Shown here piece by piece: positions 1 through 63,691 of a stretch of DNA of 63,691 nucleotides. How positions within the stretch are numbered: position 1 is the first letter of the stretch; each line of letters starts with the position of its first letter. Source of the stretch: Octopus bimaculoides (taxonomy: Eukaryota); assembly GCF_001194135.2 (NCBI RefSeq), contig NC_068983.1, positions 145,291,258 through 145,354,948 of the forward strand, written 5' to 3'. The position numbers and the translations under genes are program-made. The notes under the pieces were generated by a model. The model searched no databases. It saw nothing but the letters and a program-made list of their open reading frames with translations, and was not told the DNA's origin.

Positions 1-1395
1 TGAAAAATAGGTAAAGAATACTGAGATGAAAGTTTAATCTATGACGTTGTATGTATCACTTTCTCTCTCTCTCTCCCTCTCCCTCTTTAACTCTTACTCT
101 CTATATTTTTATGTTGAGCGCGTGTGTAAGAATGACGTTCCAGGTAGCAGGGATGAAATATAAAAGTTGCTAGAAACAACAGCCAAATCTCCCTTAAATC
201 ACACAAAGTAAACGGAATTTTAAAAATCTAATTACTGCACTGGAAAGTTCAGATCGAGAAAATTCCATTGATGTAAAAAAATTTTACGAAAAAGTGGAAA
301 ATGTGGATTTCTATAAACATTCAAAAAGGCTTCACACAAACACACAATTTCAGATTTATATATTAAGAAGATTAGTTTTACAATTGGAAAAAAAAACTTA
401 TTAAAATTTTCTCTGTTAGTTTCAAACAAGTGTTTAACTTTGTCCAAATGGATAGTTTTTGTTTCTTTTTTAATTTGTACGTTTTCTTTTTAAATTCTTT
501 AAATCTACTGAAATCTGTTGGTCGTTCTTTTGAACTTCGTTGTTATCGAACTGAAAGTTCCCAATCGAATAGCTGGAATAGTTTATTTTGAGGCGGATAT
601 TTCTGAGTCTTGAAACAGAACTTGTGCTTTGGTAAATCCGGGTCACCGTTATCAAAGAAGAACACTTTTTTATGCATTCTTTTTATGAATTCTCAAGATT
701 TTGGGGATTAACTATTTTCTATAGTAATTATTCAGCTAAAGGAAGGGTTACACAATAGTACAAAACAATCTAGGAGAGAAAATTCAACAAAATGATGTAG
801 GTTAGTTAATCTTTCTAATTTTAGCACAAGACCTGCAATTTCGAGGGGAGGAGCAAATCGATTACATCGATCCCATTACTTGACCAATACTTTATTTTAT
901 CGAACCAAAAAGAATTATAGGTAAAATTGACCTCGGTAGAATTTGAACTCGATACACAATGAATCGGAAGTAATGTCTCTAAGCATTATGTTCGACGCAC
1001 TGAGGATTCTGCCAACTCACTACCTTGATATGTAAAATAATAATCCTTTCCACTATAGGCACAACGGCTGAAATTTGATGGGTGGGGAGGGCTAATCGAT
1101 TACAGAGGGAGACAGACAGAACAAATTCTGACTTCAAACCTCTGCTGCTTTACAGAACTATCCACCCATTGGAAATATTTTGAGGGTAAGCCCTGAGAAA
1201 AATCCTTAAAGCTGACCGACATTGTTCTCGCAACTGCTTCCACACTGGCGCTAAGTTATACTAGCCCTTTTGGACAACAGTGGTGTGGGAACGAGAGAGC
1301 TGCTACACAGGCAACTGGTGGTCTCCCATACTAATCCTGCCCAGGCCTGACTCTTTGCGCTCTGAAAGACATTCGGATCGTTTGTATTATATTTT

Positions 1396-2124
1396 ATCTT
1401 TTACTTGTTTCAGTCATATTACTGCGGAGCATCACCTTGAAGGGTTTTAGTTGAACAAATCGACCCCAGGACTTTTTTAAAGCCTAGTACTTATTATATC
1501 GGTTTCTTTTTGCCAAAACACTAAGTTACGGGGACGTAAACATGCCAACACTGATTGTCAAAAACATACAAAAACACACGCACATAGACATATACATACA
1601 TACGACGGGCTTCTTTCAGTTTACGTCTACCAAATCCACTCACAAAGCTTTGGTCAACTCGAGGCTATAGTAGAAGACTCTTACCCAAGTTATTATGCAG
1701 TGGACTGAACCAGGAACCTTGTGGTTGAGAAGCAAGCTTATATATATATATATATATNNNNNNNNNNNNNNNNNNNNNNNNNNNNNNNNNNNNNNNNNNN
1801 NNNNNNNNNNNNNNNNNNNNNNNNNNNNNNNNNNNNNNNNNNNNNNNNNNNNNNNNNNNNNNNNNNNNNNNNNNNNNNNNNNNNNNNNNNNNNNNNNNNN
1901 NNNNNNNNNNNNNNNNNNNNNNNNNNNNNNNNNNNNNNNNNNNNNNNNNNNNNNNNNNNNNNNNNNNNNNNNNNNNNNNNNNNNNNNNNNNNNNNNNNNN
2001 NNNNNNNNNNNNNNNNNNNNNNNNNNNNNNNNNNNNNNNNNNNNNNNNNNNNNNNNNNNNNNNNNNNNNNNNNNNNNNNNNNNNNNNNNNNNNNNNNNNN
2101 NNNNNNNNNNNNNNNNNNNNNNNN

Positions 2125-2164
<40 letters not shown>

Positions 2165-3523
2165 GACGGGATTCTTTAAAAGTTTCCGTTTGCCAAATCC
2201 ACTCAAAAAGCTTTGGTCGGTCCAAGGCTATAGTAGAAGTGCCAGGTGTTTCTTGTTACAAAGTGGAATCCTTTTTCTTGAGCGATTCCCAAACATCTTG
2301 CTGGTGAACTTTGATACGGCCACACAGTTATTCTCATAACATGTCCTTTGCTATCATTCACTTTTTATTTTACGTTTCAGTCATTGGACTGCAGCCACGC
2401 TGGGGCACTGCCTTGAAGAGTTTGGGCAAATAAATGGACCCAGTCTTATTTTAAAGTTTTGTAGTTATTCTATCGGGCTCTTGTGACGAACCACTAAGTT
2501 ACGACAGCATAAACAAACCAATGCCGGTTGTCATGTGGTAGGAGGACACACACACACGATGGGATTTTACGCAGGTTCTATCTACCACATTCCCTCACAA
2601 GGAATTGGTCGGCCTGGGGCTGTAGTAAATAATATTTGTCCAAAGTGTCACGCAGTGGTACTGAGCCCGAAACGACGTCGTTGTAAATCGAGTTTCTTAA
2701 CCACATAGTTATGCCCGCGAACATATTCCACAAAAATTCCCATCGCTGCAAATCGGAATTCTCTATTGAACTATGCCTTGCGGATTATTTTTGCACTGTC
2801 TGCATTAAACTTGTTGCTCGGTTTGAACTTGAGACAGTTTTGTAATGATGTAACGTCTATTGCCAAACACATATTTAAAAAACATTGTTCTTGCAGACGT
2901 GGCCGTGTGGTAAAAAGTTTGCTTCACCACCACATGGTCCCGAGTTCAGTCCCATTGCGTGGCAAATATTTTCTACTCTAGCCTCGGGCCAACCAAAGCC
3001 TTGTGAGTTTGGCAGACGGAAACTGAAGGAAGCCCGTTATATATACATATATATATATATACATATATNNNNNNNNNNNNNNNNNNNNNNNNNNNNNNNN
3101 NNNNNNNNNNNNNNNNNNNNNNNNNNNNNNNNNNNNNNNNNNNNNNNNNNNNNNNNNNNNNNNNNNNNNNNNNNNNNNNNNNNNNNNNNNNNNNNNNNNN
3201 NNNNNNNNNNNNNNNNNNNNNNNNNNNNNNNNNNNNNNNNNNNNNNNNNNNNNNNNNNNNNNNNNNNNNNNNNNTATATATATAGGGGACAACACCGCAC
3301 CCATATATATAGGGGGAGGGGGTTCCCCCTCCACCGCTTGACAACCAGTGTTGGTGAGTTTATGCACCCGTAACTTAGCAATTCGGCAAAAGAGAACGAT
3401 AGAATAAGTACCAAGCTTTAAAAAATAAGTAGTGGAGTCAATTCATTCGACTAAAAATTCTTCAAGGCGGTGCCCCAGCATGGCTACAGTCTAATGACTG
3501 AAACAAAACATAAACGATAAAAG
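1396..3523. mobile_element. Cluster of the same tRNA-SINE family (1396-1738 minus, 2162-2260 minus partial, 2365-2719 minus, 2892-3523 plus)
   Basis: Shared diagnostic blocks GGGCTTCTTTCAGTTT and GGCTATAGTAGAAGAC. Further copies at 48165-48350, 52658-52980, 58230-58420 and 62690-62880. Confidence 0.8.
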
Positions 3524-4933
3524 ACTGTTATAAATTAGAATTTTCTAACGAACTTTTCTCAAATGCCTCCCAGGTCAACTCAGCATTGTTATGCTTTATA
3601 CACTTTTACGATTTAATGATCTCTGGACAACTTTGTAACAATGTGATTTGTTGCGAACATTTAAACATTCAAAATCTTTTGAACCGTTTGAATAATTTTT
3701 TTCAAAAGAATTTTAAAAACCGTAATTATGTTTGAACTCTTATAAAATGCTTATTGGGTGAAATCAACAGAGCCTTCTGTGACACTCTTCACAAATCAAC
3801 TTTTATTCAATTATCTTTTTTATATTTTTTGTTTTTATATTCTTATTATTGTTGCATTTTAATTTTTAATTTTGTCTGTTTTTTGGGGGGTTTTTTTTCT
3901 CGCTCTTATATAAATTCATTTGATTCACTCTGTCCATTTCTTGACAAACGTAAAATTTTGTTGATGCCAAAAGAATTTATAAACTTTCGAGAAAACGTGA
4001 AATAATTCTTTTTCTGTAACAGTGGATCTCAAAACACATAAAGCTATAAAAAAATAGCACATAAACATTCAGTTGTAAAACCTTTAAGATCGAAAATTCA
4101 AAGGCTACCCGCGAAACACGAGTCCACATCTCCTATGGATACGACAGGCGCTTTTCAACCCTATATTTATTTATAGTTTCATTTGCTTCGAGATGCATTA
4201 TACAAAAAAATCAAAACTCAGTGTCAATGTGTGACGTTTCAGTTCTATTTCCCTGGGGTTTCAGAAGTCTCTTAGCACTTAATTGATACATAAAATGCCT
4301 ATCATTTCGATATCTGTAATGCTGTCTCTATTTTGTTCACACATTATATATATATATATATATATATTAGAATGTCACCAAGAAAACAAAACGAGAAAAA
4401 ATTCATCGTCCTAAAATGGCGCAAAAGAACAAATCAGTTGCTCGTTTTCTCATTTATGTAGGACCATCTAGGTTTTTCTATGGATACATATCACTCCAGT
4501 TGTATGTGTATATTTTTATGCACGCGCACGTGTGTCTCAGCGTCAACAGCAGCGCCCAATCATCAAATTCCGCTGACTATCAACCTGACAGAAATAGTTG
4601 CCAAACAAGAAACTTCTAAATAAAGCAACAAAAATTTCTTTCTAATCACAACCCTAACATCTTAAAACAGGAACTTTACTATTGATAATGCAGTCTAGTT
4701 AAAAGATGGATTTGCCATTGCTAGAATGTTTTTGATAACTTTGCTGAATCAGGCTATTTTGGGACTAAATAAAAGCAACAACTAAGGGGATCTATTTTAA
4801 AACGGGGGCGCCAGTATTTTCTTAACGAAACACNNNNNNNNNNNNNNNNNNNNNNNNNNNNNNNNNNNNNNNNNNNNNNNNNNNNNNNNNNNNNNNNNNN
4901 NNNNNNNNNNNNNNNNNNNNNNNNNNNNNNNNN

Positions 4934-4966
<33 letters not shown>

Positions 4967-5094
4967 TATGCACACATATATATGTACATATATATGTATA
5001 CACATATATACATACACACATATATATACATATATATGTATATGTACATGTATGTATATATATGTATACACATATACACACACAAACATGGACA

Positions 5095-6160
5095 TCATCA
5101 TCATCATCATTTAACGTCCGCTTTCCATGCTAGCATGGGTTGGACGATTTGACTGAGGACTGGTGAAACCGGATGGCAACACCAGGCTCCAATCTAATTT
5201 GGCAGAGTTTCTACAGCTGGATGCCCTTCCTAACGCTAACCACTCAGAGAGTGTAGTGGGTGCTTTTACGTGTCACCCGCACGAAAACAGCCACGCTCGA
5301 AATGGTGTCTTTTATGTGCCACCCGCACAAGAGCCAGTCCAGGGGCACTGGCAACGATCTCGCTCGAAAACCCTANNNNNNNNNNNNNNNNNNNNNNNNN
5401 NNNNNNNNNNNNNNNNNNNNNNNNNNNNNNNNNNNNNNNNNNNNNNNNNNNNNNNNNNNNNNNNNNNNNNNNNNNNNNNNNNNNNNNNNNNNNNNNNNNN
5501 NNNNNNNNNNNNNNNNNNNNNNNNNNNNNNNNNNNNNNNNNNNNNNNNNNNNNNNNNNNNNNNNNNNNNNNNNNNNNNNNNNNNNNNNNNNNNNNNNNNN
5601 NNNNNNNNNNNNNNNNNNNNNNNNNNNNNNNNNNNNNNNNNNNNNNNNNNNNNNNNNNNNNNNNNNNNNNNNNNNNNNNNNNNNNNNNNNNNNNNNNNNN
5701 NNNNNNNNNNNNNNNNNNNNNNNNNNNNNNNNNNNNNNNNNNNNNNNNNNNNNNNNNNNNNNNNNNNNNNNNNNNNNNNNNNNNNNNNNNNNNNNNNNNN
5801 NNNNNNNNNNNNNNNNNNNNNNNNNNNNNNNNNNNNNNNNNTTCACTGCCATGTAGCATGGCTGTTCGTACACATGCGTCATACAGTCTGCCTTTTACCC
5901 TGAGTGAGAGTCCCTTTGTCGCCAGCAGAGATAAGAGCTCTCTAAACTTGGCCCAGGCTATTCTTATTCTAGCAGTTACACTTTCAGTGCACCCACCCCC
6001 ACTACTAACTTGGTCACCCAGATAGCGGAAGCTATCAACTACCTCTAGTTTTTCTCCCTGGAATGAGATAGAAGTTGTTTCCTGTTTGTTTACAGTGTTT
6101 ATTGCACCTGAACATCTGCCACATACAAAGACTAACTTTGTAGTTAATCTGCCTTTGATA
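5095..6160 (-). mobile_element. 5'-truncated RTE-clade LINE (RT C-terminal region plus 3' UTR, (GAT)n tail), interrupted by a gap
   Basis: Peptide LEVVDSFRYLGDQVSSGGGCTESVTARIRIAWAKFRELL...GRLYDACVRTAMLHGSE is a typical RTE RT C-terminus; (CAT)n on + at 5095-5110. Confidence 0.85.
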
Positions 6161-6199
6161 TTGCTAGATGTACAAAATGAAAAATATAACAAGAATAAA

Positions 6200-7516
6200 A
6201 TACTATTAAAACTGAATTAAGAATTTATTGAAATATTTTATTATAAATTAAAATTGGCAGGTTTACTACAAATAGTTAAAACAAAAAAAAAAGAAAACAT
6301 TAATTATAATAGTAATTCATGAAGGTTTTATGTGGTGTTTCACTCATTAACTTTAGAATTTCACATTCATAGATACTTTTAAATTTGATAAAATAAATTC
6401 ACATTTAATAGTCGTGTTTTGCATTGGAACAAAGCTATTATTTCTTTTTATTATTATTATTTTTTTTTTTTTTCTGCGGAGAGGTTCACAGTCAATTTAC
6501 TTGACTCCCAATATTTGACAAGAACTTATTTTTATCCATCCTGAATGAAAGGCAAAGCCAACTTCCAGCACAAAAGTGAACTGAAAACATAAAGGGACAT
6601 AATTAAATACCAGCACACATTTGTTCCAGTGCTCGACCAATTCCGCCATTCACCACCATGTTAGTAGTAAGAATAGCAAATGGCTCCTGATATAAGCACA
6701 AGACCATTATTATTTTTCATTGGAAGGGTGTAATCAATTAAACCAAGCCAGCTATTTTTATTCATCCCCAGAGGGATGAAGGGCAAGACTGACCCAGGCG
6801 CAATTTAACTTGAAGAAACTGCAAGCAACAAGTCTGAATGTAAAATAATTACATTTCAATATTGATTTATTACTAATAACAAAAATGATAATTCTATATT
6901 TAAAGGAAAAATTTGTAAAAGAAACAGAAATTGTGAACATTGTTTTGGGGGTAGGTTTTTAATCAGTGAAAGGTATCACAATATCAAAGAAGATGATAGC
7001 AAAATTCCACAGGAGAATATGACAACATTAGTATAGTAGGCATTGCTGATGCAAAGAGGAGAAACAGGGAATATATGTTGTAATTTCTGCAACATAATAC
7101 ACTCACACATACATATATACATGCACACACATACATACACACTTTCATAAATATCTATCCATATATATATATACATGCAAACTTATGTATGCATATATAT
7201 ATGTACACTTACACAACCATACATAAATGCACTCACACACACACACACACAAACAACTTTTCACTCATCCATTCACGTATATATAATCTACGAAAATATA
7301 TGAAGAGCATTAGTTGTCAAGAAAGTCATGCTACAGATTATTAAGAAGTCTTTCTNNNNNNNNNNNNNNNNNNNNNNNNNNNNNNNNNNNNNNNNNNNNN
7401 NNNNNNNNNNNNNNNNNNNNNNNNNNNNNNNNNNNNNNNNNNNNNNNNNNNNNNNNNNNNNNNNNNNNNNNNNNNNNNNNNNTATATACAAACTTATGTA
7501 TGCATATATATATATT

Positions 7517-7558
<42 letters not shown>

Positions 7559-7799
7559 AACTTATGTATGCATATATATATGTACACTTACACAACCATA
7601 CATAAATGCACTCACACACACACACACACAAACAACTTTTCACTCATCCATTCACGTATATATAATCTACGAAAATATATGAAGAGCATTAGTTGTCAAG
7701 AAAGTCATGCTACAGATTATTAAGAAGTCTTTCTGAAGCATTGGTCAAGAAACAACATTGTTGTACCAACCGATACCTCACTTTGAGTATTTTTTCCCT
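6200..7799 (-). other. Probable SERINC 3' UTR (AU-rich) with candidate AATAAA signals near 6225-6242
   Basis: Directly follows the stop codon; TTTATT on the + strand near 6230 and 6240. The true 3' end is not determinable from sequence alone. Confidence 0.4.
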
Positions 7800-7938
7800 T
7801 TAAGTAAAATCTCTGTTTCTCAGTATAATTGGTGCAACCAAGGTCCACACATATAAAGCCAGAGCAAGCCAACAGGAGATCATTTTCACCCACATTGATG
7901 CAAAGTTGGAATTTAATGTTTTCAAATCTGAGCTTGGT
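7800..7938 (-). CDS. SERINC: SERINC exon 12, terminal (RPSSDLKTLNSNFASMWVKMISCWLALALYVWTLVAPIILRNRDFT*)
   Basis: TTTGTAG acceptor, 139 nt ending in TAA. WVK..S.W....LY.WTLVAP....NRDF is the family C-terminus. Confidence 0.97.
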
Positions 7939-8134
7939 CTACAAATAGAAACAAAACAAACAGAGGAAAATTATAACAGCATCTATATTTTTAAGAACAT
8001 GAAAATGAAAACTGACAATGAAACACTTCTTTCCTTTTATTTGGTCTGGGATGCATATAGTTACTATATGTAATTGTATTATGTAACATAACAGAGCTAC
8101 AGAATACAACCACAAAAATTATATAATATGGATG

Positions 8135-8169
<35 letters not shown>

Positions 8170-8173
<4 letters not shown>

Positions 8174-9090
8174 CATCATCATTTGACATTGGTTGTCCAT
8201 GCCAGCATGGGTTTGACCAGGGCTGGCAGGCTTCACCAGTCTAATTTGGCATGGTTTCTACAGTGAGTTTCCCGTTCTAAAGCCAGCCACTCTGAGAGTG
8301 TAATGGGTGCTTTTACATGCCACCAGTGTCTTCTATGACTGTGGTTCTGCTCAGCCTGGTGGGTCTTCTTCTCAAGCAAGACATAAGGCCAAAGGTCTCG
8401 TTCATTGCCTCCATGAAGCCGAACATGAGTCACTTTGCCTCTGTGAGGCCTAAAGCTCAAAAGGTGCATTTTATGTGCTACTGGCATGGGTATCAGTAAC
8501 GTGACACCAGCAATGACTAAGATTTTACGTGGTTTGATGGGTCCTCTCAAGCACAACACATCGCCAAAGGTTTTAGTCACTAGTCATTGTTTCCATGAGG
8601 CCAAAAGTTCAAAGATCATGCTTCACCACTTCAACCCATATCTTCCTGGGGCTACCTCTACTACAGGTTCCCTCCACAGTCAGAGATCGGCATTTCTTTA
8701 CACAGCCATCCATACACATCACATGACCATACCAGCACAGTTGTCTCTCTTGCATACCACATCTGATGCCTCTTACACCTAACTTTTCTCTCAAGATGCT
8801 TACACTCTGAAGAACATGCACATTAACATTGCACATCTAGCAAAGCATACTGGCTTCATTTCTTTCAAGTCTATGCATGTCCTCAGCTATCACAGCCCAC
8901 GTTTCACTGCCATGTAGCACAGCTGTTCACACACAGGAATCATACAATCTGCCTTTCACTCAGTGAGAGAGGCCCTTTGTTGCCAAGAGAAGTAGGAGCT
9001 CTCTGAACTTTGCCCAGCATATTCTTATTCTCAGTCTCGGAGCATCCACCTCTACTACTGACTTGGTCACCTAGATAACGGAAGCTATCT
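8170..9090 (-). mobile_element. Degenerate RTE LINE 3' fragment in SERINC intron 11
   Basis: Peptides LREKLGVRGIRCGMQERQLCWYGHV and RGSPRKIWVEVVKHDL; same family as 5095-6160; (CAT)n tail. Confidence 0.85.
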
Positions 9091-9727
9091 AGTTATATTA
9101 TGCTATACCATATTCTTTTTACTGTTTCTAGAGTGGTTGTTAGTAAATGCATACAAATACATCAGTAAGAAGGTAAGTGTATGGTCTGCCAATAAAGCCA
9201 TTTGTAAGATGATAACAAGGCAGTACAATCAATAACAAATAAAACTTTAGTCTTCATACACACACAAATAAACACACAAACATATAATATATATATGACA
9301 TGTAAAAGGCATCCTTGCCAGTGACATGTAAATGACACCTGTACTGGTGACACATAAATGGCACCCATGTTAGAGTTGTTATTACCTTTTCACTTTTATT
9401 CCTCCCCTGATGTTGTACAGCAGGGAATGTTTTTAATGATTTGGATATTTACAAATATATTGGATTGAATGCTCTTCCTTTTGCTAAACACTCAGCCAAA
9501 ATACAGGTGGCCTTATGAAGTAAAGAGCATCTATCTAGATTACATAATAATAAGTAAAGAGCATCTATCTAGCTAACATAATAATAAGAAAGAAGAAGCA
9601 AAGTGGCTGCAGTAAGGTTTTGAACTGGCAACCAATGTAATCGGTTGTCAATCTGGAATGTTTAAACAGTGGTGGCAGATGTGTTTCTAATTAATTAATT
9701 AATGAAATTATTAAAAAGCATACTAAC

Positions 9728-9881
9728 CTAAACCAGTTGGTGAGAGTCATCATGACATAGAGAGAGGCTAGGCAGAACATGAAGTGAAAGAAAGAGTAGC
9801 TGTAAGCAACCTCTTCATCCTCGTTGTCCCAGACATTCTGTCCACTTTTTCCAGTTTCACCATCTTCAGATTTAGTGGAAC
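9728..9881 (-). CDS. SERINC: SERINC exon 11 ([51 protein letters not shown])
   Basis: CCTTTAG acceptor, GTTAGT donor, 154 nt. Hallmark DNE...[21 protein letters not shown] motif. Confidence 0.97.
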
Positions 9882-11460
9882 CTAAAGGAAACAAAAGATA
9901 AATTGTTAAAAACATGACAGAAAAGAAAAACAGCTGATAGCACCTGGTTATTGCCTTGGTACAAAATGAAACAAAAAAAAAGTCATTATCAATTTGCATT
10001 ACGTTGACATTAAAAAACAAATTATCCACTTCCTTATTAGATTCAGATTACAACTGAGACTGTTTACATTTTACAAATTGTTGCCATTTCAACCAAACAC
10101 TGCAACATTTCAATTTTTCGGACCACAAAATACCAATCTGCAACATAATTGCATTTTTAAGAGTTTTATTTTTTTTATTTTTGTAGCAGATACGTTTTAT
10201 TTTATTTTAAGTTTTGTAAATTCCATCTCCCACTAACAAAAAAAAAAGGTAATATTTAATAAACAAAAGTTTCAAATTTTACACAGTGTAATTTAATGTC
10301 CCATTGGTTGACTGGTGACAACAAATTCCTAATAAGGCTTATTCAGAAATACAATAGCTACAAACGTTATTCTTAGGTAAAAGAAAGAATTTAAATCTAT
10401 TCAAAGAATTAGGTTATTTCGCAAGCGATTTAGAAACTCCATTATCTTTTAAAATTTATTTCTTCAAAATTACAGAATTACAATGTTCATTCATAGTTGA
10501 TTTGCGAAATCAATACCTCTCTGTGATTAAACAAGTACGAAATAATAAAATTTCAAAATAGTAACACTGGGCTCAATGTTATTAATGGCAACTCAATAGT
10601 AACATTGAGTCCAAGGGAAATGGTTGTAGTGATAATTATAACTTTTTATTTGTATTTTTAAATCTAAAAACAAAAAATATAAAAAAAGAAACTAGTAAAA
10701 AGAAAACCTGGGAGCAGTGCAGTTTATAGAAAAGTTTAAACGTGTAGTAAGGGGTGTGTAAAAAGAATAATTATATATATATATAAAAGCAGCAATAATG
10801 CAGCTTTGTGAAATGGGGAATAAATTAAATGAAGTAACTAGAATCAAATCATGCAGATATTAAGTGCCAATTCAAATCAAAGTAGTTAATTAAAGCTTTG
10901 CATAATTAGATTAATAAACTAATTTTGCAAAATTATACATTTAAAAATTTATAATCTATTATTCACTTCACAAAAAGACATTTTTATCATGTATAATCTT
11001 ATTAGTGAAGTACAGACTACATACTAATCATGAACTGCTAGAGTTCTTTAGTTTCATAGAAATAACAGCAAATCTCTATCATAAAAGGAAGGCCATGTCG
11101 AATAATGTGTAAGATAAACTGTTAGAAAAGATTAATCAATTAGAATGCGCTTAATCATAGGTCTACTCAATTAGTGCTGGCCCTAAACAATAACTGATAT
11201 TTACTTCTACTATATGGGTAACTGTTTAATTTACTCTAATTACATATGTAAAAATCTTTACGAAGCATTACTTAATATCTTGATAATCATTATCATTTAA
11301 TATCTATGTTCTATATAATATCTATGAAAACATTGCAGACTGTAATTCAATATAATATGCTTTGTTTCCATTTATATAATGTGCATACTTATAAGAATAT
11401 ATTACTATTTTATAGCAGAGTAAAAGCTTAAGAGCTTGAGTAGGGATTATAAGTTTTTTT

Positions 11461-12027
11461 GGATCTATTTTAAAACGGGGGCCACATTTTTCATTAATGT
11501 TTTACGTAGTGTTTTTGGTACGGAAAGACTTTCAAACTTCGTATACTTATCTATTTTGTGTTATAGAACAGAAATATATTTTTGTATTCGAATTTATTTC
11601 ATGTAAAAAATTGTCTTATTTCGATAATTTCAACCAATCACTGACAAGTATTCAGTTGTTTACATTTACTCCTTTGGCTGATTAAGAGAGGTAAAGCGTA
11701 TTTAATCTCCAAACCTTCGTTTTATTGCTTTTTTCATTTTAAACTTGCTTTAACCCTAACCCTAGGGTTAAGGTTAGGGTTAGGGTTAATTGTTTCAGAA
11801 TCATTTGTTTATGTAGTCGGCACTTAATGTATATCGGCTGAATGGACGTCAGTGATTGGTTGAAATTACAGAAATACGACAACTTTAACATGGAATAACT
11901 TATGGATTTCTTTTTTTTTTAAGAAGACTAAGAGAAAAAGATGTTTTATATGACACATTCTACCAGTGTTCCAAGTTTCAAAGTGTTTCGTTAATGAAAA
12001 ATGTGGTCCCCGTTTTAAAAAGGATCC
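11461..12027. mobile_element. 567-bp non-autonomous DNA transposon with about 39-bp TIRs and 8-bp TSD
   Basis: Left GGATCTATTTTAAAACGGGGGCCACATTTTTCATTAA, right TTAATGAAAAATGTGGTCCCCGTTTTAAAAAGGATCC; flanks GTTTTTTT. A related TIR starts at 4788. Confidence 0.8.
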
Positions 12028-15000
12028 GTTTTTTTTTTTTTATTAGTTTCTACACTTAACCAACCACCCAACTTAACACCACTGTCTGGCTCTTTGTAAA
12101 CCTTAGCAAATTCATTGTTGCAAGGTGAGCATCAACTACATCATCTTCATCAGTCTGCGAGGCCCTACAAAGGATAAGGACTCTGTTGCACCTCACTTGA
12201 CTTATAAAAAATAATGTATAACATCCTATTTACAAAGTAATTCTAAGGATGAGTGTTTGCAGGCAATAAACCAAATTAACTAGGTTTTTTTTTTTTTATA
12301 AAAATGTATATATTTGTTTCTGTATAATAAAACAGAAAGTTTTGGTGTATTTCTTTGACAAGGTACAAAGTCTATATTTACAATGATTTAGATAACATTG
12401 ATTGCATTTAACCCTGTATATTACTGGTACTTATTTCCTTGTTTAAGAAGGGGTGGATGGCTACACAGTGATGTGCTCCAGCATGTCTGCCAATCACTTC
12501 TCAGATAAATCTAAAATGTTAAAATATATCTAAAGAGATCAGTATCAATGTTACCTATATAGAAATGATTATTCTCACATTGATATTGCTCATGTCAGCT
12601 GGAGTAATGTGAATGCCATTGGTAGAAACTAATAATACATATCCACAATACACAACAGAAATAACATAGAAAACTGTTAGCAGATTTATGATCAAAGATG
12701 TTCGGTTATGACCAACTTAACTTTTTCTCAAACAAAGTGTATTTAAGATTATATTATCCAATATGTACTTCCAATTTTTAAAACAGTAAGATGTGATTTG
12801 AGGAAAATTTCATTTATTTCTATGAGCTCATTTTGTAACAGTTTAAAAGTTCTAGTGAAGCCACTAATCTATAATATCAAAAACAATCAGAACTCTAATA
12901 TGTAAAAACTAAGGAAGTTTTTTGCCAATATCAAATTCTATAAAAATAAAAAAAATTTTCAACATAAAAGTGTAATATAATAATAAATAAAAAAAAGAAA
13001 CCAGAAAAAGTATTCATTGAAATAAAATACACTTTTTTTTTTCTCAAAATGACCCATTGCCTCAGATTGAGGCAAGAGAAATCTGAACTAGAATTTAAAA
13101 ATGAAAACATATCTTACTTTATTACATATAAATCAAGAATAATTGAATTTTGAAAACATTTAGAGCATATTGATATAAAACTATTTCAATATCAACAGAC
13201 AAGCACATCAGTTGTCAGCATTAATTGCTAATGATGTGGAGAACAACAGTGATCTTAAACAACATAGAGCATAATAGCTTGGCAAAATCATGTTGGCCAT
13301 TTAAAGAAACATTACATATATTTCTTCATCTTAAACTTTTACAAGCCAAATAAATGCAACAGCAAAAAAAGACTACATTTCTTCAATTATACAATAATAT
13401 TGTATATATATATATATTATCATACATTCAAAAGAGAAACATTTATTGTATGAAAAATAATTATGATCCTGGATCTCTAAGCTAAAAAATTCAGTCTCAC
13501 TGAATAATGTCTCATGCAAAAATTATGTACAAATATTAAATCAATTTTACTTTAAACTAATTAATAGGTATATTGCTACAAACACAAATTGAACAACTTA
13601 ATAAACATAAAATTTCCATCTTACAACCACCACCTTAACTTCTGCTTAGTGAAATAACAGTAAACAGGATTCAAAAACAATTGCAGTTTTACGTCTAAGA
13701 TTTCATCCCAAGTTATTCATAAACTATTATTATTGCCCCTCGGTTTCAACATCATATATTATTAAGTACAATTCAGCACATACAGGAAACAGTTTGGCAC
13801 ATTATTTATTCAGGATGTTATAAACAATTCTGAGATACATATTTTTAATAGTAAATGTTCTAAAAGCTAAGCCCTAATTTTCTAATTTTAAGAAAAACGT
13901 TTGTTTTTTTTTTTTTGTTTTTTTAATAAAACCTGGAATTACTGAATTTTCATATATAATAAATATCAAATATTAGTTTTTTTTTAAAAAAATTTTTTCA
14001 GTAAGTAATTTTAATGAAATGACCAAGCAGTGACTAAAATAACTGTACTGCCACCGCAATTCTGTTTTGTCTAAGTCTAATGCTAATTTTACTCAAAGGG
14101 AAACAACTCTTCACATAATAAACTCTTGGCATACGACAACGAAAAATGTTTTTTCTTCTCTAAGGTAACTAGCTTGCAGACGTTAGAAACTAGTCAAAAC
14201 ATTTGTTAATATGCAGGTGATATGTGAAAGCATTAGACAATAATTGGATATATGGGTTGGAGGTAGGGCACATGCATTTCAATGCTGCTGTTAGAATAAG
14301 CTCGTACATTTTGGGGTACTGATCACAATGATCTGAAGGGTCAGAAGGTCAAATGGGCTGAGTGATACAAGTGTAAGACTGAACGACAACAATAATAACA
14401 TCTAACATAAGTAAATGGCCACACATTTTAGGTAGGGTAGGGTAGAGTTAAATAAACTGATTCCCAGTACTTGAGTAGTACTTTATTGACTCCAGAAGTT
14501 AAAAAACAGATAAAGTCAAACTCAATAACATTTGAATTAGTGATGTAAATGGATGTAACTATCACAAACCATTTCCTTTGGCACTCTACCAAACCATCCT
14601 ACCAAGAATACATAAAGTTGTCAAACACAATTCTTACAGGGAGGGTCTTTTTTCACTATGTTCTATGTAATGACAAGCTCATTGTTTTCTAAATAATTTT
14701 CTGGCTTAACAACAAACCTACTAGTACCTAAAAAAGAACATACTTTTTAAAGTTCATGTCTGTCTCAACTATACAAGAAGCCTAAATGAAATAGAATGTC
14801 TTTAATCAGGAAGCCCAACAGGTTCAGTTTGCCAGAAGCTTCTCATTCTACGAACATTGCACACAGTCTATTTCTACAGCTACAGAAGTATTTATATTGA
14901 AGCTGTCTCTCTATTGCTCAAAATGTTACTACATAGCACCCACATTTCTTAAAAGCTTTAAAGATGTTTTAAGCTCTTGATTTAGAGAAAAAAAAATGGC

Positions 15001-15823
15001 CAGTTAGGAATGCTACAATTCCTCACAAATCTCAGAACCAAAATATAACTGATTAGGGCTACACATTATAATCAAGATCTTATCCTGGGCCCTTCAACAT
15101 CCTTGAAGCTGTACAGTAACACTTCAGACTTTATTTTATTTTGAGAACTAGCAGAATCCATCCATCTCCAAGTCTAAGCAAACAGTGAATTTCTTCTAGA
15201 AAACAGAACGATTGATGGACAGAAAGTGATAAGAGAAGAACCAACCACAATACAGGACTAGTACTCTGTCAGCCCTAAAAGGATAAAGGACAAAGTTGAC
15301 CTCAGAGCATAGAGAGTCGAAAGGATTACTGCAAAGTAATCTCCTCAATGCACTAATGATTCTGACAATTGGTTGCATTGTCACTAACAATAATTAATAG
15401 TAGAGAGAGAGAGAAAAAAAACAGTTAAAATAAAAGAAATTACGAAGGTATTTTACACAGCTCAATTTAGTTGCTAAAACTGATATTTCCCAGATCTGCC
15501 TACAGCAGAACCAAACTGGCAAGAAACTTAAACTTTAGTTCATTCAACTGTTGTCATACACTTTATCAGGGTCTTCATTAAATACTTTGTTATTTAGGTG
15601 AAACATCTAAAACTATTTTATTTTAATAAATATAATTTCTTGGCAAAATACAAATTTGTCTTGTGATCTATTGTAATTATTTATTCAAGATCTAAGTTTG
15701 AGAAAACCACCCACAACTTTATCTATTATTCCTTATCAAACCACAGTCATACACTTGACACCACTCAGTGGCCAATATGACCAACTGTATATCAGATGCT
15801 GTCATCAAGTACATGACCATTAC

Positions 15824-15850
15824 CTCCATAAAAAGAATCTCCAAGTTTTT
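15824..15850 (-). CDS. Candidate 27-nt alternative microexon (EKLGDSFYG) in SERINC intron 10
   Basis: TTTACAG acceptor preceded by about 100 nt of U-rich sequence, GAG|GTAATG donor, phase 1/1, open frame. Confidence 0.5.
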
Positions 15851-16147
15851 CTGTAAATATTAAGAACACCAGAATATGAAGCATATTAAGATGATATAGA
15901 TAGAAGATTAAAAGAAAGAAAAACAAAACAAAACAAACAGAACTAAAACAATAAATGAAATGAAAGGAGGAAAAACTGTGTTAGTGTCAATAATAAAACG
16001 AAAACAGAAAAAAAAAAAAATAAAGACAGCAGTTGATGAGTACAACATGATATCCATTTTGATATAATATCACAAATACAAGAGCAACAATCGAACTGTT
16101 GTAAGAACTGTGCAAGCAAAAAGCAATAAGAAGTGCAGCTGACATAC

Positions 16148-16177
16148 CAGTGTCATTTAGAAGTATGGCCTCTGTGG
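16148..16177 (-). CDS. Candidate 24/30-nt alternative microexon ((AT)EAILLNDT) in SERINC intron 10
   Basis: TTTCTCTTTCTTACCTGCTGCCCTTGTAG|CCACAG| tandem acceptors (exon starts 16177 or 16171), CTG|GTATGT donor. Both forms are in frame, phase 1/1. Confidence 0.6.
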
Positions 16178-16579
16178 CTACAAGGGCAGCAGGTAAGAAA
16201 GAGAAATCTCACAGTTAAACATCCAGACAATAAAGGACAGATTGTTGTGCATTGTGCCAATGCACATCAAACTCTCCAGGCATCACCAATCATATTAGAT
16301 CTAGCATTGTCCTGGGGACATTGGGGGCACACACACATATACATACATACATATATATACACATACATATGTATACATATCTATACACATACATTCATGT
16401 ATACATATCTATACACATACATTCATATGTACACAAATGTACATACATATACATGTGTGTACATATACACACATACTTATATACACACACATACATACAT
16501 AAATATACGTGTATAATAGATGTATATATACATATATATACACGTGTATAATATATATAATATATGTGTATAATACATA

Positions 16580-16633
<54 letters not shown>

Positions 16634-17499
16634 GCCACAGGTGAATCCTAGTATTACATATGTATATGATAGCATTGCTATCAGAACTAATCAAAGATGT
16701 AGCACTGCACAGATATAGCTCTTAGTTTGCTCCCTGTAATATTTTGAAATCATGTCAATATACTCAGTATATAACTCAGGACAATGCTAGAATTTGTTTT
16801 ACAATAATAATAATAATAATAATTATTAATAAAATAATAATAATAATGACCAATCTCTGACAAGCTTTCTGCAAAGTAATATAAATGATTAGTATCATGT
16901 CAGATATAATGTTAACAGTCATCAAACGCTTACCTGAAGATATGTGTAAATGTGTTATGCTTTAGAATCAGATCTTCATTTTTAGTTTCATTACTGACAT
17001 TTTCTACTGAATATTTTAATTAATTATAATTAGCAAGCTAATGAAATTCTAATTTAGTGGTAACTTCTACAGGTGTTTCTTACATGAGTGGCATATATAA
17101 TGTAGGCTAAAAGTCTGATAATGAATACATGCCCACTACACTGGGAGACATGCAACATCCAAATAGGGAAGTTATATGTGTTTGGTTTATTAAATATATT
17201 TCTACACCTTTACAAACAAGTTCAGTAGAGTTAAGATGTTGTGTGTAATTATATAACTAAATGTTATTAAGATACTAGAAATAAAGTAGAAATACATAAA
17301 CTGAAAGCTAGAATTGAGAAACTGAAGAATCAAGAGGTGATGATGAGGGAGGTCACATGAAAAAATGTAAAATGATGAGTCGGCAAAGCAACTGATTTTG
17401 AAAGTATATGAAATTTCTCAGACAAATGAAATGTATAAATACTATTTTGTGTGAGGTGTGTAGTGGAGGGCAAAAGAGATTCTTAACTTATGCTGCAAA

Positions 17500-19490
17500 A
17501 ATCTCTCAGAAAACCATACTGGTGACATGATGAAATGTATCCAGTCCATATGATAAAGTGGTTGATGCTAGGAGGGCTATTAAGCTTTAACAAAACCAAA
17601 TAAACATAACAGCAAAGATTGGCACTTTCCTCTGTTGGTGGTGCATTTGCCAGATGATGAAGAAGCATAACAAGAAGCAAAAGTAGTAAGAAAAATGAGT
17701 GTGTCGGAGACAACCCTAACAATGTCAGCCCCATCCACAACAATGACAAGAAGTAAAATATTGAGTAACCTGTCCAACTCATCTCAGAATGGATAAGTTA
17801 AAAATAAATGCAAACCGGTGATAATAATTATCTATAGACATGAAAAGTGAGCTTTGGGGAAATATACCAAAAAGGTTCATGGCATGAATTTAAATTATTT
17901 AGATAAGCGGGTAGTGATGTACTGAATGATATACAAACAATAAAAATTCTTAATGAATTGAGATATGCTTTGCAGCAGGAAAAACATACACCTAGTGGTA
18001 ATTGTTAGCAATTTCAAAAATATTACAAAACTAATTTCACAAAAAATTTCATTTATTATTCTTAGAAGGAGAAAGCTCAACTCTGTTAGTAAAGACTTCA
18101 ACCATATTAATCTTATCATCTCCAAGAGGTTGCAATGGTCATGAATACTTCACCTTACTCCTAACAAAGCCATATAAAATAAATTAAAGCAGTCTTGGGA
18201 GGCAGAGTCTTTTCTACTAATTGGAAAAAAAACAAGTGGAGATGTTACAGCATTAATATTGATAGGGACTAAACTCGTGGTCAATGCAGAAACTGGGGAT
18301 AGACAAGTGGTTGGTAAGAGTTGTACAGAGATGTTGTCAGTAAGGTGAGGGTTGGCAATGAAGTAGGGCTTCACCAAGGATGAGTCCTCATCCCCCTCTT
18401 ATTCATTATAGTCCTCCAGGCAATAACAAAGGAATTTAAGACAGGCTGCCTCTGGGAGCTCCTCTATGTGGATGACCTTGCTCTAATAGCTGAGTCACTG
18501 CCAGAACTAGAGACAAAGTCTAGGCTGTGGAAGCAAAGTCTAGAATCGAGGGGCCTTAGGGTTAACCTAGCAAAAACCAAAGTCTTAGTAAGTAGGAAGA
18601 CTGACAAATCACAAATCCCCTCAGGTAGATGACTCTGCTTGATCTGTAGAAAAGGCATGGGTAGACACTCCATACAATGTACCCAGTGTAAACTCTGCAC
18701 ACATAAAAGGTGCAGCAATATCAAAGGAAGGTTAACCAGGAAGATAGTTTTGTGAGTGGCAGATGCACAGGGGCAATAAACACTGAGAATGTACAGCAAA
18801 CAGATTCCATCAAATGCCAGGGGGAAAAACTAGAAGCAGTTAATAGCTTCCACTACCTAGGTGAAAGAGTCTGTAGTGGGGTGATTGCTCTGAGAGTGTA
18901 GTGGCCAGAATAAGAACAGTCTGGGCAAAGTTCAGAGAGCTCCTACCTCTACTGGCAACTAAGGGCCTCTCAACTAAGGTGGTGAAGCATGACCTTCGAA
19001 CATTGGGCCTCACAGAGGCAATGACAGAAGACTGAGACCTTTGGAGATATGCTGTGATTGAGAAGACCCAGCAAATAAAGTGAGATTGCAGCCATGGCTG
19101 ATACCAGTGTTGCCCATTTAAGTCCTGCCCATTTAAGAGTACCCTTGAGAAGATCTGTTGAGTCAAATAAAACCAAAATCGTAGCTGTGGCCAGTGCCCC
19201 CTAACCGACTCTCATGCCAGTTTTGTTAAGGTTTTTACAGTTAGTGCCCTTCCAAATACCAACCACATTACAGTGTGGACTAGATGCTTTTTATGTGGCA
19301 CCAGGACTGGCAGGGTCACCAAATAACTTGCAAGACAAACAAGACAAAGATCCTTTGAGAAGAGAGGGGGAATTGGAGGAGACGATCTTCCAGCTGATGA
19401 AAGGTTAGAGTGTGACAAAGAGACAAAAATGAAACAGGGGTCTCGCTGTAGAGGAGATACATGGTTACCTGGTCAAAGAGAGAGAGAGGA
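17500..19490 (+). mobile_element. Degenerate RTE LINE with RT core (HQG..L.PLLF, YVDD), PHD-like Cys/His insert and 3' UTR
   Basis: From about 18280 the frame reads KLGIDKWLVRVVQ...VGLHQG*VLIPLLFIIVLQAITKEFKTGCLWELLYVDDLALIAE...KTKVL (YVDD at 18465-18476), with stops, frameshifts and an internal deletion near 18970. The 5' boundary is approximate. Confidence 0.85.
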
Positions 19491-19499
19491 GACATCTCT

Positions 19500-20600
19500 A
19501 CATTGGAGGTTATCCATAAGATTTAGAAAAGTAAAATGAATTTTCTACTTACAAAAGCCCTTTCATGTTGCTTATCAGAGAATGATCATTAACTGATGCA
19601 GTAAAAATCCATATTGATAGAACCACTGATATAATTAATGAACAACAGTTTAATATGAAAGACAACAAGAAATGGATATTTGTACTACCTGAACATAAGT
19701 GAACAGATTTTTGAGATATTAATAAATGAAAGAGGTAGGATCAGTGCCCATGGATTTTTGTTGGCCCTCCCTGACTATTGAAATCAATGGTATTCACTTA
19801 CAACTTTTGTAGGTCAACATCTGCAGGAGAAAAGTGGACCAGGGGTGGAGGGCAGAGGTCCACAGTTTAGTGATATAATGCTTAAGCAAGTATTTAACAT
19901 AAGATCTTCAAGGCATTGAGGCATATTAGGGACAACAAGAGATGATGGATGCATCAGGTAGGGTTTTCATGGCTGTAGTATTAGTATAAGCTTAGATTAA
20001 CGAGAGAGGTTATTGTAGCCATAGTAGAAAATGCAGAGAGAAAAGATAGTGTATTTGTGAGAAAGCTATTGTAGAGCATTACTGATTTTGCCAACCTGCA
20101 AAATGGTGTTCTTTCAGATGCAATTTAGGATGGATATTTGAATATTTGGTAGCAGTTACAGACAAGATATATGCAAATATTCTTATGCAGGTTGTATCTA
20201 ACATTTACAGTACAACTGATCAGAGTTGAAAAAGAAATCTAGTCTTCAATATACAGAGTTCCATTACATTTTGTGAATTCATCACAAAAATTGACTGAGA
20301 TTGTGAGGTCTAGCAGTTATAAAAATTGAGGGATTTAGCTTTAGCTGTGTGTTGAAATATGAGGAAAATGTGACAGAAATTTGGTGCTGTTGATGGGAGT
20401 ATGTATGTCATGGCATCACTGATAAATGTTTTCAAGTGCTTTGCCCATGACAACTGTGCTGATTGACAAATGAAAGGTAGGTCTTCGACTTAACTGAGTG
20501 AGGTGCCAGAGTTGGTAGTTTAATAGAGTGAATAGCTGTTGAGACAAACACAGTGCAGCCAGAGGTCAAGTTTTAGATCCAGGCAAATAATTTAGAACTA
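19500..20600 (-). mobile_element. Possible very old CR1/L2-type LINE remnant
   Basis: Only faint RT-like peptide traces near 19700-19760; no intact frame. Confidence 0.3.
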
Positions 20601-22649
20601 AGACTATATGAAGGAAGTTTGATAAAGAAAAGAAATCTATCATGATAACAATTGAAACAGAAGTTTCCAAAGAAGGTTACTAAGATACCCAAAAACAAGT
20701 TCAATTCTCATATAACCAGAAAACTCCAGCAAATTAAAATTAATTGAAAGTAAGCGACCAATAACTCAAATTTGAAATGTTAATTTATAAAATTAGTAAA
20801 AATTTTAATAAATTATGTATTAAAACAAAAAAGTACATACAAAATTAAATCAAATCAAATCAAATACAGAAAATTAAATTATTGGTGCAGTAATGAGTGT
20901 TCAAACACAAAAGAAACAGAAAGATGTATAAGAAAGCATTATTCCTATAACTTCTAATTAGAAATGGAGATATATGCTGAATGATTTCATCATAAAAGCA
21001 GAAAAAATGCAACTAATTAGGCATGCAGTATTAACATAAATCAAAAATCTTGTATAAATTACTTTGAAAACAAAGACTAAATTTCAAATTTTCTAATTGA
21101 AATAAAACATTAACATTTGAAAAGATTTAAGTAACTTTAATGCTTTGTTTTATTCAAATGTTAGACAATCAAACACAAAATATCCAATTCTATTTTCCGA
21201 CACTAGCTAGTACCAACATCATCCACCACCACTCTCTCTCCCCCTCTCTTACTAGTGATTCTTCATTAGTCATTCTTCAACAACTACACTGAAATCTATG
21301 CTTTGCTAATGAGGTTCTAATAAGACTGAATAAAGAACAGTTGTATAAATACTTACTGTAATAATTAAAATAATATTACTTATTGACCAGCATAATTTTT
21401 TTTTTTCTTCATCAAATAATTATTTCTCATTAAATCTTTAATACCCACTACATTAAATATGTTAACACTATCTTAAAACATTCAGTGACTATCATGAATT
21501 TAGATTACTAAGATTCTGTGAAGATATTCAAGCACCATTTTTTCTTTTTATTTTGCTTATGTTTGTTTTCTGCTGTTCCTATCTTTTTCCTTCCGAAAAC
21601 CCATTACCTATTTAAACAAGAGAACTGTACACACGAAAATTTCAAAGACAATAATCCTATCAAATAAGTGCCTACACACAATAAATGCCTATATCCAATT
21701 TTCTATGATGGAAATTAAAAACAGAAAGGAATGAAAAAAAATTTAACAAAGAAAATTATCAATGCCAGGCCCGCCTAACTGGCTCCTGTGCTGGTGGCAT
21801 GTAAAAAGCACCCACTACATGCTCAGAGTGGCCAGCACTAGGAAGGGCATTCAGCTGTAGAAACATTGCCAGATCAGAATGGAGCCTGGTGCATCCGCAG
21901 GCTCTCCAGGCCTCAGTCAAACCGTCCAACCCTAGCCAGCATGGAAAACAGACGTATGATGACGATGATAATAAAAATTGTATTTCTTTTTGTTTCTAGT
22001 TGGAGAAAAAAATAACCAACTTTTGAAAAATATATCAATATTATTCTTTCAAAAGAAACCTCTCCAAATTTCACCTCAAAATTACTACAAATACTCTATA
22101 CACATTCTACCTCAAACAGGTATATACAATGACCTGTCTTTTAACCTACTCACAGCGAGCTATCTCTATATACACTAACCTGCATCTTTTTGCAGCACAG
22201 TACTGCAATCCCAGCAAAGAGTAATCCTGTCTTACTTAATTGTCCCACAATGAAGGGTACACCTCACTATTGTATGGTGCACAAGGCATTATATATTTGA
22301 CAAATGTTTCATGGAGCTTAACTCATCACTAGGTATGACAGCAACGAAATGTCACATAGCAGTACCTGGTTAATATCTCAGTTTAAATAACCAAAAATAC
22401 GAATGTGAGTGATGTATATTTCTTTTCCCATCTTACTTCCTCTGGTAGCATGCTCCACTGAGTAGTTATGCATAAGTGTTACACATTTTGATTTTTACTT
22501 TGAGCGGTACAGTGAATGTTGTCATTCGAAATAAAATTAAGGACTATGTTTCTTTCTTTCTTTCTGCAAAAGTCTACAGCAATTACTCACCTCCACCCTT
22601 GATTCAATATCATTAAATTAGAAATTATTCATTAATTTAAAAAACTTAC

Positions 22650-22670
22650 AGACAGAAATAGACCACAATG
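22650..22670 (-). CDS. Candidate 21-nt alternative microexon (ALWSISV) in SERINC intron 10
   Basis: CCCCTCTTTTCCTTAG acceptor, GTAAGT donor, symmetric phase 1/1, no stop within the exon; TACTAAC 73 nt upstream. No transcript evidence. Confidence 0.45.
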
Positions 22671-24833
22671 CTAAGGAAAAGAGGGGAACATGATACTGAA
22701 ACTTACATAGAAACATGTTATAAATGGGTGACCAAAATGCATGTTAGTACATGTATTTTGGTTACCCATTATGAATCATTGCATTTCTCACAGCAAGAGT
22801 AGAAGGGAGTGCCTGTAACTTGACACAGGACAAATATTGCACAGGACTTCATTCAAAGAGCCCAGTTTTTGGAAGTTTCTTTCACATCAGTGAAAGATAC
22901 ATCAATGCAATTCCACAGTTTTTGTCTATGAAAGTTCATTCATTAAAAGTATTCGTTTTTACCTAGTGTTACAGTAAAATATACTTGCTGTTCACAGAGC
23001 CACACTGTGGGATCAAATCCAGAGCCCCAGAGCTGGGAAGCAAGCTGTTGAACCATACAATCGTCATAAGTCCCCACTCACCCTTTTAATGGCTCATTCA
23101 GAGGAGGAAAGACAACACACCTAACACTTTCTCAATGTCTCAAAGACTGGTGAGAAAAAGATAAGAAGCCATCCTCCAGCTTGGCCTGAATCCGAACAAT
23201 AGAGTAATTCTCTGCTGAAGGTGGTGATGTTAAACTAAGTGATGGATTAAATATCAGAATTTAATTACATCAATACTCTGCACAATCTAACCTCTCAGCA
23301 TGATTCTATTCCGTAGATTTTTTTTACAGTTTGTTCATCATCCATCACATTCAATGAGAACTTCTATCAGTATCAAGTGAATCTAAATAATGTTTTGAAT
23401 GCAGAGACTACTGCAAGCATGGAACATTCTTCAGTAGTGTAAATCAAGACGACTGGCACCACACAAGAATGTTAGTAACAGATTTCTGTTACCTTTGTTC
23501 TGCTGCTGCTAAATCTTTGTCAAGAAACGACAGTACAATATCAAGAATTTTATTCCTAACTATCAAGATTGACATCAAAAACTTACAACAAGATCTTCAA
23601 GAAGTCCGAAAAACATCTACTCAAATAGCGTCTCACCTTATGTCCGTACAAGCAGAGTTGTCTCCCTTGCAATCATTTCCGCCAATAACAGTAAAAGAGA
23701 ACGACTAACTATTGTCACGAACCAAATGGAGAAAATATATACTTTCCCTATCAGATGGAAGTTATTACTATCAAATTCCGTTTGAGAAATAATCTTATGT
23801 TTTATCCAACTTTTCAAGTCATTAATTAGATCGAATCTGGAAATAAATAGGCATATAGATCTGCTAATGCAATTGATTACACTGGTCAACAAAATTAAAT
23901 GTACTATACTCATTATGAATGCAAATCAACCTTTTTAGACTAATTTTTCATGCTGATTTCATATTTCACTCCATTTGTATGCAGCACGTATCAGTTTTCC
24001 AGTAGATACATGCAAATATTTACATATTTGTATATATGAAATCATTAACGTAATAAATAAGGACAAATAATTTTTAGAAAAGTAAACGAGTTTATTGAGT
24101 TGAAAATCATCTCTATCATTCTACAAAGAGTGAATACACAAAAAAAGTAATTAATGGAACAATATAATCTAAATAATGACAGAAAGTGGATGAGATGCTT
24201 CACTACTGCTTAGAGTTCACAAAATGTTGCCAAGAGAAAGAAGTTTCCTTTTCTTCACAGCAAAATAATTTATTTTACTTAACGATCTCTACATAATTTA
24301 TTATTGGCCAATACTGAAAAATCATTAGTTTCTCTGGATTCTATAGTTTCACTAGTTACACAGAGTTAGGATAAAATCTCAGAAATAGTCACACAGTTTT
24401 AATAAGACCCCAATACTGTATTAATAAGACATCCCCCACTTGATACTAAGTATATACAGTTGAAATGACATCCCACTACAAACAACATAGCTGAAGATAT
24501 GATAGATAAGAAAGAAGAACTAGTTACTATTTAAGTAATAGCTACATCTGGTTGTAATAAAAAAAAAAAACTACTGAGTTGAGCTCAAAAACCCAGCTTG
24601 AATCCTTGCTCAAAACCATTACATATCACTTAGGATTTATGTCTACAAGTCTAATCAAACTTTAAAGCTTAAATAAGTATAAACTCTGCAAAGGTGCCTG
24701 GAGAAAAAGGTTTTTGTGAAACTTCAAAATACTGCTGTAATTACAGAAGATTGTCATACATCTAACTAATACTTGGAATTTTAGTAATTAATTTTTATGA
24801 AATATTTATGCCAAATAAATGCATAAATCTTAC

Positions 24834-24907
24834 CTGTATCCAACTGCAGAATAGTTCTCTCTGACATGGTAATCTTACCCATTTGACTGTTACTTGAAGT
24901 ACGGATA
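24834..24907 (-). CDS. SERINC: SERINC exon 10 (SIRTSSNSQMGKITMSERTILQLDT)
   Basis: CTTTCAG acceptor, CAG|GTAAGA donor, 74 nt. SIRTS.NSQ motif begins the large cytoplasmic loop. Confidence 0.94.
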
Positions 24908-25621
24908 CTGAAAGACAAATTAAGATTACATTTTACCATCATAATAATCAATATCTGTAACTATTAATTCAATTTAAACCTAATATCAACTAAATAATCT
25001 CACAAAAATAAAGAAGCTTATTCCTCAATATTGCCATTAAAACTAATTACCTTTCCATCACCCTATTAAAACCAATTCATTTCCCATCACCCTATTTGCT
25101 TTTATTGTTCTTTTTATATTACATTATTTTGTTGTTATTTTACATCCATTTATCCATGTTAGCTTTTTCAAATTTAGATATTTGCATTGTACTACAAAGT
25201 AGTCATCATCATCATCATCATCATGAAGCAGACATACTTCTTTGACCAGAGATATCACAAAATGTGTACAATTAAAACAACTCTTGCTCATCACTAGTCA
25301 AGCATCTTACATTATCCCATTGGAACAGGAAATATTTCCAAGAACATTATATCACACATATTTCATTGTAAAGAACACAACTCATGATTTTAATGAAGAC
25401 AGTATTTTAGGAAGCTAAACTTTAAATCTTCCTCAAATCTCTAAGACATCACTAAGGATTTATATTCAGCTATCACTGCATTCAGTTGGGACAGGTATCT
25501 GTTTATTCCAAGTGAAGCTGACAGGGTTATAAAAAAGTAAGGTATGTGAAACATATAGATGAAAATTTGCAGACAAAAAGAAACATGAAATAATGAGAGG
25601 AGAAAATTAAATAAATGTCAC

Positions 25622-25745
25622 CTTGAATAGAGAACTGCAAAGAGCCACAGAAGCAAAGCAATAATACTCTGCCAATCGAATATACCTAGTTTGGCAAAGT
25701 CTCCTTGTTCATTGGGACATTTCTCTTGTGGATTGCAGGCACAAT
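25622..25745 (-). CDS. SERINC: SERINC exon 9 (DCACNPQEKCPNEQGDFAKLGIFDWQSIIALLLWLFAVLYS)
   Basis: TTTTATAG acceptor, GTGACA donor, 124 nt. C.P loop followed by a D..SI..L TM segment. Confidence 0.93.
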
Positions 25746-27558
25746 CTATAAAAGAAACAAATAAATATCCACGTCAATTTCAGCAACTATAAGTGATAAG
25801 ATATCTAAGGGAGTTAAATCATTTTCGACGATCAAGTATATATTTCAAGGAATTTTTTCCCTTCCAAATGTATAAAATTACATTACAAATACGGAATGAA
25901 AACACGGGTTAAATAGTGCAAGTAGAAAAAAAAAATTACATATAAGTTAAATGTTTATATCTACAAAGAAGTTTTATTAAATGGTTATCTACTAGGTGTC
26001 ATTATTTTATATCCTAAGGCTGGTAGAATTGTTAGAGCATTGGGAAAAAAAGCGCTGTGTAGTATTTCTTTCAATTCATAACCTTCTGAGTTCAAATTCC
26101 ATCAAAGTTGACTTTACCTTTCAGGGTCAATAAGATAAATGCCTGTTGAACAATGGAGTCGATATAATTTACTATTCTCCCTCACCTAAAATTGTTGGCC
26201 TTGCGCCAAAATTTGAAACCATTATTCAAATATTCAGATTCTACAAGAATGACTTCAATAGCTGAACCTTTCAGGCAAGCAGACAAAGGACTGAGATATT
26301 TGGTACCCCACAACGGAAGTGTTAAGGCCAATCCTTCAAGTGGTGTAAAGCACTCGTGGTGGTGCCATGTAAAAGCGCCCATGCAGTGCCACGTAAACGA
26401 CCCAGCACTCTCTGTAAAATGGTTGGCATTAGGAAGGGCATCCAGCTGTAGAAACCATGCCAAATCAGATTGGAGTTTGGTGCAGCTCCACAGCTTTGGT
26501 CACACCATCCAACCCATGCCAGCATGGACAACAGATGCTAAATGATGATGGGATAGTCACACTGCATCCCTGCCTGTCTCTCAGCTAAGAGACAATTGTA
26601 TATGAAACATCAATGTTACTTTGTACATATTTCAATGATATATAACAGATTTGCCCAAACAAAGCTAACTGTGACTACAAAACAACTTCTAACTTGAATA
26701 AATTTGGAAAAAAAATTGGCCACAATTGAGTGAATCAACCTAGTATCTAAAAGTAGTCATTTCATAAATTCTAAAGCAATGAAAGGGAAAGTCAATATAT
26801 TTAAAATTTAATTTGGAATGTTAAGGGCTAAAAAACCAAATATTCTACCATTTCTGCCACATTAACACCTTAGTAACAAGAAAGATAGTGAGAGCCTTTA
26901 CATGGTTGCTCAGCCTGCTAGAAATAACAGCAAGTTTCTTTCAAATTGTACACTAGTACAACCAGCTATCACTCAAAAGTAAATTTAGCTTGGTATCATG
27001 TACCATAATTTTGCTAATTGCTTTAATTTTAATAACCATGAGCCATATTTTAAAAAACAGACATGTTAGACACTCCAAATACACTATATCTGGAGGGAAA
27101 TAGATGGTCATAGCCACAATGTCTTTGGTTATATCTTACTTAATCCCTTCGCTCCCTGTGGAACATAGATCATTGACGATTTTTCTCCACTGTTCTCAAC
27201 ATTGTGCTGTTCAGTTTTGAATTGTCATCCATGCTTCTGTAACTGCTTTTTTTCTAGATAGGGGTGTTGGCCCTACACAAACTCATTTTTATTTCTGGGA
27301 AAAGGTGGCTCATATTAATCTGGCATCTAACCATTGACTTGTCCAGCAGGGAAGTCTGCAACATGAATTGGACCTGGTTCTTCAGGTTAAATCTAAAATA
27401 AACTAGACCTATATAAACAAACCACTAAAAGGTAACAACAATAATCAAAATTAATAAATCTGTCTATATTAGAGAAGTAAGACGACAAATTTGTGGGGAG
27501 CCAAAGCAGTTGGTTGAATGAGTAAATTATGAACAAGAAAACTGAAAGGTAAGTTTAC

Positions 27559-27645
27559 CTGGATTGTTGGTCATGGCCGACCAAGTCAAATACATGGAGT
27601 AAAACGTGATGATTGATGCCTGAAGGAGACCAGATCTTGGTTGGA
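27559..27645 (-). CDS. SERINC: SERINC exon 8 ([29 protein letters not shown])
   Basis: TTTTCAG acceptor, GTAAAC donor, 87 nt. Hallmark QPRSGLLQ and MYLTWSAM motifs. Confidence 0.97.
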
Positions 27646-27896
27646 CTGAAAATAATTGAGAAAGTATTAGCAATGCAGAATTTTAATGAAAGGTCTTTAT
27701 CAAGCAAGACATATTATAACCAAATAGAAGCAAAGTGTAACATTTATAATCCTGTCTCTACTCATCACACACGAACTCTCTACCTGGACTCTACCTTTTT
27801 TCATTCTGGACTATTTATTCTGGACTTTTTTTTATTCTGAACTTTGCACTCTCCGGCTGCACCTCTCCTGCCCACGGATTACGCTGTACCTATCTA

Positions 27897-27938
<42 letters not shown>

Positions 27939-28914
27939 CACACACATACACAGATTGCAACAAATGGCAAGATACTCCACTGGAATAGAGCCATCCAACC
28001 CATACAGTATGGAAAATTCAGATACAAAATGAAGATTATACTGCATGCACTAGTAGCAAGTACCCAGTATTACCTAGATTCATAAATTACATAATCAAGA
28101 AATACTTTAATCTCTCACCACCTGAAATCTAATCCCAATAAGATCTGTACAGTGTGTGAAGAAATATTTCACAAGAAACAATGTTGAAAAAGCAAATTGA
28201 TCAAAAAAAAAAAAAACAGTTAAAATCAAGGAATTGAGATGATGAACAGGTGAAAATATTAAAAACATGAAATAATATCACAGTCATCATCATCATCACT
28301 AATATTTTGCATTTGTTTCATCTTATTGTATGGGTTGGGCAGTATATCAAAAATAAATACAAGCAGTTTCAAATGTAGAGCTGCATTTAAAATACTTAGA
28401 TCAAGACAAACTATTTTAAATGTTTGGTGTCAAGATACATTCAAAAACAAAATTTCAGCTATGGATGTTCAACTGGTGGAAACAAGACACAGATGGATGT
28501 TATTTCATTTCTAAGATTAAATAAGTCTTTTTAATTCCATCAGAATTTTTCTTTTATACTTCTGTGTATCTATGAGAAACTATTTGAGTCATCAATTGAT
28601 CCAAAAGCAGTCTGATTGATAATAGAATAGCACTGAATCTGACAAGATCCAACTTGAATAAAATTACAAAACTTCATATCTTCTATGTTCAGATTTAACT
28701 CAAATACTCTCTGGTTCATTTTATGCCTGTTATTCTGTGCTAGCATGGGTTATATGAATGTTATAGAAGCACTATTTTATAGGCAGATGCCCTTCCTGAT
28801 GCTAATGTTTGTTTTTCCAGCATGGGATCTCTTATTCCATACAGCTTCAAAAGCACAAAGCAGGCTGGCAATCCATTACATAAGGAGAAATGCCAAGAGA
28901 ACACCACACATACT

Positions 28915-29303
28915 CTCTTTTACTCTTTTACTTGTTTCAGTCATTTGACTGTGGCCATGCTGGAGCACTGCCTTTAGTCGAGCTAATCGACCCCAGGACT
29001 TATTCTTTGTAAGCCTAGTACTTATTCTATCGGTCTCTCTTTGCCGAACCACTAAGTGACGGGGACGTAAACACACCAGCATCAGTTGTCAAGCAATGCT
29101 GGGGGGGGGGGACACAAACACACACACACATATATATATATACGACGGGCTTCTTTCAGTTTCCGTCTACCAAATCCACTCACAAGGCTTTGGTCAGCCC
29201 GAGGCTATAGTAGAAGACACTTTCCAAAGGTGCCACGCAGTGGGACTGAACCCGGAACCATGTGGTCTTCAGCAAGCTACTTACCACACAGCCACTCCTG
29301 CAC
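28915..29303 (-). mobile_element. tRNA-derived SINE (abundant octopus-type family), near full length
   Basis: Minus-strand head GCAGGAGTGGCTGTGTGGTAAG...CGGGTTCAGTCC with A/B boxes, internal (TA/TG)n, 3' end GACTGAAACAAGTAAAAGA. Exact family name not assigned. Confidence 0.85.
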
Positions 29304-30556
29304 CATGTTGTGATTTTTTTTAATAAGTGAGTGACAAATATAAACAAACATACACACACAAAAGGCTACACAATAGAAGGCATGTACCACAAATAGGACA
29401 AGTGTTTTCCACCAGAGACTCAGGTGAGTGAAATAAAGTAAACAGAAACTGTGCGGAAGATCATCAGTTGGACTGAAGTATCTCATCATTCATCATTCAT
29501 AATCTAAATGGTACCTGTAACTCAAAGAACCAGGTTTGTCACATACTGTGCTGTGTTGATGCTTCCTGAGGAGTAGAAACAATGTACAAATGTCTGAGGG
29601 ATACTCAGCCACACACACACACACACACACACAATATTTCAATGAGTTGGCAGTTCAGAAGATCAAATAACTGAAATACTAACCATTGAAACTTGAATAT
29701 ACATATGCATATTGACGTATATATTTACCATGAGCATACCAGTTTTAAAATAGATACAGCATATACATGCATGTCATAAGAGGTACCTAATAGGGTTGGC
29801 AACATGAAGGGCATCCACTGACTCAGAAAACCCCTCCAACCCAGTGGGCATTAAATGATGATCAATATTTGAGTGTACGTGTGTGTAAAAAAGTATTCAA
29901 CCATGAATTCTCCTAATTCATTTAGAATGTCCTCCCCATGTGTATGACAGACCACAGACACTTGGTAGCATCTACCAGTATATTAATTTTTTTTTTAAAT
30001 TACATATTGCAATTCTTATCAATTCTCCTGCATATCAACTTCTTAGATTAGCTTCAATTATACACATATCTTGAAGTAGCAGCTCTTAAGTATCTTCTGC
30101 AACCTCAAACAGTAGCTCTCGACTATCTTTGTTTTATATTCTTCATATGATCCACTATCTGATTAAGTTGTCCCAATTTGTTTTTTTTTTTTTTTTTTTT
30201 TTTTTTGATATTCATTTTGTATCACAGCTGTGACACAATCTCAGCTGTGACACAAAACAAATTATCAACAAGAAAAAAACAAATCAGAGCAATTTAAAAG
30301 CACAACACAATTACTGGCATATAGAGCTGGATGAAGAGAATTCTAAACTGGGTACAATGAATACTGTTTTAATTTCATTAAAAGCAAAGACAAAGATCCC
30401 CATTATGAAACTGTTCGGTTATGTCTTGTTTTATAATGAAAAATGTAATAGTCCTTAGCTCCGCTTGAATTTTAATATGCGAGATAACTTGATTTTAACA
30501 CAGATGATGATGATGATGATGATGACGACAAAGGTAAAAAAGATGAAGAGACCAAC

Positions 30557-30653
30557 CTTCTTGTACTTTTGGTAAGACAGAAATAATGGACACAATAATG
30601 CAAAGAATCAAATTGAAGCTGATAAAGAATTTATGGGCAACACATTGTGAATC
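30557..30653 (-). CDS. SERINC: SERINC exon 7 (DSQCVAHKFFISFNLILCIIVSIISVLPKVQE)
   Basis: CTCCAG acceptor, GTTGGT donor, 97 nt. KFFISFNLILC and LPKVQE motifs. Confidence 0.96.
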
Positions 30654-31189
30654 CTGGAGGGAGAAACAAAAAACACAAACATTATTTTACTAATAAAACC
30701 AAAAAGATAAAATGTAATAGTTCAGAGTATATCAACAGTAATACTTTTCCATATTTAAAAGAAAATGGTTAAGAAAACCTTTATGTCATAGTGTAACTTG
30801 ATAGAAGCACTTCACGACTTAGTGAGCCGAGCCCCCAAAATGCTAATGAATTCCTTTTGAGTTACACTGCTTGTAAATTTAAGTTTACCCAACTGTTAAG
30901 ATCATCATTTGTGTTTTTAGCTTTTAAACTGGTTCAAATTCAAGAGGATTTGTTTTCAAAATACTTTACATATACTTATTAATTAGAGAAAAGACAGTAC
31001 ACATGGACCCAGAAGAGAGTGTCAAACCAGAGAAACCATCCCCAAAATGGAACATACAAGACACAACTAGACATGGTCCCAACACAACTAAGAGGGTAGA
31101 ATTTCCAAATATATGACTTGAATCATAATCCACACCATCATAAAAGTAATGATGACAATATAAGACAGATGTGCATGTGTGTGTATATA

Positions 31190-31910
31190 GCACAACCTTC
31201 GAACATTGGGCCTTACCAAGGCAATGACTAGTGACTGGGACCTTTGGAGATATGCTGTGCTTGAGAAGACCCAACAAGTGAGACCATAGCCCATGGCTTA
31301 TACCAGTGGGTGTAACCAGCCCAGTTATGAATACCCCTCATTCATTGGACAATAAACCTTGCTTGTGATGACCTATTGAGGCAAGTGAAATCAAAATCAA
31401 AATTGCTGACATGGCCGATGACAGTACCGCCTGATTGGCAATCATGCGAGTGGAACGTTAAAAGCACATCTGAACATGGGGTGTAACCGGTCCACTTATG
31501 AGTACCCTTCATTCTATGGACAATGAACTTTGCTTGTAAAGACCTATTGAGGCTAGTGTAAACAAAATCACCATTCGAGCGTGATCGTTGCCAGCGTCGC
31601 TTTACTGGCACATGAAAAACGACATTCGAGCATGGTCGTTGCCAGTGCCGCTGAACTGGCTCCCATGCAGGTAGCACATAAAAATACCTTTGGAGCGTGG
31701 TCGTTGCCAGAACCCCCTGACTGGCCCTCGTGCCAGTGGCACATACAAGCACCTACTAGACTCTTGGAGTGGTTGGCGTTAGGAAGAGCATCCAGCTGTA
31801 GAAACATTGCCAGATCAAATTGAGCCTGGTGCAGCCTCTGGCTCACCAGTCCTCAGTCAAACTGTCCAACCCATGCCAGCATGGAAAGTGGACGTAAAAC
31901 GATGATGATG
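31190..31910 (+). mobile_element. RTE LINE 3' end (LRTLGLT.AMT.D.DLWRYAV.EKT, 3' UTR, (GAT)n tail)
   Basis: Matches 18990-19090 and the tail seen in other copies. Confidence 0.8.
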
Positions 31911-32036
31911 ACATAAACACACATCACTGCATCAACCAGACTATTGAGTGTCATTATCCACTACTGGTCACAATATGCTTCCTCACATTGTCATAGCTTT
32001 CAAATGGTATCACCCCACTGGCCTGGCAAGCAGGAA

Positions 32037-32073
<37 letters not shown>

Positions 32074-32533
32074 CCTAAAAAGCTATAACTGATGGGTCAA
32101 ATGTCTCATCCAAATTCACTTATCAAACTGAATAAAATGAAGACATCAAAGTTATACACAACAAAAAGTAAATTCAAATATTCTGGATCTATCTCAAAAA
32201 TACCATTTCAGTCACAAAACAAACCGAGTTGTCCTCAGTAGGATTTGAACTCACAGTAATGAGAGTCAGAACAAATACCATAAGGCATTCTATCCACCAC
32301 TCGAAAGATTCTGCCAATTCACTAACTAATTGACCAAATCATTATCAACTAATTAATTGAATCATTGTTGCACCATATCAACTAATTAACAGAATCATTA
32401 TCAATCAATTAACTGAATCATTGCACAATATCAACTAATTAACTGAATTGTTAAAGTGAACTCATTTCACTAACTATAGATCAATTTGTGCTATTTTTCT
32501 TTTTATAAACTTCATATAAAATAATTTACTGAC

Positions 32534-32610
32534 CGCAGCATAGAAGATGTAGAAGAGTACCACAGCCGCAAGGGAGAGTATGTAAAAGAGTGCAGTAAAG
32601 AACAACAATC
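32534..32610 (-). CDS. SERINC: SERINC exon 6 (GLLFFTALFYILSLAAVVLFYIFYAA)
   Basis: Pyrimidine tract plus TACAG acceptor, GTCAGT donor, 77 nt. Hydrophobic TM segment, phase compatible with both neighbours. Confidence 0.93.
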
Positions 32611-33035
32611 CTGTAATAAAGAGAGAGGAAAACAATGAGATACAGTAAACAGAAAACATGAGATACAGTAAACAGAAAACATGAGATACAGTAAATAGTA
32701 TATAGTATATAGTAATATACAGTGATGATTAAATATGAATCAATTAAGAAATTTACAGTAGATTATTAAAACATATACTGGCATTTCAGTAAATTACTTA
32801 TAAATTTTAAGACAAGAATGCTGGTTGGCTGATCATTTATTCAAACCAGCCTATTGAAGCAACATTACCCCTAATAAAACTAATGAGTTCAAATGTTTCA
32901 TAGCACATTATTATATCAATTTATGTATGCTAAACTGTTCCATTTTCTACTGTGATCATAACTTTAGATTGGTTTATTGTTTTACAAAATTGCTAATAAA
33001 AAGTACAAAAAATGATAATAAAATGTTTGTCATAC

Positions 33036-33173
33036 CAAAGTAATAGCATTTGGACTCTGTTTCTTCATATTTTTCAACCCAGCTCTCATTCCAGCCATGA
33101 GCAAAGTCTACCAAAAGGATCAGTTGTATCAGGATGAAGAGCAAACCTCCAGCCATACCAATTCCCATCCAAG
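33036..33173 (-). CDS. SERINC: SERINC exon 5 ([46 protein letters not shown])
   Basis: GACAG acceptor, GTATGA donor, 138 nt. Hallmark FILIQL.LL.DFAH.WNE.W motif. Confidence 0.97.
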
Positions 33174-33473
33174 CTGTCAAAACAAGATTGTAAGAATAAG
33201 AAATTACTCTTTCCCTTTTTAACAGAAAGTCTAGGTGTATGCATGGTTGTATTTCAGAAGTTCATTTCCTAACCTTATTTTCAACTAGATGAGGGTTGAT
33301 GACAGAAAAGACATCCTGCCAAAGAAAATCTGCCTCAATGAATTTCATCTGACCCATGCCAACAAGGAAAATGAAAGTTAAGACTATGAAGGTTATGATG
33401 ATAAAAGCAAATTTAGGCTAAACATTGCACCAAGAAGAGGATTCAAGTTAATATCTAGAAAAAAACAACTTAC

Positions 33474-33553
33474 CCTGACCAAAGGCCCCACGAGGAATGA
33501 AAAAAGCAGCAATTACAAGTCCAATCAAGATAAGGAATTTGAAGAACCAAAAC
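33474..33553 (-). CDS. SERINC: SERINC exon 4 (FWFFKFLILIGLVIAAFFIPRGAFGQ)
   Basis: TTTCCAG acceptor, GTAAGT donor, 80 nt. Completes the NGFW..K and AFFIP motifs. Confidence 0.96.
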
Positions 33554-34035
33554 CTGGAAAGCAAAAAAAAGTCAATATATTAATCATTTGTATGAATACT
33601 GACTCACACAAAATATGAGTTTCTACATCAGAACATGCATATATCATGCTACACACAGAATGTCAACTCTCATCAGCAGCCATTCTGGGATGCCATCTCT
33701 ATGGATTTTAGTGAATTACAATGACCCCCACCAATACCTTGTCTTGTACTAAGTTTATCAATCTTGTAGTGGCCAAATATCATAGTCTGCCTTGGTCGAA
33801 AGGAATGCACTTCAGATGGAAGTAGATACCACTTTTTAGTATTTTTCTTCACTCAGCAATTTTATTGAACCATCCTTGTCAAATACACACCCACGTGTGT
33901 GTGTGTGTGTGTGTGTGTGTGGTTACTGATGACCTGACTGTAGAAAATTTGCCTCAACAAATTCCATCTAACTCATATAATCATGGAAAAATGGATGTTA
34001 AACAATGATGATATATACATACATACATACATACA

Positions 34036-34066
<31 letters not shown>

Positions 34067-34814
34067 GCCACACACAAAAACTATCTTCCTGGTTAACCTT
34101 CTTTTGATATTGCTGCACCTTTTATGTGTCCATAGCTTACACCAGGTACATCGTATGGAGTTTCTACCCATGCCTTTTCCACAGATTGAGCAGGTTGATA
34201 GTTTAAAAATATAGATTTAAGCACAAGCATGGCAGGATGGTGAAGAAGTTCAGTTTACAAACATATATTTTCAACACAGGCTTTCTGACAAAACACTTGT
34301 TCAAGGTGTCGTTCATCTGAATCAAACCTAGAACCAAGAGGTTACAATGTCAATTTCTTAGCCAAACAGCCATACCTGCATCTAGTTAGTATATTCCAGT
34401 ACAAACTAGATAACTTCATTACCTCCATCAGCTGAAACCTTACTAAAGTCACCTTAATGTACAATATCCCTCAGCACATTACTGCTTACTTTAATGAGCA
34501 CAATTGCTCTTACCACCACCATTTTATAATTCCATTATTTAACTGCAACAACCTATTCATAGTAAGGTCACCTGAAGTATCATTATAGTTATTTAGCCTG
34601 CCTTAGAATCACAATGGAATGACTGGTATTGTGCCACCTACATTCAAGCCTGCCTCACACATTTTTCCATTGGATATCAATATTAAAATACCATCTCAAA
34701 AAAATATGCAAACATTTCAAACATAAATATTATACAAATAAATAGGATACAAGAATTGGCAATTAACAAAAATTATACTTTAAAAAAATAAAAACCTAAA
34801 TTGCTGCATCTTAC

Positions 34815-35008
34815 CCATTTTGTATTCCAGATCTCGGATCACGTGATGACTTTACATTTATCATAATAATGCTGAACAGGAAAAAAAATGCAGTTGTTGC
34901 AAAGCAAACTCTATAGACAGACAAATAGCCAACAACTTCATCACAAAACACTGTTCTGTTGGTTTGAGGCAATGAGGGACCAAAGAAGTTATTACAAAGC
35001 CCTGGTAT
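34815..35008 (-). CDS. SERINC: SERINC exon 3 (IPGLCNNFFGPSLPQTNRTVFCDEVVGYLSVYRVCFATTAFFFLFSIIMINVKSSRDPRSGIQNG)
   Basis: TTTCCAG acceptor, GTAAGA donor, 194 nt. Conserved VGY.AVYR.CF and VKSS.DPR..IQNG motifs. Confidence 0.97.
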
Positions 35009-35990
35009 CTGGAAATATGAAATAAAAACATTAAAAAAATATAATAATACAATCAGTGAAATATTAAATCAATTAAAATATATCTAACTTTCTCACAACT
35101 ACTCTGTCTCTGTGTATGTTTATGGGGACACACACCAACACATGTACAGTTTCTCACTTAACACACATTACCTCTAAATTTTGTTTACCTAAAATTGTCC
35201 AGTTCTTCCATAATAATTCACTCAGACTTCCTTCTACCTGCCTACTTTTCTGTTGGACACAATATCCACAGTCAATTGAATTCTCAGTGCTATCCTAATG
35301 AATATCATGTCTTTCGTTGTCAGAAGCTAAGATATATTTCGTTAATTTGCTACATTCATTCATTTCTCTATTGTTTGCTTAATGTAATATTCTACCTCTT
35401 GGTCGATATGTTCTCTCTCACTCTCGCTCTCTCTTTTCTCTTTTTGGATACTTGGATTTTAACCACTGTACAAAGCTTAAAGTGTTAGCTTGCCCATAAA
35501 GCATTCATCCCACCACAAAATACCAGAAATATATTCTGATTTACTCTCCTCATAAGTAACCAGCCTTCAACCTTCCTCTGAGTTCCATTGTCTTACTTTG
35601 TATTATATACATATCTTGTAACCAGTACTACTACCCCTCCTCTCTCTCCTATATCAAGCAGCTGAGGTTACAAATCCATCAAAACTTCTACTACCACCAT
35701 CACCACCAATTCTTATTTAGGCACAAAATTGACAATTTTGAGAGGGATAGGACAGTTGGTTACATTAACCTCAAAATTACATGATTGTAATAATGAATGG
35801 CAAAGTTAATTTCTAAATGACATAACAAGGTATCACTTGATAATTACATTTCTCAGAAGCATCTCAGTTTTGTCAACGAAGAAGCAGATGTAAGCATTAT
35901 TTAAAGTTAACTTTAAAAAACAATTCACAAAAAAAATAAAATGGGATTAAATGATTGGCACCAGACGGATTTAACATGAAATAGACTTAC

Positions 35991-36155
35991 CTTGCCAAGT
36001 TCTGTTCGTAAGTTTGGTATAAGCATAATGCTTGCAACAATTGTACTGAATAAGAGCATGAGTGCATAGCCAATCCGACTTGCAGTAGAACTTTTGCAAG
36101 ATGGGCATGCTGAACAACAAAGGGAACACGCAGCACTGCCACAACAACAGGCTAA
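35991..36155 (-). CDS. SERINC: SERINC exon 2 (LACCCGSAACSLCCSACPSCKSSTASRIGYALMLLFSTIVASIMLIPNLRTELGK)
   Basis: TTTTCAG acceptor, AAG|GTAAGT donor, 165 nt. Cys-rich N-terminus and TM1 typical of SERINC/TMS1. Confidence 0.97.
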
Positions 36156-38539
36156 CTGAAAAAGAAAATGGGGAAAATAGAGACTGGTGTTTTTCAAGTA
36201 ATTTAACAATTCAGTGGTCAGCATCATGGTCAATATTGACACCTAGGGGTGTCTATATGGCAATCCAAGGAGTCAATAAACATTTGACATGGTTTTAAGC
36301 ATTAAGAATGTTGAATTATATACAAATTGAATCTAGAAAAGCATAGTAATTTAAGGAAAAAGCTCACTAATTACCAGCCAAATATCAATGCGATGACTAG
36401 TATTCACCAACACATATTTCATATTAAATATATCAATATCATATATCAATATGACTGAATTTTTATTGTTATTTTTATTAATTTCATTTAGTACTTTCAT
36501 TTTAGATATCATTAAATATTTCTTAATAAAAAGTGATAATGACTCAAAAGAACAAAGAAATTGCTGTTTTTAAATCAAGAAATTTTTTATTAGTAATACT
36601 TTATAATTTTATTTCAGAAATTCACATGACGGGAGTCAATAAATTATCAACAATCCCTTGAAGGGATCAATGATATAAGAAGTTTGCCGATCTCTGAATG
36701 AATTAATCTTTTCATTATCTTCCTGAGACTGCCACTCATCCTAGAATATATATTTAAATTAAAACATTCCATCATAATGTTATGACAGAACTTTTTGCTA
36801 TAATCTGTTCTAAAAACCAACTTAATAACGACACAGTTACCTTCCAATTCTTGATTACTTTAAAATTTAGAAGAAATACACATTATATTTCATTAGAACT
36901 AGGGTCATGAAATGGTTAAATGATTTGGGGATTTCAGTAGCTTTTTTCATTGTTGTTGTTTGTGTGCATGTGTGTGTTTTTATCACATTATGGAAGGCTG
37001 AAGTGTTCTAGTTCATTTATGACTCATTCCAGGTAATAACATCTTAATTCCATTGCCCACCCCCACCCCCTCACCCCAATCACACCTTTAATAGAAAATA
37101 AAACCAAAATATAAAGAAAAACATTAAGTGGGGAATGTCAATCATGTGAACTGACCAGTTAAAAGATCTTTTTAGAAATTTCACTTTGTTGCTTAACCTT
37201 TTTAGCATTTAAAATGGCCATATCCAGCTCAAATATTCTACTTATTTTATGCCAAAACTAGCCAGATCTGGCCTCTCACACCTACTTTATGATGTCATTT
37301 TAAAAGCAAGCAATCATATCATCAAAATCTCAAAGCTATGAGATAATGCATAATTAATTCAAAGTAATGTGAATAAATAAGCATTACGTTTGTCTGATTA
37401 ATGTGAATGCTAAGGGATTAACCTTTCTTCAAAGCAAATCAGTTCTAAAAACAGAGCCTGTGAAAACTAAAAAATGTAATGATAGGAAAAATATAAACCT
37501 TTGAGAACTGTAGCAGTTTTTAAACCTGTAATGTGTTATTTCTCTGTATAAAGAGAACTATTATGTATGTATAAGGAAATAAGTTAGTGAAAACAGATTA
37601 TCAAAAATAGCAAGAATTAGTTCAGTGTATTCATCATCGTCATTAATTTCCACTTTTCATGTTTGCATTGAGTCAGAGGGAACTTTGTTAAGGCAGGTTT
37701 TGTACAGTTGGATGCCCTTCTTCACAAACCTATACCAGTCTCCAAGCATGGTAATATTTCCTCGTGGCCAGACAAATTTTCACAGAAGACTTGGAAAATG
37801 AACAACATTACTTGTGTGACGGTGGTGCTCATTTACAATCATCACATGACATAGAGATAAGAATACACACAAACATGTGTGTCACAGTATGATGATGAGA
37901 AGATAAGATCTCTCTCTCTCTCTCTCTTGTTCGTGGCATTTCCCTTTCCAGTAGCTAGTACTGGAGAAGAGATACCCCACCAAATTCAACCACAAAGCTT
38001 TGGTCAGCCCAGTGACCAAGGTGTCATGCAATGGGACCAAACTCAAAACATGCAACTGTGAAACAAACCTTTTAACTACACATCCATGTCTGTGCCTATG
38101 GCCATATTCGCATCATCTACATGTGTGTGTGTGTGTGCAAGCGTATGTGTGCACACACCTTTGTGATTGTGTTTGTTTCTCACTGCTTGAGGACCAGTGC
38201 TGGTTTATGTCCCCTTAACTTAGAAGTTCAACAAAAACTACCAACAGAATAAGTACAAAACTAAATAAGTACTGGGATATGAGTGACTAAATCCTTCAAG
38301 AGAGTGTTCCAGCATGACCACAGTCCAATGACTGAAACAACTAAAAGAATAAAGATTAATATTCTTTTAATCCTCAAAATTCTTGCTTAATGTTAAAAAT
38401 AGACGCGTTCAAGCTTCACCCTAATCATCCTCATTATTCACAACACTTCTTTGCTTTTCCATTCATCAAACATTCATGTTACTGGTGTAGAAACCAAATA
38501 TTTTGCAATCCTTTATTTACTCTATATAACAAGGTTTCA

Positions 38540-38790
38540 GATGTAGTATGCAAGTGGAGATTGTGCTGGTACAGTCATGTAATGCATATGAAGACAGATG
38601 CATCAATAATTGCTGATCTGTAATTGTGGAAGGAATATGTGGAAGGGGTAGACCCAGGAAGAGGTGGGACAAAGTGGTGAGAAAAGATCTTCAGACACTG
38701 GAGCTCACAGAGGGGTGACAACGAATCAAGACTACTGGCAGTTTACTGTGCTTAAGAAGACACATCAAGCTAACTAAAATCATGGTTTTT
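38540..38790 (+). mobile_element. RTE LINE C-terminal fragment
   Basis: WRLCWYSHVMHM...RGRPRKRW peptide remnant. A further family fragment (PHD-like part, minus strand) lies at about 34066-34190. Confidence 0.7.
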
Positions 38791-38969
38791 CCTTGCATAC
38801 AGGAACGATTACAAAAGAAGTATTTATAATGTTTTGTGCATAAGCTCTTCATCAAAATGTCAACATGACAAAAGAACTTGTTGATATAGATCAGTGCTTC
38901 TCAACCAATCCTATTTCTAGAAGACTGGCATTGAAATTTATCAATGCCTTTACTGAAATTTTATATATT

Positions 38970-39021
<52 letters not shown>

Positions 39022-41380
39022 AGAGAGAGGAAGATGGATCTATTAAATGCACTCACATGGTTACTATAGGAGACAATTGCACAAAACACTGGGCAGTGGA
39101 ACTAAAACTGAACTCACATGGAAAGGTAACTTAACTGCATAGTTATACAAGCACTATGACATAAAATATCACTGAACTTGATAAACTGAATAGCTTTTAC
39201 CTATCACCACAATGCTCACAAGACCATCATCCAAAACACAAAGATGCTGCCATGCATTTTACAGGCAAGGCAGCAAAACTCTCCTACCTTCAAACCTGTA
39301 GCCCTTTCGGTCCCTTGCCAAAAAGATCTCTACCCCTTGCCACCACTTCTCAACCAAGATGGCTTCACAAGCATTACAGCCACAGAGACATATATGCAGC
39401 CTTCTTTGCATCAACTCTGCCAAGACAATCTCTCTCTCTCCATTTCACCAGACTCACTGCTATGTATATAAATACTCCAAGGGCAAAAACACTTCCAGTT
39501 GCTTCAAACGATCAAAGATAAGCATATCTCATTACATCTCCCACATGACCAAAATTCATTATTCCTAACACCCTATCAATAAAGTGGTTAACATGTAGAC
39601 GCACTGCATCAGTTCAATGAACAGAACCATCATCATTTGTTTGTTCATTTTTACATCAGTTACGCTTGTTATGCCTCTTCAATCTCACTACAGGGATCAA
39701 TCTTATTATTTTGAAACATTACAATGTGCCCCATTCCCATTCACCTAAACAAAATATAATCACAGTCCTCTCAACTAGCTTCGTTGAATACTAACTCTTC
39801 TTAGGCCCACCCATCTTACCAAACACTATTGATCCTATTGTGTTTCTCCCCCCAAATTCCATATGAACCGCATCTCTCAATCACCATTACCAAATTTATA
39901 CATCACTCTATTAAATTCTCTCCAACTGACATTTTCCTCCCATCTCTCGATCTGCAAATGCTGAACATCAAGTTTCGTATAGCCTGTCCCTTTCTCTAAG
40001 GATACAGCATAAAAATTAAATCCCTAAAACTAGACACAAAGATATTAAGAGTCCTCTCACTTCTATACCTAATGTCTATAAATTGATCGATGTCATTGCT
40101 TTAAATTATACCAATAAATAGAACTGAGCTCAATGTTCGTCTATTCAAAACAGGACAAATTCTCAAGTACAAGTTTATGTCGTTTAAGCCAAAGTTAACT
40201 CTGATCAAAAATATCTATAATTAAAAAACATTCCAGCTATGACCATCCCGTCTTTTTAAGAATGTTCTATCCTTATATAAGACGAGAGGGAATGATTTAA
40301 GTGAGATTTTGCTACTTCTTCTAGCAGGCCGAGCGACCACATAGTGGTTCCTACGCTGACAAATTAGCTAAATGGGTTTGGGACATAAGATACTAACACA
40401 GCAGAACAGAGATAGAGACTACATCTGGTACTATATATCTATGCAGCATTTACTTATCAGTCGAGTTATAAATAAACACCTTTTCAACACGTAACTTGTG
40501 AGTCACAGGAAAAACAACGTTTTGACAACTGCAGCCAACGCAAAATGTTTTTCTCAGCCGACCAAATGTTAAAACCCAAGATGCATTAGATTCTCTAGTT
40601 TTATTTAGAGAACTACCAGCAGAATCCACTAGGCTTTGACACCTGGGATTTTTTTTGTTTGTTTATTTTTATTTACTTATTTATTTATTTACTTATTCAT
40701 TTATTTCGTATTTACATTTGAAATCAGACTGATAATATACACAGAAAATCGTGTTTAATCTTCGGGATGAAAATAATAGCACACGACTAACGTAAGCACG
40801 AAAGAAATGGCGATTTACATGCGTGTAAATTAAATGAAAACGTACAAGGTGACAAGTTTAACTCTTTTTTTTTTTTAATATACATTGTCACATTTACCTC
40901 TTGGAAAAACATGTATGTCACTACCGTGTTAATCACCTGGGACGAGAGAGAATGTCTACGTGGTTAGCTAAAAACTGCAGGCAAATAACCTTTAAATCAC
41001 ACACCTAGTATCTTAACATATTGGACAATGTAGTCCTAGATATACCAACTACAGAAAACGAGATGGTCACGGTTAAAACGCCTATGATCATAAATTAGTC
41101 TGCTCAATCACGCGCTAGTTAAGTTTTCCGTAAAACTGAAGCATTGCGTAAGAAATGGCTATACAAGCATGCGTGCACTTTGCATAAACACGTAGCTACG
41201 TGTGTATGTGCGTAATAGAGGAACTGAGAGTAGGTCAAGGACCTCGACTTTCGTGCCAATGCACTTACCAAACATCAGTGGCACGAAGCAATTCGGCTAA
41301 TAACAATAGAAAAATATTTATGCTTTATGGAAGTTTGTTTCTCTAATTTGTAAGTCCAAATATATGAGAGAGGGAGAGAC

Positions 41381-41427
<47 letters not shown>

Positions 41428-41502
41428 AAGAGGCCAAATATACTCTACAACATATGTTCAGTACTCTTCACTCGTTTGTTAAATCTAAAAAACAAAATGC
41501 AC

Positions 41503-41548
<46 letters not shown>

Positions 41549-42388
41549 GTCTCTCTCTTTGTATGTACGTGTATACATACACACAGCGCGATTGATATTA
41601 GTGGCATGTGTACATTTTCTGGTATGGGATTATCTATATTGTTGTTAAAATGACAAATATTCGGAGACTAGACAATGGAACTAGCAACGCGAGCAGAAAA
41701 CCCAATAACTACAAGAATGTAAACAACACTGTTACATGGCAATGCGAGCAAAACCGACTGCAACAATTTAACACCAGCTTCTAATGATCTGCATGCACAA
41801 CTCTTTATCGATTGTCAAAAACCAGTTGCATCACTGTTTTACATAATACTACTTCCAGCAAAGACATCGAGAGGCCTGCCTATCAGTGAGCTGTTTCTCG
41901 TTTTTATATTAGTAATGTTGCAGTGCCGAAGACTGCCGAAGACTGTCCAGTTCTGCATTCCTGGTAATAAATAACCAAGTGTTAATTCCAAGTGAACTTT
42001 CTGTCAACTGTTTAGTCCCTACCTCAGCTCAGCCAGTATAATAATCAGCCCGCCTCGATTTCCCTTTGGCTTATTCAGAGATACACAGAGAGATCTAAAT
42101 ATTAGTTGTCTTGAAATGTAAGCAGCGCTATATAATATCTAATCGCTTCATACATACATATTGTGTGTATGTATATATATATATATATATATATATCATC
42201 ATAAATATACAGGGATTAGCATTGAGTTGCTTCTCCAACATACTGAAAATTTAGAAATAGCAGTCAAAGAACTATATTTATGATGATAAATGGTTTTACC
42301 GATAAAGGTTTTTTCATACTGAACTACTTGGCAAAATTGTTAATTATTAATTCTATTATTAATTGACGATTCCCTGCCCTTATTCTTG

Positions 42389-42435
<47 letters not shown>

Positions 42436-42557
42436 CNNNNNNNNNNNNNNNNNNNNNNNNNNNNNNNNNNNNNNNNNNNNNNNNNNNNNNNNNNNNNNNN
42501 NNNNNNNNNNNNNNNNNNNNNNNNNNNNNNNNNNNNNNNNNNNNNNNNNNNNNNNNN

Positions 42558-42600
<43 letters not shown>

Positions 42601-42603
<3 letters not shown>

Positions 42604-42721
42604 CAACGCAATTTGTTGACTATCGTGTATGTTAAGTAATGATGATAATAATTGTTTGTAATTTTAATGAATAATAATGATTTTTCTTAATTAATAACGC
42701 TTATACACACACAAACACAAT

Positions 42722-42760
<39 letters not shown>

Positions 42761-42860
42761 GCGTTATTAATTAAGAAACATCATTATTATTCATTAAAAT
42801 TACAAACAATAATTATCATCATTACTTAATATACACGATAGTCAACAAATTGCGTTGTTA
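42601..42860. repeat. Near-perfect inverted repeat, arms about 113 bp, (CA/TG) spacer; possible MITE
   Basis: TAACAACGCAATTTGTTGACTATCGTGTAT... versus ...ATACACGATAGTCAACAAATTGCGTTGTTA, with only a few mismatches. Confidence 0.9.
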
Positions 42861-44017
42861 ATTAAAAGTCAGACAAGTTGACGTCACGTGATTGGCAGCA
42901 CCTGCAGGACAGGTTTGCCGTTGAAATACTTTTGTACGCCACACTTTGCACTACTTGCGTATGTGAATAGTTATTGTTCCAAGTAGTAGGAAGTGAAAGA
43001 ATGAAAATTCTGAATCATGGGCTGAACCAAACTCATCAGGAGATAAGTAGGTCAGACGGAATTTATTTGAGGCTGATTTTTCTACAGCCAAATGCCCTTC
43101 CTGTTACCAAGTAACGGAATATTTCTCCACAACCAGAGATGTTCTCGCAGAAATCAAACTATTGTTCGTATGATAGTGATATTCATCTACAACCACTACG
43201 CGATGCCAAGACAAGGGAACACACACATCTTTTACTTGTTTCATTCATTTGACTGTGGACATGTCAAACCCTATCTTGAAGAGTCTATTATCAACTCCGG
43301 TTTCATATGGCCCATGTGATTCTATATAAGATTTATTGTCAAAAACTTACGTGCAATAAAATGGTTATATTTCTACAATACACCAAATATTTAAACAATT
43401 TTTTTAATACAATTCCTAATAATACTTAATCACAAAAATATAATAGGATTTTTAGATATCAAATGGCTATTTGATGTATTTTTTACTCTCCCTGAGTAAA
43501 ATAAGAATCAAATGGGTTGATATGGAAAGAAATTATTGAGAACCACACTGGTTTAGTTGAACAAACCGAAACCAGTACTTCTTTTTCTAAATCTGGTACT
43601 TATTTTATCAGCCTCTTTTAGCCAAATCACAAAGGATGTAAACAAACCAACACTGGTTATTATCAAGAGGTGGTGAGGGCAAACACATAGATATACACAA
43701 ACAAATAGGCAAATAAAAACAGGAAAAAACAACAAAATTCAATTAGCTGTATCATTAAATTGACGCTCAGTTAAAGTGTTAGATGGAAGAAATAGGAGCA
43801 GAAATGATATTTCAAGCATGGTTCTTCATCAGATAGAAGAAAAGGTCCAGAAAGGAGGAAAAAGAGAAAGGAGCAGAGAGTCATATATGGCAAGCTCCTT
43901 TCGGTTTCAATCATGGTTGAGAAGTAAAGTTCTTACCACACAGCCGTGCCTATGCTTAATTTAGCAAAGTTGAAAAGGTCCTTAGCAGGCCCTTTAGTTA
44001 CAATAAAAGGAAAGTGT

Positions 44018-44570
44018 CATCATCATCATCGTTTAACGTCCGCTTTCCATGCTAGCAGAGGTTAGACGATTTGACCGAGGACTGGTGAACCAGATGGCTA
44101 CACCAGGCTACAATCTGATTTGGCAGAATTTCTACAGCTGGATGCCCTTCCTAACGCCAACCACTCCAAGAGTGAAGTGGGTGCTTTTACATGCCACCGG
44201 CACGAAGGCCAGTCAGGCGGTACTGGCAATGGCCACGCTCAAAATGGTGTATTTTACATGCCACCTGCACAGGAGCCAGTCCAGCGGCACTGGCAACGAT
44301 CTCGCTCGAATGACTTTTCATGTGCCACTGGCACAAGTGCCAGGAACGCAAAGCTGTTGTACAAGTGCCAGGAAGGCGACGCTGGTAACGATCACGCTTG
44401 AACGGTGATGCCATCACAATTTCGCTTTCATGTGTTAATATATACAGCATATAAATTACATTTCATGATGATCAGATTGGAGCCTGGTGCAGCCTACTGG
44501 CTTGCCACTTCCCCAGTCAAACTGTCCAACCCATGCCAGCATGGAAAACAGACATTAAACAATGATGATG
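44018..44570. mobile_element. Two RTE 3'-tail repeats in inverted orientation (44018-44410 minus; 44460-44570 plus)
   Basis: Family core TTTCTACAGCTGGATGCCCTTCCTAA and (GAT)n tails. Other copies at about 21770, 26340, 45530, 53160, 53530 and 53690. Confidence 0.8.
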
Positions 44571-45033
44571 GCAAAGGGAGATCTTGTAATCAATAAAGAA
44601 ATCTCCAGGTATATGAATGAATAAATAAATAAAGAACGAAAGAAGCCTTTACATAGTTATTTGACCAGCTGAAACTCTCAAATCACAACCTACTGTCTTA
44701 AAAAAAAGATTACATTGGATAATGCAGTGCTTGAGATAGTGTCTAAAAGCACAGTGCGATGATCAGGACAGACACGCCTTTAACCTATTCCATAGAAGTG
44801 ACCTGTTCTATAAAACAGGGTCAGTTTCATAGAACAGGCCTGTTCTATGAAACTGACCTGGGATTATATAACAATGAATAGGGAGGAAGCTAACTACTAC
44901 AAAGCTAATATAAACAATGTGAGGTTAGATATTTTGGTTATAAGACTTAGTGTAGCTTATCTAAAACTTCGAGTTTGTTACATGCTTTTATATAACATAT
45001 TTAACAGATGATAATGAAAAATATTTTGGGATA

Positions 45034-45254
45034 CTCTTTTACTCTTTTATCCGTTTCAGTCATGTGACTGTGGCCATGCTGGAGCACCCCCTTTAGTCGA
45101 GCAAATCGACCCCAGGACTTATTCTTTGTAAGCCTAGTACTTATTCCATCGATTTCTTTTGCCGAACCACTAAGTTACGAGAACGCAAACATACCAACAT
45201 CGGTTGTCAAGTGATGGTGGGGGGACAAACACAGACACACAAACATATACACAC

Positions 45255-45293
<39 letters not shown>

Positions 45294-45456
45294 CGACGGG
45301 CTTCTTTCAGTTTCCATCTATCAAATCCACTCACAAGGCTTTGGCCGGCCCGAGGCTATAGTAGAAGACACTTGCCAAAGGTGCCACGCAGTGGGACTGA
45401 ACCGGGAACCATGTGGTTGGCAAGCAAGCTACTTACCACACAGCCACTCCTGCGCC
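45034..45456 (-). mobile_element. tRNA-derived SINE, full-length copy of the same family
   Basis: High similarity to 28915-29303 over its whole length. Confidence 0.85.
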
Positions 45457-48400
45457 TTATTTCCCACACGATATATACATATACACACACACATACATAC
45501 TTGCATGCACATATATATATCATCAGTTATTTAACATGCTAGCATGGTTGGACAGTTTGACAGGAGCTAGTAAGACTAGGGGCTCATATCAGGCTCCATT
45601 GTCGGTTCTGGCATGGCTTCTACAGCTGGTGGCCCTTCCTAACACCAACCACTTTACAGAGTGTACTGGGTGCACCAGCACAGTGCTTTTTATGTGACAC
45701 TAGCACGAGTGTCGATTCTACTGTGGTGGACGGGTAGTCTTGGTCTTTTATCTCCATCATGAGGCTCAGTGTCTTGAGATTGGCCTTCCATGCATGCTAT
45801 ACACACACACACACGCATATATAATTTATACATGTTTATACACTGAAATGTGCATACATTTCTATTCAGTATTCAGTTAGCTAACTGACTTCTTCATTCT
45901 CACAAAATATTGACGTAGTGAATGTCAAAGCTTAGCCGTCAAGTCAACGACCTGTCAGTATAGCCTAGAAGTAGCTAATATCTTTAGATACACTGATGAG
46001 GAGGGAAATTAAACAAGCTGGAAATAGGGCAAATTATATTTGTATTTATCGTTAAAAAAAAAAACACAAAAATAGTTAAAATGCTTTTCTGTAAAGAATA
46101 TAAAGAAGCTTTGAAATATATTTGACAAAAGTCTCACATTGTGCCCAGAGTGGGAATTTATCATTTTTGGAAGTTTGCTCCAGATGTTCAAAATGCATAT
46201 TTTCTGGTTCTCTAAACTTAAGAGATTACAAAGCCAAAAACCTGTGTTTAAAATAATGTATGGTTCAATTTTTTATAGCTCTTTAAAGTCGGCCAATTTA
46301 ATAAAATTTACATTTTGTTTTTTGTCTTTTTGTATCATAAGATTGAACATATTTTCTTTCAGAAAAAAAGTTTTTAACCTCAATTTGAACTTATTTAGAA
46401 ACATTTTTTATTGTCTTTCAGTCAAACTACAGCCTAGAGTGCATAGGCCAACATAAATTTGAGAAAATAGTGGATGCATGAAAAATATCCAAATTTTTGG
46501 TAAAACTCCATCAAACATGATAATTTTTTTTAAATAACAAATTTTGACATATTAAGGGCTAACAAATTTCACATCCTCAATATTTTATGTAAACTGTGGG
46601 AAAAAAAATCAGTTCAATGGGGTTGAAAGACCACACAGAAAGTATAATTCCAATTTGGGAACCAAACATCAAAACCAACCAAAATTGAGTAAAACTGGTA
46701 GTTATTGACCCTCCCCACAACATGATTAAACAAGTATAAAAACAGGAAACATAAAATGGACTCAAAACCTAATAAATTTCTTGAAAGGATCTTAAATGCA
46801 CTTCTTTTGGTATTTAGCCTATTTTATAGGGTAAAAATCTGATTATGAAGGTCAGACGGTCAGATTCAGGCTTGGAAGATTTTTGTCTTGCTTATGCCAA
46901 AATTGAAGAAGGGCCAAAACACGAAATAACAAAAAGAAAATATTCCCAACAAATCCCTGGATTGAAACTTTACCATAGTCTAACCCACCACTACCACCAA
47001 AAAGATACAATGAAAACCGCCTACCCACCTATGATTCACAAAGAAAATCAGAATCATTTGTACTAAATTATGAAAACTGGTCACCTATTATTCACAAATA
47101 CTGAAACAAAAATGCCAAACAATGAATATGCATAACGTGGACCAGTCAGTAATATAGTGATTCAATTCTTGATTGTTCTCTGGTCAAAGACACATTCTTA
47201 TGTTTTGAAGAACGAGCTGTTTGACCAACTTCACCACAAACAGAACAACTTGAGTTGGGATGTTTCAAAGCAATTGCTGGATGCAATATGATGGAGATTC
47301 TTCTGAAGATATCATGGATGTTATCCTTGATTGAAAGCTGATGACATCTTGTAGATAGTCATTTTTAACCACAAAACACCAAAAAGGCAATTTTGGTTGA
47401 TATGCCCTGATTTGGTTATTTGAACCCACACCCCTATAAACAAAGAATAAACAAATAACTTTGGTTCCAGCTGATAGCCCTTAAAATTGTGGTTCAAACA
47501 AGCCCTCAACCACTATCAGGTGATTATTTTGATCCGAGATATGATTTTTATTTTCCTGAATTAGCCCATTTGAGCACAATGTGGTCTGTAGCTAAATGTC
47601 TCATGCAATTATCATGGTCAGTGACCAATTATATCATCATCAGATTGAGAAGAAAATTATATCCAAACATCTTATTCCTGTTATGTATTACAGGCTCTGC
47701 TTATCTAAGAGGGTGGTCTACCACAAATAATCACATGTACACACACACACACACACATAGTAACAGCCACTTAGCACTTATTTGCATTAGTGTTGTCTTT
47801 TTTTTTTCTTGGAGACAACATTTTCAGCAGGTTAGCATTACATTATTATAACGATTAGCAGGGTTGCTGCAAATTCTACATTTTAACAGTTTTTAGTGTT
47901 ACAGCTGTGGAATAAAGTTCAGCACCACCCATGTTTTGTAGTGTTTTTCAAGGATACATCCTTGTTATTATTGCTAACAACAGAATTTACTTACTTAATG
48001 TTGTTCAAATAAACAACAGTTTTATCCTTAACTGTCTACAAATTAGCAGTGTTTACTTTTGCAGATAATGTTGATAATGTGAGGTATTCAGCTTAATGTT
48101 GTATTTTGTCTGGTAATTACCTATTTTCAGGTAAATTGCATTTTTGTCCCAGTTGTATTTTCTTTTATTTGTTTCAGTCATTTGACTGTGGCCATGCTGG
48201 AGCACCTCCTTTAGTCAAACAAACTGACCCCAGGACTTATTCTTTGTAAGCCTAGTACTTATTCTATTGGTCTGTTTTGCCAAACTGCTAAGTTATGGAG
48301 ACATAAACACATCAACATCAGTTGTCAAGCGACTGTGGGGAGACAAACACACACACATATATTTGCTGGTTAATGATAATGTATCAGGTTACCCACCACT

Positions 48401-50499
48401 TCCATAATCCAATGCATGGAATATATCATAGCTACAGTCTGACCCTTCTGTCCTATTTTGCAGTACTATTTATCAACTAAATTAATAGTAAGTATGCCCA
48501 AGTACTCAAATTTAAAGTTCATAAGACCTGTTTAATAAATTTTAAATATTAAACCTTAATAAAATTTGAGTTCTAATTTCATCATCATAACTTTAGACCA
48601 CAATGTGTAACATCACATTTTGTGAGGCTATCTAAATTTATTAAGTACATGGAAAATGTAACATGTGTCTGGATTTTTCAATTATTTGACAACAGTTTAT
48701 CACTTTAGTTTGTGCACATACCACTACTAGAAATATCAAGCTCGAACATCTATTTCAGCTATGTTTAGCATTGCATTTTTAACTATGTATTTTGAGCACT
48801 AATTGAGATATTTATAGTTTTGCACACACATATAATACTATTTAAAATAATTATTTTCCATTTCGACTTCCTTCCAGCTGCACATGTCAAGCACAAAAGT
48901 TGAAATGGCTCTAACCAGAGAACTAAACCACACAACCATTCAAATCACCTACTCCCATTTACTATCTTCATTAGAATAACATTTCAATAAATTCCAAGAA
49001 TTGTTTGTATTTGAACTTACAAGGGACTATATCATACTAGTCTTATATTTGAGCATGATACCACCATCACATCAGTCAACAATGGAGATTCTACACAGTA
49101 ACTAAAATTAATGTAAACAAAAGCCAAATTTCCAAAATATACACAGTGACTAATACTGAGCATTTTGCACAAACTCAGACTGGTAAAAACAGATGCAAGC
49201 CTCTAGGCAGTTACTCAAACTGTTGGAAATAGCAGCCAAAATCCCCTCAAATCCTACATACTACAGCCTTCAAAAAGGAAGGACACCTGGCACAATGTAG
49301 TCCCTAGTATACAGTGACAGGACAGTCATAACCTGAATATCTACCATCGATCTACTTGATCAGAGCTAACTTGATGCTCACCTACAACAAAGGGTACCTG
49401 TATGGAGAAAAGCAATATGCTACAACTGACAAAGCTCCCTTAAATAATACCATAGAGCTTAAAAAGAGAAGAATACATTAAAGAATATAGTTCCTGATAT
49501 ACAAGTAGTACAAAAAGATAAATGGTCATGATTGGAAAACTTTCGCCATGGGTGTACTGAAACTAGAAATAATTAGCCAAATCTCCCAGGAAGAAAATGC
49601 TGGACAATGTAGTCCTTCATATACAAAACATGACAGGGTGATCACATCTGAAGTGCCTTTTATCATAGGTCAGTTTCATCAAAGCAAACTTCAAGTTAAG
49701 CCAACAATGGTGTCTACATAACATCTGATGAAAATAGCAACCAAATTTCCAAATCACACACAGTAACACCGGATTTTCATTAAAGCTTGCATTCATAGGC
49801 AAAACAGCAATTTACATGAATACATATTAGCAAAAGCAGATTCCAGCCGTTGAGCAGTCACTAACCAGGGATTAAGAAACAACAATAATATATTTTTCAT
49901 ATTTAAAATAATTCTTTACTGTCTCAATTTCCTTCTGTCTGTAAAACACATGTATAGAAGTTGAAATAACTCTACCCAGGGAACTAAACAACCATTTACT
50001 GCATACACCAGAATAAAATATTTCAATGAATCACAAGTATTATTTATATTTTGCTTCCACAATACTGCTGGTACAATAAAATGAACGTAGTATTCTATAA
50101 AGTCACACACAAAAAAAAAGACATCAGACAGAGAGGACTATTTAGTTATACTTAAAGTAAGGACATAACCTCTCTAGTGTAGATGCCATGATAAAGATGC
50201 AGCCAGTAAACTCTGTAAAGTGGATGATGTTAAGAAAAGCATCCAGCTGTAGAAACTATGCCAAAAGTACAAATGAGACACATATACACCAACAGATGCT
50301 CCCCACCTTCCACATCTATAGAACAAAACCCAAGAGTCAACTGTAAGATCTTCCCCTCTGCTTACTTATTGAAATTCATAACTTTGAGCAAACCACCTGC
50401 CTGCTGTAAACTATACTTTCCTGTAGCCATTCAGCCAACCAAAGAACACCCCACCTGTCTACTCTTTCCCTCACCTGTCTGCAAAACTTATGTGCAAGC

Positions 50500-52590
50500 T
50501 AAACAGCATTACAGAGAAATGTGGGCAATATTGGATGAATGAAAGAACTGAGGTAACCAGAGTATGTATGTTCAACAGAATAATTACACTTTGTCATGAG
50601 CAACAAGATCGGATCAGTTGTTTCTGCATAAGCATCACAATCGGTAGTGAAAGAGAAAAGGAACATTTCTACGAAATCATTTTGTAGACAGCCTCAAGAA
50701 CAAATGATCTCATAAAAATGGCCAGTGAATTTAATGGATTATGTTAGGCAACACCATAATAGCTGCTCTGATATACATGAAACTATAGATATGATATGAG
50801 CAATGAGATGGGATCAAGGCTCTTGGAGTTGTGATTAAATGACCCAACCATTTACATCACTGACTTCAGGATGCCAACCAGTTATCTGATCAGACTTCAT
50901 ATTCAGCAGAAAGGATAGGCAAATAGTTGTGAATACTAAATATTTCTCCTGTGAAAAATACATCATGCAACATACAGTAGTGATTATTGACTTCAAAGCA
51001 AAAGTTAGATGGACTAAGAGACAAGACATTCTGAAAAACGAAGGCATGGAAGTTGAAAGGTCTCTCTGTTAGACATAGGTTTAGAGAAATTTAAAAAGGC
51101 ACAGACATCAAGGAGAAAGAATAAGTGAAGACCTAAAACATAGAGGACAACTAAGAGTCGCTACAAAATAAATGGCTGCAAGTCACACCAGATCTGTAAT
51201 TAGCATATGGTACCAACTAGACAGAAAGTGACATGCTTCAGTAGACTGGCCAATAAAAGCTAAAAAAAAACAGGCTTGGAAAGACTGGAAGAAAGAGGAG
51301 AACAATATCAAAGAGCTTAAAGAGAAGCTGAAACAAAGTTTATCAATGTTCTGCAATGAAAGGACCAGTAGTATTAGGTGTTACAGACTGCAAAACAGTG
51401 TGTCAGGATAACTTAAGATGTCATTGGGAAAATGTGTTGTGGAATGACAGCAGTGAACTGAGCCTCACTAAAACAGAGAAGGAAGAGACTTGGAAAGAGG
51501 CTGATAAATGTAGAGGTTGCATGGGAAGAATTAGATTATTTCAAGTGATTCCAACATTGACCAGCCATTCAAGTTGCAAACTGTTTGTTGAAAAGCATGA
51601 TTAAGTATGCATGTATCAAGGTGGGGAAATTAGCTGGATTAGTCAGTGAGACACTGAAATTATCTGACAATGTAGGATATGCATTAGTCACACGCATAGC
51701 TAATCAGGTTTTACAAGGAGGGTGTCATCATCAGCTGCTTCAAAGGGAAAAGAAACACTTCAAAATAAGTAACTACAGAAATATCAAACTGATGAACCAA
51801 CTTATGTAAGTTACAATTGATTAGAAAGAAATTTAGCTCAGATGAATTGCAGCTTGAGTTTGTGCCAAGACAGGATACTAGCAATGATCTCTTCTTCATA
51901 AAATAGCTGCTGGAGAACTTCTTCCAAAAACAAGCCACTATAAGTAGCATTTATTGATTTGGAGATGGTCTTTGGTAGGGTGCAAAACTCTGCTGGCCAC
52001 TGTGAAAATTAAGTAAAAGTAATGGCTAGTAAGAGCCATGCAAACCATGTAAAGAAATACCATCAAGAAATAAGAACAGACAATGAATCCAGTGTGGAAT
52101 TTAGTATAGAGAAGTGTTCACCAGTGCTCAGTTCTCAGCCCCCTTTATACCAATGATCTAGTTCTCATAATTAATTCTGTCAAAGATATACCCATTATAA
52201 ACATATGTGAGTGTGTGTGTGTGTGTGTATGAAATATTTTATATATACACATCCTTTCCACACTCATGAACTTACCCTATCCAATCCTCTGTACTACTCA
52301 TATTCACTTCTATATAACTTTAGGGTGTGCCAGCACAAAGCCACCTCCCCCAACACTACACCCAACTTCATTTCAAGGGTGTTGTCTTGCAAGTTACTTG
52401 ATGACCTCAATGGTGTCGGTGCCACGTAAAAAGCACCCAGTACACTGTAAAGTGGTTGGTATTAGGAAGAGCATCCCATCATAGAAACCATACCAATGCA
52501 GACATTGGAACTTGGAGCAGTCCTTTGGCTTGTCGGACCCTATCAAACCATGCAAACCACACCAGCAAGGGAAATGAATACTAAATGATA
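50500..52590 (+). mobile_element. Highly degenerate RTE LINE (endonuclease/RT remnant plus 3' tail)
   Basis: Remnant motifs NYRNIKLMNQLM, AFIDLE..F.RV, WLVRAMQ and HQ.SVLSP, with many stops. Confidence 0.65.
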
Positions 52591-52612
52591 TTATATGATA
52601 TAGTATCATTCA

Positions 52613-52660
<48 letters not shown>

Positions 52661-53335
52661 TCTTTTACTTGCTTCAGTCAAATGACTGCAGCCATGCTGG
52701 AGCACCGGCTTTTAGTTGAGCAAATCGACCCCAGGACTTATTCTTTGTAAGCCTAGTACTTATTCTATCAGTCTCTTTTGCCGAACCGCTAAGTTACGGG
52801 GACCTAAACACACCAGCATCAGTTGTCAAGTGATGTTGGGGGAATAAACACAGACACACAAACACATAAATATACGACGAGCTTCCTTCAGTTTCCATCT
52901 ACCAAATCCACTCACAAGGCTTTGGTCGGCCCGAGGCTATAGTAGAAGATACTTGCCCAAGGTGCCATGCAGTGGGACTGNNNNNNNNNNNNNNNNNNNN
53001 NNNNNNNNNNNNNNNNNNNNNNNNNNNNNNNNNNNNNNNNNNNNNNNNNNNNNNNNNNNNNNNNNNNNNNNNNNNNNNNNNNNNNNNNNNNNNNNNNNNN
53101 NNNNNNNNNNNNNNNNNNNNNNNNNNNNNNNNNNNNNNNNNNNNNATATATACATATATCATCATTCAATGTCCGCCTACCATGTCGGCATGGATTGGAT
53201 GGTCTGACTAATTACTGACAAGATGGGAGACTGCACCAGGTTCCAATTTGATTTGGCAAGGTTTCTACAGCTGGATGCCCTTCCTAATGCCAACACTCCG
53301 AGATTGTAGTGGGTGCTTTTTACATGCCACCAGCA

Positions 53336-53377
<42 letters not shown>

Positions 53378-54010
53378 CCCTGAGCCAACCAAAGCCTTGT
53401 GAATGAATTTAGATGAAAACTAAAAGAAGTTCATTGTGTGTGTCTCTCCTTATCTTGACATCATGTAATAGTTGAAAACAATTGTTACTGTCATTTATTT
53501 CCAACATTCTGTGAGAACACGTCTGGCCAGGGATAAATGCTTGGAAACAGGTGAGGGTTGGCAACAGGAAGAGTATCCAGTCACAGAAAATCTGCCTCAA
53601 TAAACTGGCTGGCCCATGAAAGCATGGAAAAATGGATGTTAGATACTGCTGCTGATGATGATTATATATATATATATATAACATCATTTAACATCCTTTT
53701 CTTTTCTTTTTTACTGGTAAGAGTCAAACAGTTTGACAGGACCTGACAAGCCAGATGACTGCACCAAGCTCAACTGTCAGCTCTGTATGGGTTTCTATGG
53801 CTGGATGCACTTCCTAATGCCAACCACTTCACAATGTACTAGGTGCATTTTTGGTGGTACCAATACCAGTGGGGTCACCAAGTAACTTTCAAGACAAAGA
53901 ACAAAGAATCCTCATCTGAGAAGGGGCATAGTATTGAGGGAGGTGGCTTTGTACCAGGTGATGAGAGGTTAATTATTATAGAGCAACTGAAACATGTCTT
54001 GCTACCCCAG

Positions 54011-54046
<36 letters not shown>

Positions 54047-55581
54047 TGGTAAAGATGTACAAGGGCATACGCTCAGGTACAAGGAGGTGAATGTAAGTGG
54101 AATGGTACAGAGAATTGGAAAGGGACAGTGAGCAGGGAATTCATGAGAATGCATTGTATACGGCAGTAATTTTATTAATGAAAATATATATTTTATAAAT
54201 CAAGTCAACAAATCCATGTGTGTTGAAGCCACCAGTTTGACTAAGGTGTAATGAATGCAATAACTTTACCAATCAATTATTAATAGTATTCATAATTCTG
54301 TGAAAAAAGTACACTTATAAAATAATTATTTTTCTTTTTATGCCTTATAAATAATATGAATTCTTATGTGCGTGTATATATATGTATATATGTTTGTGTG
54401 TACTGGCTTTGAGATCTTTGTTGATCCCAAATTCTAAATAATCTAACGTTTAAGGTGTTACATAAACGTCAGTTTATGTTTGGTGCCCTCTGAATTTATT
54501 TACTGCGACCTGGTACTAGAAATTTTACATCGCTATTGAAAGCCCTCGGCTTAATATGTCTGAACAGAACATTTCTGTTCCAGACAAATTTTGAAATATT
54601 AACTCGTTTTTCTAAGCTTCAATTTCTCCCATTCTCCTCTGTATCTGCAATTGCGGAGAGTGTGTCCTAGATATGTGAAATGTATCACTTTGTTCAACAA
54701 GTTTATTTTTAATATTGTCAGTGTTAGGGCCAATCCATTCAATTTCCGGGACATCAGCTTTAATAACCGAAAACCTTAGTTCGTTTTTCATTATCTTTGT
54801 TAGCCTGTGTCTTTCTCTTCAAGCCTTGTACAATCTGTAAATAACATCCGCAAAGACTAGTAGATCCTCTATCATATGCTCTAGTGCTCACCATATGTCT
54901 GTTGTTTTGGCCTGCGTAGTTTGACGCCTCACCCAGTTAATTGTCACTAAAATCACCTCAGCTCTACAATAAGTTAATAGAGTTCTGGAATAGCTATCGT
55001 TCGAAGTCTCATATAGTAAGAGAAAACGGGTGGATGTTAACGAAACATTGTCATGGGTCGTTTTCCTTTTGCATTTTTCAACATCCGTATTTCAAACAAC
55101 GGAAATAATGGTACCCCAAAATATTATTCCACTCATCTCATTGTCTTGCACCTCCAGCTTCTATAATCTTTTAATTTTTTTTCACGAAATATGGAACTTC
55201 GAAAGACAACCATTCCAAAACTTCAGTGAAATTTTAGCAAATGCAGTAATAGATTGGTGTAAATACCGCGTATGCGCTTGAACATAAATATATATACATG
55301 TAGAGAGACAGACAGAGGGTATATGAATGGGTGTGCGTGTATGTGTGTCGAGGGAGTGTACATTATGATAACGTGTGTCAAGAATATTTCGCACTAGAGT
55401 AAGAATCATTGATTTCACACAAATATATAAATAAACTCTACTACATGAAATGACTATTCATTTTTTTTTTTCTCATTTCCAATTCGAAATGCGAGTGTAT
55501 ATACAATTCCAGCCAATGTTTATCTACATATGCGTGTGTGTATAAATCGCGTAAAAAAAAGGTAAATAATTGTCTACTTAC

Positions 55582-55614
55582 ACTGGTCCCGATACTACCT
55601 ATAATGCAGCCCAT
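55582..55614 (-). CDS. SERINC: SERINC coding exon 1 (MGCIIGSIGTS)
   Basis: ATG GGC TGC ATT ATA GGT AGT ATC GGG ACC AGT followed by a GTAAGT donor; 33 nt, phase 0. The MG start and length match SERINC first exons, and it joins in frame to LACCCG. Confidence 0.9.
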
Positions 55615-55729
55615 TCTTTCGAATTATTGAATGTAACCGCGCAGTAGGAATTCTATCTTGTAGTGAAAGTTAGAAAAGATAAAGGTTTATGATACTAGAG
55701 ACGAAAATATCAACAATGGAAATTAATCG

Positions 55730-55795
55730 CCACTTCCTCAATATGGCGGCGATTTCTGTTTTTCCTCGAATACCGTGACGTCACAGTCACCTGAC
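55730..55795. promoter_or_regulatory. Probable SERINC core promoter/5' region: ETS-like CACTTCC, YY1-like AATATGGCGGC, palindromic CRE GTGACGTCAC, E-box GTCACCTGAC
   Basis: Motifs read directly at 55731, 55740, 55775 and 55786, 120-180 bp upstream of the ATG in a CpG-retaining region. Function is inferred. Confidence 0.6.
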
Positions 55796-55859
55796 TTAAA
55801 TCATGTGTTGCTGAGTTTGTTTATTGTTCGACACCAACTACTCAGTTGCAACTTTTATC

Positions 55860-56290
55860 CTGTCTCTCTCACTTCCTCCCTTTCGTTTTTCTTTTCTAAC
55901 ACTTCTCTTCTTCTCACTCTTTCTCACTATTCTTCTTCTCTCCTCTTCCTTCCTCTCTCCCATTTTCTATTTCTTCCATTTTCTCTCCTTTTTTTGTCCG
56001 TCCTTCTTCAATTGTTTCTCTAAATGAGTCTTTCTCTCTCCATTTTTCTCTTTCTCTGTGTCTCTCCCTTTCTTTCTCTTTCTTTCTCTCTCCTCTCTAT
56101 CTCTCTCGCCCTGTCTCTCTCTTTCTATCATTCCTCTCTTTATATCCCTCTCTTTCATTTCGTTCTTAACTGCTTATTATTTCTTTCTTTCCCATTTCCA
56201 ATTCTTTTTCTCTCTCAATCACAATTGCTTCTCTTATTATTTCGGTCTCTCTTTCCCCACTTTTCGCTCACCTCTCCCTTCTCAATTATT
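55860..56290. repeat. Long CT/GA low-complexity tract upstream of SERINC
   Basis: About 430 bp of (CT)n/TTTC-rich sequence; it produces several of the spurious ORFs in the track. Confidence 0.9.
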
Positions 56291-57132
56291 TTATGCGCCA
56301 TTGTTCATTACATTGTTGAGATAGTCAAATGCGATTTAATGAATCAAAAACACTCTTTGTTTTAATAAGTTGGCTTTAAGTGTGTGTGGGGGGATGTATG
56401 TGTGTGTGTGTACGTAGATAGATAGGATAGATAGATAGATGTTCTTATTTATATTCAAGGAATTATTTGATAATCTGCTATGCTCCAAGCATGTCAGCAA
56501 CAAACAGGAAAAAAAAAGCTTGCGTTGTGTCATCCTAAAAGTCCCTAATAATGACAAACTCCAATTATCTGATTATTTTAATGCCAAGGTCAGCTCTGAT
56601 TATGATACACGGTTTAGTGTGATTGGCAGACACATCACAGACTGCGTTGGTTGTGTTATTGTTTCTATTATATTCTGTCTTATTGTAAGGAATTCAACCG
56701 CTCAGTAACAAACTCAACGTTCAAGCTACCAAATATTCATAAAACAACTTAGATACATCGTCGGTCAAAGAACTGGCATTTAATCGAAAATGTTATAGAA
56801 CGGATGTTCATGTCATTCATTCATTTCATTCGTTCATTCAATGCCATCTACTGGCTATCAGATCACTTTTTGTTGTGCAACAAGTCTATCACAATTCGCA
56901 ACAGACGACATGTTTAAGCTCTTAGGTAGTGCTGGATTAACCATTAAGCAAAATAAGCACATGCTTAGAGTATCAATGGAAAGTGTGGGGAGTCATAAAA
57001 ATGGTAAATGGTTTACGGCACAAGTGAATTCATTTTAAACTTGGTCAGTAATATTCGAAGTCGTTTGTATGATCGGAAATACAATTTCGAAGTGGAGATT
57101 TTTTTTCAGTAATATTATAAACATAGATAGGT

Positions 57133-57177
57133 TTTATTATTATTATTATTATTATTATAATTATTATTATTATTATT

Positions 57178-57213
<36 letters not shown>

Positions 57214-57232
57214 ATTTATTTATTTATTTATT
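57133..57232. repeat. Compound (TTA)n-(TTG)n-(TTTA)n microsatellite
   Basis: Read directly. Many (TA)n, (CA)n and (GA)n tracts occur elsewhere, most N-gaps abutting them. Confidence 0.95.
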
Positions 57233-57424
57233 TTTCCTCAGATTGCGGAATTTGTTGTGAAACATATAACATGAATTATAAAAATAAAAAAAAAATAAAT
57301 ATTAAATTAGAAAAACGGACGAAGCAGAGAACATAATTGGAAAAATTACAAAGCAATAAACACAAAGCAGCAGGGAAAAAAAACAAAATTCACCACCTTG
57401 AAAATTTGGTGGTGNNNNNNNNNN

Positions 57425-58080
57425 AACGTCAGCACGCTTGTGGCGTTGCTGCGGGTGATGGCGAGGCTCATGCGCTGAACAACCAAGCGTCCTTACGAGC
57501 TTCACCAGTTACCTCAGCTAGGCGAGCTGCCAGTGAAGACAGGAATCTTGCAGTCAGTGGTCCGACCCCCACCAAACGTCTCGAACGTCACAGGATGGGA
57601 AAATGTAGTTGGCCGACAGATCACGGTACTTCAGGATTTTGTTCCGCTCAGCCGCAGAAGCTGTCGATCTCGCTCTGGCCACAGCATCCAGAATGTGAGA
57701 AAAAGTAAAGGAGTCGCTAACTGTGACATCCTAGACAAGCCATCTGCCTTTCGACCAGGAGCACAGGGCGAGGCCGTCAGGTCTTTTCTAGATGATTCCA
57801 AAATGGAGTGGATGTTTGCCTGGTCCAAGCTCCTCTTGAGAATAAGGTTTAATTCCGTATGACGCGCGAAGCGACCAGCGTTCAGGTGACAAGAAAGATC
57901 ATGGTGACCTGTGGAGTCGAAGAGCCTGACGCAACATCTCAAACCTATGCATACGTCAACTTCCACTCTGAGGGCAATGGAGACACGAAGTTCGTCCAAG
58001 CTGAATAGGCCACCAATGTTAGCCACAGGGATGGTATCAATCCAATCACCTGAGTATTTGGTGCTGGTCCGACTGGATGA
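57425..58080 (-). mobile_element. 3' fragment of a CRE-like non-LTR retrotransposon (Zn knuckle plus restriction-like endonuclease), pseudogenised
   Basis: Minus frames give SGDWIDTIP...LRVSIALRV...C.C...D..GHHDLSC....GRFARHTELN, then KRPDGL...W.KGR.LV*DVTVSDS, AAERNKILKYRDL, PVTFETFGG and QRMSLAITRSNATSVL: PD..D..K RLE architecture. Clade assignment is from motif recall. Confidence 0.8.
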
Positions 58081-58488
58081 AGTGAGAGTCGAAGGTAGCC
58101 TTCGAAATTATGTTGTCACGTGTCAGCGACGAGAGAGTCAAGGAGGTAGAGTGTGTGTGAGAGAGAGAGAGAGAGAGAGAGGAAACGGTGAAGGGAGAGA
58201 AGAATAGGGAAAGTGCGTGTGTATGTGTGTGTGTACCCCCATCATCGCTTGACAATTGATGTTGCTGTATTTACGTCCCCGTAACCCAGTTCGGCGAAAG
58301 ACACCGATTGAATAAATATTAGGCTTACAAAGAATAAGTCCTGGAGTCGATTTGTTCGACTAAAGACGATGTTCATACATGGCTGCAGTCGCATGATTGA
58401 AGCTAGTAAAACAATAAAAAAAACTATGCGATTTTAATTCCGAGCAACGCTAGTTATTTATATAAGAAATCTATAAATGTCATCATAT

Positions 58489-58871
58489 TGTTGGCACTCC
58501 GTCGCTTACGACGTCGCGAGTTCCAGTTGATCCGATCAACAGAACAGCCTGCTCGTGAAATTAACGTGCAAGTGGCTGAGCACTCCACCGACACGTGTAC
58601 TCTCAATGTAGTTCTTGGGGATATTCAGCGTGACACAGTGTGACAAGGCTGACCCTTTGAAATTACAGGCACAACAGAAACAGGAAGAAAGAATGAGAGA
58701 AAGTTGTGGTGAAAGAGTACAGCAGGGTTCACCACCATCCTCTGCCGGAGCCTCGTGGAGCTTTAGGTGTTTTCGCTCAATAAAAACTCACAACGCCCAG
58801 TCTGGGAATCGAAACCGCGATCCTATGACCGCGAGTCCGTTGCCCTAACCACTGGCCCAATGCGCCTCCAC
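58489..58871 (-). mobile_element. Second tRNA-derived SINE family, intact copy with 14-bp TSD
   Basis: TSD AAATGTCATCATAT at 58475-58488 and 58872-58885; minus-strand head GTGGAGGCGCATTGGGCCAGTGGTTAGG...GGTTTCGATTCC. Confidence 0.85.
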
Positions 58872-59004
58872 AAATGTCATCATATACAGCAAAATAACAC
58901 CTCTTTGCAGATTCTTTCAAACCTTAACAACGGAAGAGGTGACCGAACAAAATTCTAATCTATTCTATGAAGTGGAATTGAATGGGCGGAAACAAAATAT
59001 ACAG

Positions 59005-59035
59005 CCCTAACCCTAACCCTAACCCTAACCCTAAC
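59005..59035. repeat. Interstitial (CCCTAA)5 telomere-like tract
   Basis: Read directly from the sequence. Confidence 0.9.
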
Positions 59036-59619
59036 TTATAAAAAATTTCAACTCATCCGTTTTGGAAAAGTGGATGTACTTAAGCAACCAAACTCTATTT
59101 CCTCTGAAGAACTTCTAACGATGTCATATCATATCGGAGCCATGTGCATAATTACCAACAATATTCAAAGCTGAAACGCCCACATCAACACTGACATTCC
59201 GTCGGTTACGACGACGACAGTTCCAGTTGATCCGATCAACGGAACTGCCTGCTCGTGAAATTAATGTGACTGAGCTTTCCACAGAATCAAAAGTCATCAT
59301 ATTTCTATTCTCTTACTTTGTTTCTGTCTCACTTTGAATACTGTTGTCCATTCAGTTATGACAACTGAAATACCAAAGAGATTAATTACAAAAATAAATA
59401 CAAACACTGACAGGCCTTGGTTACTGAGATCGTCTCAAAAAGTTCAAACTTTGTTCTCTCACAGCGTTACAAATGTAATGCTTACAGCGTTACATTTGTA
59501 CAATGCTGAAAATATTCCATTAGCGTTGTTCAAACGATGTTGGTATCAAGTGTAAAAATCACCGAAGGCTAAGCCCTCAACAAAAATCGACAACTTTTTT
59601 TTTTTTATCTCATCTGGCT

Positions 59620-59760
59620 CTGCTCAGTTTAAAACTATTCCGAAATAAATCCAAGAAAAATGTCTTTCATAAGGTACCTGGCCAAATTCCTGCAAGAAAT
59701 ACCAGATAAACCACCAACCACACGTTTCGATTAACAGCTCCTCGCTATATGGTACCTTTA
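59620..59760 (+). mobile_element. Possible CR1/L2-type LINE 3'-terminal remnant
   Basis: Peptide RYLAKFLQEIPDKPP resembles the LDKFL..IPD.P C-terminus of such LINEs. Confidence 0.4.
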
Positions 59761-60200
59761 GCAATAGACCATTCTATCGCAAGCATTCGGGCCATGTCTC
59801 AGCGGCTTGAGAATACCTTCCCTCCATCTCACACCAGTTTCGGAAGCCTGGTAATGAGTTATAGCCACAGCGCTTTCCTCATGACTAAGAGATTAAAAGA
59901 AATAGAAGAACGTTCGCAGCTGAAAGTGAGTTTAACTTCTATACATATGCAAAACTGTTTCCTACGTGATGCTCTATTTGAATTGAAGAAATAAATTATC
60001 GAAATAGGAGCAGTACGGTATTGAACAAGAGATGTTCTTCTACCTCTGCCATCACTACTCTCTCACTGTGTTGAAAAAAAAATAATAAATAGTGGTGGGG
60101 GTACTTCATTTGAATTGATATTTGAAACGATATTGAACTAGAGATGTTCTACTACCTCTGCTATCACTACCCTCTCTTTGTGTTGAAAAAAAAAAGATAA

Positions 60201-60439
60201 GGTACTACTAAAGCAGCGCGGACCCGAACGCGCAGTCGCGCAGTCGCGCGTCCGCGCTAGCTAGTCTTGAGTGGTCGATCCTAACCCTATCCCTAACCCT
60301 AACCCTAACCCTATCCCTAACCCGCGTGTGCAAATGAATACGTGTTTAGGGTTAGGGTTAGGGTTAGGATCGACTACTCACGACTAGCTAGCGCGGACGC
60401 GCGACTGCGCGTTCGGGTCCGCGCTGCTTTAGTAGTACC
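60201..60439. mobile_element. 239-bp foldback MITE with long TIRs, 9-bp TSD (Mutator-like) and internal telomeric repeats
   Basis: GGTACTACTAAAGCAGCGCGGACCCGAACG...CGTTCGGGTCCGCGCTGCTTTAGTAGTACC; TSD AAAAGATAA at 60192-60200 and 60440-60448. Confidence 0.85.
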
Positions 60440-61025
60440 AAAAGATAAATGGAGGTGGGGGTCATTTCTTTCTATGGTACACAATAAAATCTGTAAGAGG
60501 AGGTATGTGAATCACCTCGCTTCTCTTAATATGTAGCTGAGCTCTTTCCAACCCATAACTGCAAGAAGGTTTATCATCATTTCCGACTCAAAACTATCCA
60601 GAAGGCTAATTATCATTTCCGATTTCCCTAACGTAAACAGAAGAGAAGTAATTGACTACCATTAAATAGAGCATTGATAAAACGCTTTGAATCTTTTCCT
60701 GATTAAGGAATCAAGTTGTAAAAGGATAGAGCAGGCTTGAAGTATTTGGTGCTGTGAATATTAATGGAGGACACCGCTATTTCCTTGTCTTATTGTACTA
60801 GAAAGTCAATTGCGATAGGTAAGCATCCAACCAAGGCAGGTTTTTGTTGCTTATTCACTCCAATACTGCAGAAAGAAGAATTTAAAACTGAACTCGCTAC
60901 CGTTGTTCAAGCTTAAATCAGCTCTGATTACTCTGACCAATAATGAATAGTGTTCGAGCTATGATTATCTATCATCTTATTCATTTATTTATTTATTTTT
61001 TATCTACAGACATAGGGTATCTAGG

Positions 61026-61409
61026 TTTGTTTGTTGATGGCACTCCGTCGCTTACGACGTCGAGGATTCCAGTTGATCCGATCAACGGAACAGCCTGCTC
61101 GTGAAATTAACGTGCAAGTGGCTGAACTCTCCACANNNNNNNNNNGAACAGCCTGCTCGTGAAATTAACGTGCAAGTGGCTGAACTCTCCACAGACACGT
61201 GTACCCTTAACGTAGCTCTCGGGGATATTCAGCGTGACACAGGTACAACAGAAACGGGAAGAAAGAGAGAGAAAGTTGTGGTGAAAGAGTACAGCAGGTT
61301 TGGGCAACATCCTCGTGGAGCTTTAGGTCTTTTCGCTCAATAAACACTCACAACGCCCGGTCTGGGAATCGAAACTGTGATCCTAACCACTGGGCCATTG
61401 CGCCTCCAC
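61026..61409 (-). mobile_element. Second SINE family, copy with 10-bp TSD
   Basis: TSD GGTATCTAGG at 61016-61025 and 61410-61419; closely similar to 58489-58871. A partial copy lies at about 59190-59280. Confidence 0.85.
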
Positions 61410-62977
61410 GGTATCTAGGACATATCATTGAATATACCCTTCCTGAATATTTTTAACGATTGTAGGGTGTAATATGAAGGATATTTTGCTACTATTTTTA
61501 GAAAGTCGAGCGCCATGTAGCGACCATCCGGTGGTCTATATGATAATTTTTAGTGATGTAAAATCCGATGTTCTCAAACAAATTTCAAACTGTCATGCAG
61601 AGTAGCTTCTCTTTAACTTTTGTTATTGTTTGNNNNNNNNNNNNNNNNNNNNNNNNNNNNNNNNNNNNNNNNNNNNNNNNNNNNNNNNNNNNNNNNNNNN
61701 NNNNNNNNNNNNNNNNNNNNNNNNNNNNNNNNNNNNNNNNNNNNNNNNNNNNNNNNNNNNNNNNNNNNNNNNNNNNNNNNNNNNNNNNNNNACGAATGTG
61801 ACATCGAAATCACGCGTAAACGTAGTTATGCCAATTTTTCTACGGATATTAACAAACACCAGATGACAAGCGAAAGATCGTCATTCACTTGAAAATAATA
61901 AAAAAAAACATTAAAATATTGTCTGTTTAAAGAAAGCTAAAATATAAATACTTACCGTACAAAAAACTTAGATTTTTGAAACCACATTCAGTTAAAAATG
62001 TTTTTTAATTATTAAAATATTGTCTACGTCAAAAAGTCGAGATTTTATTTCTTTTTCTCAGAAAAGTTCGATGTCTATGTGTGTGTATATGTCACAGATA
62101 GGGGGCGTGTGTTTGTGCTGATTGAGATCTCATGGCATTCATTATCTGTGTGTGTATTCTGTATGTGTGTATGTATGTTGACGTTACGGAAGCCATGTTT
62201 TTTTTTGTCAAGAAATAACAAAAAAATTGTGTTTAATCGTTTTAATTTATAAATAGAGGTCCAAATATCACAAAAATATGTACTGCCGAAGGTCAGTATG
62301 AAAATAAATATGGAAAAAAAAAATTAAGATAAAATATACTATTTCTGAGATATTTCGGGTACACACAAACATCTCTAGAGTTTTAGTATTATGAAGATCG
62401 ATTATGAAGGACAAGTAAAAGCTGGGCAGAGAACAAGGTGTTGCCTGTAAACGTTGGCCCACGAAAACCTTGACACAACAAGAATAAGCAGAAGAGCCAT
62501 CAAAAACAACGTAGAGACTTCTAAAAAAGCATCTAGATCAGTGTTTCTCAATCATTTTTTATCTATAGATCCGTTTGATTCCTATTTTACTTTACTGGTC
62601 CCTCATAGCCATTCGATGATTAAGAAATCTTATTACATTTTTATAGTTAAATATTATAAAGAATTCTTTTATTCTTTCTGATATTTATTTGTCATTTGAT
62701 TGCGGCCATGCTGGAGTACCACCTTGAAGGGTTTTAGTTGAATAAATCGACCCCGGGACTTATTTTCTAAGCCTAGTACTTATTCTATCGGTCTCTTTTG
62801 CCGAACTGCATGGTTACGGGGGCGTAAACACACTGACACCGGTTGTCAAGAGGTGGTGGGGTGGCAAACACAGACAGAGAGATACACCCACGTACGCACA
62901 CACACACACATGTATACACACACATACACACACACATATATATGTATATACATACATGCATGTGTGTGTGGGTGTGA

Positions 62978-63037
<60 letters not shown>

Positions 63038-63691
63038 CATTTAGTTCTTCATTGCAGTCGAGGGTCACCAATTGTAGCGGTTGTTGTAAAGGTGTTGGTT
63101 GCCAGTATTGCAAGACGGAAGAAGAACAGTGATTGAAGTTGTTAAGAAATGTTTATTTACCGTTACTTTGTATAATGCCATGCCTCGACGGGCAGATGTT
63201 TGTATCATATGAAAACAATAGAGTTATCTTTTCTTGGATGTTGTTGCTGGTTGTGTTTGGTCAACTGCTGGCTGCCTAACTAGAAATTAGATAGAGTTAA
63301 TGTCAAGTGGTGCCTAACATTTAAACAGCAGTGGTGTTCTGATAAGACACTGTATCATAGTTGACATTCTCACTGTAAGCCTTCTCTCAGTCGCCTCTGT
63401 GACAACTACTTTTTGCCAAGTCACTTTTTCCTACGGTGTTTTAGCATTTATAATCATCCAAACTAGTTTGAAGGAGAGACATTTTGTTGAGAACAATGAA
63501 TTTCGTTGGCGGTCTGTTATCTCTATTCTAGCTTTTGGTGGCCTAGAAGAGGTTAGAAGGGTCAAGTGGCAAAGACATTATTCTGCTTAGCGAAGGCATC
63601 TGGCGAATGTAACTCCTCTCACTCACAGAAAAAAACTATTGTTTTACCATGAGAAAAGTGCTGTTGTATTGTTAAGTGAAATTTGGCTATT

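What the first reader, a model, noticed from the sequence alone, without database searches (positions are those of the whole stretch)
15824..22670. Cluster of in-frame microexons that could combinatorially remodel the SERINC cytoplasmic loop
Seen: the 15-kb phase-1 intron between exon 10 (...QLDT) and exon 11 (GSTK...) contains three short AG-exon-GT units of 21, 24/30 and 27 nt. Each has good splice sites, a length divisible by 3, phase 1/1 and no internal stop. Established: 3-27 nt frame-preserving microexons are a bilaterian neural programme driven by SRRM3/4-type eMIC proteins, and this loop of vertebrate SERINC3/5 carries trafficking and Nef-sensitivity determinants. Inference: a tissue-specific microexon cassette tuning sorting or interactions of a lipid scramblase-family protein, likely missed by annotation. 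My scan was manual, so chance hits are possible.
Basis: partly seen in the sequence, partly recalled or inferred. Interest (0 to 1): 0.8.

Follow-up and report, generated by a model that had tools for sequence, protein, structure and literature searches.

The report
Two real, annotated SERINC loop microexons
Two of the three tiny candidate exons (30 and 27 bases) in a long intron of an octopus SERINC gene are real alternative exons that lengthen a cytoplasmic loop, are conserved across octopus, argonaut and cuttlefish, and are already in the public gene models; the third (21 bases) looks like a chance match.

Summary
The window is Octopus bimaculoides chromosome CM046603.1. The gene is SERINC1-like, on the minus strand. 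Intron 10 (24833..9882, 14,952 nt, phase 1) contains the three units exactly as described.

Sequence statistics alone could not tell them from chance. 349 AG-3n-GT stop-free units occur in the intron, against 341±18 in shuffles.

Exact look-ups settled the question:
- The +30-nt isoform is RefSeq XP_014777282.1 (X1).
- The +27-nt isoform is XP_014777283.1 (X2).
- The skipped form is XP_014777284.1 (X3).
- O. sinensis and O. vulgaris have the same three forms, and one O. vulgaris model includes both exons.
- An RNA-seq contig (SRR32601320) carries exon10–30nt–exon11.

Conservation agrees. The 30-nt exon sits in the most conserved block of the intron. It is intact in Argonauta and cuttlefish with a conserved UGCUGC upstream, and it is spliced into Sepia esculenta transcripts. 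The 27-nt exon is intact in Argonauta (in-frame +3 nt) and at the collinear site in cuttlefish.

The 21-nt unit and the 24-nt acceptor variant have no model, no transcript and no conservation above background. The 21-nt unit also creates stop codons when joined to the 27- or 24-nt units.

"Missed by annotation" is wrong. Neural, eMIC-driven regulation and a sorting function remain untested.

The parts
24834..24907 (-). SERINC exon 10 (74 nt; ...SIRTSSNSQMGKITMSERTILQLDT plus G of a split codon); upstream constitutive exon
   Evidence: Gene model. The assembled protein matches Pfam Serinc over positions 1-434 of 434, E=3e-164.
9882..24833 (-). Intron 10, 14,952 nt, phase 1; splits the Gly codon in the TM8-TM9 cytoplasmic loop (ICL4)
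   Evidence: The same loop was deleted in the SERINC3 structure construct 7RUG.
16148..16177 (-). 30-nt alternative microexon (inserts ATEAILLNDT); real, annotated (isoform X1), conserved across coleoid cephalopods
   Evidence: Exact match to XP_014777282.1. Logan cDNA L065 contains exon10+30nt+exon11. 30/30 identical in O. sinensis, 29/30 in Argonauta, 28/30 in cuttlefish. Spliced into Sepia esculenta transcripts L069-L073.
16186..16191 (-). UGCUGC motif 11-17 nt upstream of the 30-nt exon's acceptor, after a pyrimidine tract (GAUUUCUCUUUCUUAC)
   Evidence: Conserved in O. sinensis, Argonauta (expanded there to UGUUGCUGCUGCUGCC) and cuttlefish. The cis-code is described in PMC8797185.
16012..16247 (-). 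Longest perfectly conserved block of the whole intron between O. bimaculoides and O. sinensis (236 nt), enclosing the 30-nt exon
   Evidence: A 101-column window centred on the exon is 100% identical, the 98.8th percentile of the intron. The region aligns to Argonauta (16408..16011, E=3e-69) and cuttlefish.
15824..15850 (-). 27-nt alternative microexon (inserts EKLGDSFYG); real, annotated (isoform X2), 297 nt downstream of the 30-nt exon
   Evidence: Exact match to XP_014777283.1. O. sinensis and O. vulgaris X2 carry EKLGNSFYG. Argonauta keeps AG and GT with an in-frame +3 nt. Cuttlefish has a collinear 27-nt unit with the same atatttacag| acceptor, ERLEGSFWG.
16148..16171 (-). 24-nt variant using the internal CACAG| acceptor; no evidence of use
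   Evidence: The exact isoform is not in the protein collection. The AG lies inside conserved coding sequence, so its conservation says nothing about use.
22650..22670 (-). 21-nt unit (ALWSISV, changes Gly to Cys); most likely a chance pseudo-exon
   Evidence: No model or transcript. The unit is identical in O. sinensis, but its flanks are at background conservation (93%, 66th percentile; rank 110/349). No counterpart in Argonauta or cuttlefish. It makes TAA or TAG when joined to the 27- or 24-nt units.
9728..9881 (-). SERINC exon 11 ([12 protein letters not shown]...NWFR); downstream constitutive exon carrying the acidic cluster NEDEE and TM9
18363..18966 (+). Decayed LINE reverse-transcriptase fragment, antisense to the gene (intron filler)
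   Evidence: RVT_1 E=2.6e-7. Copies elsewhere in the window.
21760..21977 (.). SINE-like repeat copy (intron filler)
   Evidence: Eight or more copies in the window at 72-87% identity.

Best explanation
The window carries the Octopus bimaculoides SERINC1-like gene: minus strand, 12 coding exons, ATG at 55614, stop at 7800. Intron 10 interrupts the codon for the Gly that follows ...ERTILQLDT in the cytoplasmic loop between TM8 and TM9 (ICL4).

Two cassette microexons lie 297 nt apart in the middle of this 15-kb intron. One is 30 nt (16177..16148) and the other 27 nt (15850..15824). Both are phase 1/1, so each can be skipped or included without changing the frame. This gives loops of +0 (isoform X3), +10 residues ATEAILLNDT (X1), +9 residues EKLGDSFYG (X2), or both (modelled in O. 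vulgaris). These points are shown.

The 30-nt exon is at least as old as the octopod-decapod split, and probably the 27-nt exon too.

The following is inferred. The 30-nt exon, with its weak context, conserved UGCUGC next to the acceptor and ultra-conserved flanks, is recognised with help from an SRRM3/4-type (eMIC) activator, so its inclusion is tissue-regulated, probably enriched in neurons. Its product adds a second copy of the acidic-hydrophobic patch that already ends exon 10 (ERTILQLDT then ATEAILLNDT). In ungapped register this patch sits within one residue of SERINC5 L350/I352, upstream of the acidic cluster. Splicing would therefore tune adaptor or partner binding of ICL4 and hence trafficking.

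The 21-nt unit and the 24-nt acceptor variant are chance decoys of the kind any AT-rich 15-kb intron contains by the hundred.
For: Identity of the isoforms:
- My spliced models equal XP_014777284.1, XP_014777283.1 and XP_014777282.1. The same three forms exist in O. sinensis and O. vulgaris, plus a 30+27 model, CAI9719501.1.
- The window distances match GCA_001194135.2 CM046603.1.

Transcripts:
- L065 (SRR32601320) contains exon10+30nt+exon11.
- Five Sepia esculenta RNA-seq assemblies and other decapod runs carry ATEAILLNDN at the same junction. Many more assemblies carry the skipped form.

Conservation:
- The longest perfect block of the intron encloses the 30-nt exon.
- The exon and its flanks align to Argonauta and cuttlefish, where almost nothing else in the intron does.
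- The 27-nt exon keeps its splice sites in Argonauta, with an in-frame 3-nt insertion. Cuttlefish has a collinear 27-nt open unit.

[quoted passage not shown] The 30-nt exon has a conserved UGCUGC at -11 to -17.

Loop identity:
- The junction lies in the loop deleted in SERINC3 construct 7RUG.
- SERINC5 ICL4 residues L350, I352 and S360 govern Nef and AP-2 responsiveness (PMC8385645; PMC10085909).

Against the 21-nt unit.
Against: - Inclusion of the 27-nt exon rests on gene models from three Octopus species and on conservation. I recovered no transcript contig that contains it.
- Double inclusion rests on one O. vulgaris model with an aberrant C-terminus.
- Tissue specificity could not be examined. 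The runs that yielded inclusion isoforms are whole larvae or of unknown tissue.
- The AG exclusion zone of the 30-nt exon is only 28 nt. The single UGC upstream of the 27-nt exon is lost in O. sinensis.
- The inserted peptides match neither the [DE]XXXL[LI] nor the DXXLL consensus exactly.
- The register with SERINC5 L350/I352 is an ungapped positional comparison, not a tested alignment.
- The 21-nt unit is intact in O. sinensis, so a genus-specific exon is not excluded.
Confidence: 0.85

Rival explanations
1. All three units are chance pseudo-exons, and the intron contains only repeats and filler.
For: Sequence statistics alone cannot tell them from chance. 349 bare units are observed against 341±18 in shuffles. 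The density of units with equally good splice sites matches other non-coding sequence. Frame-preserving lengths are not in excess. This was my working conclusion until.
Against: The +30 and +27 isoforms match RefSeq models exactly. A cDNA contig contains the 30-nt exon. Both exons are conserved with their flanks in Argonauta and cuttlefish. Cuttlefish transcripts include the 30-nt exon.
Confidence: 0.02
2. The 21-nt unit is also a real microexon, but young (Octopus-genus specific) and rarely included, so gene models miss it.
For: It has a strong pyrimidine tract and a GTAAGT donor. The unit and both splice sites are identical in O. sinensis.
Against: - 205 of 349 bare candidates are equally intact in O. 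sinensis, so this carries little weight.
- Its flank conservation is at background, rank 110/349.
- The upstream TACTAAC has a deletion in O. sinensis.
- There is no counterpart in Argonauta or cuttlefish.
- No model or transcript contains it.
- It encodes a hydrophobic ALWSISV in an otherwise polar, acidic loop and replaces the conserved Gly with Cys.
- It gives a stop codon when followed by the 27-nt exon.
Confidence: 0.1
3. The 30- and 27-nt exons are real and functional, but they are not part of the neural SRRM3/4 (eMIC) programme. Inclusion is broad, or controlled by other factors such as Rbfox or PTB-type proteins, or by developmental stage.
For: - No tissue data were available.
- Inclusion isoforms were assembled from whole-larva cuttlefish libraries.
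- A conserved UGCAUG lies in a conserved intronic island about 1.5 kb downstream (14276..14271).
- The 27-nt exon lacks a conserved UGC.
Against: The conserved UGCUGC directly upstream of the 30-nt acceptor, the pyrimidine tract and the ultra-conserved flanks fit the eMIC exon code. The skipped form dominates across assemblies, as expected for tissue-restricted inclusion.
Confidence: 0.4

Closest known systems
RefSeq isoforms X1/X2/X3 of O. bimaculoides serine incorporator 1 (XP_014777282.1, XP_014777283.1, XP_014777284.1), with their O. sinensis and O. vulgaris counterparts
   Same: Identical. The +30-nt, +27-nt and skipped products I derived from the window equal these records residue for residue.
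   Different: The records are automated models. Nothing in the literature I searched describes the exons, their age or their regulation. The 21-nt and 24-nt forms are not among them.
Bilaterian neural microexon programme driven by the SRRM3/4 eMIC domain (PMC8797185)
   Same: Frame-preserving exons of 27-30 nt that insert a few residues into a surface or disordered loop. UGC motifs lie next to the 3' splice site after a pyrimidine tract. Flanking intron sequence is very strongly conserved.
   Different: Neural enrichment and SRRM dependence were not tested. 30 nt is just above the strict 3-27 nt definition. The AG exclusion zone of the 30-nt exon is short, at 28 nt.
Oyster (Crassostrea virginica) SERINC isoforms
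   Same: The homologous phase-1 intron after ...LQSDS holds two tandem microexons. One is 21 nt (ttttag|GTGATGCTCCACTAGTGGATG|gtatga, GDAPLVD). The other is 15 nt (aacag|CTGACAGCTACCGAG|gtgagt, ADSYR). Annotated isoforms contain one or neither. The order of motifs also resembles cephalopods: an acidic-A-x-L-[LIV] motif first, then DS[FY]xG.
   Different: Lengths and sequences differ. Homology of the exons themselves, as opposed to recurrent origin, is not demonstrated.
Human SERINC5 splice isoforms and ICL4 determinants
   Same: The same loop (ICL4) carries L350/I352, S360 and the acidic cluster that control Nef and AP-2 responsiveness.
   Different: The known human SERINC5 isoforms differ at the C-terminus, not in ICL4. 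No vertebrate ICL4 microexon turned up in my searches.
Mutually exclusive exon-10 versions in an unidentified invertebrate SERINC (metatranscriptome contigs L012 and L014)
   Same: Alternative splicing remodels the same loop. The variable block corresponds exactly to octopus exon 10 and has the same length class, 2 mod 3.
   Different: The mechanism is exon substitution (104 nt versus 80 nt), not microexon insertion. No second copy of exon 10 exists in the octopus introns.

Membership tests
SERINC / TMS1 family (Pfam PF03348) | Full-length match to the family profile | tested here: met
   Exons 2-12 product matches Serinc over positions 1-434 of 434, E=3.2e-164. Closest structures are human SERINC3 7RU6 and fly TMS1d 6SP2.
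Alternative cassette microexon | Length of about 30 nt or less, divisible by 3, canonical AG/GT, no stop in the host frame | tested here: met
   All three units qualify. This criterion alone is met 349 times in the intron, so it does not discriminate.
Alternative cassette microexon | Both inclusion and skipping seen in transcripts: 30-nt exon | tested here: met
   Inclusion: Logan cDNA L065 and cuttlefish contigs L069-L073. Skipping: cuttlefish and squid transcript-derived proteins P0099 and P0218 and RefSeq X3.
Alternative cassette microexon | Both inclusion and skipping seen in transcripts: 27-nt exon | tested here: inconclusive
   Inclusion appears only in gene models (XP_014777283.1, XP_029634469.1, CAI9719504.1, CAI9719501.1). 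I recovered no transcript contig containing it.
Alternative cassette microexon | Exon and flanks conserved above intronic background: 30-nt and 27-nt exons | tested here: met
   Against O. sinensis, the 30-nt exon ranks 1 of 349 and the 27-nt exon 24 of 349 for flank identity. Both are intact in Argonauta. The 30-nt exon is intact in cuttlefish, and the 27-nt exon is present there at the collinear site.
Alternative cassette microexon | Exon and flanks conserved above intronic background: 21-nt unit | tested here: not met
   Flank identity is 93%, the 66th percentile, rank 110 of 349. Nothing aligns in Argonauta or cuttlefish.
eMIC (SRRM3/4)-dependent neural microexon | UGC motif(s) close upstream of the 3' splice site, with a pyrimidine-rich tract | tested here: met
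   30-nt exon: UGCUGC at -11 to -17, conserved in four species. 27-nt exon: a single UGC at -33 that is not conserved in O. sinensis.
eMIC (SRRM3/4)-dependent neural microexon | Long AG exclusion zone upstream of the exon | tested here: inconclusive
   28 nt for the 30-nt exon and 90 nt for the 27-nt exon. Constitutive exons of this gene range from 26 to 100 nt.
eMIC (SRRM3/4)-dependent neural microexon | Neural-enriched inclusion | not testable with these tools
   No read-level RNA-seq was available. The run accessions could not be tied to a tissue, or were whole larvae.
eMIC (SRRM3/4)-dependent neural microexon | Loss of inclusion when the eMIC domain protein is removed | not testable with these tools
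   This needs an experiment.

The most novel reading that the evidence does not exclude
The phase-1 intron inside the SERINC ICL4 loop may be an ancient splicing switch, mollusc-wide and possibly older. Two tandem microexons would insert, respectively, an acidic-hydrophobic patch and a DS[FY]xG patch next to the determinants that control adaptor binding in vertebrate SERINC5.
- First patch: cephalopod EAILLND, oyster DAPLVD or DAQLID.
- Second patch: octopus GDSFYG, oyster ADSYRG.

On this reading the cephalopod and oyster exons are homologous, and inclusion is eMIC-driven in neurons. That would give a splice-controlled trafficking code for a lipid-scrambling membrane protein, conserved for more than 500 million years.
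Probability: 0.2. Interest if true: 0.6.

Novelty: already known. Interest (0 to 1): 0.35.

Why it matters
SERINC proteins are studied mainly as HIV restriction factors. Their cellular role and the role of ICL4 outside viral antagonism are poorly understood. A pair of microexons kept in this loop since before octopuses and cuttlefish diverged, together with a parallel pair in oysters, suggests that animals themselves tune this loop by splicing. The isoforms X1, X2 and X3 are natural reagents for asking what the loop does in trafficking or partner binding.

For the scan itself the case is a caution in both directions. Splice-site and frame statistics could neither validate nor reject real microexons in a long AT-rich intron. 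The 'unannotated' claim failed on a simple look-up.

Tried and rejected
1. Chance-only reading. PWM scoring, dinucleotide shuffles, an antisense control and other-intron controls all said 'no more than chance'. I held this view until the exact isoform look-up showed it was wrong for two units. The statistics stand, but they have no power for single microexons.

2. Homology search with a 75-aa exon10+11 query. It returned only proteins of 132 aa or less and none from cephalopods, which wrongly suggested that the collection held no cephalopod data. A full-length query found them.

3. Exon-11 orthologues in unnamed ENA contigs L002 and L003. The intron there is over 10 kb and shows no DNA similarity, so they were uninformative.

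4. A second, mutually exclusive copy of exon 10 in octopus introns 9 and 10. None was found. The weak resemblance of the 30-nt peptide to the end of exon 10 (5/12 identities, E=54) may be meaningful as a motif repeat, but it is not statistically supported.

5. Longer cassette exons in the intron. The only hit was a 105-nt pseudo-exon derived from a transposable element.

6. RNA genes in the window. There were no Rfam or tRNA hits.

7. Exact look-ups of N-terminally truncated isoforms and of a full-length O. sinensis 30+27 form. None is in the collection.

8. Tissue of origin of the runs carrying inclusion isoforms. They were whole-larva Sepia esculenta studies, or no paper was found.

9. Supplementary tables of the 2026 bioRxiv study of tissue-specific splicing that includes O. 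bimaculoides. They are not held.
Full report
**What is there**

The finding lies on the minus strand.
- Exon 10 ends ...GAT ACA G|gtaaga at 24834.
- Exon 11 begins tttag|GT TCC ACT AAA at 9881.
- The intron is therefore 24833..9882, 14,952 nt, phase 1.

I located the other exons with a SERINC sequence recalled from memory, used only as a probe. Exons 2-12 assemble into one open frame of 442 codons. That product matches Pfam Serinc over the whole profile (E=3e-164) and human SERINC3 and fly TMS1d structures. Exon 1 (MGCIIGSIGTS) is at 55614..55582. The gene therefore spans 55614..7800.

- 21 nt at 22670..22650;
- 30 nt at 16177..16148, or 24 nt at 16171..16148;
- 27 nt at 15850..15824.

All are phase 1/1 and open.

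**Is it more than chance, from the sequence alone?**

No.
- The bare criteria (AG, 3n ≤ 30 nt, GT, no stop in phase 1) are met 349 times in the intron. Dinucleotide shuffles give 341±18.
Other non-coding sequence on the same strand gives 0.27-0.47 per kb.
- Among all well-scored AG..GT pairs, frame-preserving ones are not enriched.
- Only the 24/30-nt unit stood out a little. About one shuffle in six gave a unit as good.

The intron also holds a decayed LINE reverse-transcriptase fragment, a SINE copy and microsatellites. No Rfam or tRNA hits were found. At this stage I took all three units for decoys.

**What overturned that**

I built the spliced proteins for the canonical form, each unit, the open combinations and an internal-donor form. 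I then looked them up by exact sequence. Three of them exist:
- canonical = XP_014777284.1, serine incorporator 1 isoform X3, Octopus bimaculoides;
- +27 nt = XP_014777283.1, isoform X2;
- +30 nt = XP_014777282.1, isoform X1, which is also present in a Logan assembly.

The +24, +21 and all other combinations are absent.

The same cluster holds O. sinensis and O. vulgaris X1, X2 and X3, with ATEAILLNDT and EKLGNSFYG at the same junction. It also holds an O. vulgaris model with both exons in tandem and another with the 30-nt exon followed by a retained intron.

The Logan contig L065 (SRR32601320, 1711 nt) contains exon10+30nt+exon11 exactly. Distances between landmarks in the window equal those in GCA_001194135.2 CM046603.1. 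The window is therefore O. bimaculoides.

**Conservation**

*O. sinensis.* The orthologous intron (L066) aligns over 94% of its length at about 92% identity.
- The longest perfectly identical run in the whole intron is 236 nt, at 16247..16012. It encloses the 30-nt exon. Taking about 0.93 identity per site, I estimate (no tool was run for this) a chance expectation of roughly 4e-5 for such a run anywhere in the intron.
- A 101-column window is 100% identical at the 30-nt exon (98.8th percentile), 97% at the 27-nt exon (88th) and 93% at the 21-nt unit (66th, which is background).
- Genus-level intactness is uninformative. 205 of the 349 bare candidates are still intact in O. sinensis.

*Argonauta hians.* In L067 only a few islands of the intron still align.
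- Two of them carry the 30-nt exon (29/30, the one change synonymous) and the 27-nt exon.
- The 27-nt exon keeps TTACAG| and |GTAAT and has gained GGA in frame.

*Cuttlefish (Acanthosepion pharaonis).* In L068:
- With the default word-11 search, the only intronic island that aligned was the 30-nt exon with its flanks (28/30). A more permissive search added mainly non-collinear matches from the low-complexity stretch between the two exons.
- About 410 nt downstream sits atatttacag|AACGACTTGAAGGCAGTTTTTGGGGAG|gtaacc. This is 27 nt, the same phase, and encodes ERLEGSFWG.

*Decapod transcripts.* Transcript-derived proteins show both forms...ILQADT-ATEAILLNDN-GS... and ...ILQADTGS.... Five Sepia esculenta RNA-seq assemblies contain the spliced 30-nt exon. 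Other runs do too.

*The 21-nt unit.* It has no counterpart in Argonauta or cuttlefish.

**Verdict on each unit**

- 30 nt: real, alternatively spliced, coleoid-wide.
- 27 nt: real by gene models in three species and by constrained conservation. I did not recover a transcript containing it.
- 24-nt acceptor variant: no evidence of use.
- 21 nt: best read as a decoy.
  - It codes for a hydrophobic ALWSISV in a polar, acidic loop.
  - It replaces the conserved Gly with Cys.
  - It gives TAA or TAG when followed by the 27- or 24-nt units.

**How it probably works**

Shown: the exons insert 10 and/or 9 residues between ...ERTILQLDT and GSTKSEDGE.... This is in the TM8-TM9 loop, the loop removed in SERINC3 construct 7RUG.

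Established elsewhere: in SERINC5 this loop (ICL4) carries L350/I352, S360 and the acidic cluster that control Nef and AP-2 responsiveness.

Inferred:
- The 30-nt exon has a pyrimidine tract followed by UGCUGC at -11 to -17. This is conserved in octopus, argonaut (where it is expanded) and cuttlefish. It fits the cis-code reported for eMIC-dependent microexons in flies and mammals. The skipped form also dominates across assemblies. Tissue-restricted, probably neural, inclusion is therefore plausible but untested.
- The inserted ATEAILLNDT repeats the motif that ends exon 10 (ERTILQLDT). In ungapped register with the SERINC5 peptides quoted, that motif falls within one residue of L350/I352. It resembles acidic di-leucine-type signals but matches neither consensus.
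- I therefore propose, without a test, that splicing changes adaptor or partner binding of the loop.

**Beyond cephalopods**

Oyster isoforms differ at the same junction: SDS-G-ASDSG, SDS-GDAPLVD-G..., SDS-ADSYR-G.... In the C. virginica locus both inserts are tandem phase-1 microexons of 21 and 15 nt with canonical sites in the homologous intron. Many other mollusc records are 'isoform X2/X3' with different residues here.

In an unidentified invertebrate, two metatranscriptome contigs are 99% identical except for a swapped exon-10 equivalent.

Alternative splicing of this loop is therefore common. Whether the exons are homologous or recurrent is open.

**Novelty**

A full-text search for microexon plus SERINC found nothing relevant. 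A 2026 preprint that analyses O. bimaculoides tissue-specific exons does not mention SERINC in its text, and its tables are not held.

The deep conservation and the oyster parallel seem undescribed. They are still an ordinary instance of a known kind.

Noticed in passing
L012 nt 1140-1243 versus L014 nt 1125-1204 (JGI metatranscriptome contigs Ga0210333_1166567 and Ga0210370_1040878): Two SERINC mRNAs from an unidentified invertebrate are 99.1-99.6% identical on both sides of one swapped block. The block equals octopus exon 10 (104 nt IRQSSMSTMEKLTLKSKDIEKVWLDTDTPNKNEDDH versus 80 nt IRSSSHSSLGKLTMQGSENTNLSSKPDD; both lengths are 2 mod 3). They look like mutually exclusive duplicated exons that remodel the same loop.
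   Followed up: partly
L079 7670-7690 and 8467-8481 (Crassostrea virginica CM130315.1): The oyster SERINC gene has two tandem phase-1 microexons in the homologous intron. One is 21 nt (GDAPLVD) and the other 15 nt (ADSYR). They account for its annotated isoforms. The motif order resembles the cephalopod pair.
   Followed up: partly
window 24878/24879, minus strand, inside exon 10: An internal consensus donor, CAAATGG|GTAAGATTAC, lies 45 nt upstream of the real donor, ACAG|GTAAGATTTA. Using it would delete 15 residues (GKITMSERTILQLDT) in frame. The exact product is not in the protein collection.
   Followed up: partly
window 16933/16934, minus strand (island 17012..16626): A juxtaposed acceptor and donor, TCTTCAG|GTAAGC, is conserved between Octopus and Argonauta. 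It is followed about 60 nt later by a conserved ACTAAT...TTGCAG| acceptor. It looks like a recursive-splicing (ratchet) site or an unannotated exon edge in this 15-kb intron.
   Followed up: no
window 14406..14186, minus strand: An intronic island is conserved to Argonauta (72%, E=1e-26). It is also the second-longest perfect run against O. sinensis (14384..14248). It contains a conserved UGCAUG (14276..14271, an Rbfox-type motif) and a 6-nt AG|ATCATT|GT unit (14332..14327) whose AG and GT are kept in Argonauta.
   Followed up: no
window 11003..10539, minus strand: A further intronic island aligns with Argonauta at the collinear position (E=1e-20). Its function is unknown.
   Followed up: no
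window 18363..18966 (+), 21760..21977, and copies at about 5100-6200, 8200-9100, 26400, 31200-31900, 34100, 44000-45700, 52400-53300: The window is peppered with copies of one SINE-like element and fragments of a LINE with an RVT_1 domain followed by a Cys/His-rich stretch (weak, sub-threshold PHD/C1 matches). There are also several runs of N and CA/TA microsatellites.
   Followed up: partly
P0096 and P0097 (O. vulgaris CAI9719505.1 and CAI9719501.1): One O. vulgaris model reads from the 30-nt exon straight into the 297-nt intron (retained intron, early stop). Another includes both microexons but diverges inside exon 12 into an unrelated 110-residue tail. These may be annotation artefacts or minor transcripts.
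   Followed up: no

What the first reader, a model, noticed from the sequence alone, without database searches (positions are those of the whole stretch)
16148..16230. 24/30-nt microexon with a UGCUGC motif at the 3' splice site and tandem acceptors
Seen: TTTAAC (branch-like), then TTTCTCTTTCTTACC, then TGCTGC, then CCTTGTAG|CCACAG|exon|GTATGT. Established: UGC between the pyrimidine tract and the AG is the enhancer used by SRRM4/eMIC at neural microexons. The peptide EAILLNDT resembles the end of exon 10 (ERTILQLDT) and the loop of vertebrate SERINC1 as I recall it (ESTLIED). Joined to exon 10 it forms DTEAILL, an acidic-dileucine-like sorting motif (inference).
Basis: partly seen in the sequence, partly recalled or inferred. 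Interest (0 to 1): 0.7.

Follow-up and report, generated by a model that had tools for sequence, protein, structure and literature searches.

The report
Annotated octopus SERINC alternative microexon
The flagged sequence is a real, alternatively spliced 30-base exon of the Octopus bimaculoides SERINC membrane-protein gene; it is already in RefSeq as isoform X1, is conserved with its flanking UGCUGC motif from octopus to cuttlefish, and its regulator and function are still untested.

Summary
The sequence is as described. On the minus strand it reads TTTAAC, pyrimidine tract, TGCTGC, TAG|CCACAG|, exon, GTATGT at 16219-16142. The window is 100% identical to Octopus bimaculoides chromosome CM046603.1.

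- **The exon is real.** Splicing exon 10, 16177-16148 and exon 11 reproduces RefSeq XP_014777282.1 (SERINC isoform X1, 463 aa) residue for residue. One assembled RNA contig (Logan SRR32601320) carries both junctions without a mismatch.
- **Only the 30-nt form (ATEAILLNDT) is seen.** The 24-nt form appears in none of 23 cephalopod sequences, nor as an exact full-length protein in the collection.
- **It is a cassette.** Isoform X3 skips it.
- **It is conserved.** The exon, both AGs, the donor, the pyrimidine tract and the TGCTGC are invariant in O. sinensis, Argonauta and Sepia. Between octopus and Sepia, only exon 11 and a 125-nt island around this exon align across 15 kb.
- **The arrangement is old.** An oyster has two microexons in the same order and phase, without UGC.

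Dependence on eMIC/SRRM, neural specificity and a sorting function fit the architecture but are untested. The DTEAILL junction is not formed by the observed isoform. The exon is a known annotation, so interest is modest.

The parts
16148..16177 (-). Alternative cassette exon A (30 nt, phase 1-1), CCACAGAGGCCATACTTCTAAATGACACTG. It inserts ATEAILLNDT between ..ERTILQLDT and GSTKSEDG..
   Evidence: Its inclusion gives a protein identical to XP_014777282.1, isoform X1. The junction string is found with 0 mismatches in Logan RNA contig L005. It is present in O. sinensis, Argonauta and Sepia genomes and in a decapodiform transcript.
16178..16180 (-). The acceptor that is used, TAG|.
   Evidence: The exon starts with CCACAG in L005 and CTACAG in L006. 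The TAG is invariant in 4 genomes.
16172..16174 (-).
   Evidence: It is conserved, but it lies in coding sequence (ACA GAG). No protein with LDT-EAILLNDT exists among the 23 cephalopod cluster members, and the exact full-length 24-nt forms are not in the collection.
16186..16191 (-). TGCTGC (UGCUGC), 9-14 nt upstream of the used AG.
   Evidence: It is invariant in O. bimaculoides, O. sinensis, Argonauta (expanded to TGTTGCTGCTGCTGC) and Sepia. It is rare by chance near an AG: 10 of 781.
16192..16206 (-). Pyrimidine tract TTTCTCTTTCTTACC, which contains UCUC.
   Evidence: It shows one C/T change in Sepia across the four genomes.
16214..16219 (-). Branch-point-like TTTAAC. The putative branch A is at 16215, 37 nt from the acceptor G.
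   Evidence: It reads TTTAAC, TTTAAT and TCTAAT in the four genomes, and all fit YUNAY. It is a prediction only.
16142..16147 (-). Donor GTATGT.
   Evidence: It is invariant in the four genomes and has a matrix score of 7.9. O. vulgaris model CAI9719505.1 reads through it, i.e. intron retention.
16120..16241 (-). Conserved island around exon A (about 64 nt upstream and 28 nt downstream).
   Evidence: Apart from exon 11, it is the only segment of the 15.4-kb exon 10 to exon 11 interval that aligns between Octopus and Sepia (82% over 125 nt, E 9e-26).
15824..15850 (-). Alternative cassette exon B (27 nt, phase 1-1), AAAAACTTGGAGATTCTTTTTATGGAG, encoding EKLGDSFYG.
   Evidence: Its inclusion gives a protein identical to XP_014777283.1, isoform X2. 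It is conserved in O. sinensis and Argonauta.
24834..24907 (-). Constitutive exon 10 (..SIRTSSNSQMGKITMSERTILQLDT).
9728..9881 (-). Constitutive exon 11 ([34 protein letters not shown]..).

Best explanation
Window 16177-16148 (minus strand) is a genuine, alternatively included 30-nt cassette exon of the Octopus bimaculoides SERINC gene (RefSeq 'serine incorporator 1').

Shown:
- Inclusion gives isoform X1, skipping gives X3, and a neighbouring 27-nt cassette gives X2.
- The exon adds ATEAILLNDT to the long loop between the transmembrane segments encoded by exon 9 and exon 11.
- The exon and about 90 nt of flanking intron, including the UGCUGC, are conserved across coleoid cephalopods.
- Only the upstream TAG acceptor is seen in products.

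By homology to human SERINC5 and SERINC3, this loop corresponds to cytoplasmic loop ICL4.

Inferred:
- Inclusion is controlled by a tissue-specific factor that reads the UGC/YGCY elements placed between a distant branch point plus pyrimidine tract and the AG. An eMIC-bearing Srrm234 acting in neurons is the most likely factor.
- The insert adds a second acidic-hydrophobic patch (E-x-x-L-L, flanked by threonines). That patch modulates trafficking of the protein or partner binding of the loop.
For: - Identity: the window is 100% identical to GCA_001194135.2 CM046603.1. The spliced models equal XP_014777282.1, XP_014777283.1 and XP_014777284.1 exactly. Pfam Serinc matches at E 7e-165.
- Transcript: Logan contig SRR32601320_19792 encodes the full X1 protein and contains exon 10|30 nt|exon 11 with 0 mismatches. 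Decapodiform RNA contigs exist with and without ATEAILLNDN.
- Conservation: alignment A2 of four genomes, and the conserved island between Octopus and Sepia.
- Chance: the decoy statistics.
- Architecture: a UCUC..UGC bipartite enhancer between a distant branch point/pyrimidine tract and the AG is the described SRRM3/4 and fly eMIC layout.
- Loop function: ICL4 of SERINC5 and SERINC3 carries trafficking and Nef-response determinants.
- Cassettes at this junction in other protostomes share a [DE]xx(x)L[ILV] core.
Against: - No tissue-resolved expression data could be reached, so neural specificity is unknown.
- No test of any trans-acting factor was possible.
- CUGCUGCC is equally a YGCY (Muscleblind) site.
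- The acceptor is not weak (score 10.0), unlike many eMIC-dependent exons.
- An AG lies 6-7 nt downstream of the putative branch point.
- The oyster microexons at the same junction have no UGC.
- Drosophila TMS1 does not occur in the held supplementary text of the fly eMIC paper.
- The insert fits neither the strict [DE]XXXL[LI] nor DXXLL.
- The SERINC5 ICL4 acidic cluster did not bind AP-2 mu2 in vitro.
Confidence: 0.85

Rival explanations
1. The exon is real, but the conserved CUGCUGCC upstream and the UGCU/UGCC motifs downstream (UUGCUUUUUGCUUGC) are Muscleblind (MBNL, YGCY) response elements. Inclusion would then be set by MBNL-type or other factors such as CELF or PTB acting on the UCUC tract, not by the eMIC.
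For: The invariant CTGCTGCC contains overlapping UGCU and UGCC. Argonauta expands it to TGTTGCTGCTGCTGCC. The downstream intron keeps TTGCTTGC in all four genomes. YGCY as the MBNL motif, and position-dependent MBNL activity, are established knowledge and were not tested here. The acceptor is strong rather than weak.
Against: The position of the UGC, directly between pyrimidine tract and AG, is the most specific hallmark reported for SRRM3/4 and eMIC exons. The two factors are not mutually exclusive.
Confidence: 0.25
2. The two AGs are true tandem acceptors, and a 24-nt isoform (LDT-EAILLNDT, creating DTEAILL) is made at a functionally relevant level.
For: Both AGs are present and conserved. 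CAG is intrinsically a good acceptor and scores 8.9.
Against: None of the 9 inclusion-form cephalopod proteins (RefSeq, ENA or Logan) uses it. Exact 24-nt full-length forms of O. bimaculoides and O. sinensis are absent from the 15-billion-protein collection. Conservation of the CAG is explained by coding (Thr-Glu). The first AG downstream of the branch point is normally chosen (established knowledge).
Confidence: 0.1
3. Exon A arose by duplication of the 3' end of exon 10 and survives as a second copy of the E-x-(x)-I-L-x-(x)-D-T motif.
For: TILQLDT against AILLNDT gives 4 of 7 identities, anchored at a donor of the same phase. Only 6 of 9387 open windows in intron 10 do as well. The four shared residues all differ at the third codon position. 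The motif [DE].[VILT][IL]L.{1,2}[DE]T occurs only at these two places in six frames of the window, though that pattern was written after seeing both sequences.
Against: There is no nucleotide similarity above shuffled or random-intron controls between the two regions. The oyster cassette GDAPLVD shows the exon predates cephalopods, so any duplication would be very old and unprovable here.
Confidence: 0.25
4. It is a chance pseudo-exon or a gene-prediction artefact with no biological role.
For: Long introns hold many decoy splice sites. RefSeq X-isoforms are computational models.
Against: An independent RNA assembly carries the junctions. Inclusion and skipping transcripts exist in decapodiforms. 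Near-perfect conservation extends to Sepia, where the rest of the intron is unalignable. The chance expectation is 0.035.
Confidence: 0.02

Closest known systems
RefSeq models of the same gene: O. bimaculoides serine incorporator 1 isoforms X1/X2/X3 (XP_014777282.1, XP_014777283.1, XP_014777284.1), with O. sinensis XP_029634468.1-70.1 and O. vulgaris CAI9719501-05
   Same: They are identical. The window's spliced products equal these proteins residue for residue, and the 30-nt exon is what distinguishes X1 from X3.
   Different: Nothing differs for the exon itself. The annotation says nothing about the UGCUGC, conservation, regulation or function, and no paper describing it was found.
SRRM3/4- (vertebrate) and Srrm234-eMIC- (fly) dependent neural microexons
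   Same: It is a short frame-preserving cassette in a surface or cytoplasmic loop. It has a UCUC-containing pyrimidine tract followed by UGC just upstream of the AG, a branch point about 37 nt away, a good donor, and highly conserved flanking intron (papers).
   Different: It is 30 nt, just above the 3-27-nt definition. The acceptor is not weak. Neural specificity and factor dependence are untested. The gene is not among the described eMIC targets that were checked.
Microexons at the same junction of other protostome SERINC genes, e.g. Crassostrea virginica 21-nt GDAPLVD and 15-nt ADSYR
   Same: They share the intron, the phase (1-1) and the order (an acidic-L-[LV] cassette first, a D-S-[FY]-[YR] cassette second). 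All are alternatively used in RefSeq isoforms.
   Different: Lengths and sequences differ. The oyster acceptors have no UGC. Homology is inferred from position and a short motif only.
Cytoplasmic loop 4 (ICL4) determinants of human SERINC5 and SERINC3 (two hydrophobic residues, the EDTEE and SGASDEED acidic clusters)
   Same: It is the same loop between the same transmembrane segments. The loop combines hydrophobic residues and acidic clusters implicated in AP-1/AP-2-linked trafficking and the Nef response.
   Different: Those are constitutive sequences in vertebrate paralogues. Here a hydrophobic-acidic patch is supplied by an optional exon, and no adaptor binding has been shown.

Membership tests
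SERINC / TMS1 family (Pfam PF03348) | A full-length match to the Serinc profile. | tested here: met
   E 7e-165 over profile positions 1-434 of 434. The protein is identical to the RefSeq octopus SERINC isoforms.
Alternative cassette microexon | An exon flanked by AG and GT, with both inclusion and skipping seen in transcripts or annotation. | tested here: met
   X1 against X3. The RNA contig carries both junctions. Decapodiform RNA contigs exist with and without the exon.
Alternative cassette microexon | Length: 27 nt or less on the strict definition, or 51 nt or less on the broad definition. | tested here: inconclusive
   The observed form is 30 nt, so it meets the 51-nt limit but not the 27-nt limit. 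The neighbouring exon B (27 nt) meets both.
eMIC / SRRM3/4-dependent neural microexon | A UGC between the pyrimidine tract (UCUC) and the 3' AG. | tested here: met
   TTTCTCTTTCTTACC-TGCTGC-CCTTGTAG, invariant in 4 cephalopod genomes.
eMIC / SRRM3/4-dependent neural microexon | A distant branch point, a long AG-exclusion zone and a weak 3' splice site. | tested here: inconclusive
   The putative branch A is 37 nt from the AG, and 28 nt after a nearby AG are AG-free. However, the acceptor score of 10.0 is as good as those of the constitutive exons.
eMIC / SRRM3/4-dependent neural microexon | Neuron-enriched inclusion. | not testable with these tools
   No tissue metadata or read-level data were available. 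The only hint is that, in the decapodiform cluster, skipping forms sit on far more contigs than inclusion forms.
eMIC / SRRM3/4-dependent neural microexon | Loss of inclusion when the eMIC factor or the UGC is removed. | not testable with these tools
   This needs an experiment.
Tandem (alternative) 3' splice sites | Both AGs used, giving products that differ by 6 nt. | tested here: not met
   Only the TAG|16177 products were found. The 24-nt forms are absent. Low-level use is not excluded.
Acidic dileucine sorting signal [DE]XXXL[LI], or GGA signal DXXLL | A match to the consensus in the expressed protein. | tested here: not met
The expressed junction is LDTATEAILLNDTG. EAILL is EXXLL, with Glu rather than Asp and one residue too short for [DE]XXXL[LI].

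The most novel reading that the evidence does not exclude
The SERINC ICL4-equivalent loop carries an ancient pair of alternative microexons, shared at least by bivalves and cephalopods. The pair toggles an acidic-hydrophobic ([DE]xxL[LIV]) trafficking signal. In coleoid cephalopods the first of the pair has been placed under a UGC-dependent, eMIC-type neuronal splicing switch. That would make SERINC trafficking, or its lipid-related function, neuron-specific in an invertebrate with a large brain.
Probability: 0.2. Interest if true: 0.6.

Novelty: already known. Interest (0 to 1): 0.3.

Why it matters
The exon itself adds nothing new, because it has been in RefSeq as isoform X1 of the octopus SERINC gene.

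What the analysis adds is threefold:
- The exon sits in a roughly 120-nt island that has stayed almost unchanged since octopuses and cuttlefish diverged.
- The UGCUGC at its acceptor is part of that invariant block.
- The same loop junction holds two alternative microexons in an oyster as well.

This gives a concrete, testable example for asking whether the UGC/eMIC microexon code described in vertebrates and flies also operates in cephalopod nervous systems. It also allows a test of whether splicing tunes the loop that controls trafficking in human SERINC3 and SERINC5.

Tried and rejected
- **Short protein query.** An 83-aa query (exon 10 + insert + exon 11) returned only 54 fragments, none with the insert. 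I wrongly took this to mean the species was absent from the collection. The full-length query fixed that.
- **Distant genomic relatives.** L001-L003 (ENA metagenome contigs with 76-84% identical exon 11) show no microexon homologue within 10 kb upstream. The weak tblastn hits (EAILM, AIFLN) have no splice sites.
- **Repeat or transposon origin.** The region is unique in the window.
- **Coding on the other strand or a nested gene in intron 10.** There are only low-complexity ORFs.
- **Recent duplication of exon 10.** The local alignment is no better than shuffles.
- **Upstream hairpin 16277-16235.** It is not conserved beyond Octopus.
- **Literature.** Nothing relevant for serinc+microexon, microexon+octopus/cephalopod+eMIC, or the two SRA run numbers. 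TMS1, CG4672 and FBgn0028399 do not occur in the held supplements of the fly eMIC paper.
- **Genomic locus of the shrimp 18-aa cassette.** The protein is not on record.
- **24-nt isoform.** Exact look-ups failed.

Full report
**Observation.**
- gTTTAAC at 16219-16214;
- the pyrimidine tract TTTCTCTTTCTTACC at 16206-16192;
- TGCTGC at 16191-16186;
- CCTTGTAG ending at 16178;
- CCACAG, then AGGCCATACTTCTAAATGACACTG ending at 16148;
- GTATGT at 16147-16142.

Exon 10 ends at 24834 in phase 1 (..GAT ACA G|gtaaga). Exon 11 begins at 9881 (ttag|GT TCC..). A 24-nt or a 30-nt exon therefore stays in frame, giving EAILLNDT or ATEAILLNDT.

**Gene context.** I used a SERINC3 sequence recalled from memory only as a probe, together with fragments returned by the first protein search. 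tblastn placed SERINC exons on the minus strand from 36155 down to about 7800. I then read the splice junctions by eye. Exon 1 was found at 55614-55582, encoding MGCIIGSIGTS. The assembled protein matches Pfam Serinc over the whole profile (E 7e-165).

**Is the candidate more than chance?**
- A generic splice-site weight matrix, with frequencies written from memory and intron 10 composition as background, scores the two acceptors 10.0 and 8.9 and the donor 7.9. These lie inside the range of the 11 constitutive exons.
- At those thresholds the candidate is the only open, frame-preserving 9-51-nt exon in intron 10, in all 27 kb of the gene's introns, and in the whole window on both strands and in all phases.
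- A first-order Markov simulation of intron 10 gives 0.035 such exons.
- The region is not repeated elsewhere in the window.
- Intron 10 holds no convincing ORF.

**Identity and annotation.** The first, short protein query found only fragments. A full-length query found P0055, annotated 'serine incorporator 3-like [Octopus vulgaris]' and 'serine incorporator 1 isoform X1 [Octopus sinensis]'. It is 98% identical and 463 aa long, and it reads ..ERTILQLDT-ATEAILLNDT-GSTKSED...

The members of its 90% cluster are the three RefSeq isoforms of O. bimaculoides and O. sinensis plus five O. vulgaris models. Splicing the window three ways gives proteins identical, residue for residue, to three RefSeq entries:
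- with 16177-16148: XP_014777282.1 (X1, 463 aa);
- with 15850-15824: XP_014777283.1 (X2, 462 aa);
- with neither: XP_014777284.1 (X3, 453 aa).

The window is 100% identical to O. bimaculoides chromosome CM046603.1. The feature is therefore already annotated, in its 30-nt form.

**Transcript evidence.** X1 is also encoded contiguously on a 1711-nt Logan contig assembled from run SRR32601320. The 53-nt string spanning exon 10|30 nt|exon 11 occurs in it without a mismatch.

In the decapodiform cluster (representative P0057; Sepia pharaonis CAE1332312.1 and 13 Logan sequences):
- Five members read ADT(DK)-ATEAILLNDN-GS(T/N)KSDD, and the others skip the exon.
- One such contig (L006, SRR7548197) shows GATACTG|CTACAGAGGCC..AATG|GATCC, which is the same upstream acceptor.
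- Skipping forms sit on many more contigs than inclusion forms. This hints at restricted inclusion but is not a measurement.

No sequence anywhere has the 24-nt form. Exact full-length 24-nt versions for O. bimaculoides and O. sinensis are not in the collection. One O. vulgaris model reads through the donor (GMSAALLIAFC.., intron retention). Another contains both cassettes in the order A then B.

**Conservation.** Genomic loci were fetched for O. sinensis (L009), Argonauta hians (L008) and Sepia pharaonis (L007). All contain the exon. The four-way alignment shows:
- The exon differs at only two positions: GCC to GCT (synonymous), and ACT to AAT in Sepia (Thr to Asn).
- The TAG acceptor, the internal CAG, GTATGT, GAGATTTCT(C/T)TTTCTTAC and TGCTGCC are invariant.
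- Argonauta has an expanded TGTTGCTGCTGCTGCC.
- The branch-like element is TTTAAC, TTTAAT or TCTAAT.
- Downstream, GTATGTC.GCTG and CTT.TTGCTTGC are also kept.

Over the 15.4 kb from exon 10 to exon 11, blastn between Octopus and Sepia aligns only two segments. One is exon 11. The other is a 125-nt island at 16241-16120, at 82% identity and E 9e-26. From my own knowledge, these lineages split roughly 250-300 million years ago. This pattern is typical of regulated alternative exons.

**A second microexon.** Isoform X2 led to a 27-nt cassette at 15850-15824. It reads tatttacag|AAAAACTTGGAGATTCTTTTTATGGAG|gtaatg and encodes EKLGDSFYG. It lies 298 nt downstream of exon A. It is conserved in O. sinensis and, as 30 nt, in Argonauta. 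A simple pattern search did not detect it in Sepia.

**Depth of the arrangement.** Many protostome SERINC proteins differ exactly after ..ILQxD[TS]. Examples:
- oysters: GDAPLVD, GDAQLID and ADSYR;
- heterobranch gastropods: SDENLIG;
- decapod crustaceans: RRSLGDIPLVSNEV.

In the Crassostrea virginica locus (L010) these are two microexons in the same intron, phase and order as in octopus. The first is 21 nt (ttttag|GTGATGCTCCACTAGTGGATG|gtatga). The second is 15 nt (aacag|CTGACAGCTACCGAG|gtgagt). Neither has a UGC near its acceptor. The first cassettes share a [DE]-x-x-(x)-L-[ILV] core, and the second share D-S-[FY]-[YR]. Homology is inferred from position and these short motifs only.

**Relation to exon 10.** Anchored at the donor, TILQLDT and AILLNDT share 4 of 7 residues. 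Only 6 of 9387 open windows in intron 10 do as well. All four shared residues differ at the third codon position. At the nucleotide level the two regions are no more alike than controls. An ancient duplication is possible but cannot be shown.

**Mechanism.** The literature retrieved describes the enhancer of SRRM3/4-dependent microexons as a bipartite UCUCUC..UGC element. It lies between a distant branch point plus pyrimidine tract and the AG. UGC is present in 74-79% of such exons (10.1101/2024.09.17.613571). Fly eMIC-dependent exons show UGC near the 3' splice site, UCUC-rich tracts and long AG-exclusion zones (PMC8797185).

The octopus exon has this layout, and the layout is conserved. That makes a UGC-reading factor the most likely regulator. 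It is not proof, for these reasons:
- The acceptor is strong rather than weak.
- CUGCUGCC and the conserved downstream UGCU and UGCC motifs are equally good YGCY (Muscleblind) sites. This is established knowledge and was not tested here.
- No tissue data were reachable.

On the protein side, the insert lies in the loop that corresponds to ICL4 of human SERINC5 and SERINC3. ICL4 carries hydrophobic and acidic determinants of AP-linked trafficking and of the response to HIV-1 Nef (10.1101/590646). It fits neither [DE]XXXL[LI] nor DXXLL. A role in sorting is therefore a reasonable hypothesis, supported only by the recurrent [DE]xxL[LIV] core in other phyla.

**Verdict.** The 24-nt variant and the specific junction motif are unsupported, and the regulator and function are untested. 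Because the exon is already in public annotation, its novelty is low. The conservation of the regulatory island and the ancient two-microexon arrangement are modestly interesting additions.

Noticed in passing
window 15824-15850 (minus strand): A second alternative microexon of 27 nt (EKLGDSFYG) lies 298 nt downstream of the flagged one. It defines RefSeq isoform X2, is conserved in O. sinensis and Argonauta, and was not detected in Sepia by a simple pattern.
   Followed up: yes
L010 7670-7690 and 8467-8481 (Crassostrea virginica): The oyster SERINC gene has two microexons (21 nt GDAPLVD, 15 nt ADSYR) in the same intron, phase and order as octopus exons A and B, but without UGC near the acceptors. 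Similar cassettes appear in gastropod, crustacean and tick SERINC isoforms.
   Followed up: partly
window 16235-16277: A 9-bp perfect hairpin (TGTGCATTG-GCA-CAATGCACA) sits about 60 nt upstream of the acceptor. It is kept in O. sinensis with one mismatch, but not in Argonauta or Sepia, so it is probably not functional.
   Followed up: partly
window 16328-16630: A compound microsatellite lies 150-450 nt upstream of the exon on the transcribed strand. It consists of degenerate TA/CA-rich repeats (10-35-nt periods) and a perfect (GT)24 on the plus strand, which is (AC)24 in the pre-mRNA. Any effect on splicing is unknown.
   Followed up: no
window 55582-55614 (minus strand): Exon 1 of the SERINC gene (MGCIIGSIGTS|gtaagt) lies about 19 kb upstream of exon 2. 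The gene therefore spans about 48 kb of the window, with intron 10 (15 kb) and intron 1 as the two long introns.
   Followed up: yes
window about 1750-2150, 3070-3270 and 5370-5850; ORF 5266-6192 (minus strand): There are runs of N (assembly gaps) bordered by TA microsatellites. One interrupts a reverse-transcriptase-like ORF (..FRYLGDQVSSGGGCTESV..), probably a LINE fragment.
   Followed up: no
window 5163-5300, 26185-26499, 31342-31752: Similar short ORF peptides recur (..FLQLDALPNANH.., ..RASQGVLATT..), which suggests a dispersed SINE-like repeat inside and near the gene.
   Followed up: no
L001 10052-10955 (ENA ERZ26696912 contig): An unidentified animal contig in a metagenome assembly carries six tandem partial copies of the 3' half of SERINC exon 11, at 84-87% identity to the octopus exon.
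   Followed up: no
P0177 and P0180 (O. vulgaris CAI9719505.1, CAI9719501.1): One O. vulgaris model retains the intron after exon A, ending in GMSAALLIAFC.. and a premature stop. Another includes exons A and B together within a 569-aa model.
   Followed up: partly
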